Shown: piece by piece, positions 1 through 47,174 of the stretch | How the letters are laid out: the number at the start of each line of letters is the position of its first letter | Position numbering within the stretch: the stretch's first letter is position 1 | IMG/VR virus record: IMGVR_UViG_3300037511_000504 | Location: 1 to 47,174 of that record | Reading direction: 5' to 3' (one strand) | Length of the DNA: 47,174 bases | Origin: a virus | Lineage: Duplodnaviria; Caudoviricetes | Position numbers and translations under genes: made by a program | The notes under the pieces: model-generated | The model's input: the letters and a program-made list of their open reading frames with translations, nothing else | Told to the model about the DNA's origin: nothing | Database searches by the model: none

Positions 1-127
1 CACCGGACTGGGGGCCGCGGTGAAGACGGGGGCCGGATATGGTGCTTTTCAGGGGCTAACCGAGGGCGGGGCGGACCTCACCCGCGGAGAGTTCGGCGAG
101 GCGGCTGGGGACGTGCTCAAGGGCGCG
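1..127. repeat. Terminal direct repeat (copy 1), probably the circular-assembly overlap
   Basis: 1-127 is identical to 47048-47174. It lies inside an ORF that stays in frame across the junction, and 127 is a common assembler k-mer length. Confidence 0.95.
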
Positions 128-1786
128 GCGTTCGGGGGGGCCATGGGCGCTGGGTTCCACGGAGCCATGCGCCTGGGGCAGCGCGGCGTCCAGGCCCTGC
201 GCGGCGCTCGCCAGGATGTGCTCGCTCAGGAGACGGCTGCCGCGCGGGAGGCAGCAGATGAGGGACAGGCGGCGGCCGCTAAGGCCTTCGAGAAGGAGCG
301 CCGGGAGGTTGGTTCCGCCCGGGAGATGAACAAGGCCTTCGACAAGAAGAAGGCCAAGGAACTCGTCCAGCGGGCGCGTGGCGACAAGGCGGCGCCAGGA
401 GACGAGCCAGACACGAAGATGCTTCAGGACATGCGCGGCAAGGCTGAGGAGCGCCGGGCCCTCAACTACGATCGCGTGCGTCAGCGCCAGAAGGATATGG
501 AGGATCCCGCGCTCACGCCGGAGGGAAAGGCCGAGAACCAGCAGTACATCGATAAGTACGGCCACGCCGTGAACAATCCAGGAGCCTTCCGCCGCGAGTT
601 CATCGAGCGCTACCTCCGCCAGAGGTACGGGAGCGACGTGGCAGACCGGCTCATGCGCGAGCGCATCGGCCCCGGTGGCGAGGTACTTCCACGGCAGAAT
701 CCGACCACCGTGCCGCCTCAGTCAACGCCGCCACCCGGACCAGAGAGGGCCACGGGTGTGCACGAGGTCGCGCTCTCGGAACTCGACGACATCCCAGCGA
801 AGGCATGGAACCGGGGACGCTCAGATCCCATCCGGCAGGGCTACAGCAGCGGCGCCCCCATACCTCCGATCCGCGTCACCCAGGGCGACGACGGCCTCCG
901 CGAGCTGGTGGACGGCAATCACCGTCTCGCCATCGCCCGCGAGCTTGGCATCCCAAGGATTCAGGTGGATTTCGAGTCCGCAGAGGCTGCCGCACTCCGA
1001 CAAGGCCGCCCCAGGGGCTCATCCGTGTTCAACGATGCTGTGGCGCCAATGGATGCGGCCAGGACGGCCTCACCAGTCATGGCATCTCGGCAACTCCCAT
1101 CTCCGATAGCCCCACCGCCCGCCATCCGCGAGGGCGCCACGGGCATGCCCTACGGCCGAAACCTCCGCCCAGAGCTGCCGCCAGAGCCCACCACCCAGCT
1201 GGCCCAGTCCATGGCAGCGCCCGAGCACGTGTCGGCGGATGCACTTCCCGCCAGCGCGGCGTCTGTACCGAACATCCAGCGCCCACCAACCTCCGGGCAA
1301 CCAGCGTCTCTGGTTGGAGCACCCGTGCCCTCGGCGGTGGGCGACATCCAGGATGTGACGCGGCTCGCTGGGCCTGAGGACGTGGGGCCCCTGGCGACAG
1401 AGCGCGCCGCTGCTCGCGAGCAGAGCGCCTTCCGCGCCGTCGGGCGTGCTGGATACGATGGCGTGAGGGCCGGGCAGAGCACTCTGGGCGCCATCTTCGG
1501 GGGCCTCGGCGGCGTCACCCGCGAGATGCTCCGAGACCCTGCCGTGAAGGCCCGTGTCCTGGCAGCAGCCCGCCTCCACGTGCTCGCCCGCATCAACCCG
1601 GCGCTCTACGCCCGGGTGGGAGCCCAGCTCCAGTCGGCGGGGCCACACCAGCGGACGGCTGAGCACCTTCTGCTCCGGAAAGATCCGGAGTACCGGGAGG
1701 CGCGGCAGAAGGCGGCGGAGCAGGTGGCGGTGATGTCCGACCAGCAGTTGGTGGAGCTCTTCGCACAGGCGGGCGACGCGCCCTAG
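20..1786 (+). CDS. C-terminal part of a large ejection/internal virion protein with an internal ParB/Srx-like domain (true start 46650, ~727 aa)
   Basis: In frame with ATG 46650 across the junction. Gly/Ala-rich glycine-zipper segments, motif PPIRV...LVDGNHRLAIARELG, and last gene of the virion operon. Confidence 0.7.
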   Translation: MKTGAGYGAFQGLTEGGADLTRGEFGEAAGDVLKGAAFGGAMGAGFHGAMRLGQRGVQALRGARQDVLAQETAAAREAADEGQAAAAKAFEKERREVGSAREMNKAFDKKKAKELVQRARGDKAAPGDEPDTKMLQDMRGKAEERRALNYDRVRQRQKDMEDPALTPEGKAENQQYIDKYGHAVNNPGAFRREFIERYLRQRYGSDVADRLMRERIGPGGEVLPRQNPTTVPPQSTPPPGPERATGVHEVALSELDDIPAKAWNRGRSDPIRQGYSSGAPIPPIRVTQGDDGLRELVDGNHRLAIARELGIPRIQVDFESAEAAALRQGRPRGSSVFNDAVAPMDAARTASPVMASRQLPSPIAPPPAIREGATGMPYGRNLRPELPPEPTTQLAQSMAAPEHVSADALPASAASVPNIQRPPTSGQPASLVGAPVPSAVGDIQDVTRLAGPEDVGPLATERAAAREQSAFRAVGRAGYDGVRAGQSTLGAIFGGLGGVTREMLRDPAVKARVLAAARLHVLARINPALYARVGAQLQSAGPHQRTAEHLLLRKDPEYREARQKAAEQVAVMSDQQLVELFAQAGDAP

Positions 1787-2361
1787 GCCGCCCGCTTCAC
1801 AAAGGGTTCGGCCTCCATCTTCAGCCTCCCCCAGACCGTCCAGCCAGGGGCGTGTGGCTCGTCCCGGCTGAACATCTCCAGCCATGGGCCACGGGAGCGC
1901 GCCATCACGAGGTCCTTGAACGGCAGCGGCTTAGCGGAGTGCTTGCCCCGCGGATGCATGTGCAGGCTGCTCAGGTCGTGACGCCCTGTGTAGACGCTCG
2001 GGTCCTGGCCCCGCCCACGGACACCGAACAGGATGTGCTCCGTCCGCCCGCGGAAGTACTGTCCGATGCCATCCTTGTCCTTGCCCCACGTCACTAGCGA
2101 CACCGGACGGAAGCCGAGCTCCCTCATGAGCCGCTGCGCCTCCCCGTTGACCAGGAAGGTGTTGGTGACCCACATCCACAGGTGGGCGTGCTCGTAGAAG
2201 CTCCAAAGCCCGGAGCCGACGATGACGCGCGGCATGTCCTTGGTCTTCACTAGCTCGTAGTGGTTCTGGGCACCACGCCCACCGCCTCCGGACTCGAACC
2301 ATGGTGGATCTATGAGCGCTGCCCGGAACACGTCGCGCACCGGAAACAGGTTGCCGGTCAT
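1783..2361 (-). CDS. MT-A70 family N6-adenine methyltransferase
   Basis: Motifs IDPPW, HLWMWVTN, TWGK, YFRGRTEHILFG, HSAKP, LEMFSR, GWTVWG. Confidence 0.92.
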   Translation of the reverse strand: MTGNLFPVRDVFRAALIDPPWFESGGGGRGAQNHYELVKTKDMPRVIVGSGLWSFYEHAHLWMWVTNTFLVNGEAQRLMRELGFRPVSLVTWGKDKDGIGQYFRGRTEHILFGVRGRGQDPSVYTGRHDLSSLHMHPRGKHSAKPLPFKDLVMARSRGPWLEMFSRDEPHAPGWTVWGRLKMEAEPFVKRAA

Positions 2362-2840
2362 GGCGCGAACGTCTCCTCGGCCGCGTGGGCGGCACAGCGC
2401 GGGGGTCTCGTCCCGGGCACGGCGGAGGTGGTGCAGAAGTCCGCCTTGCAGGTCTCATCCAGGGAGCGGGCCTTGTCGGTTCCTGGGCGGAATGGTCGCT
2501 CCTTGCGAGAGGCTCCGGCCAGCGCCCCGTCCTTGGGGTCCCACGGGCACAGCGTGTGTTGCAGCATCGCACGCGCGTCGTCGGGCGTGCGGATGATGTA
2601 CGTGGGCACACCCACCGCGTGCGCCTTGGTGAAGCACTCCGCCTGCTTTGGCGTGAGCCCTCGCTTCGCGCCCTTCACCTCTGCGCGGAACATCTGCTCG
2701 TCGTAGTGCACCAGCGTGTCGGCCAGCCCTGGGCCGCTCACACTCTCCACGTAGGCACCCATCTGGTTCCAGTATTCGATGATGCCTACCTCGTTCAGGT
2801 CCCGCTTCTTCCCGTGCCTCGCCAGCCCCCTGGAGCTCAT
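2358..2840 (-). CDS. VRR-NUC-like PD-(D/E)XK nuclease / Holliday junction resolvase
   Basis: RDLNE...GLADTLV...AEVKG..RGLTPKQ pattern. Confidence 0.7.
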   Translation of the reverse strand: MSSRGLARHGKKRDLNEVGIIEYWNQMGAYVESVSGPGLADTLVHYDEQMFRAEVKGAKRGLTPKQAECFTKAHAVGVPTYIIRTPDDARAMLQHTLCPWDPKDGALAGASRKERPFRPGTDKARSLDETCKADFCTTSAVPGTRPPRCAAHAAEETFAP

Positions 2841-3016
2841 AGCAGACCTAAGGCCTTCCTGGCCTTCCAGCCCTGGAGGTTAGTGACGGTGCGCCGCGTC
2901 TCCTCGTCCCACCACTCGCGGATGGGCGGAACGCTCTCCAGGCCCCTGGGCGCGAAGAGTTTCTTGCAGAGTTCATCGATGGCCTGCTGCTTCGTGGCCC
3001 CACGCGCCAGTCTCAT
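2837..3016 (-). CDS. Hypothetical protein (59 aa)
   Basis: ATGA overlaps with both neighbours; start at 3016 preferred over 3223. Confidence 0.55.
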   Translation of the reverse strand: MRLARGATKQQAIDELCKKLFAPRGLESVPPIREWWDEETRRTVTNLQGWKARKALGLL

Positions 3017-3192
3017 GAGCGTCTCCGGATGATGATGGCCACACCGTCGCGCGGCCACAGCGGTCGTATCATGCTCAGTGCCGCTCGAAGATGCGCGCGC
3101 GCATAGTCTAGATGCAGGGGCCTGGTGATGGTGGTTCGTGTTCGTGTTCGTGGCCCAGGCCCACTGCTCCTCACCTCGATGTCGAGCCTCAC
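3013..3192 (-). CDS. Hypothetical protein (59 aa, not in the ORF track)
   Basis: GTG at 3192 overlaps the upstream stop (GTGA) and the TGA overlaps the ATG at 3016. Reads VRLDIEVRSSG...IIIRRRS. Confidence 0.5.
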   Translation of the reverse strand: MRLDIEVRSSGPGPRTRTRTTITRPLHLDYARAHLRAALSMIRPLWPRDGVAIIIRRRS

Positions 3193-3407
3193 GCCGCCAC
3201 CCCCATCCTCTGCGCGCGCTCACGCTGCCAGTCCCGGAACACGCTCAGGCCGATGAACGCCGCCGCGCCCTTCAGCGAGCGGAGGATCTTCTCCCAGTCG
3301 CTCAGGCATGAGGCACAGTGCGGCTCATGTATCCTCCCACCGAAGCTGATGTGCCCACTGCTCCTCGGCCAGTCACACGCCGTGCATCGTCTCTGCTGGA
3401 ACCTCAT
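3189..3407 (-). CDS. Small CxxC-CxxC zinc-ribbon protein
   Basis: CTAC and CASC motifs, GGAGG SD, coupled to neighbours. Confidence 0.6.
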   Translation of the reverse strand: MRFQQRRCTACDWPRSSGHISFGGRIHEPHCASCLSDWEKILRSLKGAAAFIGLSVFRDWQRERAQRMGVAA

Positions 3408-4459
3408 GCTGCCTCCGTTGGTGCTGCGTCATTCTCCGAATAGTTCTCGCCAGAGCCCGCGCCAGGCGTGAGCGGCCTGAGCCGGAACAGCACCGTTCCC
3501 AAGGGCGCGAAGTCGGTCCACCCGAGAGGCAGTCCCATTAGCCACTCGACGAAGAGCGGGTTGAGCTGGAGCGAGCCAAGGGGCGGCGGAGAGGACTCTG
3601 GCCCATCCTCCTCGGTCGTCAGGAGCAGGGGGGTAGAGCGGGAGGCCACCTCGTTGAGCGGCCGGCTGTTCCTGTCGTGCGTCTCCTGCGATGCCTGCCC
3701 GGACTTCCAATCCCTGGCTGATGGCGTCGGCCACTGCCGCGTCAGATCGCAAGCCTCCCCCGCCAACGTCTTTCCGTGTCCATTGCCGTGGCTCGGGGCG
3801 TTGGTGGTGGTGCGGTTCTCGTTCGGCGACGCGCGCGGCGTCGGCCACATCCCACGGGTCCACAGGAGCGAGGCTGCCGGCGTCGATGGGTCGCCCTTGC
3901 TCCCGAGGTCCCGTTCGCTCCCCGCCTTGTCGGCGTTGGAAGCCTTGGGAGTGGGCCAGAAGGAAGACCCGGGCCCGCTGGTGAGGGGCTCCAACGTCAC
4001 GCGCACGAACGACGGTCCAGGCGCCGCGGTAGCCGCGCTCTTCGAGGTACTCGCAGACGCGGGGAACAACATGAGTTGCTCCGGCGACGTTCTCCCAGAA
4101 GAAGAACGGGGCTTCGCACTCGACGGCGATACGGACGTGCTCGAAGAAGAGCCGGGAGCGCTCCCCGTCGAGTCCTGCCCGCCTCCCGGCGAGACTGAGG
4201 TCCTGGCACGGCGTTCCGCCAGAGACGAGATCCACGAGGCCACGCCAGCGCGTAGCGTTGAACGTGCACACGTCGTCCCAGACAGGAGCCGACGCCAGGA
4301 CCGCTTCTTCCATGCGCGCGACGAGACATGCAGCAGCGAAGGCTTCCCGCTCGATGTACACCACAGCTTCCGCACTACTCGCGAGCTGGATCCCGAGGTC
4401 GAGCCCGCCGACTCCGGAGCACACGCTAATAGAAGTTCTCGGGGGACGTGGAGCCACAT
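3404..4459 (-). CDS. Overlapping alternative-frame C5-MTase partner (TRD-like WPTP repeats plus motif IX)
   Basis: 351-codon ORF almost fully overlapping the MTase in another frame. Three WPTP repeats and LNPLFVEWLMGLPLGWT; its stop overlaps the next ATG. Confidence 0.75.
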   Translation of the reverse strand: MWLHVPRELLLACAPESAGSTSGSSSRVVRKLWCTSSGKPSLLHVSSRAWKKRSWRRLLSGTTCARSTLRAGVASWISSLAERRARTSVSPGGGQDSTGSAPGSSSSTSVSPSSAKPRSSSGRTSPEQLMLFPASASTSKSAATAAPGPSFVRVTLEPLTSGPGSSFWPTPKASNADKAGSERDLGSKGDPSTPAASLLWTRGMWPTPRASPNENRTTTNAPSHGNGHGKTLAGEACDLTRQWPTPSARDWKSGQASQETHDRNSRPLNEVASRSTPLLLTTEEDGPESSPPPLGSLQLNPLFVEWLMGLPLGWTDFAPLGTVLFRLRPLTPGAGSGENYSENDAAPTEAA

Positions 4460-4463
4460 TCAC
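3429..4463 (-). CDS. DNA (cytosine-5) methyltransferase, catalytic polypeptide (motifs I-VIII and X)
   Basis: SVCSGVGGL, YIERE, WDDV, GTPCQDLS, WENV, PHQRARVF, RLRALGNG. Confidence 0.93.
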   Translation of the reverse strand: MNVAPRPPRTSISVCSGVGGLDLGIQLASSAEAVVYIEREAFAAACLVARMEEAVLASAPVWDDVCTFNATRWRGLVDLVSGGTPCQDLSLAGRRAGLDGERSRLFFEHVRIAVECEAPFFFWENVAGATHVVPRVCEYLEERGYRGAWTVVRARDVGAPHQRARVFLLAHSQGFQRRQGGERTGPREQGRPIDAGSLAPVDPWDVADAARVAEREPHHHQRPEPRQWTRKDVGGGGLRSDAAVADAISQGLEVRAGIAGDARQEQPAAQRGGLPLYPPAPDDRGGWARVLSAAPWLAPAQPALRRVANGTASRVDRLRALGNGAVPAQAAHAWRGLWRELFGE

Positions 4464-5332
4464 CGTCCACCGCCCCTCTGCCGCTGGCCTGGGGCCTCAA
4501 AGGTAGGGAAGCGCTCCTCCTCGCGCCGCACGTGCAGCACGCCCGAAGCTCGACTCACCGTGGCCACCCAGTGCTCGGCAATGCGGCGCCAGATCCGGCC
4601 TTCCTGGTTGGCGGGGGCCTCCTTGCCCTCCCAGTCCAGGCGCCGGTGGAGCTCGCCCGGCAGCACGTTGGCGGAGATGACGGTCCGCTTCTGCCACGTC
4701 CACCTGGCATCCAGGATCTCGAAGAGCGCCCCCGTCACATGCTTGGTGAGCGTCTCTGCCCCGAGGTCGTCCAGCACCAGGAAGCGCACGCGCTGGGCCT
4801 GAACAACCAGCTGCTCCAGCTCCCAGCTGGGTGTCGAGGAGAGTCGCGCGGCGGACAGGAGCCACGCCGGAAGCAACTCGCCCGTCGCTCTAGGCCCTAC
4901 GCTCCTGGCGGCCCAGTTCGCCGCGGCTACGGCCGCTCCCTGCGTCTTCCCCATCTCCGCCGGGCCGCACAGGCACAGGAACGGGTGCTCTGGGCGCTGC
5001 CCCTGGGCCACGGGCAGGGAGATCCAGGCCCGCGCCACGGCCACGGCTGGCCACTTCGCCAGCGAGCGGTTCTCAAGCGGGTCCGTGTGGCGGAGCCCGA
5101 ATCCAGCCTCTCGGAGCACTGGCACGACGGGCGCTGGGCCGGCATCTTCCGCGTCCGCGCGAGCGCGAGCCGCGAGGTGGTAGTCCTGGAGCGTGAGCGA
5201 GCCGCTCCCAGGTAGGTTAACGCGGCGTCGGCACTCAGCGCGCTCCTCCGGTGTCATCGAGCGGGCCTTGTCCATGGCGGCGCGGAACAGGGTCTTGAAG
5301 CGGCCAAGGTCTTCAGTCGGGTTCGGTGCCAT
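4460..5332 (-). CDS. DnaC/IstB-like AAA+ helicase loader
   Basis: Walker A GPAEMGKT, Walker B FLVLDDLGAE, ILDAR...TVISAN. Confidence 0.85.
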   Translation of the reverse strand: MAPNPTEDLGRFKTLFRAAMDKARSMTPEERAECRRRVNLPGSGSLTLQDYHLAARARADAEDAGPAPVVPVLREAGFGLRHTDPLENRSLAKWPAVAVARAWISLPVAQGQRPEHPFLCLCGPAEMGKTQGAAVAAANWAARSVGPRATGELLPAWLLSAARLSSTPSWELEQLVVQAQRVRFLVLDDLGAETLTKHVTGALFEILDARWTWQKRTVISANVLPGELHRRLDWEGKEAPANQEGRIWRRIAEHWVATVSRASGVLHVRREEERFPTFEAPGQRQRGGGR

Positions 5333-6080
5333 ACAAGTTCGTTCCGAGGACAGAGGTGAAGTCGGACATCGTGGGACCGGTGCTCACGGCAGCCGGTGGG
5401 GCGGTCTCCGTCGAGGCGCAACTCTGCCAGCGCCGGTTGAGGGAGGGGAGATCCTGGACGGGGGCCTCCCCGTTCTTCCACCGCCAGCGGAGCCCGATCT
5501 TCCAGCGGCGGACCACCTCTGCCGAAGCGGCTTCTCCTCGGGTAGACACGTCCTGGTCCGCGCTCGCAAGGAGGTCCCGCACTGCCGCGGCGTCCGTGCC
5601 ACCGTTGAAGCGGTAGGAGCGCCCGGTGGCATCCTGGCAGGCGCTCACGAGCAACTGGACGAGCGGGGCGTGCCTGGGGTCGGTCGGCTTCTCGGGTTTG
5701 GACTGACGCTTCCGTGTCTGACGCGGCGCTCCCTGGGGCTCGAGGCGAGGCTCGTTGCGGGGCGCCGACGAAGGAGGCGGAACTGGGGGAGGAGAAGAAG
5801 GGGGAAAGGATAAAGGATAGGGGGATGAGGGTTCGGGAGAAGGGGGGAAGGAAGAAGGAAAGGGGGAGGTAGAGGAGGGGGCTATTCCTACGGATTCCGG
5901 TGGAATTCCGGTGGACCGTGAAGCCTTACGCTCGCGGTCGTAGGCACGACGGCGCTCGGCCGTCGCGTCGCGGTTGAGACGGGAGGCGAGGATCTCCATG
6001 GCCTTGGCGAGCCCGTCGCGCTCGCCCTCTGCTCGGATCCGGGCCTCGCGCTCTGCCTGGAGCTGCTCTTCGAGCGTCAC
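5313..6080 (-). CDS. Putative replication initiator
   Basis: Directly upstream of the loader. RRRAYDRERK helix, Pro/Ser linker and internal short direct repeats. Confidence 0.55.
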   Translation of the reverse strand: MTLEEQLQAEREARIRAEGERDGLAKAMEILASRLNRDATAERRRAYDRERKASRSTGIPPESVGIAPSSTSPFPSSFPPSPEPSSPYPLSFPPSSPPPVPPPSSAPRNEPRLEPQGAPRQTRKRQSKPEKPTDPRHAPLVQLLVSACQDATGRSYRFNGGTDAAAVRDLLASADQDVSTRGEAASAEVVRRWKIGLRWRWKNGEAPVQDLPSLNRRWQSCASTETAPPAAVSTGPTMSDFTSVLGTNLYGTEPD

Positions 6081-6850
6081 GCCTTCACCCCGCTCAGCGC
6101 TGCGATATGGGACATGAGATCAGGCGCCGGCGTGAACCACTCCCCGTGGAGGCGGTGCGCCGCGAACCGCGCGTGCATGGCGGACTCGTCCTGGATGGTG
6201 CCCTCGAAGGTGGCAAGGACTTTCAGTGGTTGGCGCTCCGCGCGCTGGAGTTCGCCGCGGCGCCGTTCCACATCCCGGCTGATGCCGATCTTGATAGGCC
6301 CCCCCGTATCCGCCTGGATGAAGTACACCCAGCGACGCGCACGCAGGCGCTGCTGTTCCTGGCGCTCGGATCGTCTCTGGGCGTCGAGGATGACCTGCTC
6401 TGCCTGCCACTGTGCCCGTTCCTCCGGTGTTCGGAGACGCACTAGCGGAGGAGCAAGGTCAACGCTCGGAGGCGGCACGCCAGGATTCTCGGCGTACCAC
6501 TCTTCAAGTTCAGGCCGGACTCTGACGCGGCGGCGCTCCCGCCTGTACACGCCCAACCCCGCCACGGCATGCGTTCCGGATGCGACGCGCATCACCAACG
6601 TGGTGCGCAGCATCGCTTCCAGCAGCGCTGCTGGATCCCCGTCCCAGCCCACCCCGGCGGCAATGAGTGCGGCGGGGTCCTGGTCCGCAAGCTGGCCGGA
6701 GAGGTCTCCGTCAGGCGCCAGGTCCAGCGCCCAGGCTGTGAGGGTGACGTACAGCCCGACGCCATGGGCCTCGGGGATGCGCAGCAGCCGCGCCATGGTC
6801 CGCGCGCGCACCATGCCTTCCTGGGTGACCTGGAGGAATGGGAGGCGCAT
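6077..6850 (-). CDS. Initiator-like N-terminus fused to a GIY-YIG (T5orf172/MUG113-type) domain
   Basis: VYFIQA..GPIKIGIS.DVERR...E.AMHARF..HRLHGEWF. Confidence 0.8.
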   Translation of the reverse strand: MRLPFLQVTQEGMVRARTMARLLRIPEAHGVGLYVTLTAWALDLAPDGDLSGQLADQDPAALIAAGVGWDGDPAALLEAMLRTTLVMRVASGTHAVAGLGVYRRERRRVRVRPELEEWYAENPGVPPPSVDLAPPLVRLRTPEERAQWQAEQVILDAQRRSERQEQQRLRARRWVYFIQADTGGPIKIGISRDVERRRGELQRAERQPLKVLATFEGTIQDESAMHARFAAHRLHGEWFTPAPDLMSHIAALSGVKA

Positions 6851-7119
6851 CAGCGTGCGATCTCCGGGTTCTTCTCAACGGCCCACAGCCAGAGCTGAGA
6901 GAGCGCCGCCTGCATGTCGGCCGGAGTCCTGAAGCGGAGACGCCCGCGCTCAAGGGCGGTGATGCTGGATGGGGCCAGAATCCAGCCCCGGGCGACCTCT
7001 CGCACGCCGAGGCCGTAGAGACGGCGGACGGTGCGGAAGGCACGCCCCTCGCGCCCAGCGGACATGGGACTGGCGGTCTTCGTGCGCCACATGAATCGAA
7101 ACCGCGAGAGTGATGTCAT
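6850..7119 (-). CDS. Hypothetical, possibly HTH-like protein
   Basis: Coupled ORF with GGAGG SD; VRRLYGLGVREVA...ITALERG resembles an Xre-type HTH. Confidence 0.5.
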   Translation of the reverse strand: MTSLSRFRFMWRTKTASPMSAGREGRAFRTVRRLYGLGVREVARGWILAPSSITALERGRLRFRTPADMQAALSQLWLWAVEKNPEIAR

Positions 7120-7409
7120 GACACATCCTCCGGCAGCACGTATCGCCCGTTCTTCACGAACTCGCGCGCGGCCCATGGGCGCTTGTAGTGGACATTCACC
7201 ATGAAGCCCTGGGACCCCAAGCACAGGAACCCTCTCGGACTGTCACATTGCGGGCACGACACGAGCACGACGCAAGGGTGTGTCTTGACCCAGGCGCCGC
7301 GGATGTGAGGATGCGGCACGAAGGCCACAGCTGGCCCGAGGTAGACGCGCTTGATCTTCTGCGCGGGCCGCTCTAGCCGCTCCTCTTGGAGGTCGTGCTT
7401 AGGCAGCAT
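7116..7409 (-). CDS. Hypothetical Cys/His (zinc-finger-like) protein
   Basis: TGATG coupling to the Cro-like gene; CPQC...C...H. Confidence 0.55.
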   Translation of the reverse strand: MLPKHDLQEERLERPAQKIKRVYLGPAVAFVPHPHIRGAWVKTHPCVVLVSCPQCDSPRGFLCLGSQGFMVNVHYKRPWAAREFVKNGRYVLPEDVS

Positions 7410-7615
7410 CAGGCGTGCTCGGCAACGGGCAGTCGATACGTCTCTCGCTCCGTCACAGCGCCATGCGTAACGCGCGAGATGCGCTCCATATACCCGGTGC
7501 TCGGCTGGGTGACGCGGCGCTCCCACTTCGAGTAGAGGGCCTGTTCTGCACCGATCTTCTCGGCCATCGTCTCCTGGGTCCACCCCTTAGAGAGGCGAAA
7601 TTCCTTAAGCGTCAT
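7409..7615 (-). CDS. Cro-like Xre/HTH_3 regulator
   Basis: 68 aa, LKEFR...WTQETMAEKIG.EQALYSKWER..TQP; first gene of the leftward replication operon. Confidence 0.88.
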   Translation of the reverse strand: MTLKEFRLSKGWTQETMAEKIGAEQALYSKWERRVTQPSTGYMERISRVTHGAVTERETYRLPVAEHA

Positions 7616-7621
7616 GGCGAA

Positions 7622-7660
7622 AGAATGGCACTTGACTAGTCAGTCCGTCAAGTGCATTGT
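7622..7660. promoter_or_regulatory. Overlapping divergent promoters within a palindromic operator
   Basis: Perfect IR GCACTTGAC-N10-GTCAAGTGC (7628-7655) gives TTGAC -35 boxes on both strands, with CATTGT / CATTCT at -10 spacing. Confidence 0.65.
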
Positions 7661-7682
7661 TTGGCGCACGAACGGAGGTTCC

Positions 7683-7865
7683 ATGGCGAAGAGACATCGG
7701 TGGGACAAGAGCAAGCGCACGACATGGCCGCTAACCTGCCTCGATTGTGGGTGCACGGGCCGCGTGAAGGCGGGGACCGCCGGCACCATGGAGTACAAGG
7801 CGAAAAACAGCCCCGATTGGTGCTGGACCCCTCGCGCCACGTGCTCCACCAGGAAGAAGGTCTGA
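7683..7865 (+). CDS. Small Cys-rich hypothetical protein
   Basis: GGAGGTTCC immediately before ATG 7683; CLDCGC. Confidence 0.6.
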   Translation: MAKRHRWDKSKRTTWPLTCLDCGCTGRVKAGTAGTMEYKAKNSPDWCWTPRATCSTRKKV

Positions 7866-7866
7866 C

Positions 7867-8079
7867 ATGGCCGCGACGCTGAAGTGGGACGGAGACGAGC
7901 TGAAGTTGGGCGCCACGAAGATGGCGGAGATGTTCACGTCGCAGAAGAACGGAGCGCCGTTGTACTTCTACGTCCTCGGCCCTCGCGACACTATGTCGGA
8001 GCCGTACCAGTCCAAGGACGACGCCCGCCAGGACTGTTTCAACGAGGTGCAGCGCCTGCTGAGGAAGGCGGGGGTCTGA
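7867..8079 (+). CDS. Hypothetical protein
   Basis: Tightly packed in the operon with coding-like composition. Confidence 0.65.
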   Translation: MAATLKWDGDELKLGATKMAEMFTSQKNGAPLYFYVLGPRDTMSEPYQSKDDARQDCFNEVQRLLRKAGV

Positions 8080-8080
8080 G

Positions 8081-9100
8081 GTGGGGACCGATTCCAAGAT
8101 CGAGTGGACGCACCACACGTTCAACGCGTGGCTCGGGTGTGTCAAGGTGCACACAGGCTGCATGAACTGCTACGCCGAGACGTCGCAGGCCGTCGTCATG
8201 CGCAAGGGCGGGCGCATTCGCTGGGGTAATGTGTGGCAGGGGGGTGATCGCGCTGTCGTAGCTGACTCGACCTGGGCCAAGCCGCTCTCCTGGGCCCGCG
8301 CGGCAGCGAAGGCCGGGGAGAGGCACCGCGTCTTCTGTGAGTCCGAATCCGACGTGCTGGAGGTTCCACGCCTGCCCGAAACTTGGCCGAGAGGCTGGGA
8401 CGAGAAGCAGAAGGCCTGGGCTACTGAGCGCGTGGAGCGCATCGGCGCGGAACTCACCGCGGCCCGCGAGCGCCTCTGGGACATCATCAGGAAGACGGCT
8501 GCGATTGGTTGGACCGGGGTGGCCATCGCCGATCAGGTGCTCTGGCAGACGGCCCCAGGGCTGGATTGGCTCCTCCTCACGAAGCGGCCAGAGAACTGGA
8601 GGTTAGTACCCGAGGATGTTCGCCCGCTCGTGTGGTTCGGGACGAGCGCCAGCGACCAGGAGACGTTGGACAGCGCATGCTCGCGGCTGGTGGCCACCAC
8701 TGGCTTCCGGCTCACGTTCCTCTCGCTGGAGCCGATCGTGGGCCCCGTCGACCTTTCGAAGTGGCTGCCGTCTGCGGATGGCTTCTATGAGACGCCAGAT
8801 GGCCCTGTGCACAGGCGAGACTGGCCGGCCTGTCCATTCCCAGGCTGGATCATTCTCGGCGGCGAAAGTGGGCCAAGGGCTCGCCCATGTGCCGAGGAAT
8901 GGATCCAGAGCGCCGTGAAGCAGGCGAGCGACGGCGGCGTGAACGTGTTCGTGAAGCAAATGGGATCGGCGTGGGCGGACGCGAGTGGAGCCCTGACGTT
9001 CAACGACAAGGGCGCGGCAGTGCCAGACCGCAAGGGCGGGGACGCAAAGAACTGGCCCAAGGACATCCGCGTCCGAGACGTCCCAACCCTCACCCGCTGA
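8081..9100 (+). CDS. DUF5131 (phage Gp37/Gp68) family protein, three-Cys radical-SAM-like motif
   Basis: SKIEWT..TFNAWLGCVKVHTGCMNCYAE, LLLTKRPE, FLSLEP, WIILGGESG, VFVKQMG. Confidence 0.93.
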   Translation: MGTDSKIEWTHHTFNAWLGCVKVHTGCMNCYAETSQAVVMRKGGRIRWGNVWQGGDRAVVADSTWAKPLSWARAAAKAGERHRVFCESESDVLEVPRLPETWPRGWDEKQKAWATERVERIGAELTAARERLWDIIRKTAAIGWTGVAIADQVLWQTAPGLDWLLLTKRPENWRLVPEDVRPLVWFGTSASDQETLDSACSRLVATTGFRLTFLSLEPIVGPVDLSKWLPSADGFYETPDGPVHRRDWPACPFPGWIILGGESGPRARPCAEEWIQSAVKQASDGGVNVFVKQMGSAWADASGALTFNDKGAAVPDRKGGDAKNWPKDIRVRDVPTLTR

Positions 9101-9177
9101 AACCACAAGAGGAACATGAGCACCGACCACCAACCCGAGAACCCGGTTCGACTCCGGGCCGCGCCATGGAGGTTCTG

Positions 9178-9411
9178 ATGCAGGGCAAGAGGGCAGCAGT
9201 CATTCCGGTCGAGGTCGGGCAGGTCCGCGAGGCTGAGCAAGCTCCTGAGGTTCGTGCTCGGGGTGTTGTGAGACCAGATGCTGTGAAGGTGCTTCAAGTG
9301 GTAGGGCCATGGTCGCGCGTACGACGTGGCACCACACGCTCATCCTGGATCCGAACCGAGAACGTGGAGAAGAGGTTCCCCATCGTGGTGTCTGCGAGGC
9401 ATGAGGAATGA
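9178..9411 (+). CDS. Hypothetical protein
   Basis: GGAGG SD; stop overlaps the start of the YqaJ gene. Confidence 0.5.
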   Translation: MQGKRAAVIPVEVGQVREAEQAPEVRARGVVRPDAVKVLQVVGPWSRVRRGTTRSSWIRTENVEKRFPIVVSARHEE

Positions 9412-10382
9412 GCCACACAGTTGGCGGCACACTCGCGGCGCAGATCTGCGGCGTCTCGCGGTATGGAGGCCCGCTCAGCGCGTACTTCCAGCTAACGGCG
9501 GACGTCCAGGCTGAGCGCAACGCGGCAATGGGACGGGGCGTTGTGCTGGAGGAGAGCGTGCTCGCGATGATGACGCAGCAGCTCGGAGGTACGATCTGTC
9601 CCGCCCGCACCGTGACGAGCACCGCCATGCCGCACGCCCATGCAACCCTGGATGCTCTGTGGGTGCCGGATGGCGGCGAACGGGCGGACAGCGGCGTGCC
9701 ATGGACCATCCCAGATGCCAAGACCGCCAACGCCGAGGGGATGGGCGAGGACTGGGGTCCGGACGGATCGGACCAGATCCCCCAGGAGTACCAGGTCCAA
9801 CTCCAGTGGTACCACGGCGTGTGCCGGGCGGCCGGCATGAACGTGGCCGACGAGGCGCTGCTCCCCACTCTGGTAGGGCCCGAGGCCGAGCTGCAGTGGG
9901 CCGCGCGGCTGGTGCAGGCGGCCGTCCGTCCGCTGCGGCGCGCGGACCTGGAGGACACGGGGCTGGAACTCCGGGTGTACCGCGTGGAGTGGGACCCTGA
10001 GGCCTTCCGGCTCATGGACGAGCGGGTGCGCCGCTTCCTCCGGGAGCACGTGGTGCCACGGGTGCCGCCCGAACCCGGGGCCGGAGACCTGCTCGATCGC
10101 GACCTCCGGGCGGTGGCCAAGGGCCTGAAGGCCGAGCCCGGGCGTCTGCTGGACCTGGATCGCCTACCGCCCGCAGAGCAGGCGCTGGTGCTGGACCTTC
10201 TCGACGCCAACCGCCAGCGCAAGGCTTGGGCCGAGAAGGAGGAGCAGGCAGCCGCCCGCGTGCGCCTCCTTATGGCCACGGCTGAGGAGGTGCGTGGGTT
10301 GCCGGGTGGCGCGCGGGTGACATGGCGCGACCGTCAGACTGGTCGTGTATTCAAGGTCGAGGAACCGAGAGGGAGGAAGTGA
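9408..10382 (+). CDS. YqaJ/lambda-exonuclease family recombination nuclease
   Basis: VGGT.AAQICGVS, GRG..LE, HATLD, DAKT, IPQEY.VQLQWY; close to RecT. Confidence 0.85.
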   Translation: MSHTVGGTLAAQICGVSRYGGPLSAYFQLTADVQAERNAAMGRGVVLEESVLAMMTQQLGGTICPARTVTSTAMPHAHATLDALWVPDGGERADSGVPWTIPDAKTANAEGMGEDWGPDGSDQIPQEYQVQLQWYHGVCRAAGMNVADEALLPTLVGPEAELQWAARLVQAAVRPLRRADLEDTGLELRVYRVEWDPEAFRLMDERVRRFLREHVVPRVPPEPGAGDLLDRDLRAVAKGLKAEPGRLLDLDRLPPAEQALVLDLLDANRQRKAWAEKEEQAAARVRLLMATAEEVRGLPGGARVTWRDRQTGRVFKVEEPRGRK

Positions 10383-10753
10383 TGGGATACGACACGGCAA
10401 ATGAGGAGCTGAAGAAGATTGTGGGTTCCACGGTGAAGGGGCTGGAGGACAGCGGGGACATGACGCTACTGCTAGAGGACGGGCGGCGCGTGCGGATGAC
10501 GCTGACCGGGGACTGTTGTTCGTCGTCCTCATTCACCGAACCCAAGCAGTTTCAGGAACTGGTGGGAGCAACCATCCTGGAGGCCGAGGATCGGGACGGT
10601 CAGTCCGACAACAACCTGCCGGAGCCGGAAGGTTCTGACGTCATCTCCTGGCACTTCCTCGTCTTCAAGACCAATAAGGGCCACGTCACCATCGACTGGC
10701 ACAACGACAGCAACGGCTACTACGACGGCAACCTGTCCGTGGAGATTACATGA
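10382..10753 (+). CDS. Conserved phage hypothetical protein (DCC / SNGYY type)
   Basis: GDCCS and SNGYYDG motifs; strong SD. Confidence 0.75.
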   Translation: MGYDTANEELKKIVGSTVKGLEDSGDMTLLLEDGRRVRMTLTGDCCSSSSFTEPKQFQELVGATILEAEDRDGQSDNNLPEPEGSDVISWHFLVFKTNKGHVTIDWHNDSNGYYDGNLSVEIT

Positions 10754-11688
10754 CGACCGACACGAAGCTGGCGACGCGAGCGCCCAGCCCCATCGAAGGG
10801 TGGAAGGCCGAGCTGTACCACGAGAAGACGCTGAGCAACCTAAGCAAGGCTCTCATGGGCACAGGCTATGCGCCTGAGCGGTTCGCCCACACGGCCTATA
10901 TGCTCGTGGCCAAGAACCCCAAGCTGCTGGTGAACAAGACCCAGCTTTGGCTCGGTGTGTACGCCGCCGCCGAGTGCGGGCTCTCGCTCCAGACGCACAT
11001 GCAGCAGATGTTCCTCGTCCCATTCGGCAAGGAGGTGACACCGATCATCGGGGCGCAGGGGTTCGTCTACCTTATTGGGAAGGCAGGCCTGGGGCTCCTC
11101 AACCCGCCCGTGCTGGTGTTCCAGCGCGACATTGACGAGCACCGCTTCAAGTACCGGCAGGGGACGCGCGCCATCTGTGACCTGGATCCCGTGGTGCGAG
11201 ATCCCAGCCGCCCCAAGGGAGAACTCCGGTATGCCTTCGCCGTGTACGAGGCAGCCAACGGGCGCAAGACATTCAAGTGCATGGACCGGGCGGAGATCCT
11301 GGAGATCCGCGACGGCAGCAAGGGCTGGAAGGCCTACAAGAACGGGCGCGCCTCCCAGAGCACGTGGGAGGCCACCACCCTGCCGGATGGCTCCGAGGGC
11401 GGCAACTTCCTGCCCATGGCGGCCAAGACGGTGATCCGGCACTTCGCCAAGGTGTTGCCCAAGAGTACCGACCACTGGGGCGAGCGGGCGGCCAAGGCCG
11501 AGGCGGTGGAGGCGGCGCTGGACGGGCAGCCCACGGACGCGCTCGACGACGTGCTGGACGTGACGGTGGAGCAGGAGGCCCAGAAGACGGCCAACGACAG
11601 GCTCAAGGAGACTTTGCGCAGCAACGAGCCCAGCGCCGAGGAGCAGGCCGAGATCCGCCGCCTGGAGATGGAGGCCTCGAAGCAGTAG
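10750..11688 (+). CDS. recT: RecT-family single-strand annealing protein
   Basis: AAECGL, FLVPFG...IIGAQG, MAAKTVIRH..K.LPKS. Confidence 0.88.
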   Translation: MTTDTKLATRAPSPIEGWKAELYHEKTLSNLSKALMGTGYAPERFAHTAYMLVAKNPKLLVNKTQLWLGVYAAAECGLSLQTHMQQMFLVPFGKEVTPIIGAQGFVYLIGKAGLGLLNPPVLVFQRDIDEHRFKYRQGTRAICDLDPVVRDPSRPKGELRYAFAVYEAANGRKTFKCMDRAEILEIRDGSKGWKAYKNGRASQSTWEATTLPDGSEGGNFLPMAAKTVIRHFAKVLPKSTDHWGERAAKAEAVEAALDGQPTDALDDVLDVTVEQEAQKTANDRLKETLRSNEPSAEEQAEIRRLEMEASKQ

Positions 11689-11751
11689 GTAACCAAGCCT
11701 GTCGCAGTCCGTTAGGAGTACATTCACTCGCAGCACCAGAAAGGCAGTGTC

Positions 11752-12192
11752 ATGACCGAGAAGGCGTTGAATGTGGCGAGTATGGAGGACCTCAAGACGA
11801 AGGCGCCCGGGACGGAGGTGTTTGGCAACCCCGGAGCGTGGGTGTTGCTGGGGAAGGCCTCCAACACGGAACAGGGGTGGATGAAAAGCACCAAGGCGAT
11901 GCAGACACCGGTGGGGGTACTCATCCAAACATCAACGGAGAAGAGGAATCCGGACGGCTCGTGGTCCATCTGCGACGCGCTCACGGAAGTGCGCGGGGCA
12001 GCGCTGCGACAGGTGAATGGCAACCACTGGGAGTTCTCCACCGACGCTGGAGCCTCAAAGGTCCGGACCGCCCTCGCCGCTATGAAGTCCTGCATCCTCT
12101 CCGGCGAGCCCTGGACGCAGGATATGCAGAGCGCTCTTGACACCGCCAATCATGAGCTCCTCGCCATTGAGGCCCTCGGCTCGAAGCAGTAG
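11752..12192 (+). CDS. Phage hypothetical protein
   Basis: GWMKSTKAM...GVLIQTST; coding-like composition. Confidence 0.7.
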   Translation: MTEKALNVASMEDLKTKAPGTEVFGNPGAWVLLGKASNTEQGWMKSTKAMQTPVGVLIQTSTEKRNPDGSWSICDALTEVRGAALRQVNGNHWEFSTDAGASKVRTALAAMKSCILSGEPWTQDMQSALDTANHELLAIEALGSKQ

Positions 12193-12223
12193 ACAGCCGC
12201 CGCCGCCCGGCATACATAAGAGG

Positions 12224-12318
12224 GGCTGGCCCGGACGGTAGAGTCTGGAACCTCCTCCCTCCACCAGTTGAAGGGCCCTCGCTCTTGCCCCCACGGAGCC
12301 TGGGCCCTTCGTCTTTTC
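12224..12318 (+). ncRNA. Candidate anti-RBS sRNA
   Basis: TAGACA-17-TACATA promoter (12190-12218); stems GGCTGG/CCAGTT and CCGGAC/GTCTGG; tract TGGAACCTCCTCCCTCC; terminal hairpin plus U-tract. Confidence 0.5.
12270..12318 (+). terminator. Intrinsic terminator-like hairpin
   Basis: GAAGGGCCC...GGGCCCTTC stem with inner GCTC/GAGC, followed by GTCTTTT. Confidence 0.6.
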
Positions 12319-12357
12319 TGGTGCCGTGGTAACCTCTTGGAGTCCTTGGAGGAAACC

Positions 12358-13059
12358 ATGCCCGACGTACAGATGCAGCCCATCCCCGTCCGCAAGCCCA
12401 GGAGCCGCACCAGGCGTGCGCTTGAGGGTACCGCCGTAGCCATTGTCCTTCTTGGTGGGCTGGAGGTGGCTCTCCACACCGTCGCCCAGGGAGCGGTGAG
12501 CCCGGAGGTGAAGCTGTGGGCCCAGGCGCTCTCCCTTGGCATCGGTGCCGTGGTGGCGGCACTGAGGGGCAGTGGCATGCTGGGCGGGTTGATGCTGGCA
12601 GTCCTTGCCTGGGGCATCTCCTCGCCTGTCAACGCCGCAGACCGCTACCGCTCCTATTCCGTGACGCTGGCGAGTGCGGCATGCCCCTCTGGCGCGCCAG
12701 GCCTCATGAGCGATGCGAAGGAGCCTGGCCTATCGATGGGCGGGCTACGCGCCTGGAACGTGACGATTCTGGCGCCGCCTGGAGAGACCTTCACTGGAAC
12801 GGGCCTGCTCCGGGTGTGCGTATTCCGTCGCTCGCCCGGCGGGCCGGACCTGTGGGTCCCGTCGCCAACGTTCGCTTGGGACTTTTCCGATGACGGATTC
12901 GGGAATCCGATCACGGGCACCCGCGCGACGTTCCAGGACATCACGATTGGCGTGAACGATGGGGATCTGGTGTACGTGTACCCGGAGACCACCCTCGGCG
13001 TGAGCGCCGGCACCACCGTGAGCGTCTACCTGGAGGGCCAGCTCAATGCGACGCCTTAG
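12358..13059 (+). CDS. Membrane/exported protein: two hydrophobic helices, a signal-like segment and a beta-rich domain
   Basis: GGAGG SD; hydrophobic N-terminus; VNA|AD putative cleavage site. Confidence 0.65.
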   Translation: MPDVQMQPIPVRKPRSRTRRALEGTAVAIVLLGGLEVALHTVAQGAVSPEVKLWAQALSLGIGAVVAALRGSGMLGGLMLAVLAWGISSPVNAADRYRSYSVTLASAACPSGAPGLMSDAKEPGLSMGGLRAWNVTILAPPGETFTGTGLLRVCVFRRSPGGPDLWVPSPTFAWDFSDDGFGNPITGTRATFQDITIGVNDGDLVYVYPETTLGVSAGTTVSVYLEGQLNATP

Positions 13060-13615
13060 TCTGCTGGCGGCGCTGCTGGCGCTGCCTGCCATGGGGCAGG
13101 GGTACCTCCCCCAGCGTGGCGTCCTGCTTTCTGCTGACGACGTGGACAGGGCGCTCACCGGCCAGAGTCTGTCTCTGCGCTCGCTGGTACTCGTGGGCAC
13201 GGGCAGCAGCACCTCGGACACGCTGGTCATCCTGAGTGGGCGGATCCGCATGGCACCCAACACAGTGAACGGCAACGCGCTCTTCTACTTCAACTCCAAT
13301 GGCTTCAACATCGACAACCAGCTCAACATCGCGGCTGGCGCGGCGGTGCTAGTGGACTACGTGGTGCCGCGCCAGAACTCCATCCCTGTCTCGCTGGGGG
13401 ACTCTGACGGAACCACGTTTGCGCTCCAGGCCTCTCCAGGGACGTGTGACGCCGCTCACAAGGGGGCCGTCGTCGGCGTCTCGGAGTCCGCCTCCAGCGC
13501 CACACGGCTCTGCCGCTGCATCCTCACTGCGTCCGGCGGCAACTACCGCTGGCTGAATATGGACAACTCCACGCGTGGAACCACCACCACCGACTGCCCG
13601 GATACAACCCCATGA
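13046..13615 (+). CDS. Exported fibre-like beta protein with a Cys-containing C-terminal knob
   Basis: Signal MRRLSLLAALLALPAMG; beta-rich body; TCDAAHKG...LCRC...YRW...C. Confidence 0.6.
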   Translation: MRRLSLLAALLALPAMGQGYLPQRGVLLSADDVDRALTGQSLSLRSLVLVGTGSSTSDTLVILSGRIRMAPNTVNGNALFYFNSNGFNIDNQLNIAAGAAVLVDYVVPRQNSIPVSLGDSDGTTFALQASPGTCDAAHKGAVVGVSESASSATRLCRCILTASGGNYRWLNMDNSTRGTTTTDCPDTTP

Positions 13616-14220
13616 GACACATCCCACTGCTCATGCTGCTCCTCGCCTCGCTGGCCGTCGCCTCGCCCAAGCGCGCCTACGTCGCGATGGGAGACTCCAT
13701 CACCAACGGCCACGCCTTCGACGCCAGCACCTACCCTGCTCGCCTGGAGGCGCTGCTTGGCGTCCCAGTCGAGAACATGGGGGTCGGCGGCGAGCTGGCA
13801 GCCAGCATCAATACCCGCTTCACCGCTTACGTTCTGCCGTACCCGTACAGGGGTGTGATCTTCGAGGAGTGTATCAACGACCTGATTGCGGGCACCTCAG
13901 GCGCAACGTGCTGGACGGCGACCCAGGCAGCCGCCGATGCAGCCCGAGCGGCTGGGATGACGGTTGTGTTGGTGACGGCCATCCCGTGCGGGAACTACGC
14001 ACCGTGGAACGGAACGAAGGAGACGCAGCGCGACGCCTACAACACCGCGCTCCGCGCCTACGTCGCCGCCCACCCGAGCGACACCTTCCTTGTGGACCTC
14101 GACCTGGTAGTGTCTGACGACACGGACACGATCAAGGCCGCCTACGACTACGGCGAGGGCCTGCACCTGAACGGCGCCGGGTTCCAGGCGGTGGCAGAGG
14201 CCATCGACGACGTGATCTGA
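13612..14220 (+). CDS. SGNH/GDSL esterase with a Sec signal peptide
   Basis: GDSIT (block I), NMGVGG (II), IND (III), EGLHLN (V); signal MRHIPLLMLLLASLAVA. Confidence 0.9.
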   Translation: MRHIPLLMLLLASLAVASPKRAYVAMGDSITNGHAFDASTYPARLEALLGVPVENMGVGGELAASINTRFTAYVLPYPYRGVIFEECINDLIAGTSGATCWTATQAAADAARAAGMTVVLVTAIPCGNYAPWNGTKETQRDAYNTALRAYVAAHPSDTFLVDLDLVVSDDTDTIKAAYDYGEGLHLNGAGFQAVAEAIDDVI

Positions 14221-14223
14221 GCC

Positions 14224-14538
14224 TCACGGCCCTGGGGAAGGCGTGTCCAGAGGGGTGGTGAGGCGCTGGGCCTTGCGCTCGAGCCGACGCACCAGCACCT
14301 CGAGCGATCGACGCAGAAGCCTGGAGCGAGCACGGACTGGAGCCACGGCATTGAAGCGGTCCAGTATCGCCTGCTCAACGAGCAGCTCCACCCGGGCCTC
14401 CTTCTTAGGGCCCCTGGGCGGCACCCCCGCCTTCCTCCGACGCTCGGCCGAGTAGTGCGCCTGGCACAGCCCGCGGGCGATCACCACTCCGGGGCACCCC
14501 GCCTCTCCAGTGCAGTTCTTGATGCCGGGCTGGCTCAC
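14224..14538 (-). CDS. Small Zn-finger plus ribbon-helix-helix-like DNA-binding protein
   Basis: C....GC.....RGLC.AHY followed by RVELLV...RSRLLRRSL; GTGA coupling. Confidence 0.55.
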   Translation of the reverse strand: MSQPGIKNCTGEAGCPGVVIARGLCQAHYSAERRRKAGVPPRGPKKEARVELLVEQAILDRFNAVAPVRARSRLLRRSLEVLVRRLERKAQRLTTPLDTPSPGP

Positions 14539-15905
14539 GGCGCTGCTCCTTCGATGGCGGCCTTGAGCACTGGTAGAAGCCCGTGTGCCCCGGCGATGGT
14601 CGCCACACGCTGCACGGCCTTCAAGCACGCCGAGCGCATGGCCTCGGCGCCTTGCTCGAAGCACCCGTCCTGATAGGCCACCTCCAGCGGCCCTTCTGGG
14701 AGTGGCTGATCATCCTCGCCGGACCACAGAACAACACCCGGCGTCTCCTCGGTTGGTGGCGTGAGAGCGAGGCCCGTCACCGCCTCGCTTCTCTGCTTCA
14801 CCCTCTCGGGATGGCCAGGAGTGGCGGCGTCATCGTGGGTGCAGGTTGGGGAGCATGGATGGCGCGCCGCCACGGGCTCCAGGTTCAGCTTCTTGGCGAG
14901 CACGCACCGCCACCCCTCGACCAACCCAGCGGCGCCACGACACGAACCGACGCACGTGCACTCCCTACGCGTGTCCTTCGCCTCTTGCGGCGAGTCGCCT
15001 TCCAGAATCCATCGGGCAAGGGCATCATCCGCTCCATGCGCCTCGACCCAGTCCGCGATACGACCGCTGGCTACCCTCTCCCGGATGGCGGCGAGGCGGG
15101 ACTCGGCGGCACGGAGCATATCGCCAGCCTTCTCCGCCGTCTTGACCATGAGGCGCCTGCCCGTCTGCGCTTCATCAAGTTCGGCCTTCAGCCTCTCCAC
15201 CTCGGCCCGGGCGGTGTCGCGCTCAGTAGTCAGCCGCATGTTCTCGCTCATGGCGGCGGCGAGCACGCCTGTCACAGCATCAGCGGCGCCACGCCCGGCG
15301 CACGTTCGGTAGAGGTCACCAGCCACTGCCCCCAAGAGCGTCTCCTGAAGGAGGCGCGTCAGGTCCGCCTCCAACTCCGCTGCCTTGGTCCGGAGCGTCT
15401 CGGCCTCTCGCCACGCCTTGGCTGTGGCCTCACGCGAGGCTGATGTGTCGCTGGCGAGGGCGGCGAGGCGGGAGAGCGCGTCCTGCGAGTCGCTCATGGC
15501 GTCAACGTGCCTGGGGTGGATGCCGAGCTTTTCGCGAAGCCTCGCAAGATCGCGACGAAGGAGGGCCTCGTCCTCCGCAACCTGCCCCGAGGGCTTGAGG
15601 CGGGAGAGTTCGGCCTCCAGTGCGGCCACTCGGGCGCCTTGGGCCTCCGCATGCCCCAGCAGCTCAGCTTGCTCCGTCTTCGAGAGGCCATCCGCCAAAA
15701 TCCTGGCGTTGAAGATACTGAGCCGCGCAGACGTAATCGCACCACCACGCCCGGCAGCTAGCGACACGGCGCGCGTCATGATGGCGCGCACCACGGCTGG
15801 CGGCAGGTCCTCGAGGTCGGGGCCAAGGCGGATGTCTTTTGGCTGCTCCTGAGTATCAAGGCCCGCCCGAGTTGCGTCCTCTACCTCTTTCTCGCTCCAG
15901 TTCAT
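14535..15905 (-). CDS. Modular coiled-coil hypothetical protein
   Basis: Heptad-rich; shares a segment with 28859-30193. Confidence 0.7.
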   Translation of the reverse strand: MNWSEKEVEDATRAGLDTQEQPKDIRLGPDLEDLPPAVVRAIMTRAVSLAAGRGGAITSARLSIFNARILADGLSKTEQAELLGHAEAQGARVAALEAELSRLKPSGQVAEDEALLRRDLARLREKLGIHPRHVDAMSDSQDALSRLAALASDTSASREATAKAWREAETLRTKAAELEADLTRLLQETLLGAVAGDLYRTCAGRGAADAVTGVLAAAMSENMRLTTERDTARAEVERLKAELDEAQTGRRLMVKTAEKAGDMLRAAESRLAAIRERVASGRIADWVEAHGADDALARWILEGDSPQEAKDTRRECTCVGSCRGAAGLVEGWRCVLAKKLNLEPVAARHPCSPTCTHDDAATPGHPERVKQRSEAVTGLALTPPTEETPGVVLWSGEDDQPLPEGPLEVAYQDGCFEQGAEAMRSACLKAVQRVATIAGAHGLLPVLKAAIEGAAP

Positions 15906-15906
15906 G

Positions 15907-16095
15907 TCACTTCACTCCCTTGTCCTTGAGGAACTGTTCGTAGGCGGCAGCAGCAGCAGCTCGGGCTCGCGTTTCCTGGGCCTCGGAGTCGCGCCAGGCT
16001 CTCTCCATCACAGAGCGCATCTCTGGACTGAGCGCGTCATGGCGGGGTGCCCCGTGCCCGCGCTCGTCCGGATAGCTGGGGTGCCGTCGCCTCAC
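15907..16095 (-). CDS. Hypothetical protein
   Basis: GTG at 16095 overlaps the upstream stop; the end supplies the SD of the next gene. Confidence 0.45.
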   Translation of the reverse strand: MRRRHPSYPDERGHGAPRHDALSPEMRSVMERAWRDSEAQETRARAAAAAAYEQFLKDKGVK

Positions 16096-16814
16096 GGCTC
16101 CGCCCCGAAGGCGGACACCTGCTCGACGAGGCGCTCGACGTAGTGTGCCAGGATGGCACGCGACGGCCATTCGGCGTCCTGCTCCGGATCTGCGGCGACG
16201 TGGCCACATGCCTTCGCGATGATCGACGACTTCCGCACGTCCATCGGGAGCGCGAGGAACGCCGCATGCCCCGCCCGCTCCGCCCGAGCCATGTCCGAGA
16301 GCGCGGCGTACACGGCGTCGCGTGTCCCGATCATGCCGTTGTAGTGCGCTGCCATGAGGAGGCCCGCTCGTTCCGATGTTGTCGGTGAGCGGCCCAGCAC
16401 CAGCGCCTTGATGAGCGCCCAGCGGTCGCGGCAGAAGGACGCACGCTCCTCGTTGGCCACCTCGTCTGCCCATGGGCCCTGCCGACTTGCTGGGACGAGC
16501 GCCACATCTGTCACGTCGCTCCCCTCCCACGTCTTCCCGGAGATGGAGCAGTAGACCTTCACGAGTCGGGCGGGACAGCCATTGAGGTGTGGCGGGTTGT
16601 TGCCTGGTTCTGCTTCGTCGGCGCACGTGCACTCCCCTAGCAATCCCCCGAACATGGCGGAGCGCGGGATGGGGCAGGGGATGAGGACGGGCTCACAGAC
16701 ACATGTCGTCGGGCCAGCGCCTCCAGCGAGCCATCGCTGGTAACCACACGAACATGTGGCTAGGTTGACGTTGATGGTCGGGATGGTGTGGGGCGTCTCA
16801 TTCCAGCTGGGCAT
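16092..16814 (-). CDS. Cys-rich hypothetical protein
   Basis: AGGAGGTTCCA immediately upstream of ATG 16814. Confidence 0.65.
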   Translation of the reverse strand: MPSWNETPHTIPTINVNLATCSCGYQRWLAGGAGPTTCVCEPVLIPCPIPRSAMFGGLLGECTCADEAEPGNNPPHLNGCPARLVKVYCSISGKTWEGSDVTDVALVPASRQGPWADEVANEERASFCRDRWALIKALVLGRSPTTSERAGLLMAAHYNGMIGTRDAVYAALSDMARAERAGHAAFLALPMDVRKSSIIAKACGHVAADPEQDAEWPSRAILAHYVERLVEQVSAFGAEP

Positions 16815-16844
16815 TGGAACCTCCTGGGAACCGCGCGTATATGA

Positions 16845-16871
16845 CATTATCCGGGTTGTAAGGCAAGAGTT
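16845..16871 (-). promoter_or_regulatory. Conserved leftward promoter/operator element, copy 1
   Basis: CATTATCCGGG-N6-GGCAAGAGTT, also present at 19156-19182; TTGCC -35-like box on the minus strand. Confidence 0.6.
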
Positions 16872-17216
16872 GCTAGCGGCGACAAGGTCGCGGACACGGC
16901 TGGGTGCAGAGCCCGTAGGCGAGCACGCTTCCGCCGGAGAGCAGCCACGCGAGACCGCGCCCGTCAGGGGGCTTCATCAGGCAACGTGGGCGAGGCGCGC
17001 CAATCTCGATGTTCAGCGCGTTGGCCGGGCGTCGCGGGGTCCGCTCCTCTCTGCGTTGGTCGCACCCGGCGGCGAACTCACCGTGCGGCTCGTCTTGCCA
17101 TTGCCATGCAGGGACGGCCGACCGCCACTCGACCGTGCGCGGATGATGCTCGCCAAGCACGTCTCGGCTGTGGAGGTACATCGAAAGGGCGGAAGGCATG
17201 GGAGACGCCTATGAGA

Positions 17217-17450
17217 CTACGGGCACTGGCATGGAAACTGGGAGCAGCCGGGACAGGGTTCCAACTCCAGCGCCGGGTGGACGAGGATGGGCTCTTCCTC
17301 TGGCGCCAGGTAGAGCTCCACCGACTCCTGCTCAAGCGTCGCGCGGAGCTGCAAGTCCATGAGGACGGAGGAGCGGAACGAAGCGCGCGTATCGTGGTCG
17401 AGCGCATCCCAGAAGTAGCGGGCCTCTTCGGAGAGGAGGATGGCGGTCAT
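17217..17450 (-). CDS. Hypothetical protein
   Basis: ATGA coupling; C-terminal CPGC..CQC. Confidence 0.5.
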   Translation of the reverse strand: MTAILLSEEARYFWDALDHDTRASFRSSVLMDLQLRATLEQESVELYLAPEEEPILVHPALELEPCPGCSQFPCQCP

Positions 17451-17785
17451 TGATCGTCGACCTCGACCTGGTCCGCATCGATGTGTATGCCGCAGCCGGC
17501 GCAGCAGAAGGACAGGTTGGCGCCAGTACCGCCGTTGTCATCGTGCGGACCGACGTTGCCGCAGTCGGGGCAAGGGAAGCGACCGGTGAGATGGGCATCG
17601 AAGAGGCGTGCGGCACTCTGGATGGGCGTGGGGGGCATGCTGGACTCCTTCTTGAGCCGTGAGGGATTGAAGATGGCGCGGATGGTCACCCGCTCGCGCG
17701 GGCAGTCAGAGAACGTGTTGAAGACGAAGGGAGGGGTTCGGAGCAGCAAGAACCCGTCACGCGGGATGGAGATGATGCGCGGCAT
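17447..17785 (-). CDS. Hypothetical Zn-ribbon protein (start uncertain)
   Basis: CPDCG...CAGCG. Confidence 0.5.
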   Translation of the reverse strand: MPRIISIPRDGFLLLRTPPFVFNTFSDCPRERVTIRAIFNPSRLKKESSMPPTPIQSAARLFDAHLTGRFPCPDCGNVGPHDDNGGTGANLSFCCAGCGIHIDADQVEVDDQ

Positions 17786-17787
17786 GG

Positions 17788-18102
17788 CTACCTCACCACC
17801 AACGGGTTATCGCCCCAGGAGCCTGCATCCACCCGGCGGAACGCCTCGCCATTGAGCCGGAGCAGGACCCGTTCCCAGGTGAAACGGCTCTCGTCCCCGT
17901 TCATCCATGGTCGGCGCTTGGCGCGCACCTCCGCGAAGGTAGCGCGCTCGATCATCGTCCTGATCTGGCGATTGGACAGACCCCGAAGGAGACGCGCGTC
18001 TCGGCAGTCCTGGCAGTGCGCGCCGGGCTCTGTGACATTGAAGCACTCGTCCGTCTCGCAGTATGCGAGCCTCTCGGGCAGGTTAGGTGCGTTCCCGGCC
18101 AT
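17788..18102 (-). CDS. Hypothetical protein
   Basis: GGAGG SD; Cys cluster. Confidence 0.55.
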   Translation of the reverse strand: MAGNAPNLPERLAYCETDECFNVTEPGAHCQDCRDARLLRGLSNRQIRTMIERATFAEVRAKRRPWMNGDESRFTWERVLLRLNGEAFRRVDAGSWGDNPLVVR

Positions 18103-18105
18103 GGC

Positions 18106-18309
18106 TCAGCCCTCCCCGAGGGTGGAGATCTGCGAGTTGAGTCGGGACACGAGCCCCTCGAAGTACACGGCGCGGTCGTTGTAGTGGCGCGCGGTGTTCG
18201 GGGCGATGGGGCGGACGCGCGCGGCGGCGCTCTGGAGGGAGGCGACAAGGGCGCGGGTCTTCGAGCGCTCGGAGGGGAGTGCGGCAAAGCGGGAAGGAAC
18301 GGCGGTCAT
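18106..18309 (-). CDS. Hypothetical protein
   Basis: GAGGTTCC RBS. Confidence 0.6.
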   Translation of the reverse strand: MTAVPSRFAALPSERSKTRALVASLQSAAARVRPIAPNTARHYNDRAVYFEGLVSRLNSQISTLGEG

Positions 18310-18336
18310 GGTTGGAACCTCGGTGCTGCGGGTGGA

Positions 18337-18516
18337 CTACTTGGGCCATGCGTTCAGGCCCAACAACGCTCCGCACTGGGCAAGGTGGAAGCGGGCGGCC
18401 TCGATGCAGACACGAGCCCTCCGATAATCTCGCGCGGCCCTGTGCATCAGGGCCTGCGCGTAGAAGGCCTGAGCGCGGAGCAGTTCGTTTGTCGCGCGAC
18501 CGTAAGGCAGTGACAT
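18337..18516 (-). CDS. Hypothetical protein
   Basis: GGAGGTTCC RBS before ATG 18516. Confidence 0.55.
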   Translation of the reverse strand: MSLPYGRATNELLRAQAFYAQALMHRAARDYRRARVCIEAARFHLAQCGALLGLNAWPK

Positions 18517-18582
18517 GGGCGGAACCTCCAACTTCGGGTGAAGCATGGGCCCCCGGGCTCTCACGTGCGGGGGCAGGACGGG

Positions 18583-18813
18583 CTACTCCTCCGGGGTGAA
18601 CCAACCCGGGGCAGTGGCGCTCAGCATCTCATGCACGCCCTTCAGTGCGGAGTAGACGCGCAGTACGTCCACATCATCCAGCGTGAGTTGTTCAGTGTGG
18701 TGGCCACCCGGCCCCGTGAACAGCAACTCCGCCTTGCGAGACTCGCGGTCAACGTCGACTTCGACGGTGCCTCCGGCCTTCAGGTCGATTTTACTGAACA
18801 GCTTCATCGCCAT
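18583..18813 (-). CDS. Hypothetical protein
   Basis: GAGGTTCC RBS before ATG 18813. Confidence 0.6.
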   Translation of the reverse strand: MAMKLFSKIDLKAGGTVEVDVDRESRKAELLFTGPGGHHTEQLTLDDVDVLRVYSALKGVHEMLSATAPGWFTPEE

Positions 18814-18888
18814 GTGGAACCTCATGCTGCGTGCGGAGCCCACCCGCGTGAGGGCTGGTGACCCACGAAACCCATGGGTCAGGGCGAA

Positions 18889-19122
18889 CTACTGGGCGCT
18901 GTCGATGATGCGGCGAATCTCAGCGTCGCGAGCCTCAGGGCTCATCTCGGCGAGGTCCTGAGCCAACTCAAGCCACGCCTGCTGACGAATCTCCCCAGCA
19001 CGCATCCGCCCGGCGCAGAGCGTGGCCACCTGCTCCCTCAGGCGCTCGTTTGCGCGAGCCAGTTCGGTGTACGTTTGGCCAGAAGCGGGGGTGTTCAGGA
19101 AGGAAGCGAAACCAGGCATCAT
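18889..19122 (-). CDS. Hypothetical protein
   Basis: GGAGGTTCC RBS; first gene of the leftward small-gene operon. Confidence 0.6.
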   Translation of the reverse strand: MMPGFASFLNTPASGQTYTELARANERLREQVATLCAGRMRAGEIRQQAWLELAQDLAEMSPEARDAEIRRIIDSAQ

Positions 19123-19155
19123 GGAACCTCCGAAGCAGCGTTGAGCTACTGTAAC

Positions 19156-19201
19156 CATTATCCGGGCATCACGGCAAGAGTTTCGTGTAGATTTCACGAA
19201 A
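19156..19201 (-). promoter_or_regulatory. Conserved promoter/operator element, copy 2, plus adjacent palindrome
   Basis: CATTATCCGGG-N6-GGCAAGAGTT (19156-19182) and TTTCGTG-N7-CACGAAA (19181-19201) in an AT-rich divergent gap. Confidence 0.6.
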
Positions 19202-19247
19202 TAATTTTGGGACCATGGCGCCTCACCCGCAGCACCGAGGTTCCAAC

Positions 19248-19520
19248 ATGGCACGACAGCAGAGCAACTGGGCAACCATCAGCGCGAAGCGGCGCATGGG
19301 GCGCAACGGCTCGGAGGAGGCAGAGCCCAAGGGCATCGAGTTGGGCAAGGGTTCGTTCGTGCTCACGCAGGGACTGAGGGGCGCGGCCCGGCTCGAGGCG
19401 TACCTGTCCCAGCCGCTGGTGCCGCTGCCGGATCCCGTGGACATGCTGGGCGAGCAGCTGGCCCTCACCCCCAAGGAGCAGTGGTTGAGGGACATTCTCG
19501 GCCCATACAAGCCACTGTAA
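19248..19520 (+). CDS. Hypothetical protein
   Basis: GAGGTTCC RBS before ATG 19248. Confidence 0.6.
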   Translation: MARQQSNWATISAKRRMGRNGSEEAEPKGIELGKGSFVLTQGLRGAARLEAYLSQPLVPLPDPVDMLGEQLALTPKEQWLRDILGPYKPL

Positions 19521-19843
19521 CTACTCAACATTCATGCTGGGCTTGCAGGCGAGCTTGACAGGTGGTGTCATGCTCGCGCTGCCGCCCCGCGACTTTGCGA
19601 GGGCGACGCCAGGACGCGTTGAGCGGCCGTCGCAGCAGCGAGCGGAGCGGCCGGACGCGGCCCGACCGAAGGGAAGTCATGGAGCGGGAGGCAGGAAGAG
19701 CGCTCCAGCCCCATGGCTGGCACAGCACGGCCGGTTGTGGTGGCGCTCGGGTTGGCCCCCCGTTGCCCAGGCGCACTGGAGAGCCGGCTTGACGTCAGCG
19801 GCGTAGGGGGTGGACCATGCTCGCGCCGTGCCAACCATGAGCC

Positions 19844-20620
19844 ATGAATGTGTCGGACGCTCCGCTGCTACTGGAATCCGCTGACGATGCACCGCGAACT
19901 GTGGTCGAGGTCGCGCGGCGCTGGGCGCTGGCTGAGAAGCTCCGGCCGGGCGTGACGCGGTGCTTCTACCCGTCGGCGTTGCTCCCTCTGGTTGACCGGT
20001 GGGCTGCCGAGAGGGGGTGGAGCCCGCCGGATGCCTCGGCTCTCGGGCGCGGGCTCGCAGGCGCTGGGATCTCGCTGCAACACAGCGGGGGGCGTGGGAG
20101 ACGCCTCCTCCTCCACCGCGACGACGCGGCCCGCCTTCGGAAGCTGGTGTGGGAGGCATGGGCTCCTCGCCTGCCGCCGGGAGAGCGGCCGCGCAACAAG
20201 CCCCAGCGCCTGCCGCTACAGTGCGCGTTGGCGCGGCTCAACTACCTGAAGCCTCCACCTCCCGGGTTCCACGCTCAGCTGGCTCTCGAGGGGGCGCGCG
20301 CTCGCCCAGTGGTGGACAGCCGCGGGCGCTGCTACCCGAGCATCCGCTACGCCGCAACCGCCATCGCCCCCAAGAGGCAGAAGGCCAAGGCCCCAGCCCA
20401 GCTGGTGTCCGCCATGAAGAGCGGTAGGGCGTGGAAGGCCAGGCTCTGGCGCCACCTGCTACCCGAGGAGCTGGCCATGGTGCCTGCTGGAGCGCCTTGT
20501 GGCATTCGGCTCGAAGCGCTCGGGTGGAAGGCGGTGTGCACCAACCATCGCTTGGTGGTGGGCGGACAGTCTGTTACCGTCCCAATCGGTGCAGCACAGG
20601 GGGCGGATGAGGAGGCTTGA
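19844..20620 (+). CDS. Putative DNA-binding protein (primase-C-terminal-like winged helix plus NUMOD1-like segment)
   Basis: L...RWAAERGW.P....LGRGL...G and PVVDSRGRCYPSIRYAA patterns. Confidence 0.45.
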   Translation: MNVSDAPLLLESADDAPRTVVEVARRWALAEKLRPGVTRCFYPSALLPLVDRWAAERGWSPPDASALGRGLAGAGISLQHSGGRGRRLLLHRDDAARLRKLVWEAWAPRLPPGERPRNKPQRLPLQCALARLNYLKPPPPGFHAQLALEGARARPVVDSRGRCYPSIRYAATAIAPKRQKAKAPAQLVSAMKSGRAWKARLWRHLLPEELAMVPAGAPCGIRLEALGWKAVCTNHRLVVGGQSVTVPIGAAQGADEEA

Positions 20621-20623
20621 GCC

Positions 20624-20719
20624 ATGGAGGTTCTGAGGTGCGTGGGCCCAGTCGTCGGCGGCATTATTGGTTGGTACTTCTTCCTCTGGCTTGCTAGGCG
20701 CAGGGCCACCAGGGGGTAG
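20624..20719 (+). CDS. 31-aa single-TM peptide
   Basis: GAGGAGG SD; MEVLRCVGPVVGGIIGWYFFLWLARRRATRG. Confidence 0.5.
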   Translation: MEVLRCVGPVVGGIIGWYFFLWLARRRATRG

Positions 20720-20782
20720 GTTTCCCTCGCCCGTGGTGGCGAAATAGCCTGGGAGTCCCCCGCACACAGGAGCACGAATTTC

Positions 20783-21262
20783 ATGTCGGACAATAAGCCA
20801 CAAGACGAAGGGCTGTACTTCCACATCGGCAACAGCGACTTCACGTTCATGGTGGAGGACAACGGACAGGGGCCAGAGTTGATTGTGTGTGGCAGCGTCT
20901 TTGGCCACCAGATGCTCCGGGCGCAGATGTACACCACGAGAGAGGGTCTTCTTGCTCTATCGGGCTTCTTTCTGCGGCAGACGCACAGGAGATTTTCTGA
21001 GCCATACATCCATGCAACCCAGGCCCCGGAGCCGCTTCGTGGAGGGAAGCTGCCGGAAGGCGCGCCGCTTCCCAATGACTGGTATGCGATTGTCCTCGGC
21101 CGGTGCCTGGAGATGCTACTCCTGGCCCGCGAGTCGCTCGGGGACTCGACCTTCCGCTGGACGCTCAATGAGCTGGTGCGCGGTCTCGGCTACGCCCTGG
21201 GAGAGAAGATCGGTCCTGACGCTCCGGACACCCCTGTCGGCACGCTCCCGGAGAAGCCGTAA
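20783..21262 (+). CDS. Hypothetical protein
   Basis: AGGAG SD; 159-aa ORF. Confidence 0.65.
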   Translation: MSDNKPQDEGLYFHIGNSDFTFMVEDNGQGPELIVCGSVFGHQMLRAQMYTTREGLLALSGFFLRQTHRRFSEPYIHATQAPEPLRGGKLPEGAPLPNDWYAIVLGRCLEMLLLARESLGDSTFRWTLNELVRGLGYALGEKIGPDAPDTPVGTLPEKP

Positions 21263-21285
21263 CCATATATACGGAGGATAATCCT

Positions 21286-21798
21286 GTGTCGGAGAGCACC
21301 TGGAGGCGCCCGTGCCACAACTTCGCGCCGCGTGGCAACGACAACGAGATCTGCCTAGTGTGCGGGTACCACGTATCCCAGCACCATGATGCGGCCAAGG
21401 CCTACTACGCGTCAGAGGCAGCGAAGTCTGGTTTCACCAAGATGATGGACGAAGAGCGTGCCGTGCGCGCTGAGCAGGAGCTGAAGAAGGCCCAGGGTTG
21501 GCCGAGCCCCGAGGAATTCGTGGTGGGCATGGCCGAGAAGGTGATGGCCGTTCCGCCATGGGCTCGTAGCCACTTCCTCCACAGCCTTGGTGAGATCCAG
21601 CGACACGTGCTGCTCGTGCGCGAGCACCTGAGCGCCGAGGACCAAGGCGTGTTCCATTGCTCTGTGTGTGGCGCGGACCGGCCAGGGGCCACGCCCTGTG
21701 AGGAACACCCGATGATGCCGTTACGACGCGGCTCTGGGGCGGCCGTCCGCAAGATGCTGGCCAAGGCCGGGCAGGGGTGGCTGGAGAGCCTGCCGTGA
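21286..21798 (+). CDS. Hypothetical Cys/His-motif protein
   Basis: GGAGG SD; CHNF...CLVCG...H and CSVCG...C..H. Confidence 0.6.
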   Translation: MSESTWRRPCHNFAPRGNDNEICLVCGYHVSQHHDAAKAYYASEAAKSGFTKMMDEERAVRAEQELKKAQGWPSPEEFVVGMAEKVMAVPPWARSHFLHSLGEIQRHVLLVREHLSAEDQGVFHCSVCGADRPGATPCEEHPMMPLRRGSGAAVRKMLAKAGQGWLESLP

Positions 21799-22565
21799 GC
21801 GACGAGGGTCGGCGGAGCGTCCGAGAAGCATTCGCGCTCCCGAGTAGCGTGCTCCTGGAGGTTGACCCGCGCCCGTGGGTGCCAGTTCGAGCGGTGCTGC
21901 CGGCCTACGTCGCATCGCTAAGGTCCGCTAGCCGCTACTCCGCCGCGCTTGACGCCCTGCCGCTGCTCGACAGCCCCAGGTACCAGCCGCACGACGGAAA
22001 CACCTTCTGCAACATCTTCGTCTGGGATGCCACAATCCTGCTAGGGTGCGAGATCCCGCACTGGGTTGACCCCGATGGTAACACGACGACGATTGGCGGC
22101 GGACGGGAGCAGACGGCCAACGACATGGCGGACTGGCTCGAGCGGAACGGAAAGAGGGATGGCTGGGGCCGGGGCGATCCGGAAACGGTGCAGCGTGTAG
22201 CGAACCGAGGCAACCCAGCTGTTGCCGTGTGGCGGAACTCGGGCGGCGTCGGCCACATCGCCATGGTTCGGCCTGGACAGCTCCACCCTGAGAAGGGGCC
22301 GTGCATTGCCCAGGCGGGAGCGCGGAACTTCCGCCACGGCCACGTGCTCGACGGCTTTGGCCACCGCAACATCTACTACTTCGTCCACATCGATAGAACC
22401 CCGGTGGTTATCGAGCACACCCCAGGCATGCCCCCTCTGCTCGCCCATGAGACGGCGGAGGATCTCCGCAAGGACTTTGAGGCCTCGCTACTGAGCCCCA
22501 TCGGAACGGGCAGGAAGGTGATGGCGGAGGCCGAGGCATTGCTCAAAAAGCACACACCGAAGTGA
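21795..22565 (+). CDS. Putative endolysin, CHAP/NlpC-P60-like Cys-His hydrolase
   Basis: TFCNIFVWD (Cys), ANDMADWL, GHIAMVRP (His), IAQAG. Confidence 0.65.
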   Translation: MSDEGRRSVREAFALPSSVLLEVDPRPWVPVRAVLPAYVASLRSASRYSAALDALPLLDSPRYQPHDGNTFCNIFVWDATILLGCEIPHWVDPDGNTTTIGGGREQTANDMADWLERNGKRDGWGRGDPETVQRVANRGNPAVAVWRNSGGVGHIAMVRPGQLHPEKGPCIAQAGARNFRHGHVLDGFGHRNIYYFVHIDRTPVVIEHTPGMPPLLAHETAEDLRKDFEASLLSPIGTGRKVMAEAEALLKKHTPK

Positions 22566-22577
22566 CCAGGAGAGAAC

Positions 22578-22874
22578 GTGACGACTGACACTCTGCCTCA
22601 CCGCGCCCGCTGGCACCTCGCCTTCTGGCACAACCTCACCCGCCGCGGACGTCGGCGCCTGCGCCATCATCCTGCTCTGTGTGGCGAACAGCGCGCATGG
22701 GTGGCGGCCTTCCCGGCCAGGATGAACCGCCTCATGAAGCGCATCTACGCGCAGCAGGTCTCCGAGATGATGCCGAAAGATTCGCCAGTCAATGGGCTCA
22801 TGACGCTCCTCGGGGTCTCACGGTCCGAGGCCGTAGACGCTGGCGACCGCTTCATCTTCCCCACCTTGAAGTGA
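22578..22874 (+). CDS. Small protein whose C-half is homologous to the major capsid N-terminus
   Basis: AGGAG SD; N..MK.IYA..V...D.P...G..FIFP shared with the capsid protein. Confidence 0.65.
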   Translation: MTTDTLPHRARWHLAFWHNLTRRGRRRLRHHPALCGEQRAWVAAFPARMNRLMKRIYAQQVSEMMPKDSPVNGLMTLLGVSRSEAVDAGDRFIFPTLK

Positions 22875-22886
22875 CCAGGAGTCATC

Positions 22887-24122
22887 GTGTCCAGGAAAGA
22901 CAGGCAGCACCAGCACATCCAGCCGCTCACGCCCATGCTCCAGAACCAGCCCGAGAAGACCCCGTCCACAGATGGCGAGCCGTCGAGCATGGGCAGCGAG
23001 GCGCGGATCCAGCACCTGGAGGCCGAGGTGGCAACGCTCACCGCCCGGGTCGCCGCGTTCGATGACGAAGCGGAGCGAGCGCGGAGTGCAGAGACAAAGG
23101 CGGGCGAGCTTGCGGACGAGCAGCGCCGTCGAGCAGAGGCTGCTGAGGCAGCGCTGGCGGAGGCCAAGGGAGAGATCGTCCTCTTGAACGAGCGCGCAGA
23201 GATTGCCGAAGATGCCGCCCTGAAGGCCGAGTCCCTGGAGGCGGAATTAGCGAAGACGCGTGCCCGCGCCGATGACGAGTACCGTCGAGCGGAGGAGGCG
23301 ATGCTCGGGGTCGTGGACCTGCGGATTGTGGCTAAGGCCGCGCGCCACGGCGGGCCGCCAGAAGGCTTCGAGCCTAAGACCCAGAACGGGAAGGAGGCCC
23401 TCGCTGAGGTGGTGCTGCTCGGTTCCATCGCGAAGGGCCAGCGTGAGCAGGCCCAGGACGCCGCACGCCTTCCTGAGGTCGGCTGGTCTTCCACCATCGC
23501 CCGTCAGCTCGTGGAGACGTTGCCCGCCAAGGACCGCGCGCTACTCCTGGGCGATCTTCTCTCGCAGCTGCACCCACACACCGGAGAGCAGGGCCAGAAC
23601 GAGACGGCCACCGATGTGCTGCGGCGGATCGTCGCAGAGGTGGACATGCTGCGTGGCGCGCTCGCTAAGGCGAAGGAGGCCATGGATGTTGATGCCATGC
23701 GCATGAGTTCCATGAGCGAGCGGATGGTGAAGATTCAGTCCGCGATGGTGGCGCGCCGGGCGCCTGATGCGGAGGCAGGGGCCGTGATCGAGACGCTCGG
23801 CAGGCTCCTGGCTGGCGCATCAACGACCATGGGCCGGATCGGCATCCTCACGCCCAGCGGGCTCGCAGAGATCGCGGAGGCTGTTCTCGCCGAGTGGCGC
23901 GGCTTGCGCGCATTCCTCTCCGAAGCACCGCTCGTGGCCGTGGCCGTCCGCGACGACGGCGCTAAGGGCCCCGTGCGCGAGCGCTTCAGCCTGCTGGTGC
24001 TCAAGTGGGACGGGAAGGCGGTGTCCACAAAGGTGATAGAGGGTACGAGGCCTTGGGGCGACATCGCTCCGTACATCCAGGAGACCGTCCTCAAGCACCT
24101 AGTCCCGCCGCAGTTCCGGTAA
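22887..24122 (+). CDS. Coiled-coil hypothetical protein
   Basis: AGGAG SD; long E/A/R-rich heptads. Confidence 0.75.
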   Translation: MSRKDRQHQHIQPLTPMLQNQPEKTPSTDGEPSSMGSEARIQHLEAEVATLTARVAAFDDEAERARSAETKAGELADEQRRRAEAAEAALAEAKGEIVLLNERAEIAEDAALKAESLEAELAKTRARADDEYRRAEEAMLGVVDLRIVAKAARHGGPPEGFEPKTQNGKEALAEVVLLGSIAKGQREQAQDAARLPEVGWSSTIARQLVETLPAKDRALLLGDLLSQLHPHTGEQGQNETATDVLRRIVAEVDMLRGALAKAKEAMDVDAMRMSSMSERMVKIQSAMVARRAPDAEAGAVIETLGRLLAGASTTMGRIGILTPSGLAEIAEAVLAEWRGLRAFLSEAPLVAVAVRDDGAKGPVRERFSLLVLKWDGKAVSTKVIEGTRPWGDIAPYIQETVLKHLVPPQFR

Positions 24123-24125
24123 GCC

Positions 24126-24323
24126 ATGATCGAGCGCGTCCTCGTCCGCCCAGTCTTCGTGCACTGCCACGAGTGCCGGATCCCAACAAACCCGAGCGGA
24201 ACCATGGTGCTCCAGGGCGGAGCAGGCTACCGCGTGCCGCCTGATGCCATTGACAGGCTCTGCGTCGCCGTTCAGAGCCAGCGTGGGTCCAGCTATCTCC
24301 TGCCGCCAGGAGTCACGCCGTGA
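24126..24323 (+). CDS. Hypothetical protein
   Basis: Packed in the operon; CHEC. Confidence 0.45.
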   Translation: MIERVLVRPVFVHCHECRIPTNPSGTMVLQGGAGYRVPPDAIDRLCVAVQSQRGSSYLLPPGVTP

Positions 24324-24775
24324 CGGAAGATCACCGCATCCCCTTCACCCTGCTCCTGATGGGCGTCCTCGGGCTCGTGGCCACAGGGGCGGGCGTGCTC
24401 GCCGCCCCTGCATGGGCGTGGCTCGGGCTGGTGGCGGCCGGGCTCGCCCACTCCCTCCTCTGGCGCGCGGCCGGGGTGCGGTCCGTGTCCGCGCGCGAGC
24501 GCCGGAAGCACGAGCGGCGCCTGCGGAACGCCGAGCGCCGGGAGCGCCGTCTCATCCGCATCGCCAGCCGCACAGAGCAGCGTGTGAAGGAGGTGCTCGC
24601 GCGCGGGGTGGATGTGTCCTGGGCCGAGAAGACGGCGGCGGCGGTGCGCGAGCTCCAGCATGTGGCCGAGCAGCACCACGCAGCGCTCCAGGCGAACAAG
24701 ATGCTCACCGACAAGGCCATGGAGCAGCTTGGCGGCATCTTCAGCCAGGCCCGCCTTCAGGATGAGGACCGCTGA
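24320..24775 (+). CDS. Membrane protein, 2 TM plus coiled coil (holin/spanin-like candidate)
   Basis: Two N-terminal hydrophobic helices followed by a basic coiled coil. Confidence 0.55.
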   Translation: MTEDHRIPFTLLLMGVLGLVATGAGVLAAPAWAWLGLVAAGLAHSLLWRAAGVRSVSARERRKHERRLRNAERRERRLIRIASRTEQRVKEVLARGVDVSWAEKTAAAVRELQHVAEQHHAALQANKMLTDKAMEQLGGIFSQARLQDEDR

Positions 24776-25047
24776 TGCCGCGGCCCCGCTCCATTACCAT
24801 TAAGGTGGCCCGCGTCTCTGCCGAGGTGGTGAAGCGCATCGAGCAGGCCATGGCCCTGGATGAGAAGCACATCCCCTCCGAGGCCCAGGCCAAGGTGCTG
24901 CTCATCCTCGCCAAGGCGCAGGCCGTCCTGCTCGGGAAAAAGGACCCCACGGGTGACGATGATGACGAGCGGCCCGAGGACCAGGTGAAGGCGGGGATCG
25001 ATAGCCTGGAGAATGAGACTGAACACCTGAAGGGCGGCAGGGCGTGA
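24775..25047 (+). CDS. Putative terminase small subunit
   Basis: Small helical ORF overlapping the TerL start; positional call only. Confidence 0.4.
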   Translation: MPRPRSITIKVARVSAEVVKRIEQAMALDEKHIPSEAQAKVLLILAKAQAVLLGKKDPTGDDDDERPEDQVKAGIDSLENETEHLKGGRA

Positions 25048-26630
25048 CGCCCGAGGAGCGCATCCGGCAGGATGAGCGCCGGCGCCAGGTGCGCGACGCC
25101 TGGGAGCAGGCCCGCCTCCGGTACAAGCTCTTCCCTCACCAGCGCCCGGCCTACGACGAGTTCAAGGCGCGCATCACCAGCTTGGACGACAGCGTGCTGC
25201 GCACCTACGCCCTCCAGTGGCCGCGTCGCGTCGGGAAGACGTTCGAGGCCGAGGTGATCGGCGTGGAGACGTGCCGGAAGATTCCCGGCTGCCGCGGCGT
25301 CGTCATCGCTCCCACGGAGGAGATGCTCGAGGAGTACGTCATCCCAACGATCAATGTGATCGGGGCGGATGCTCCCAAATACATGCAGCCTCGGTTCGTG
25401 AAGAGTGACGGGAAGTTCTACTTCGACGACAATGGATCTCACATCGCCCTGTACGGCGCCAAGGACGACTCCGCCATCGACGCGATTGGCCGCGGGCCCG
25501 CCGCGCACTTCATCATCTACGAGGAGGCGGGGCACATCCGTAACCTGAAGAAGGTGCGCGAGGTAGCGCAGCCGCAGCTCCTCTCCACCATGGGCATCCC
25601 CCACGCCGGCTGGCAGCTCTTTGTCGGCACGCCGCCGGAGAGCACCGCGCACGAGTTCGTGAAGCTCTGCCGCGCCTTCGCCAAGACGGGCCAGCTGAAC
25701 AGGCTAACCATCTGGGATAGTCACTACCCCAAGGAGAGGATCTACAAGTTCATCGCCGAGGCGGCGGACGGGATGCCCATCGAGGAGTACATGCAGACGG
25801 AGGCCTTCCGCCGTGAGTTCCTGGCGGAGTTCATCCCAGATCCCACGCGCAAGGTGCTGAAGCTTGCGAACGAGCGGTACCTGGAGGCGTGCCAGGAGCG
25901 CTACCGGCAGATCTACCGCAGCGGCGGCAGACCCACGCACTTCTCCGTCTGGGAGGGCATGGATGTAGGCTGGAAACCGGACTGGACCTTCTGGCTCATC
26001 TCATGGTGGCACCACCAGCTTCAGACGCTCGTGGTTGAGGCAGAGCGCTACTGGCGCGACGGCTTCACCCCAGAGGCCGTCGCCGAGGCCGTGGTCGAGG
26101 ATGAGAAGCGGCTCCTGGGCCACGAGCGCCGCGCGCCCTTCAAGTACGAGATGCGCCGCCCCTCCCGCTGGAGCGACTACTCTCCCATCCTCCTCTCGGA
26201 GTTGTCCTCGAAGCACGGGTTGGATTTCTCCCCCACGCGGAAGGATGACAGGGACACAGCCATCTCCGACTGCGATCGGATGATCCCTGGCTTCTCCCCC
26301 ACCGTTGGCGCGCTGGCCATCAGCCCCGCCTGCTCCATGCTGCTCCAGCAGATGGATGCGGCGATCTGGGCCAAGGGCGGCAAACACAAGGAGTTCGCAC
26401 GCGACGACATCCAGCGATACGGCCACTACGACGGCGTTGCCGCGCTCGTGTACCTTACCCGGAACGTGGTGCGCACGGAGAACCCGGTGCCGGAGGACTG
26501 GGGGGTGCCGCAACTGGCCAAGGACAACTTCGACTGGAGGCCGCCGCAGGGCTCCGATCGCGCGGAAGAGGAGAAGTGGGGTAGCGTGTTCGGCATGGAC
26601 CCTCGGGAGGTAGCCGACCGTGAGCACTGA
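25044..26630 (+). CDS. terL: Terminase large subunit
   Basis: PHQ, Walker A PRRVGKT, VIAPT, Walker B IIYEEAG, GTP coupling motif, FRREFLAEF, nuclease GMDVG, HYDG..ALVY. Confidence 0.93.
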   Translation: MTPEERIRQDERRRQVRDAWEQARLRYKLFPHQRPAYDEFKARITSLDDSVLRTYALQWPRRVGKTFEAEVIGVETCRKIPGCRGVVIAPTEEMLEEYVIPTINVIGADAPKYMQPRFVKSDGKFYFDDNGSHIALYGAKDDSAIDAIGRGPAAHFIIYEEAGHIRNLKKVREVAQPQLLSTMGIPHAGWQLFVGTPPESTAHEFVKLCRAFAKTGQLNRLTIWDSHYPKERIYKFIAEAADGMPIEEYMQTEAFRREFLAEFIPDPTRKVLKLANERYLEACQERYRQIYRSGGRPTHFSVWEGMDVGWKPDWTFWLISWWHHQLQTLVVEAERYWRDGFTPEAVAEAVVEDEKRLLGHERRAPFKYEMRRPSRWSDYSPILLSELSSKHGLDFSPTRKDDRDTAISDCDRMIPGFSPTVGALAISPACSMLLQQMDAAIWAKGGKHKEFARDDIQRYGHYDGVAALVYLTRNVVRTENPVPEDWGVPQLAKDNFDWRPPQGSDRAEEEKWGSVFGMDPREVADREH

Positions 26631-26805
26631 CACGAAGCAGCCCATGACCATCGCTGGTAAGGTCGATGTCATACAGCGCCTCATGGAGGCGTGGGAGGCC
26701 GGGGAGTTCCATCCCGAGTACAGCCGCGACCAGATGCACCAGAAGGTCCTGGACTTCCTGGAGCACGGCGAGTTGGCGCTACTAGAGCCGGAGGGCTCGG
26801 CATGA
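26620..26805 (+). CDS. Hypothetical protein
   Basis: GGAGG SD; overlaps terL and portal. Confidence 0.55.
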   Translation: MSTDTKQPMTIAGKVDVIQRLMEAWEAGEFHPEYSRDQMHQKVLDFLEHGELALLEPEGSA

Positions 26806-28865
26806 AATCTGAGCCCGCCGTCTACTTCGCCAACCTGGAGGGCCGCGAGCTCACCGCCGCGCTCATGGACAGAGTGAAGACGTACCAGACGCACATCATC
26901 AACAGCGGCTACTGGTACCTCGGGGCCAAGTCCGTCCAGTTCACTAAGGGCCTGGACAGCCGCGGCTACTCCTCCATGGAACTCCGCCGGCGCGGCCCGC
27001 GCGGTGAGTACACCGGCGTGAAGGTGCCGCAGTACGCCAGCCTCTTCATGACCTTCATGAGCCAGCTCACCGGCCAGCGCATCGTCTTCGAGCCAAAGCC
27101 TGGCTCCGAGGACTGGCAGGCCAGCGAGCAAGCCAGGAGGGCCAAGGGCGTGCTCACGGACGCCTTGGACAAGGGCCTGGAGGCGGTGCTGCTCAAGGCC
27201 TCCCACATCTCAGCGAAGCAGGGCATGGCCTGGACGGCGGTGGATTTCGATCCCCACGCCGGCCCCGCCGCCATCCCGGATCCGGAGACCGGCGCACCCA
27301 TTCGCTCGGGAGAGATGACGCACCGAGCCTACGGCCCAGGGAACTGCGCCTTCGACATCGAGGCGCGCGGCGAGGCGGACGTGCACTGGGTGGTGCTCAA
27401 GCGCTGGGAGGTGGCGCACGATCTCGCGGCCTCCTTCCCCGACAGGGCGGATGAGATCCTCCGCGCCGTGGGCGGCAGTGACGTGGACGGCGAGACGGAC
27501 ATGCAGGACATCGTCCTCCAGGGCCATCGTGGCGCCGGATTGCAGCGCGGGCGCGTGGCTGTCTATGAGTTCCGGCACGACGCCACACCAGCCTGTCCGG
27601 CCGGCCGGATCGCCTGGTTCCTTGGTACCGGAGAGCTCCTCTTCGCCGATGAACTGCCCTTCATGGACGAGAGCGGGCACAGGCGTATGTGCGTGCGCCG
27701 ATTCGCCCTCCTCGACATCGACGATACGGCGTTTGGCTTCAGCCCCATGTGGCTCCTGATGGCAATGCAGGAGACGCTGGACATGCTCAAGTCCATCGAG
27801 GTGACGAACTACCGAGCGCACGGCGCGGGCGTCATCCTCAACCCCCGCGGCTCGGACATCACCCCCCGGAAGATCGCCGCGGGCCTGAGTGTCATCGAGC
27901 ACACCCCGGGGCTGGAGCCCAAGGCCCTCAACTTCACCACCCAGCCCCCGGACTTGGCCGGAAGCCAGGAGCGCACGGTGGAGACGATGAGGACGACGAT
28001 CAACGTCTCCTCCATCGCACAGGGCGCCCCGCCCGCCTCGCTGAAGTCCGGCTCCGCCCTGCTCTTCGTCCAGGCCACCACCGCGCAGGGCATGCAGCTG
28101 TACCTCAACCAGATGGCGGCCCATCATGAGGGCGTGGCCTCGGACTACCTGCTGGTCTTCTCCATCTTCGTCCAGCTTGAGCGGGCAGTAACGGTGTCCG
28201 GGGAGGCGTCCGACCGTATTGACATGGTGCGCGGGGTGGACGTGGCTGGCATCTCCAAGGTGAAGCTGGATCTGGGGAACCCTCTCACCCGATCTCTCGC
28301 TGGACAGGTGCAGATCGGCCAGGACCTGCTCACCCAGCAGCTCGTCACGAAAGAGGAGTACCTGGAGATCGTCAACGGCGGCGGCATCCAGAAGATCCTG
28401 GACCCGGCCACCAAGCGCGGCATCCTGGTGGAGCAGGAGAACGCCATGCTCCGTGAGGGCAAGGTGCCGCTCGTGAGCCCCACGGATCTGCACCCGTACC
28501 ACATGCAGCGGCACGCCGCGGAACTGGACAGCCAGCAGGCCCGGCTGAACCCAGCCATCCGCTCCGCCGTGCTCCAGCACCTGCGGCAGCACCACCAGGC
28601 CTGGATGCAGGCCACGATGATGAACCCGGGGCTCCTGGAGGGCCTGAACATCCCGCTCATGCAGACGGCCATGGGGATGATGGGCGCACCGCCCCCAGGG
28701 GCTCAAGGCGAGGACGGCGGCGCCGCGCCAGCGGCCCTCTCCGGCAACGCCTTCGACGGACCCCCGGACGGCGGGCGGATGCCGAGCCCCCCACGCCTTC
28801 CTCCCGGTGCGGCTATGGCGACGGGTCAGAACCCCGCCGCGCCGGGGCCGGGTGGGGCTCAGTGA
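26802..28865 (+). CDS. Portal protein
   Basis: Follows TerL; ~687 aa; SGSAL motif and Gln/Pro/Gly-rich tail typical of P22-like portals. Confidence 0.8.
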   Translation: MKSEPAVYFANLEGRELTAALMDRVKTYQTHIINSGYWYLGAKSVQFTKGLDSRGYSSMELRRRGPRGEYTGVKVPQYASLFMTFMSQLTGQRIVFEPKPGSEDWQASEQARRAKGVLTDALDKGLEAVLLKASHISAKQGMAWTAVDFDPHAGPAAIPDPETGAPIRSGEMTHRAYGPGNCAFDIEARGEADVHWVVLKRWEVAHDLAASFPDRADEILRAVGGSDVDGETDMQDIVLQGHRGAGLQRGRVAVYEFRHDATPACPAGRIAWFLGTGELLFADELPFMDESGHRRMCVRRFALLDIDDTAFGFSPMWLLMAMQETLDMLKSIEVTNYRAHGAGVILNPRGSDITPRKIAAGLSVIEHTPGLEPKALNFTTQPPDLAGSQERTVETMRTTINVSSIAQGAPPASLKSGSALLFVQATTAQGMQLYLNQMAAHHEGVASDYLLVFSIFVQLERAVTVSGEASDRIDMVRGVDVAGISKVKLDLGNPLTRSLAGQVQIGQDLLTQQLVTKEEYLEIVNGGGIQKILDPATKRGILVEQENAMLREGKVPLVSPTDLHPYHMQRHAAELDSQQARLNPAIRSAVLQHLRQHHQAWMQATMMNPGLLEGLNIPLMQTAMGMMGAPPPGAQGEDGGAAPAALSGNAFDGPPDGGRMPSPPRLPPGAAMATGQNPAAPGPGGAQ

Positions 28866-30193
28866 CCCAGCTTCTCCAGCGACTCTCGGGCGAACCTGTA
28901 GGGGTTGTGCACGTTCTCCAGCGCGATCTGCTCGACTACGACAAGGAGCGCGGCAGCGCGCTCTTCCAGTCTCTTCATCCGCTCCGAGACGGGGTCTGGC
29001 TGCGTGCCATCCAGCGCAGCAGCGATGATGGTCTGAACAGCGCCAGCCATGGTGTCTGGACTCATGGCCTCAACCAACGACGCCACCCGCCTGAGGGCGG
29101 TCTCCAGTCTTCTCAGTTGCTCGATGACTGCGGGCCCAGCTGGATGGGAGAACCTGCCAGCGAGCGCCTCCGAGGCGATGCGCTCGATCTCCGCGACGGT
29201 ATCCATCGTGCTGCGCTCCTGTTCCGAGGAGTGTCGCTCCACCTCGCCATGGATGGCGCTGAGAGCCTCCTCCAGCCTCTTCATCCGCTTCAGCAGCGCG
29301 TCGCCTGGGTGGAATTTGGCGAGAACGCGCTGTGCGGCAGCCTCGGCGGGCCGTCGCTCGAAGTCTGGGCCCCAGAGAACAGCAAACAACGAGCGAAGTT
29401 CTACGGTGAGTGCCGCGTTGTCCGCGAGAACGGCCTCACACTCGTCCGTAACCCTGGTTACGATCTGCATTGTCTCATTGTCCGTGCGTCGAAGTTCGGC
29501 CGCTGCCTCGTCCCGTTCCTTGCGCGCGTTCTCCAGCGACTTCTCCAGGTCGGAGATGTGCTGCTCCAGTTCGGACGCGCGCTGAATCAGGCCCTGCCGA
29601 TCCTCGCTGCATTGCTGAGCCGCGGCCTTCCACATGCCACCGTTGGTCGAGGTCTTCTCCGCCTCCAGGTCGGAGACACGCTGAGTCAGGGTGATGACAT
29701 CCTCGCGGTGTCGGCTGTATTCGGCAGCACCAACCACATCGTCCTTGGCGAGCTCGGCCTCCAGGGCCGCGATGCGGGCGCCTTGGGCCTCCATGTGCCC
29801 CAGCAGCTCATCTGCCTGCTCCGCGAACCATCCTGGGCTGTCCTCGGCGTGCGCCTTGAGGTCGGCGAACCGCTCTGCCGTCATAGTCCCGCCGCGCGCC
29901 GCGAGCAGTTCGGCGGTCGAGGACATGACCGCCTCGATCACGCCGAGTTCGACCGCGCGCATCCCAGCGTTGACGGCAGCAGCAACGCACCGAGCGGTGT
30001 TTTCATCAGACCAATTCACGTTGTTGGAGCCTCCGTGCTCTGGGGTGATGCGGCGCCCATCTGGCGGAACGTACGACGCCGGGTCATTCACTTCTTTGAG
30101 ACACTCATCGCAGACGCGGTGCCACGTCACCTCACGCAGCACCGCTTCATGGGTCGCTGGCTGCTTGCAGCAGCGGTTGCACATCTTGGACAT
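28859..30193 (-). CDS. Modular coiled-coil protein inserted antisense in the head module
   Basis: GGAGGTTCC RBS before ATG 30193; N-terminal Cys motif; repeated R(M/L)(K/R)RLE units. Confidence 0.7.
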   Translation of the reverse strand: MSKMCNRCCKQPATHEAVLREVTWHRVCDECLKEVNDPASYVPPDGRRITPEHGGSNNVNWSDENTARCVAAAVNAGMRAVELGVIEAVMSSTAELLAARGGTMTAERFADLKAHAEDSPGWFAEQADELLGHMEAQGARIAALEAELAKDDVVGAAEYSRHREDVITLTQRVSDLEAEKTSTNGGMWKAAAQQCSEDRQGLIQRASELEQHISDLEKSLENARKERDEAAAELRRTDNETMQIVTRVTDECEAVLADNAALTVELRSLFAVLWGPDFERRPAEAAAQRVLAKFHPGDALLKRMKRLEEALSAIHGEVERHSSEQERSTMDTVAEIERIASEALAGRFSHPAGPAVIEQLRRLETALRRVASLVEAMSPDTMAGAVQTIIAAALDGTQPDPVSERMKRLEERAAALLVVVEQIALENVHNPYRFARESLEKLGH

Positions 30194-30255
30194 GTCGGAA
30201 CCTCCGCGCACACCGCCATGGCGTGCTGAGAGGCTTATACCACAGGGAGGAAACC

Positions 30256-31299
30256 ATGGCAGCAGAAACACCCACCGCACCCGCCGCCCCGGCGCAGACG
30301 GCAGCGCCCGAAGCGCAGCCTCCGGGCCAGTCCAGCCACCACTCGCAGCGCCAGCCCCGGGATGAGGCACAGCGCTTCGCTGGACCGCCAGCGCAGGGGG
30401 CGGTTGCTGAGTCCCAGGCGCAGAACGCGGTGTCGAGGCGCAAGTTCGTCTTCGTCGAGGAGGGCAAGGAGGTGGTAGAGGAACTCGACGACGCCGAGAT
30501 CGAGCAGCGGATCCGCGCCGAGCGCAACCGCCGATACCTCGACAAGACGGCCACCCAGAAGCTCCAGCGCGCGGGGGAGATAGCCAAGAAGGCCCAGACA
30601 TCGGAGGAGGTCGCGCAGGCGCTCGCCACCGGGGATGCCACGAGAATCCGAGCCTACTTCGAGCAGCAGAAGAAGGACCCGGCCGAGGCCCTTGCGGTGG
30701 TCTTGGAGGCCATCCTCGCCGAGAAAGAGATGAGCCCAGAGCAGAAGGAGTTGGCCGCAACCAAGGCCCAGCTCGCCGCCCTGGAGGAGGAGAAGCGTAG
30801 GAACCAGGAAGACGGCGAGGTGCGCGCCTTCCAGGCCCGGATGGATCAAATCCGACCCGAGGTTCAGCGCGTCTGGAGCCATGCCCTGAGCCAGGAGAAC
30901 CTCCCCAAGACTGAGGCCATGCTGGAGAAGTCGGCCGAGATCTTCCTGTCCGCCCTGGCCGAGGGGGCGCGGCTCGCGCCCGAACAGGTGGCGGAGCTAA
31001 CCCGGCTCGAGCTGGTGGAGGCCCAGAAGGGGCTCGTGGAGAGCATGGACCCGGCCCACCTCTTCCAGCACTTCCCGGGGGCCCTGAGGAAGCTCGACGA
31101 GATCCTCTCGCCGGAGGAGTTCGAGCAGCGCCTCCCGAAGCTGGCAAAGCGCTACTGGGCGCACCTCGCGGCCAAGGTGCGCGGCGCCGCCCGTCGCGGG
31201 CAGCAGCCGCAGACGGCCCAGGCGCCGCGCCAGCCAACGAGGACGGAGCAGGACGGCGGCACGCTGGATCCCTACCTCCAGGGGAAGCTGAGGCGGTAG
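30256..31299 (+). CDS. Capsid scaffolding protein
   Basis: Charged helical protein directly before the capsid gene; GGGAGG SD. Confidence 0.7.
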   Translation: MAAETPTAPAAPAQTAAPEAQPPGQSSHHSQRQPRDEAQRFAGPPAQGAVAESQAQNAVSRRKFVFVEEGKEVVEELDDAEIEQRIRAERNRRYLDKTATQKLQRAGEIAKKAQTSEEVAQALATGDATRIRAYFEQQKKDPAEALAVVLEAILAEKEMSPEQKELAATKAQLAALEEEKRRNQEDGEVRAFQARMDQIRPEVQRVWSHALSQENLPKTEAMLEKSAEIFLSALAEGARLAPEQVAELTRLELVEAQKGLVESMDPAHLFQHFPGALRKLDEILSPEEFEQRLPKLAKRYWAHLAAKVRGAARRGQQPQTAQAPRQPTRTEQDGGTLDPYLQGKLRR

Positions 31300-31445
31300 G
31301 AGTTGCAAATGACCGTAGGTCAACGGTAGGGTTGTGCCTGTAGGCCCGAAGGCAGTACCCGGACCGGAGTCCCGCTGGGACCAGACCGGAGAGGGGAACG
31401 GAAGGCCAGAAGCCCCTTCTCTTCTCTTTCTCTGGAGTCCCAGCG

Positions 31446-32933
31446 ATGCCTGTACCCAGCGACAACTACGCGCTCTGGAATGGCAAGTTCAACGATGCGA
31501 TGAAGTCCGTGTACGCCAAGGGTGGCGTCCAGAACCTGTGGAGCAGCGACACCCCCTTTCTGAAGACGATCGGTGGCATGTCCAACAGCCCCGACATCAA
31601 GCAGGAGGGCACCGGCTTCATCTTCCCACTCAGCCACAACTTCAGCCAGGGCCACAGCTACCACGCCCGCGGCTCCGGCGTGGTGCCCTTCCGGCCAGCG
31701 CGCCCCGGCAAGGTGAAGAAGGCCACCGTCACCTCCACTCAGCACATGCACCGCATCAGCACGGACTGGGAGTCCATCGAGCGCGCCGGCCAGTCCCAGG
31801 CGCCAGAGGCAGCCTTCGAGGCGCTCGCTGGACGGCTCCTGACGGAGATGAAGTTCGGCACGATGGCACGCGTGGAGGAAAGCATCCTCTACGATGGCAC
31901 GTCCCTGGCGGCCTTCGTGGGTGGCGCCAACACCGTCTCCATCGCCACGGAGACGATCGACGGCGTCTCCACCTCGGTCCTGAAAATCAAGGTCACCTAC
32001 GAGACGTGGGCGCTCGGTCTCTTCCTCGGCAAGGAGGGCGCCCCGTATGACTTCTACGCGCTCACCGCGGCTGGGCGGCCAACTGGCACCCGGCTGAACG
32101 ACAACGCCACGGTGACACTCGGCGATGGGTCCACCACCACCCCGCGTCCGCTCATCCTCGAGGCCATCGGGGACCCGGATACCCGAGAGCTCTGGTTCTC
32201 CGGCAACGCGACGGATCTCACCGACATCGAGACTGCCGTTGAGGCAGGCGTGAGCGGCGACTTCGGCTTGGTGTACTGGGACACGGTGGGCAACATTACC
32301 AACGGGTTGGATTGGATCATCACCAACGGCTCGGCGAGCAACTACTACGGCATCGATCCAAACCTCTCGCTGTACTACCGCGGCAACACGGCCTCGAACG
32401 ACAACAACCAGATGACGTTCGCCCGATTCAACCGCCTGCTCATGAAGCTGGTGGTGCGTGGGTTGTCTGGGTCCGACGTGAAGGCCATCGTCGGCCAGGG
32501 GGGCGAGGGCGAGCGCCTCAGTTTCATCGACGTGTGGTGCCACCCCACCACGTACATGGACCTCACCACCACGGAGCAGGGCCAGGTGCGGCACAACACC
32601 CCGAACGTGGGCCAGGAGGCAATGGCGGGCTTCACCGGCATCACCATGAACACCCAGCTGGGTCCCACCCGCTTCCACGCCTACAACCGCATCAAGCAGG
32701 GAGAGATGTTCGTCCTGCCAACCGCGCTGGTGAGCAACATCGTCGGCACCTCTATGCCCACCTTGCGCAACTGGGGCAAGAGCACCTCCGAGGCGGACAC
32801 CCAGTACTTCCGGCAGATGGAGGGCGTGACAGGGCTGGACGCGGCCATGTACGGCAACTTCGGCTACTTCGTGGACCGGCCCAGCTACTGCCTGAAGATC
32901 TCTGGCATTCGCAACAGCGACTACTCGGCGTAG
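31446..32933 (+). CDS. Major capsid protein
   Basis: Position after scaffold; 495 aa; strongly biased codons; LYDGT, NGL..II, YYGID motifs. Confidence 0.82.
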   Translation: MPVPSDNYALWNGKFNDAMKSVYAKGGVQNLWSSDTPFLKTIGGMSNSPDIKQEGTGFIFPLSHNFSQGHSYHARGSGVVPFRPARPGKVKKATVTSTQHMHRISTDWESIERAGQSQAPEAAFEALAGRLLTEMKFGTMARVEESILYDGTSLAAFVGGANTVSIATETIDGVSTSVLKIKVTYETWALGLFLGKEGAPYDFYALTAAGRPTGTRLNDNATVTLGDGSTTTPRPLILEAIGDPDTRELWFSGNATDLTDIETAVEAGVSGDFGLVYWDTVGNITNGLDWIITNGSASNYYGIDPNLSLYYRGNTASNDNNQMTFARFNRLLMKLVVRGLSGSDVKAIVGQGGEGERLSFIDVWCHPTTYMDLTTTEQGQVRHNTPNVGQEAMAGFTGITMNTQLGPTRFHAYNRIKQGEMFVLPTALVSNIVGTSMPTLRNWGKSTSEADTQYFRQMEGVTGLDAAMYGNFGYFVDRPSYCLKISGIRNSDYSA

Positions 32934-32995
32934 CCCCAGCCGCTGACGCTCACCGCCCCGGGCTGGAGGAGCCGGGGCCTTCCTTCGAGGCTGGA

Positions 32996-34453
32996 ATGAC
33001 GGCACACACGACGCAGCTCACTCTCACCTCGGTGGATGACGAGGTGCCAGCCACGGCCCGCTTCAGCCTCGACAAGGGGCTGGCACTCCGCGAGCTGGCG
33101 GACCACCTCACAGCGCTTTCCGCCGGGCGCCGCGTCGGCACCGTGGCTGTCGTCCGTGACGACGGCGACTCCGTGGCCGCGAGCGGCTACGTGGCGGTGT
33201 CCGGCGCCTCGAACGGCACCGCAGCAACGGGCTCCTACGCCCTCTCCGGGGTTGGCGGGACAGCCGCCACAGGCTCCTACACACTCTCTGGCGTTGGCGG
33301 CACGGCGGCGAGCAACACCGTCACCCTGGCTGGCAGCGCGGGGGATGTCGAAATCATCGTGGATGGCACGAGTCCTGGGGAAATCCCCTTCAACACCAAC
33401 GACACCACGTCCGCTGCCGACTTCGTGACGCAGTGGAACGCCAACCCCACGGCGTTCGCCAAGGCCACGGCCTCCAGCGCGGGAGCGGTGATCACGATGA
33501 CGTGGAACGCGAAGGGGACGGTGGGCAACGCGAAGACCATCACCGCCTCCCGCACGGCTGGCACCGCCACCGTGGGCGGGAACGGCACCACCCTTGGGGG
33601 CGGGGCGCAGGGCAGCGTCGGGACCACCATCGCCGGAACGCTCGTCACCACGGACACCACCAACCTGAGCGACACCGCTGCTGCAACCGCTGTCGCAGCG
33701 GCCATCGAGGCGAACGGGACCATCGGCTCGCAGATCGCGGCCGTGGGCAATGCCGCCGTCGTGGAGCTTACCTGGAGCACGAAGGGCACGGTGGGCAATG
33801 CCGTCACGCTCGCGGTCGGCACGTCCGCTACGGGCACAGCCACGCGCTCAGGGGCTACGCTCACAGGCGGGGCCCAGGGGGCCGTCACGGTGGTCATCAA
33901 CGGCACCAGCGTGGGCCCGGTGAACACCACCAACCTCTCCGACACGGCCTCCGCTACTGCGATTGCTGCCGCCATCGAGGCCAATGGCACCCTGGGGCCG
34001 CTCCTGGTGGCCGTGGGAAGCACCACCAACGTGAGCCTCACCTGGGGCACGCGTGGCACCGTGGGCAACGCCGTGACGCTCGCAGCTGGTGTGTCGGCCA
34101 CCGGCACGGCCACGCGCAGCGGCGCCACCCTCTCAGGCGGCGCGGACACATCAGTCACTGTCACGATCAACGGCGTTGGCACCGTCATCAACACCACCAC
34201 CACGTCCACGGACGCGGGTGTCGCTACCGCCATCGCGGCCGGGCTGGAGGCGAGCGCCAACGCGCTGGTGCAGGGCGTGGTGACAGCTGAGGTGGATGAG
34301 GACGACGCCACGAAGGTGAACATCACCGCCGACGCCAAGGGCAAGAGCGGAAACTGGGTCACCCTCTCCGTCACCGGCACCGGCCTCAGCGCGAGCGGTA
34401 CACGCCTCACGGGCGGCACCGCAGACTCCACCGCCGTCACCGTCACCTTCTGA
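32996..34453 (+). CDS. Thr/Gly/Ala-rich virion decoration/fibre protein with four nested domains
   Basis: Four AA(S/T)-led beta-strands followed by four ~90-aa bodies (DT..A...AA.I.A...(K/R)GT.GN...L.GG). Confidence 0.75.
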   Translation: MTAHTTQLTLTSVDDEVPATARFSLDKGLALRELADHLTALSAGRRVGTVAVVRDDGDSVAASGYVAVSGASNGTAATGSYALSGVGGTAATGSYTLSGVGGTAASNTVTLAGSAGDVEIIVDGTSPGEIPFNTNDTTSAADFVTQWNANPTAFAKATASSAGAVITMTWNAKGTVGNAKTITASRTAGTATVGGNGTTLGGGAQGSVGTTIAGTLVTTDTTNLSDTAAATAVAAAIEANGTIGSQIAAVGNAAVVELTWSTKGTVGNAVTLAVGTSATGTATRSGATLTGGAQGAVTVVINGTSVGPVNTTNLSDTASATAIAAAIEANGTLGPLLVAVGSTTNVSLTWGTRGTVGNAVTLAAGVSATGTATRSGATLSGGADTSVTVTINGVGTVINTTTTSTDAGVATAIAAGLEASANALVQGVVTAEVDEDDATKVNITADAKGKSGNWVTLSVTGTGLSASGTRLTGGTADSTAVTVTF

Positions 34454-34460
34454 GGAGCCC

Positions 34461-34766
34461 ATGCCCTTCGACTTCAAGCCCAGCGAGAAGAAGCCCCAAG
34501 ACTATGGCGGTAGCCCCTTCAAGGCCCTCATGGCCGAGGTGAAGGAGTTCGGGGCCCAGCGGCGCCAGCACAACATGCGGCGCTACATGGGCCTGGAGAA
34601 GGACGAGCAGCCCGCCACGGGCCCCATGGGCGACATGGAGCCGACCACGCCCGTGTCCCCCGAGGAGTGTGAGGCCTGCAAGGCGGGCACCTGCGACGAT
34701 CCGGAGCACATGGACGAGGAGCAGAAGGGGAAGATGCTCGCCATCCTCCTGCCCGGCGGGGAGTAG
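34461..34766 (+). CDS. Hypothetical late protein
   Basis: GAGGAG SD. Confidence 0.65.
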   Translation: MPFDFKPSEKKPQDYGGSPFKALMAEVKEFGAQRRQHNMRRYMGLEKDEQPATGPMGDMEPTTPVSPEECEACKAGTCDDPEHMDEEQKGKMLAILLPGGE

Positions 34767-34769
34767 TCC

Positions 34770-35705
34770 ATGGCGCGCTACGACACCACCCAGCTGGCGA
34801 ACACCGTCATCCGGGACGCGAAGATCCCCACTGGTTCATCCTACCGCTCGAGCAACAACGAGAAGATCCTGGCCATCGCCACGGAGGAGCAGGAGGCCAC
34901 GGTGGTGCCAGAGCTCATCAAGGTGTCGGGCGGACACCTCATGGCCTACGCGGACTCCACACTGGTGGCCTCTACCATCCGTTACCGCCTGCCGGAGCGG
35001 GCCATCCGCCCCGAGCGCGTGGTTGTGGTGAACTCTGCCGGGAAGCTCATCTCCCGCCTGCCGCTGGCCTCGGGGGACATGGTGGATGAGGTGCTGGCGG
35101 GCTTCATGCCGCGTGGGGACGCGATCGGCTACTGGACCCCGGAGAACAACCACGCGGTGGTGGCGCTCCGGGACAGCATCCTCCAAAGCGGCTACTCGTT
35201 GCGCATCTACTACCGGCGGCAGCCGAACGCGCTGGTTGCCACATCAGACTGTTGGGTGGTGACGCTCGTCACCCCAGGAAGCCCCACCTACGAGCTTGGA
35301 CCAATCAACGCTGGTGATGCCTCCCACGACACGACGGAGGGGACGCTGTATGACGTGCTCGTGCCGCACCCAGCCTTCGAGACGCGCTTCGAAGACCAGC
35401 TGAACGCCGCCACTGCCACAGACCAGCTCGGCATAGTGTCCGAGCCAGCCATCCAGGTGGGAGATTACATCGCCGCAGCTGGCTACACGCCCGTGCCCCA
35501 ACTCCCCGTGGCCTTCCACGCCGTGCTCGCGGCCCTCACTACGGCCCGCGTGCTCCGGGAAATGGGCAACACCCGGGCGGCGGACTTGGCTCAGGCGGCG
35601 GCGGACCGGAAGCTTCAGTCCGCGCTCACCACCATCACCCCTCGCGGGGATGATGCGGAGACCGCTGTGGACGAGGTGTGGCTGGAGAACTCGCGTGGGT
35701 GGTGA
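34770..35705 (+). CDS. Head-tail adaptor (tail tubular protein A-like)
   Basis: Position; YRLPER...; IYYRRQP; PQLPVAFHAVLA. Confidence 0.65.
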   Translation: MARYDTTQLANTVIRDAKIPTGSSYRSSNNEKILAIATEEQEATVVPELIKVSGGHLMAYADSTLVASTIRYRLPERAIRPERVVVVNSAGKLISRLPLASGDMVDEVLAGFMPRGDAIGYWTPENNHAVVALRDSILQSGYSLRIYYRRQPNALVATSDCWVVTLVTPGSPTYELGPINAGDASHDTTEGTLYDVLVPHPAFETRFEDQLNAATATDQLGIVSEPAIQVGDYIAAAGYTPVPQLPVAFHAVLAALTTARVLREMGNTRAADLAQAAADRKLQSALTTITPRGDDAETAVDEVWLENSRGW

Positions 35706-35855
35706 CCGGGGCCGCCCGATGACACCTGCCACAGCGCCGCGCTACCGCCGGGGCAGGCGGAAGTTGCTCTCTCTCGTCCACGGCGCCGCATAGCGACTTC
35801 GCGGCCGGGCCGAATGCATGCGCCCGTCCGCTCGGCGACATCTTCCACTGGACGA

Positions 35856-36137
35856 TCATGTCCGCCCCGTCTGCCTGTGCGGCCGCCACTCTGGCCCATC
35901 CCAACGCCAATATCCCGAGGGTGCCACCCTCTCAATGACCGCCGCGACGAACTGGAGGCGGTACACCTCGATCCCGGACTCATACTCCCCGGTATCCATG
36001 TTGCGGAGCAACCGTGGTACATGAAGTTCGGTTCCGCGTCGTGGCCCAGCGTCAGGGCATGATGGGTCCGGACACGGCAGATGCGGCTCGATACGGCCGA
36101 TGTGCTCACAGGTCATGACACAGTCCTTGGGAAGCAC
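35856..36137 (-). CDS. Hypothetical protein
   Basis: Member of a leftward accessory cassette. Confidence 0.45.
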   Translation of the reverse strand: MLPKDCVMTCEHIGRIEPHLPCPDPSCPDAGPRRGTELHVPRLLRNMDTGEYESGIEVYRLQFVAAVIERVAPSGYWRWDGPEWRPHRQTGRT

Positions 36138-36231
36138 TCAGTACACCAGAGCCGCCCGCGCGCCCGCTTGAGTAGGTGAGCGTCGAAGCCTCGGCCGCAG
36201 CCGGCGCACATCGGCGCGTAGATGAGCCCGG

Positions 36232-36654
36232 TCATGCAGCCCCTGAGATCTCGCCAAGCGCGGCCTTCCCGTCCTGGCGTCGCCTGTCACAGGTCCGGCA
36301 GATGGTCCGCCGCTTGCGCCAGAACTTGAGGTTGTCCAGCGTGGTGGTCATCAACTCGTCCACTGGCTTCATGCAGTACGTGAGGCGCGGCCCCTCGCCC
36401 GGGGAGAACCGTATGTGCACATCGTCCTGGGTGGCCTCCTCCTTCGTCGCCGCCTCGGGGCTCTTGGGCACGAACACGTACTCGTTGGGCCGTCCCCACT
36501 CGGACACACGGATGACCTTCGTCCGCCTACCCGTGGTGATGTTCTCCATCATCACCGTCCAGGGATCCGACGCGTCAGCGATACGGCGCACCGCTTTGTC
36601 GTGCTTCGTGTTCTGCCAGTGCTGACCAACCTCGGGGCGCGGCGAATGCTTCAC
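36232..36654 (-). CDS. Hypothetical protein
   Basis: GTGA coupling; C-terminal CRTC. Confidence 0.6.
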   Translation of the reverse strand: MKHSPRPEVGQHWQNTKHDKAVRRIADASDPWTVMMENITTGRRTKVIRVSEWGRPNEYVFVPKSPEAATKEEATQDDVHIRFSPGEGPRLTYCMKPVDELMTTTLDNLKFWRKRRTICRTCDRRRQDGKAALGEISGAA

Positions 36655-36839
36655 GACGCCCTCCGTGCGGCCACGGCACCTGCGAGCGACTCGTACCGCG
36701 CGGCGGCCTTCACCTGCCCGAGCGCGTGATCCATCGCGTACTTCACATGCACCAGCCGCTCATCGAGCGGGTTCGGCGTGGTGGTGGGCATCTTGCGCGC
36801 GAGTGCTTCGAGAGCTGCGCTGAATTCCTGCCATGTCAT
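36651..36839 (-). CDS. Hypothetical protein
   Basis: GGAGGTTCCA RBS before ATG 36839. Confidence 0.6.
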   Translation of the reverse strand: MTWQEFSAALEALARKMPTTTPNPLDERLVHVKYAMDHALGQVKAAARYESLAGAVAARRAS

Positions 36840-36977
36840 GAGTGGAACCTCCGTGTGGGCCACTACGGTGCACCAACATGCAGGCGTTCGTCAAGTCGGG
36901 CTTGAAAAGCGACTCCCCGGTGTGGAACTCATTGCGGCGCCAACCAGCAAGCGGGCGCAACGCCCTGGGAGTCGCAT

Positions 36978-37532
36978 ATGAAAGCATGTAGCAAGGCCGT
37001 GTCTGTTTCAATCCGGGGTTCCTCGTACGCCCTTCTGGCTGCGTTCGCGCTGAGTGTCGCGTGTGGGCCAGGCGCCCAGGGCGAGCCTGGAGTCCAGGGG
37101 CCTCCCGGCGAGCAGGGGCCAGTCGGTCCGCAGGGCCCACAGGGCGAGGCTGGGCCACAAGGCCCTGCTGGGCAGGGGGGTGGCCCCGCCCAGCTCCAGT
37201 CCACCACCGTCTGCTCGGGCATGTACAACCTGGGGAGCACGCCCCAGCTCCGGTTGGTGCTGGAGGCCTACCGCTTCTCGGACGGCATGGTCATCGCCAA
37301 CTGCTCAGAGCGCGAGGGCACGAACACCTCCTACTCCGGCTTTGCCATCTGGCCAGCCGGTTCGCCCGAGTCAGCCACGGCCCTCTGCAACGTCTTCGTC
37401 GACTATGACGATCCCACCTTCGGGCACTGGGAGCTGACCCAGCTGACGGCAACCACCGGCCGCGCCGTCATGCGAGACCCCGGCGGCACGCTCAGCGGCG
37501 AGACGGCACCCCTCACCTGCACGGTGCGCTGA
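36978..37532 (+). CDS. Collagen-repeat lipoprotein
   Basis: Lipobox-like LSVAC, about 12 G-X-Y triplets and a Cys-containing beta domain. Confidence 0.8.
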   Translation: MKACSKAVSVSIRGSSYALLAAFALSVACGPGAQGEPGVQGPPGEQGPVGPQGPQGEAGPQGPAGQGGGPAQLQSTTVCSGMYNLGSTPQLRLVLEAYRFSDGMVIANCSEREGTNTSYSGFAIWPAGSPESATALCNVFVDYDDPTFGHWELTQLTATTGRAVMRDPGGTLSGETAPLTCTVR

Positions 37533-38212
37533 TGCGAGCCACCATCATCCTGACGCTCGCCATCGCGGCGTGCGCGACAGCGCCCGAGCGCTCCGAGCTC
37601 CGGCAGGGCGCGTTCCGCCCCGCCCCTCCCGCGTTCAACCCCACGACGGACGCCCAGCACACGGTGGGCCAGCCCGGCTACCTGCCTGAGCCTCGCGTCA
37701 CTCCGCAACCCCAGCCACACCCCGAGCGTCTCCTCCCGCCCACGAAGGAGCCGGGCATCTGGGCGACGCGCCAGCCGCCAGAGCAACTTCCTGGGTGGCG
37801 CGACCGCGAGCCCACGGTGCTGGGTGTGCGACTCCCATATCCCGTGCTCGAACGCGACTTGCTGGAGAGCGACATGCTCCAAACGCGGCGCTGCGCAGCA
37901 GTCGCAGGCGCCGTTCTTGGGTTCCTGATGACGAAGATCGATGTCTCGGCACTGTCGGTCTCAGAGCGCGCCTGCCTCGCCGCCAGGATGTACTTCTTCT
38001 GCACGGCGAGAGACGGGATGTCCATGAAGCGCGCCGTGCGTCAGGGCGCAACGCCAAGCGAAGAGACCATGCGCGTTCTGGGCGAGACGAAGTTGGCCGC
38101 GCTCAACTTCCTCAAAGCGCGCTGTGCGCCGCCAGCCGAATCCGACGTCGTGAAGAAATGGGCCGAGCAGGCAGAGAACAACTGGCATTTGACCGACTGG
38201 GTGCAGCCATGA
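37532..38212 (+). CDS. Putative lipoprotein
   Basis: MRATIILTLAIAAC lipobox; Pro-rich linker; several Cys. Confidence 0.75.
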   Translation: MRATIILTLAIAACATAPERSELRQGAFRPAPPAFNPTTDAQHTVGQPGYLPEPRVTPQPQPHPERLLPPTKEPGIWATRQPPEQLPGWRDREPTVLGVRLPYPVLERDLLESDMLQTRRCAAVAGAVLGFLMTKIDVSALSVSERACLAARMYFFCTARDGMSMKRAVRQGATPSEETMRVLGETKLAALNFLKARCAPPAESDVVKKWAEQAENNWHLTDWVQP

Positions 38213-38433
38213 CGGACGAAATGGAGAAGTTCAACAGCGGCGGGTTCAACGTGCCCGCTGCGTCGCAGGAAGAAGCGGATGCCCGCGAAGAGGTGGCAAA
38301 GGCCCATGCGCGGCGCGAGATGGAGCAGGCCCTCCGCGACCTCGCGGCCACCCACAAGCCACTGATTCAGGAAGAAATCGAGAAGTCCCACCAGCAGCCC
38401 ACCCCCAGCACCAACGAAGGAGGTTCCAAGTGA
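38209..38433 (+). CDS. Hypothetical protein
   Basis: Coupled to both neighbours. Confidence 0.5.
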   Translation: MTDEMEKFNSGGFNVPAASQEEADAREEVAKAHARREMEQALRDLAATHKPLIQEEIEKSHQQPTPSTNEGGSK

Positions 38434-41045
38434 AGCACCTCATCCTGATGTGCAGTATCCTCGCGGCCTGTGGACCAACCACCGAGGAGAACATGGGCCT
38501 GAACGTCAACTTCGAGGGGGTGTACCGGGGGCCGAACCGGCACAGCCAGGTTCCGCCCGGCGCGGCTGAGCGCGCGGAGAACCTCATCAGCTACAACAAG
38601 GGCGAGGCGGTGGTGACGGAGGGGATGGAACTCCTTCCGGGGACGTACACCACGAGCCCCGAACGCTTCAGCAGCGGCACGCCCTACGACAACTATACGA
38701 TCGAGCGGACGAGCACTGGGGCGCTGTACCGTCGATCGTCGGGCGGGACACTCACGGCCATTACGACGGGGATCTCTCCCCCAAGTGGCGTGTTCAGGGC
38801 TCCATATGCGGAGGCTGGACAAAACCTGTACATCGCTACTAGCGCGGGCGTGAAGGCGATGGACGGCGGAACCTCCACGCCCGCCGCCGTAGGGTTGCCG
38901 TCTCCGTTCGCGCCCTACTACAGCATCCCCGGCGCAGGCAGCAGTGCGTTTCAGCTGGCTCCTGGGGAGAGCGTCGCCTACCGAGCCGAGATTCGCAGGA
39001 AGGACGCCGAGGGCAACGACATCATCAGCGTTCCATCTGGCAGGACTGTGGTCACCAGCACGATCGTAGGCGTGAAGGCAACGGGTACCGTGACGCTTGC
39101 GGGCACCGCCAACAACGTCACTGTGACGATCAACGGGACGGCTGTGGGGCCGATTCCTGGCGCTGGAACAGATACTGCGACCGTGGTCGAGATTGCTCAG
39201 GCCATCAATCTCACGCCCGCACTTCAGGGCGTCGTGACGGTCTACGCCAACGGCGCCGTCCTAGCCATCACTGCGGTGACGCCAGGAACGGCCGGAAACT
39301 CGATCACTCTCACGGCTGCCGCCACGGCGGGCACAGCGACCGCCAGCGGCGCCAACTTGGCCGGTGGCTCTGGCGCCCTGACGGAGGTGCTCACGAAGAA
39401 CTACCTGCCCGCCGGGCTACAGGCTGGAGATGAGTTCAGGCTCTATCGGACTGGCACCGCCGACGACGGAGTGAACCCAGGTGACACCATGTACCTGGTT
39501 CACACGGCCTTCCTCACGTCTTTCGAGGTCTCAGCCAAGTACCATGAGTGGACCGACGATACCGTGGACGAGCTGCGCGGAGAGCCGCTCTACACGAACG
39601 GCACACAGGGCGGCATCCTCCGGCAGAACGAGCGCCCGCCGCTTGCAAAGACGCTAGCGGCGTTCGACGACTATCTCCTGACCGGCAACGTTCAGGGTCC
39701 GCAAAGGTTCACGCTGCGGATGTTGGCGCTCCCGAGCAACGGTGACGTGATCACCATCGCAGGCGACGACTTCACCGCCAGCAACGTCTCAGAGAACCCC
39801 ACAGCCGGCATCTTTTCGGTCTACGGGACTGCGCCTACGGTCTCGCAGAACATCGAGGACGCCTCAAAATCGTTGGTCCTAGCCATCAACCGCAAGACCG
39901 GGAACACGGACACCTACGCCTACTACGTCAGCGGTGAGAACGATCCCCCAGGCATCATCGCCATCGAAGGCCGTGATGTGACGACGGCGGCGTTCACTGT
40001 CGAGGCGAGCGCCAACGGCACGCGCTTCGAGCCGGCGATCGACGATCCTCAGTCCAGCGCGGCCACGGTCGAGCCATCCGGCATCTGGGTGAGCAAGCGC
40101 GGCGAGCACTACGCCTTCCCCCCGCTGCGTTCGGCCAATGCTACCTACCGCTTCCGGGTGGGTACGAGGGAGCGGGACATCCTGGCCATGGTGCCGCTCC
40201 GCGAGGCGGTGATCGTCTTCACCAACGGGGAGGGGGTGTTCAAGGTCCAGCGGGTGGGCAACGAACTCTGGCGCGCGGACCAGATCAACGGCACCACCCA
40301 GCTCCTGGTGCCGGGCTCCGTGGCCGTGGTGGACAACCGCGTTCTCGCGCTCACCACGCGCGGGCTCGTGGCGGTGGACACGGGCGGGGTGGAGGAGATC
40401 GACCTGCCCATCAAGGACGCCATCAAGAGCATCCTCTCGCTCTCCTCCACGGTGCTCACCAGCTACACCTTCGCCGTTGGCGACGACGCGCGCCAGCGCT
40501 ACACGCTCTACCACCCTGCCTCCAACAGCGACACCTACGCCACGCACGCCTGGGTCTACAACGGCACCACTGGCACCTGGACGGAGCGGACGGATCCGGC
40601 CTCAGGCGGCTTCATCGACGACGACACGGGCCTGCTCTACCTCGGGAGCGCCACCAGCAACACACTCACACGCGAGCGCACTGGCACCGCCGCCCAGGTC
40701 TACAAGCGCCCGGACAGCACGGCCATCCCTGTGCGTCTGGAGTGGACCGTCATGGACGAGGGAGACCCGGGGGCCTCGAAGCAGTACACGGAGCTGCGAC
40801 TGCTCACGAAGGAGGCCGTCTCCGGGAACGTCACATTCAACTGCACCAACGACTTGGACGGGACGGAGAGCACCACTGCGGTGGGCACCTCTGAGCCATT
40901 CATCCGAGGCTGGGTGCCTGACGGATGCCAGTGGACTAGCCGGCTCAAGGTGGACATCCAGCGCAACGTGCTCGGTGAGGCCTTCACCATCGTGGGCATG
41001 AAGACGCTGCTGGCGGTCATGGAAGACGGCACCCTCACGCGGTAG
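38430..41045 (+). CDS. Tail nozzle / tail tubular protein B-like (alternative start 38493)
   Basis: ~870-aa beta-rich protein between adaptor and ejection genes; LYTN..Q.G..Q.NERPP motif; WVYN..TGTWT. Confidence 0.7.
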   Translation: MKHLILMCSILAACGPTTEENMGLNVNFEGVYRGPNRHSQVPPGAAERAENLISYNKGEAVVTEGMELLPGTYTTSPERFSSGTPYDNYTIERTSTGALYRRSSGGTLTAITTGISPPSGVFRAPYAEAGQNLYIATSAGVKAMDGGTSTPAAVGLPSPFAPYYSIPGAGSSAFQLAPGESVAYRAEIRRKDAEGNDIISVPSGRTVVTSTIVGVKATGTVTLAGTANNVTVTINGTAVGPIPGAGTDTATVVEIAQAINLTPALQGVVTVYANGAVLAITAVTPGTAGNSITLTAAATAGTATASGANLAGGSGALTEVLTKNYLPAGLQAGDEFRLYRTGTADDGVNPGDTMYLVHTAFLTSFEVSAKYHEWTDDTVDELRGEPLYTNGTQGGILRQNERPPLAKTLAAFDDYLLTGNVQGPQRFTLRMLALPSNGDVITIAGDDFTASNVSENPTAGIFSVYGTAPTVSQNIEDASKSLVLAINRKTGNTDTYAYYVSGENDPPGIIAIEGRDVTTAAFTVEASANGTRFEPAIDDPQSSAATVEPSGIWVSKRGEHYAFPPLRSANATYRFRVGTRERDILAMVPLREAVIVFTNGEGVFKVQRVGNELWRADQINGTTQLLVPGSVAVVDNRVLALTTRGLVAVDTGGVEEIDLPIKDAIKSILSLSSTVLTSYTFAVGDDARQRYTLYHPASNSDTYATHAWVYNGTTGTWTERTDPASGGFIDDDTGLLYLGSATSNTLTRERTGTAAQVYKRPDSTAIPVRLEWTVMDEGDPGASKQYTELRLLTKEAVSGNVTFNCTNDLDGTESTTAVGTSEPFIRGWVPDGCQWTSRLKVDIQRNVLGEAFTIVGMKTLLAVMEDGTLTR

Positions 41046-41131
41046 GCTGTGCCGCCGGGTGGTTGACGGCGCCGGGCTCGGGCGGGGAATCCCTCCCCAC
41101 CGTCTGAGCCCGGCTCTCATGGAGGGAACAC

Positions 41132-41617
41132 ATGGAAGGTCCAAAGCATGAGTCCGTCGAAGCAGCCCAACTGAGATCGCTTCCGCCAGAGGTGCGTGCG
41201 GAATTCGAGGACGCGGCGTATGGCGGCCACCTCACCCCAGCACAGGTGCTCTACCGCAAAAAGGATGGGGAGATCGGCCCGACATTGTTCGGTCACATGG
41301 TCGCCCAGGGGCGCAGTGCGCGGCGTGCGGCCGAGAGAGCGGAGCAGGCGCAGGCAGCCCTCGATGCGAAGATCGGCGCTCGTGACATGGCTGGCGCCTA
41401 CGCCGCGCGACAGGGGTCCGTCAACACCGCAGGTGCGAACGACGCTGGGGCGCTCTACGCGCAGGACAGCGCCACGGGCAAGACGTTCAGCCGGAAGCGT
41501 GTCCTGGACATCATCATGGGCGAGAAGGCCCGCTGGCACCAACGCGGGACCGACCTGGACAAGGGCGCCATGCTCGCCTTCGACGATCTCCTCACCATCT
41601 TCCAGGGCCTGGAGTAG
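41132..41617 (+). CDS. Hypothetical protein
   Basis: GGAGGG SD. Confidence 0.6.
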   Translation: MEGPKHESVEAAQLRSLPPEVRAEFEDAAYGGHLTPAQVLYRKKDGEIGPTLFGHMVAQGRSARRAAERAEQAQAALDAKIGARDMAGAYAARQGSVNTAGANDAGALYAQDSATGKTFSRKRVLDIIMGEKARWHQRGTDLDKGAMLAFDDLLTIFQGLE

Positions 41618-41620
41618 TCC

Positions 41621-42076
41621 ATGAACGACATCATGCACACCATCTTGAAGGAGCGGGCGGCTGGCGGACTTCATAGCGTCCCGAGTTTGAAGTGGCTCCT
41701 GATCATGTCCATCCTGCTCGCCGGGTGCGCCACGAGCTACACGCCCAAGGTGACGGGGCCTCTCCCGTTCGCCTTCACTCCCACCCCAGAGCAGTGCGCC
41801 CAGCTGCTGAAGGAGCGCCGCGCCTACCGGGCCACAGAGAAGACTGCCACCTACGTCTCCACGGCCACGGCGCTCCTGTCTGTGCTCTTCCTTGGGCTGG
41901 TGGACGAGAAGGCCGCCCCCGCCGCGAGCGCTGGAGCCACGCTCCTGGCCTCGGGGGTGTCCGTGTTCGCGGGCTCCCAGGTGGAAGGCCTTGAGGCGGA
42001 GCTGGAGCTGGGCGCATGCCTCAACCGGCCGCTGCCCGCGCTGCCGTCCCTTGCGGAAGGCGTGGCCGAGCAGTAG
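41621..42076 (+). CDS. Putative lipoprotein with two hydrophobic helices (start uncertain)
   Basis: LLAGC lipobox; ALLSVLFLGLV and ATLLASGVSVFA segments. Confidence 0.6.
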   Translation: MNDIMHTILKERAAGGLHSVPSLKWLLIMSILLAGCATSYTPKVTGPLPFAFTPTPEQCAQLLKERRAYRATEKTATYVSTATALLSVLFLGLVDEKAAPAASAGATLLASGVSVFAGSQVEGLEAELELGACLNRPLPALPSLAEGVAEQ

Positions 42077-42085
42077 GGTAGGAGT

Positions 42086-42214
42086 GGGTCACGAGCGGGC
42101 ACCGTCGCGAGGCGGCGCAGAGCGGCGACGAACCCCGGCAGAACACGTCCTTGGGACGGATATCGGGCCGGTGGCAGTGGCGGGGGCTCCACTTCGGTGG
42201 GGCCCTTCGTCTTT
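42086..42214 (+). ncRNA. Candidate stand-alone structured sRNA
   Basis: TTGCGG-17-TAGGGT promoter (42051-42079); GCGA-tetraloop hairpin; internal-loop hairpin; UUCG terminator. Confidence 0.5.
42182..42214 (+). terminator. Intrinsic terminator
   Basis: GGGGGCTCCAC-TTCG-GTGGGGCCCTT followed by CGTCTTT. Confidence 0.7.
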
Positions 42215-42672
42215 CAGGGGTCCGCCACCCCGAGAGGCCGCCCATCTCCACTGGTGGGCTCGCGCGGCAGGGGCTCGGGGCGGAGCGCCCGCCAGTAGCA
42301 CTTCCCATTGTGCGGGAACGCCTTCCCAGCTGGGCACTTCTCTACTGCCAGCCGGATCCAGCACACACCGCCGATGTCCTCCTCACCCACCTCGGGATCG
42401 CACGGGGCCCGTTTTTGGCGTGGATCCGGTGGCGGGAGAACCCCGCGCAACGCGGCCCATGCGAGCGACGCCACGTTGCCCGTATCAGCCGTCCAGCGCT
42501 GCTCCCGTGGCGCCTCTAGTAGCCCGGGCGGCGGCTGGAGCAGCAACAGCGCCAGTCCCGGCGTGAGCACCAAGGCCAGTGCCGCGACGGCGGCCACGGG
42601 GACAATGACGTGCAGCCGACTCACGACGATGGACACGGCCAGGGGCCGCATGGGGGGTGGGGACTTGGGCAT
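42214..42672 (-). CDS. TM plus Cys-rich domain resembling the C-terminus of myxobacterial Ser/Thr kinases, no kinase domain
   Basis: P.P.P.QKRAPC....EEDIGGVCW......C.......GKCY...PTS. Confidence 0.65.
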   Translation of the reverse strand: MPKSPPPMRPLAVSIVVSRLHVIVPVAAVAALALVLTPGLALLLLQPPPGLLEAPREQRWTADTGNVASLAWAALRGVLPPPDPRQKRAPCDPEVGEEDIGGVCWIRLAVEKCPAGKAFPHNGKCYWRALRPEPLPREPTSGDGRPLGVADP

Positions 42673-42728
42673 GATGCAGAGTCTCACCCTACCCGCACCG
42701 CCGTCCAGCTGCGTGCTACCATGCCACC

Positions 42729-43139
42729 ATGGCTGAGATACCGCGCCCGCCGGACATGACGAAGGCCGACTTGGCCGATCTCCAGCGGTACCACAAGAAG
42801 CTGGGGGACTACTTGAGTCAGCTCACCGATTCTCTGGGCGGCATCTCTTTCAAGGACAACCTCGGGGCCCTCATGACGGAACCTACCGCGGTGGAGGTGA
42901 GCAGCTACGGGGACTTTGGGACGAGCGGACTCGATGTGCCGTGCGACTTCGAGCCGGCGCTTGTGCTCTTCAAGGCCGCGAGGTTGGACACCAACGGGAA
43001 GCCGACCGGTGAGGTGAACAACGGCTGCGTGGCGTGGCGCACCGGGACCCGAACGGGAATTGATGGATTCATCGCCATATCCGGGTCCTACTTGACGGCT
43101 GCGCGGTACAGCGTGACGATCATTGCCTTCCGGGGGTAG
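42729..43139 (+). CDS. Putative small tail protein
   Basis: Position before the ejection genes; N-terminal helix plus beta body; ISFKDNL. Confidence 0.55.
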   Translation: MAEIPRPPDMTKADLADLQRYHKKLGDYLSQLTDSLGGISFKDNLGALMTEPTAVEVSSYGDFGTSGLDVPCDFEPALVLFKAARLDTNGKPTGEVNNGCVAWRTGTRTGIDGFIAISGSYLTAARYSVTIIAFRG

Positions 43140-43235
43140 ACTGTCATCGCTGGTTCGTCCCGACAGAACGGAGAGCAGAATGAGTACAGTCTGTCCGGAG
43201 GTGACCGCCAGTCAGCAGTGCTGTAGGCTGGCGCC

Positions 43236-44054
43236 ATGCCCTACCAGACGATCAGCCAGCGTCCAGCCCAGCAGCGCCCCCAGGGCCAGTCGTCGCCCGG
43301 CTACGTGGGCTACTCGCGCATCCTGGATGCCAACCGCCCGGGGGCCAAGCGCATGGCCGACCAGCTTGCGGGCAACGTCCAGCAGCAGGGCCAGCAGGCG
43401 CAGGGCGCCATCCAGCAGGCGGGGCAGCAGTTCTCCAACAAGGTGAAGGGCGGCACCCTCTCCTACCAGCCCAGTTACAACGTCACCCGGGGCGCAGCCG
43501 CTGCTGGCGGTGGTGGGTACGCCCAAGCTGGCGCCGCACTCGGCATGCAGGCCAACGCCACCCGGAAGGAGTACCAGGGGCCCAAGGACTGGGAGGGCGC
43601 TGGCATCAACACCGTCCAGCTGGCCCAGCAAGCGTCCAGGGCTGGGGATGCGGCCCAGGGCCTCACCTCTATGGGGGGCAGGGCCGCCCAGCTGCGCGCG
43701 CATGCCCAGGGGGCCTACGGCGCGGGCATGTCCGCCCTGGACGCCGCCCTGGCTGGCTCTGGGCTTGGCACCAGGGGACAGGATCTTGCGGCCATGTACG
43801 GCAACCTGAGCCAGCAACTCATCGACAGGCGCACTGCGAGCGAGGGCCAGGTGAGGGGCGCCATCTCCGCGAGCGACCAAGCGGCCAAGGACTACCAGTC
43901 CGAGGCGGACATGTGGAGCCGCCTCGCCCAGCCTCCGCCAGCAGGGCCGGCCGCACCGCCACCGGCCGCCCCGGAGCACCCTCTCGTGCGCAGCGCGCGG
44001 GAAGTCGAGGAAGAAAAGCGTCAGCGCATCGCGCGAATGCGCGGGGGAGGGTAG
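43236..44054 (+). CDS. Putative ejection/internal virion protein
   Basis: Gln/Ala/Gly-rich helical protein after the tail genes. Confidence 0.6.
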   Translation: MPYQTISQRPAQQRPQGQSSPGYVGYSRILDANRPGAKRMADQLAGNVQQQGQQAQGAIQQAGQQFSNKVKGGTLSYQPSYNVTRGAAAAGGGGYAQAGAALGMQANATRKEYQGPKDWEGAGINTVQLAQQASRAGDAAQGLTSMGGRAAQLRAHAQGAYGAGMSALDAALAGSGLGTRGQDLAAMYGNLSQQLIDRRTASEGQVRGAISASDQAAKDYQSEADMWSRLAQPPPAGPAAPPPAAPEHPLVRSAREVEEEKRQRIARMRGGG

Positions 44055-44057
44055 GAC

Positions 44058-45005
44058 ATGCTGCCAGTCATCATCGCGAGCCTCATTGGCCGAATGGCCT
44101 CGTCCGAGTACTCGGACGAGGAGAAGGAACAGATGCGCCTCGCCCTGGAAGAATACGCCGCTCTCGCTCCGCCTGAGCAGCGGGATCTCATAGCCCGCGA
44201 AGTGGCCCGCTCGCAGATGGGCAGCGTCCAGCGCAACCCCTACCTGGAGGGCGTGCAGGACGAGGTGCTGGGCCGCCAGCTCGAGGTTGCCCGCACTGGC
44301 GAGAGCGCCAGAGGCGCGGCGGACTACGAGCAGGCCGCCATGGACAGTGCGCAGCTGGAGCGCTCTCAGCGAGAGGGCGCGCTCTCCCGAGCGGATGCTC
44401 TAGGGCTGGGGCCGGAGGCCGCCTTCTCGGATGCCATGCTGGCTGGGCAGGGTGGGGCTGATCGCGAGCGGATGGCCGGGCTCCAGCGCGCGGCCTACAA
44501 CGAGGAGAACCGCATGGGTGCCCTAGGGGCGGCCGGGGCCACCGCAGCCAACCGCAGCGCCACCCAGTGGCAGCAGGATGCCGAGGTGGCCCAGGCCCAG
44601 GATGAGCTCAACCGCTTCAACGCTGGGCAGTTCAACAACATGCAGCAGTTCAACGAGGGCAACCGCTACCGCAACTTCAACGCCCAGCTGGACTTGGCCA
44701 ACGCCCGCGCCGGTGCCCGCTACGCCAACGCCGACTTCAACGGCCGCAGGGCTCAGGGACTCCGTGACGACTGGATGAACCTCGGCCGGTCCGGCGAGAA
44801 TACGCTCGGCATGGCCATGGGCGCCGCAGGTGGTCCGCCCGGCGGCTTCGGCGGAAGCCCGCCCGTCATGTCCTCGGGCGCCATGCCCCAGCGGCAGGCC
44901 TACAACACCGCCCCGCAGGCGTCGCCGTTCTCCGGCGACTCCGCCCAGTCCACTGTGGCGGGAGCCCAGCAGGTGTACGACCCGAAGAAGAGGAAGGCGC
45001 GCTGA
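44058..45005 (+). CDS. Putative ejection/DNA-transfer protein
   Basis: Q/A/N-rich, FNA/QFN repeats, Gly-rich segment. Confidence 0.65.
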   Translation: MLPVIIASLIGRMASSEYSDEEKEQMRLALEEYAALAPPEQRDLIAREVARSQMGSVQRNPYLEGVQDEVLGRQLEVARTGESARGAADYEQAAMDSAQLERSQREGALSRADALGLGPEAAFSDAMLAGQGGADRERMAGLQRAAYNEENRMGALGAAGATAANRSATQWQQDAEVAQAQDELNRFNAGQFNNMQQFNEGNRYRNFNAQLDLANARAGARYANADFNGRRAQGLRDDWMNLGRSGENTLGMAMGAAGGPPGGFGGSPPVMSSGAMPQRQAYNTAPQASPFSGDSAQSTVAGAQQVYDPKKRKAR

Positions 45006-45006
45006 C

Positions 45007-46650
45007 ATGCCCGACAGCAACCTGGCCCGAGTGGCGGCGTGGCTCGCGGAGGAAGAGCGGAGGAAGGCGGCCAAGCCAGAGGTGCTCGATCGCGCCTACG
45101 CCTATACGCCATACGGCATTCGATCGGTGGACTTCACCACGGCCGGGTTGAGCGCGACCACAGATACAGATCCGAACGGGACACCAGACCCGATCACCCA
45201 CCGCTTCCTGCCTGCAAAGGAGCTGGGGCGGATGGAGGCTTCCTGGGACCCAACCATCAAGCCCCCCAGAGGGAAGCTCCCCTTCATCTCCGGCACGCCC
45301 ACCCATGAGGCTACCAAACCAGCCTTTGCCTACATGCCCAACAGGGCGGATTCTGGCATGGCCGAGGCGATGTCGCAGGCCGCTGAGAAAACGGGCGCCA
45401 TCACGGGCGATGGGCGCTACTTGCTTCCGGCAGGCGTGCTGCCTCGGCCGCGCGCTGATCCGAAGGCCACCTTGGCGAAGGCCCGTGGTCGCAAGGAGGT
45501 GGAGGTCCACTCGACGAAGGAGGGCATCCAGCCCCAGTTCCGCACCCCAATGGATCCGCTCGCGCCTCGCGGGGAGAGCCCGTCTCTTCCACCGCGCGTC
45601 GCCGCACACCTAAAACAGCGACGCGCGCCATCTGGGCTGGAGGCTGCCCAGTCGCAGGCGTGGATGAACCAGCTGGCGGCCGACACCATGGTTGCCGGGG
45701 AGTTCCTCGGAGCTGGCATTGCGGGGGTGAAGCCGCGCCCGGAGATCTACGATCGCTTCCAGGAGCGCGCAGGCCAGCCCGTCACCGACTACCAGCAGCG
45801 CCACTCCGAGGAACGCCAGCAGGAGCAGGACGAGGCGGCCCTGGCGGAGGCTCAGCGGGAGGCCGAGCGCGCAGCGGAGGAGATGGGCTTCAAGAAGAGC
45901 CGGGCCACGGCTGAGGACCAGCTGGCTCGGGATAGGATGGCCCAGGAGAAGAACATCGCCGACGCACGGCTTCGAGCTGATGCGGCGGACCGAGGCCTTC
46001 GGCGCGACGAGATGACGTTCCGGCAGAAGGAGGGGCAGGAACTCAAGCAGCAGATGGCCAACCAGCGGCAGGCTGAGCGCCAGGCCCGCGAGGATGAGCT
46101 GGACATCCAGCGCCTTGGGGCCGCCACCTCCAAGGCCCCGTTCGGCGAGTTCCAGACTGCCCTAGAGGACATTGACAGGCAAATCCCCGGGCTCGCCTAC
46201 GGGCAGGTGCCAAAGGAGGCCCCGTTGGGGGTTGGCGATCGCATCGCGCGCGCCATGGCTCCGGTAGGTGGCGAGTTCTTCATGTCGGACAAAGGCAAGG
46301 CGTACGCCACAGCCATCAGCAACCTCAGGGATCTCGTGTCCCGCATGCGCTCCGGCGCGGTGCTGAACACGGGAGAGGAGCGGCACTACCTCTCCCTACT
46401 GGGAGACCGCGCGCTCTCTGATGAAAGATCCGCTGCGCAGGGCATCAACGCCGTCCGCATGGGCATCGCCCAGAAGCTCCGCAACGCCCAGGGCGGCTTC
46501 CAGAACGTCCTGCCGCGCTACGAGGCCACGGGGGCCACCACCTACCGCGCCCCCATCTTCGGCGCCGCGCCCACGGGCGAGGAAATCCAGATGCCCAACG
46601 GGGACGTGTACGAGGTGCTCAGCGACGGCACCACCCGAAGGAGGCCGTGA
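45007..46650 (+). CDS. Putative ejection/DNA-transfer protein
   Basis: Coiled coil plus LRD..SRMRSGAVLN..E motif; ATG at 45007. Confidence 0.65.
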   Translation: MPDSNLARVAAWLAEEERRKAAKPEVLDRAYAYTPYGIRSVDFTTAGLSATTDTDPNGTPDPITHRFLPAKELGRMEASWDPTIKPPRGKLPFISGTPTHEATKPAFAYMPNRADSGMAEAMSQAAEKTGAITGDGRYLLPAGVLPRPRADPKATLAKARGRKEVEVHSTKEGIQPQFRTPMDPLAPRGESPSLPPRVAAHLKQRRAPSGLEAAQSQAWMNQLAADTMVAGEFLGAGIAGVKPRPEIYDRFQERAGQPVTDYQQRHSEERQQEQDEAALAEAQREAERAAEEMGFKKSRATAEDQLARDRMAQEKNIADARLRADAADRGLRRDEMTFRQKEGQELKQQMANQRQAERQAREDELDIQRLGAATSKAPFGEFQTALEDIDRQIPGLAYGQVPKEAPLGVGDRIARAMAPVGGEFFMSDKGKAYATAISNLRDLVSRMRSGAVLNTGEERHYLSLLGDRALSDERSAAQGINAVRMGIAQKLRNAQGGFQNVLPRYEATGATTYRAPIFGAAPTGEEIQMPNGDVYEVLSDGTTRRRP

Positions 46651-47174
46651 TGGGGCCCACCGTCGAGGAGCTCCTCCGGGCTGGGGGCCAGCGCCGCAAG
46701 CCCCCGCCCCAGGAGCAGGTGGGCGCTGGGGAGACGTTCGTCAACCGCGCCGTGGGCATGGTGCCGGGGGCCAACCGCCTCACCGACGCCATCTCCGCGC
46801 TAGCGCTGGAGGCGGGCTCCAACGGCGGGACGCGCGCCACCCTCACCCCCGAGGCCCGCGCGGAGCTCCAGCGGATAGGCGAGGACGTGCCCGAGAATCA
46901 GGGCCTCATCGACCGGTACCGCGAGGTGCGGGACAGGCGCGCGACGCGGACGGAGGCTGGCTCGGAGCAGAGCCCGTGGGCAGGGCGAGCTGGCGCACTC
47001 ACCGGCTTTGGCCTCTCGCTCTTCGCTCCCCTCCCGAAGGCCTCGGGCACCGGACTGGGGGCCGCGGTGAAGACGGGGGCCGGATATGGTGCTTTTCAGG
47101 GGCTAACCGAGGGCGGGGCGGACCTCACCCGCGGAGAGTTCGGCGAGGCGGCTGGGGACGTGCTCAAGGGCGCG
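46650..47174 (+). CDS. N-terminal part of the large ejection protein that continues at 1-1786
   Basis: TGATG coupling; open frame through the terminal repeat. Confidence 0.75.
   Translation, partial: MGPTVEELLRAGGQRRKPPPQEQVGAGETFVNRAVGMVPGANRLTDAISALALEAGSNGGTRATLTPEARAELQRIGEDVPENQGLIDRYREVRDRRATRTEAGSEQSPWAGRAGALTGFGLSLFAPLPKASGTGLGAAVKTGAGYGAFQGLTEGGADLTRGEFGEAAGDVLKGA
47048..47174. repeat. Terminal direct repeat (copy 2)
   Basis: Identical to 1-127. Confidence 0.95.

Follow-up and report, generated by a model that had tools for sequence, protein, structure and literature searches.

The window, meaning the whole stretch of DNA analyzed here, is a complete soil phage genome; it measures 47,174 bp, carries direct terminal repeats and has 66.8% G+C. 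One soil metagenome run contains it in a single contig and may be its source. Gene content was assigned with Pfam and PHROGs for 72 main ORFs and with PHROGs for another 26. The genome contains a leftward replication block, a 68-aa HTH gene (7409-7615), a rightward operon (7683-12192) that encodes DUF5131, RecE and RecT, a group of small genes without assigned function (14224-19520) and a separate structural block. The rightward operon is followed by a gap, and a 233-aa gene lies downstream of it. The gap holds a candidate promoter, a tract antisense to the RBS motif of the phage's own genes and an intrinsic terminator (Table 1). No integrase was found in the 72 ORFs with Pfam and PHROGs or in the 26 others with PHROGs; thus, a lysogenic state is not evident. 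The same searches of the same ORFs found no antirepressor family, though remote homologs could escape them, and no tRNA was found. Other repeats in the window are three 270-nt units in a probable tail or decoration gene (33299-34174) and a 67-nt duplication, 84% identical, between two leftward genes of ~450 aa (15603-15669 versus 29747-29813).

None of the isolate phages is close to the window. BLAST of positions 10000-15000 against them returned nothing, and the gap alone gave only matches of E 2-6. The top isolate match of the replication protein is Mx8 p19 (51% over 30%), and a second gene in the window has a weak Mx8 match. The 3' arm of the gap terminator matches an intergenic hairpin of Myxococcus phage Mx4 at 25 of 28 nt (E 2; Mx4 46459-46486). 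The Mx8 matches and the Mx4-like terminator arm suggest that the host is probably a member of the Myxococcota.

The gap had been described as ORF-free. No gene was called in it, but it is crossed by three minus-strand open frames of 140-160 aa. These frames gave no PHROG match and have no start signal, and a minus-strand protein gene across the gap was rejected on these grounds. The promoter-like element TAGACA-17-TACATA reported in the earlier note is present, though weak: a strict sigma-70 scan returned 0 promoters, and the candidate fails that scan. Its -35 hexamer TAGACA may correspond to a Myxococcus -35, the final base of its -10 is A, and its TAG doubles as the stop codon of the upstream gene. 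The candidate resembles others of its family, such as TTGACA-17-CACATT, TTGACG-17-CATGTA and TTGCCT-17-CATATA. The terminator expected after the tract was borne out by its stem, tail and folding score, and the stem forms with a pair probability of 1.0 for all nine 5' ends tried. An antiterminator was rejected because the stem forms at this probability whichever 5' end is used. A second terminator-like hairpin lies at 42183-42214 and has 15 nt (42200-42214) in common with the 3' arm of the gap terminator. Rfam gave no match at gathering and only chance-level matches at E ≤ 10 in positions 12000-12500.

Table 1. Features of the gap, the extended RBS motif and the HTH gene in the window.
Feature	Position	Strand	Comment
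Cro/CI-type HTH gene, 68 aa (gene 7409-7615), candidate protein repressor	7409-7655	-	Likely leaderless
Motif RBS, first gene of the rightward RecE/RecT operon	7674-7683	+	Motif also here in relative L008
9-bp match to the 3' half of the tract, start of gene 10382	10369-10377	+	
146-aa ORF with flanking 13-nt direct repeat (11676-11688, 12180-12192)	11676-12192	+	Absent in the X3 strain
Candidate sigma-70-type promoter TAGACA-17-TACATA, weak -10	12190-12218	+	Fits a relaxed family pattern drawn post hoc
Predicted small RNA, ~95 nt	12224-12319	+	5' end placed from the -10 box; z -2.8, mostly from the terminator
Predicted irregular 5' hairpin, loop UCUGGAAC	12224-12269	+	Exposes motif-specific seed, part-masks generic anti-SD bases
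Antisense tract TGGAACCTCCTCCCTCCA, exact reverse complement of the extended RBS, one CCTCCTCCC inside	12246-12263	+	
Intrinsic terminator, 9-bp stem GAAGGGCCC/GGGCCCTTC (12270-12278/12302-12310) and U-rich tail	12270-12319	+	z -4.1
Motif RBS, 11-bp match, gene 16092-16814 behind TTGCCT-17-CATATA	16815-16825	-	
Motif RBS of gene 18106-18309	18313-18321	-	
Motif RBS of gene 18337-18516	18521-18529	-	
Motif RBS of gene 18583-18813	18815-18823	-	
Motif RBS of gene 18889-19122 behind TTGCCG-18-TACAGT	19122-19131	-	
Motif RBS of gene 19248-19520	19237-19245	+	Within the 24-nt inverted copy of leader 18311-18334
Motif RBS, leftward gene 28859-30193 (an insertion within the structural region)	30197-30205	-	
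Motif RBS of leftward gene 36651-36839 behind TTGACG-18-CACCGT	36843-36852	-	
Motif RBS, 11-bp match, 871-aa virion structural protein	38418-38428	+	Misfit with an early-only regulon

The core of the extended RBS motif, GAGGTTCC, occurs 15 times on the two strands of the window against a Markov expectation of 1.8-3.9. Ten copies are at gene starts (10 of 70 called translation starts), four are sense-oriented within coding regions, and one is antisense and non-coding (12254, minus strand). TTCC follows GAGG at ten starts and every other 4-mer does so at most twice. The commonest 8-mers at starts in the window are GAGGTTCC, AGGTTCCA and GGAGGTTC. In the control phages Mx8, Mx4 and Mx9 (the first 50 kb each of Mx4 and Mx9), every 8-mer was limited to at most 4 of the 84-90 annotated starts, which indicates that start-motif enrichment is not general to myxophages. 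Nine of the motif genes are not identified as structural and one is the virion gene, whose homolog in the relative L005 has no motif upstream.

Candidate sigma-70-like promoters of the TTGAC/TTGCC type precede 4 of the 10 motif genes by 51-55 nt, in a pattern drawn post hoc. The association compares with 1 of 60 other genes, the HTH gene included, and because the pattern is post hoc no p-value is claimed. The motif is found again behind TTGAC promoters in relatives with ~45-55% protein identity, at two sites in L005 and one in L008. The L008 copy stands before the gene that opens the rightward operon, a different gene from the one in that place in the window. This recurrence behind promoters points to the motif as a trait shared across the family by genes that are promoter-proximal and probably early. 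Near-motif sites before an ATG at 9168-9180 and 3386-3405 suggest two more motif-type starts outside the called set. The leader at 18311-18334 has a perfect 24-nt inverted duplicate at 19224-19247 that includes the RBS motif, and the pair could recombine the 889 nt between them. Two leftward leaders (16845-16869 and 19156-19180, minus strand) have CTCTTGCC-N8-CCCGGATAATG in common as a candidate promoter or operator motif; CTCTTGCC is found also inside the gap's terminator hairpin, at 12282.

The single non-coding, start-less copy of the motif that is antisense to local transcription (1 of 15) is the tract in the gap. The claim that it is the exact reverse complement of the motif at ten RBSs was confirmed, with pairing of 9-11 bp. 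Contiguous pairing extends to at least 9 bp with 11 of 70 starts, to at least 10 bp with 5, and to 11 bp with 2. The matches that had been named by the gene starts 16814, 38430, 10382 and 41132 were located at 16815-16825 (minus strand), 38418-38428, 10369-10377 and 41120-41127. The tract is not an RBS itself, as the earlier note had also held, because no minus-strand ATG, GTG or TTG lies at RBS distance. It sits on the transcribed strand, 6 nt ahead of the terminator.

Complementarity to starts was ranked over 91,394 18-nt windows that are not antisense to a called start. The tract ranks first, pairing over at least 8 bp with 13 of 70 starts. The windows ranked 2-6 are the antisense of sense-oriented motif copies within coding regions, and two of these copies could be starts that were not called. 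When the 5,195 non-coding nt were simulated with a Markov model, 13 starts were reached in 1 of 1000 runs and 10 starts in 103 of 1000. With the gap left out of model training, the expected number of matches in these 5,195 nt is 0.10-0.12 for the 8-mer, 0.02 for the 9-mer, 0.006-0.007 for the 10-mer and 0.001 for the 11-mer. Taken alone, the 8-mer core carries little weight as evidence, unlike the full tract: the simulations return the core at about 10%, and the 11-mer expectation is 0.001. The best non-coding windows of Mx8, Mx4 and Mx9 pair with 6-8 starts and were equalled in 5, 37 and 47 of 200 simulations, respectively. These results confirm that the antisense sequence in the gap is beyond chance.

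The short 5' stems of the earlier note depend on where the RNA begins and are not significant by themselves (z -0.5; 62 of 200 shuffles fold as well). Folding was predicted for 22 5' ends at 30 and 37 °C. The UGGAAC seed is unpaired (0.97-0.99) only for 5' ends 12224-12226, for which it falls in a loop of 8 nt and the generic CCUCC bases are masked in part. The seed is predicted to be hidden (unpaired 0.34-0.41) in RNAs that begin at 12222 or further upstream, as read-through from the operon would. The coincidence of the open seed with the start that the -10 box would place at 12224-12226 is suggestive only.

Predicted targets were ranked over the 70 starts with opening costs counted. The top 7 of 70 are motif genes, in a ranking that is partly circular, and the predicted net binding is modest, with a motif-gene median of about -7 (-7.15) versus 0 kcal/mol. 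Two of the ten motif genes rank below the 18 best predicted targets. One of the two 11-bp targets is the virion protein.

At the protein level the phage belongs to a sizeable family, with 22 homologs of the 233-aa gene, 18 of the likely capsid and 29 close relatives of RecT. The 233-aa gene has no family assigned and no usable Atlas match despite its 22 homologs, and a search of metagenome, genome and viral contigs with its alignment found no locus. Single-protein DNA scans gave nothing or one weak match. RecT DNA scans gave L007, L008 and two weak matches, none containing the gap: L007 (RecT 49% identical) has a gene, not the gap, in the 244 nt after RecT, and the L008 contig stops inside RecT. 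The capsid scan gave L005, which covers the structural region only. Upstream of the likely capsid gene, a non-coding stretch (31300-31445 in the window, ~4865-4940 in L005) looks conserved, with the capsid protein 49% identical, and is a possible structured leader.

A low-depth strain in metagenome run X3 carries the gap at ~98% identity with the tract unchanged and a different upstream gene. The differences listed in the gap are at 12218, 12223 and 12287, and A12218G alters the -10. The X3 contig joins 11675 to 12180 across the 13-nt repeat, and the gap there directly follows RecT. The repeat that flanks the 146-aa gene includes the stop codons. The absence of this gene from the X3 strain points to its recent gain or loss. 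The gap goes with the downstream gene (97-100% identical) and not with RecT (86-89%). This comparison shows no selection on the gap, because the gap is no more conserved than the downstream gene.

The earlier note regarded the phage as lacking CI and saw the RNA as a possible repressor or immunity factor. The first premise is unsupported, because the Cro/CI-type HTH gene and an inverted repeat (7628-7636/7647-7655) that covers both divergent -35 boxes beside it constitute a candidate protein repressor. The HTH protein has no peptidase domain, is not a full-length CI, and its gene points away from the rightward operon. A role of the RNA as repressor or in immunity is likewise unsupported, since no integrase was found and a candidate protein repressor is present. 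In both the window and L008 (L008 911-1140), which have the same divergent layout, 7 nt separate the -10 candidate from the HTH ATG. This short distance in both phages suggests that the HTH mRNA is leaderless. A leaderless HTH mRNA, conserved in the window and L008, would be out of reach of an anti-SD RNA.

The best single reading of the gap is a trans-acting RNA on a dispersed RBS regulon, as the earlier note proposed, and it draws on the top-ranked complement, its position on the transcribed strand, the terminator and the motif genes' place as best predicted targets; the replacement of CI is the unsupported part. The weak host-type promoter would produce an RNA of ~95 nt that ends at the terminator, with transcription and 5' end deduced from the sequence signals. 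Its predicted partners in trans are the GAGGTTCC(A) RBSs of about ten dispersed, mostly early genes. Loop-first pairing through UGGAAC would favor motif genes over ordinary Shine-Dalgarno sites. The build-up of the RNA would then damp target translation and lead to a delayed shut-off of early genes. The RNA and its targets would have the same promoter class, so repression would lag. The timer version of the earlier proposal fits better than the immunity version, because motif genes tend to lead promoter-proximal early units in the window and in the two relatives L005 and L008. We see about an even chance that the gap encodes a trans-acting, anti-RBS antisense timer on early-gene translation.

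The principal alternative treats the gap as an ordinary operon end, the terminator of the RecE/RecT operon, with the tract either matching by chance or surviving as a relic RBS from a lost cassette, leftward like those found at 30193 and 36839. Leftward motif-headed cassettes do occur among rightward genes in the window and L005, genes come and go at this spot as the 13-nt repeat attests, the promoter candidate is weak, and the 8-mer core is expected by chance in non-coding DNA at about 10%. An exact 15-mer scan of IMG/VR gave 27 viral loci that were assigned by inspection of folds and flanks to 8 cuckoo-type hairpin tips, 5 RBSs on the other strand and 14 of neither class. In the 5 RBS loci, GAGGGAGGAGGTTCC is a plain RBS, and a start codon follows within a few bases. 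There are thus precedents for a relic RBS as well as for a cuckoo-like RNA. However, neither a start codon nor a family-pattern promoter pointing leftward lies between 12255 and 12450, and the likeness of the tract to six other leftward leaders barely extends beyond the motif itself. The 11-mer with its 3' extension is rare by chance, and the tract lies inside a terminated rightward unit. We regard the operon-end explanation as unlikely overall, and as the strongest competitor of the timer.

A second alternative is a cuckoo-like general anti-Shine-Dalgarno RNA that acts mainly on host mRNAs in host shut-off, with the phage RBS match as a by-product. Cuckoo RNAs are described as having two to four hairpins with the motif in each loop, and as found only in Alphaproteobacteria, in the available text of the family paper (PMC4615179), in which the word 'phage' does not appear. 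The window resembles the family (ar14 RF02344, CcsR1 RF02791) in having CCUCCUCCC, in one copy at 12251-12259. TGGA-ACCTCCTCCC-TCCA is moreover the exact tip of cuckoo-type phage hairpins in 3 of 3 18-mer and 8 of 27 15-mer matches, and the idea that the three IMG/VR 18-mer matches were chance coding matches was dropped since they are cuckoo-type hairpins. All seven hairpin-tip loci scanned match ar14 or CcsR1 below the gathering score (E 4e-7 to 6e-3). Phage or prophage contigs with two-hairpin cuckoo-type RNAs are L001, L002, L003 (about 2990-3080), L019, L026, L029, L030 and L033; the hairpins of L001-L003 appear within an open frame. The gap RNA differs from the family as published (PMC4615179) in having one module, a disfavored 4-bp stem, no Rfam match and a host that is probably not alphaproteobacterial. 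There is only one CCTCCTCCC in the genome, no ar14 or CcsR1 match was found at E ≤ 10, and the 5' extension of the tract corresponds to the RBS spacer that the phage itself uses most often. The 4-bp stem has a probability of 0.00 for 5' ends up to 12228 and of 0.4-0.5 only for a start at 12245. The cuckoo fold was rejected because its stem has a pair probability of 0.00 at the predicted 5' end, and a cuckoo-like role for the gap RNA is improbable.

The least probable reading, and a distinctly remote one, is a cis element that acts by attenuation or RBS masking on the operon mRNA or the 233-aa gene, or a DNA or protein binding site at the inverted copy: the tract is able to pair over 6 bp with the downstream RBS, which is predicted to lie in a local hairpin in the read-through transcript, and Pope et al. 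left RNA versus protein binding by SAS open in the part of their report that bears on it (PMC3203893), but the terminator stem has a probability of 1.0 throughout so that no antiterminator is predicted, the RBS of the 233-aa gene has no TTCC motif, and a separate extended -10-like candidate, TG-TAACCT, follows the terminator. In read-through RNA, the 233-aa gene is predicted to have its RBS and start codon (12326-12361) closed in a local hairpin, and a start from TG-TAACCT would give a short open leader.

A search of the open-access literature for a characterized phage RNA that acts on many early RBSs found none. P22 Sar and P4 CI are, like c4, RNAs with one linked mRNA each. The c4 RNA of P1 and P7 blocks translation of the ant mRNA near its RBS through loop sequences and serves the immunity of a temperate phage, according to the description consulted (PMC12197685). 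The proposed timer RNA is like c4 as described there in being a predicted phage RNA against the phage's own RBS, with a pairing sequence that may lie in a loop for 5' ends 12224-12226, and unlike it in having about ten dispersed predicted starts rather than the ant mRNA, no Rfam C4 match, and no antirepressor or integrase found.

By analogy of layout, the closest published architecture is that of the cluster K mycobacteriophages, with their SAS and its single inverted copy. In the relevant sections of Pope et al. (2011; PMC3203893), SAS is a non-palindromic RBS motif of many non-structural genes that extends beyond 16S complementarity, and a single inverted, start-less copy in Anaya, Adephagia, Angelica and CrimD is described with its function left unresolved. 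The window is like cluster K, so described, in having a motif a few nucleotides before starts and one inverted, start-less non-coding copy. It differs in the motif length (8-11 versus 13 bp), in the sequence, which is not GGGATAGGAGCCC, and in the host. These sections (PMC3203893) do not present the inverted SAS copy as an RNA gene or as flanked by a promoter and a terminator, whereas the tract in the window lies between candidates for both.

A broader form of the timer proposal is that apparently lytic myxobacterial phages have standardized early promoter-proximal RBSs to GGAGGTTCC for one RNA of the same promoter class. This arrangement would be a delayed, RNA-only early-to-late switch, and would explain also the single inverted SAS copy of cluster K. 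We put this generalization forward tentatively, as possible though on balance doubtful. If the timer proposal is false, the gap is an ordinary terminator region. If it is true, a single gene would switch scattered early genes by reading a shared RBS spacer, and this would supply a testable answer to the question raised in 2011 about the role of start-associated motifs and their inverted copy. A short seed able to distinguish one class of RBS from ordinary Shine-Dalgarno sites could be used as a gene-control part in myxobacteria.
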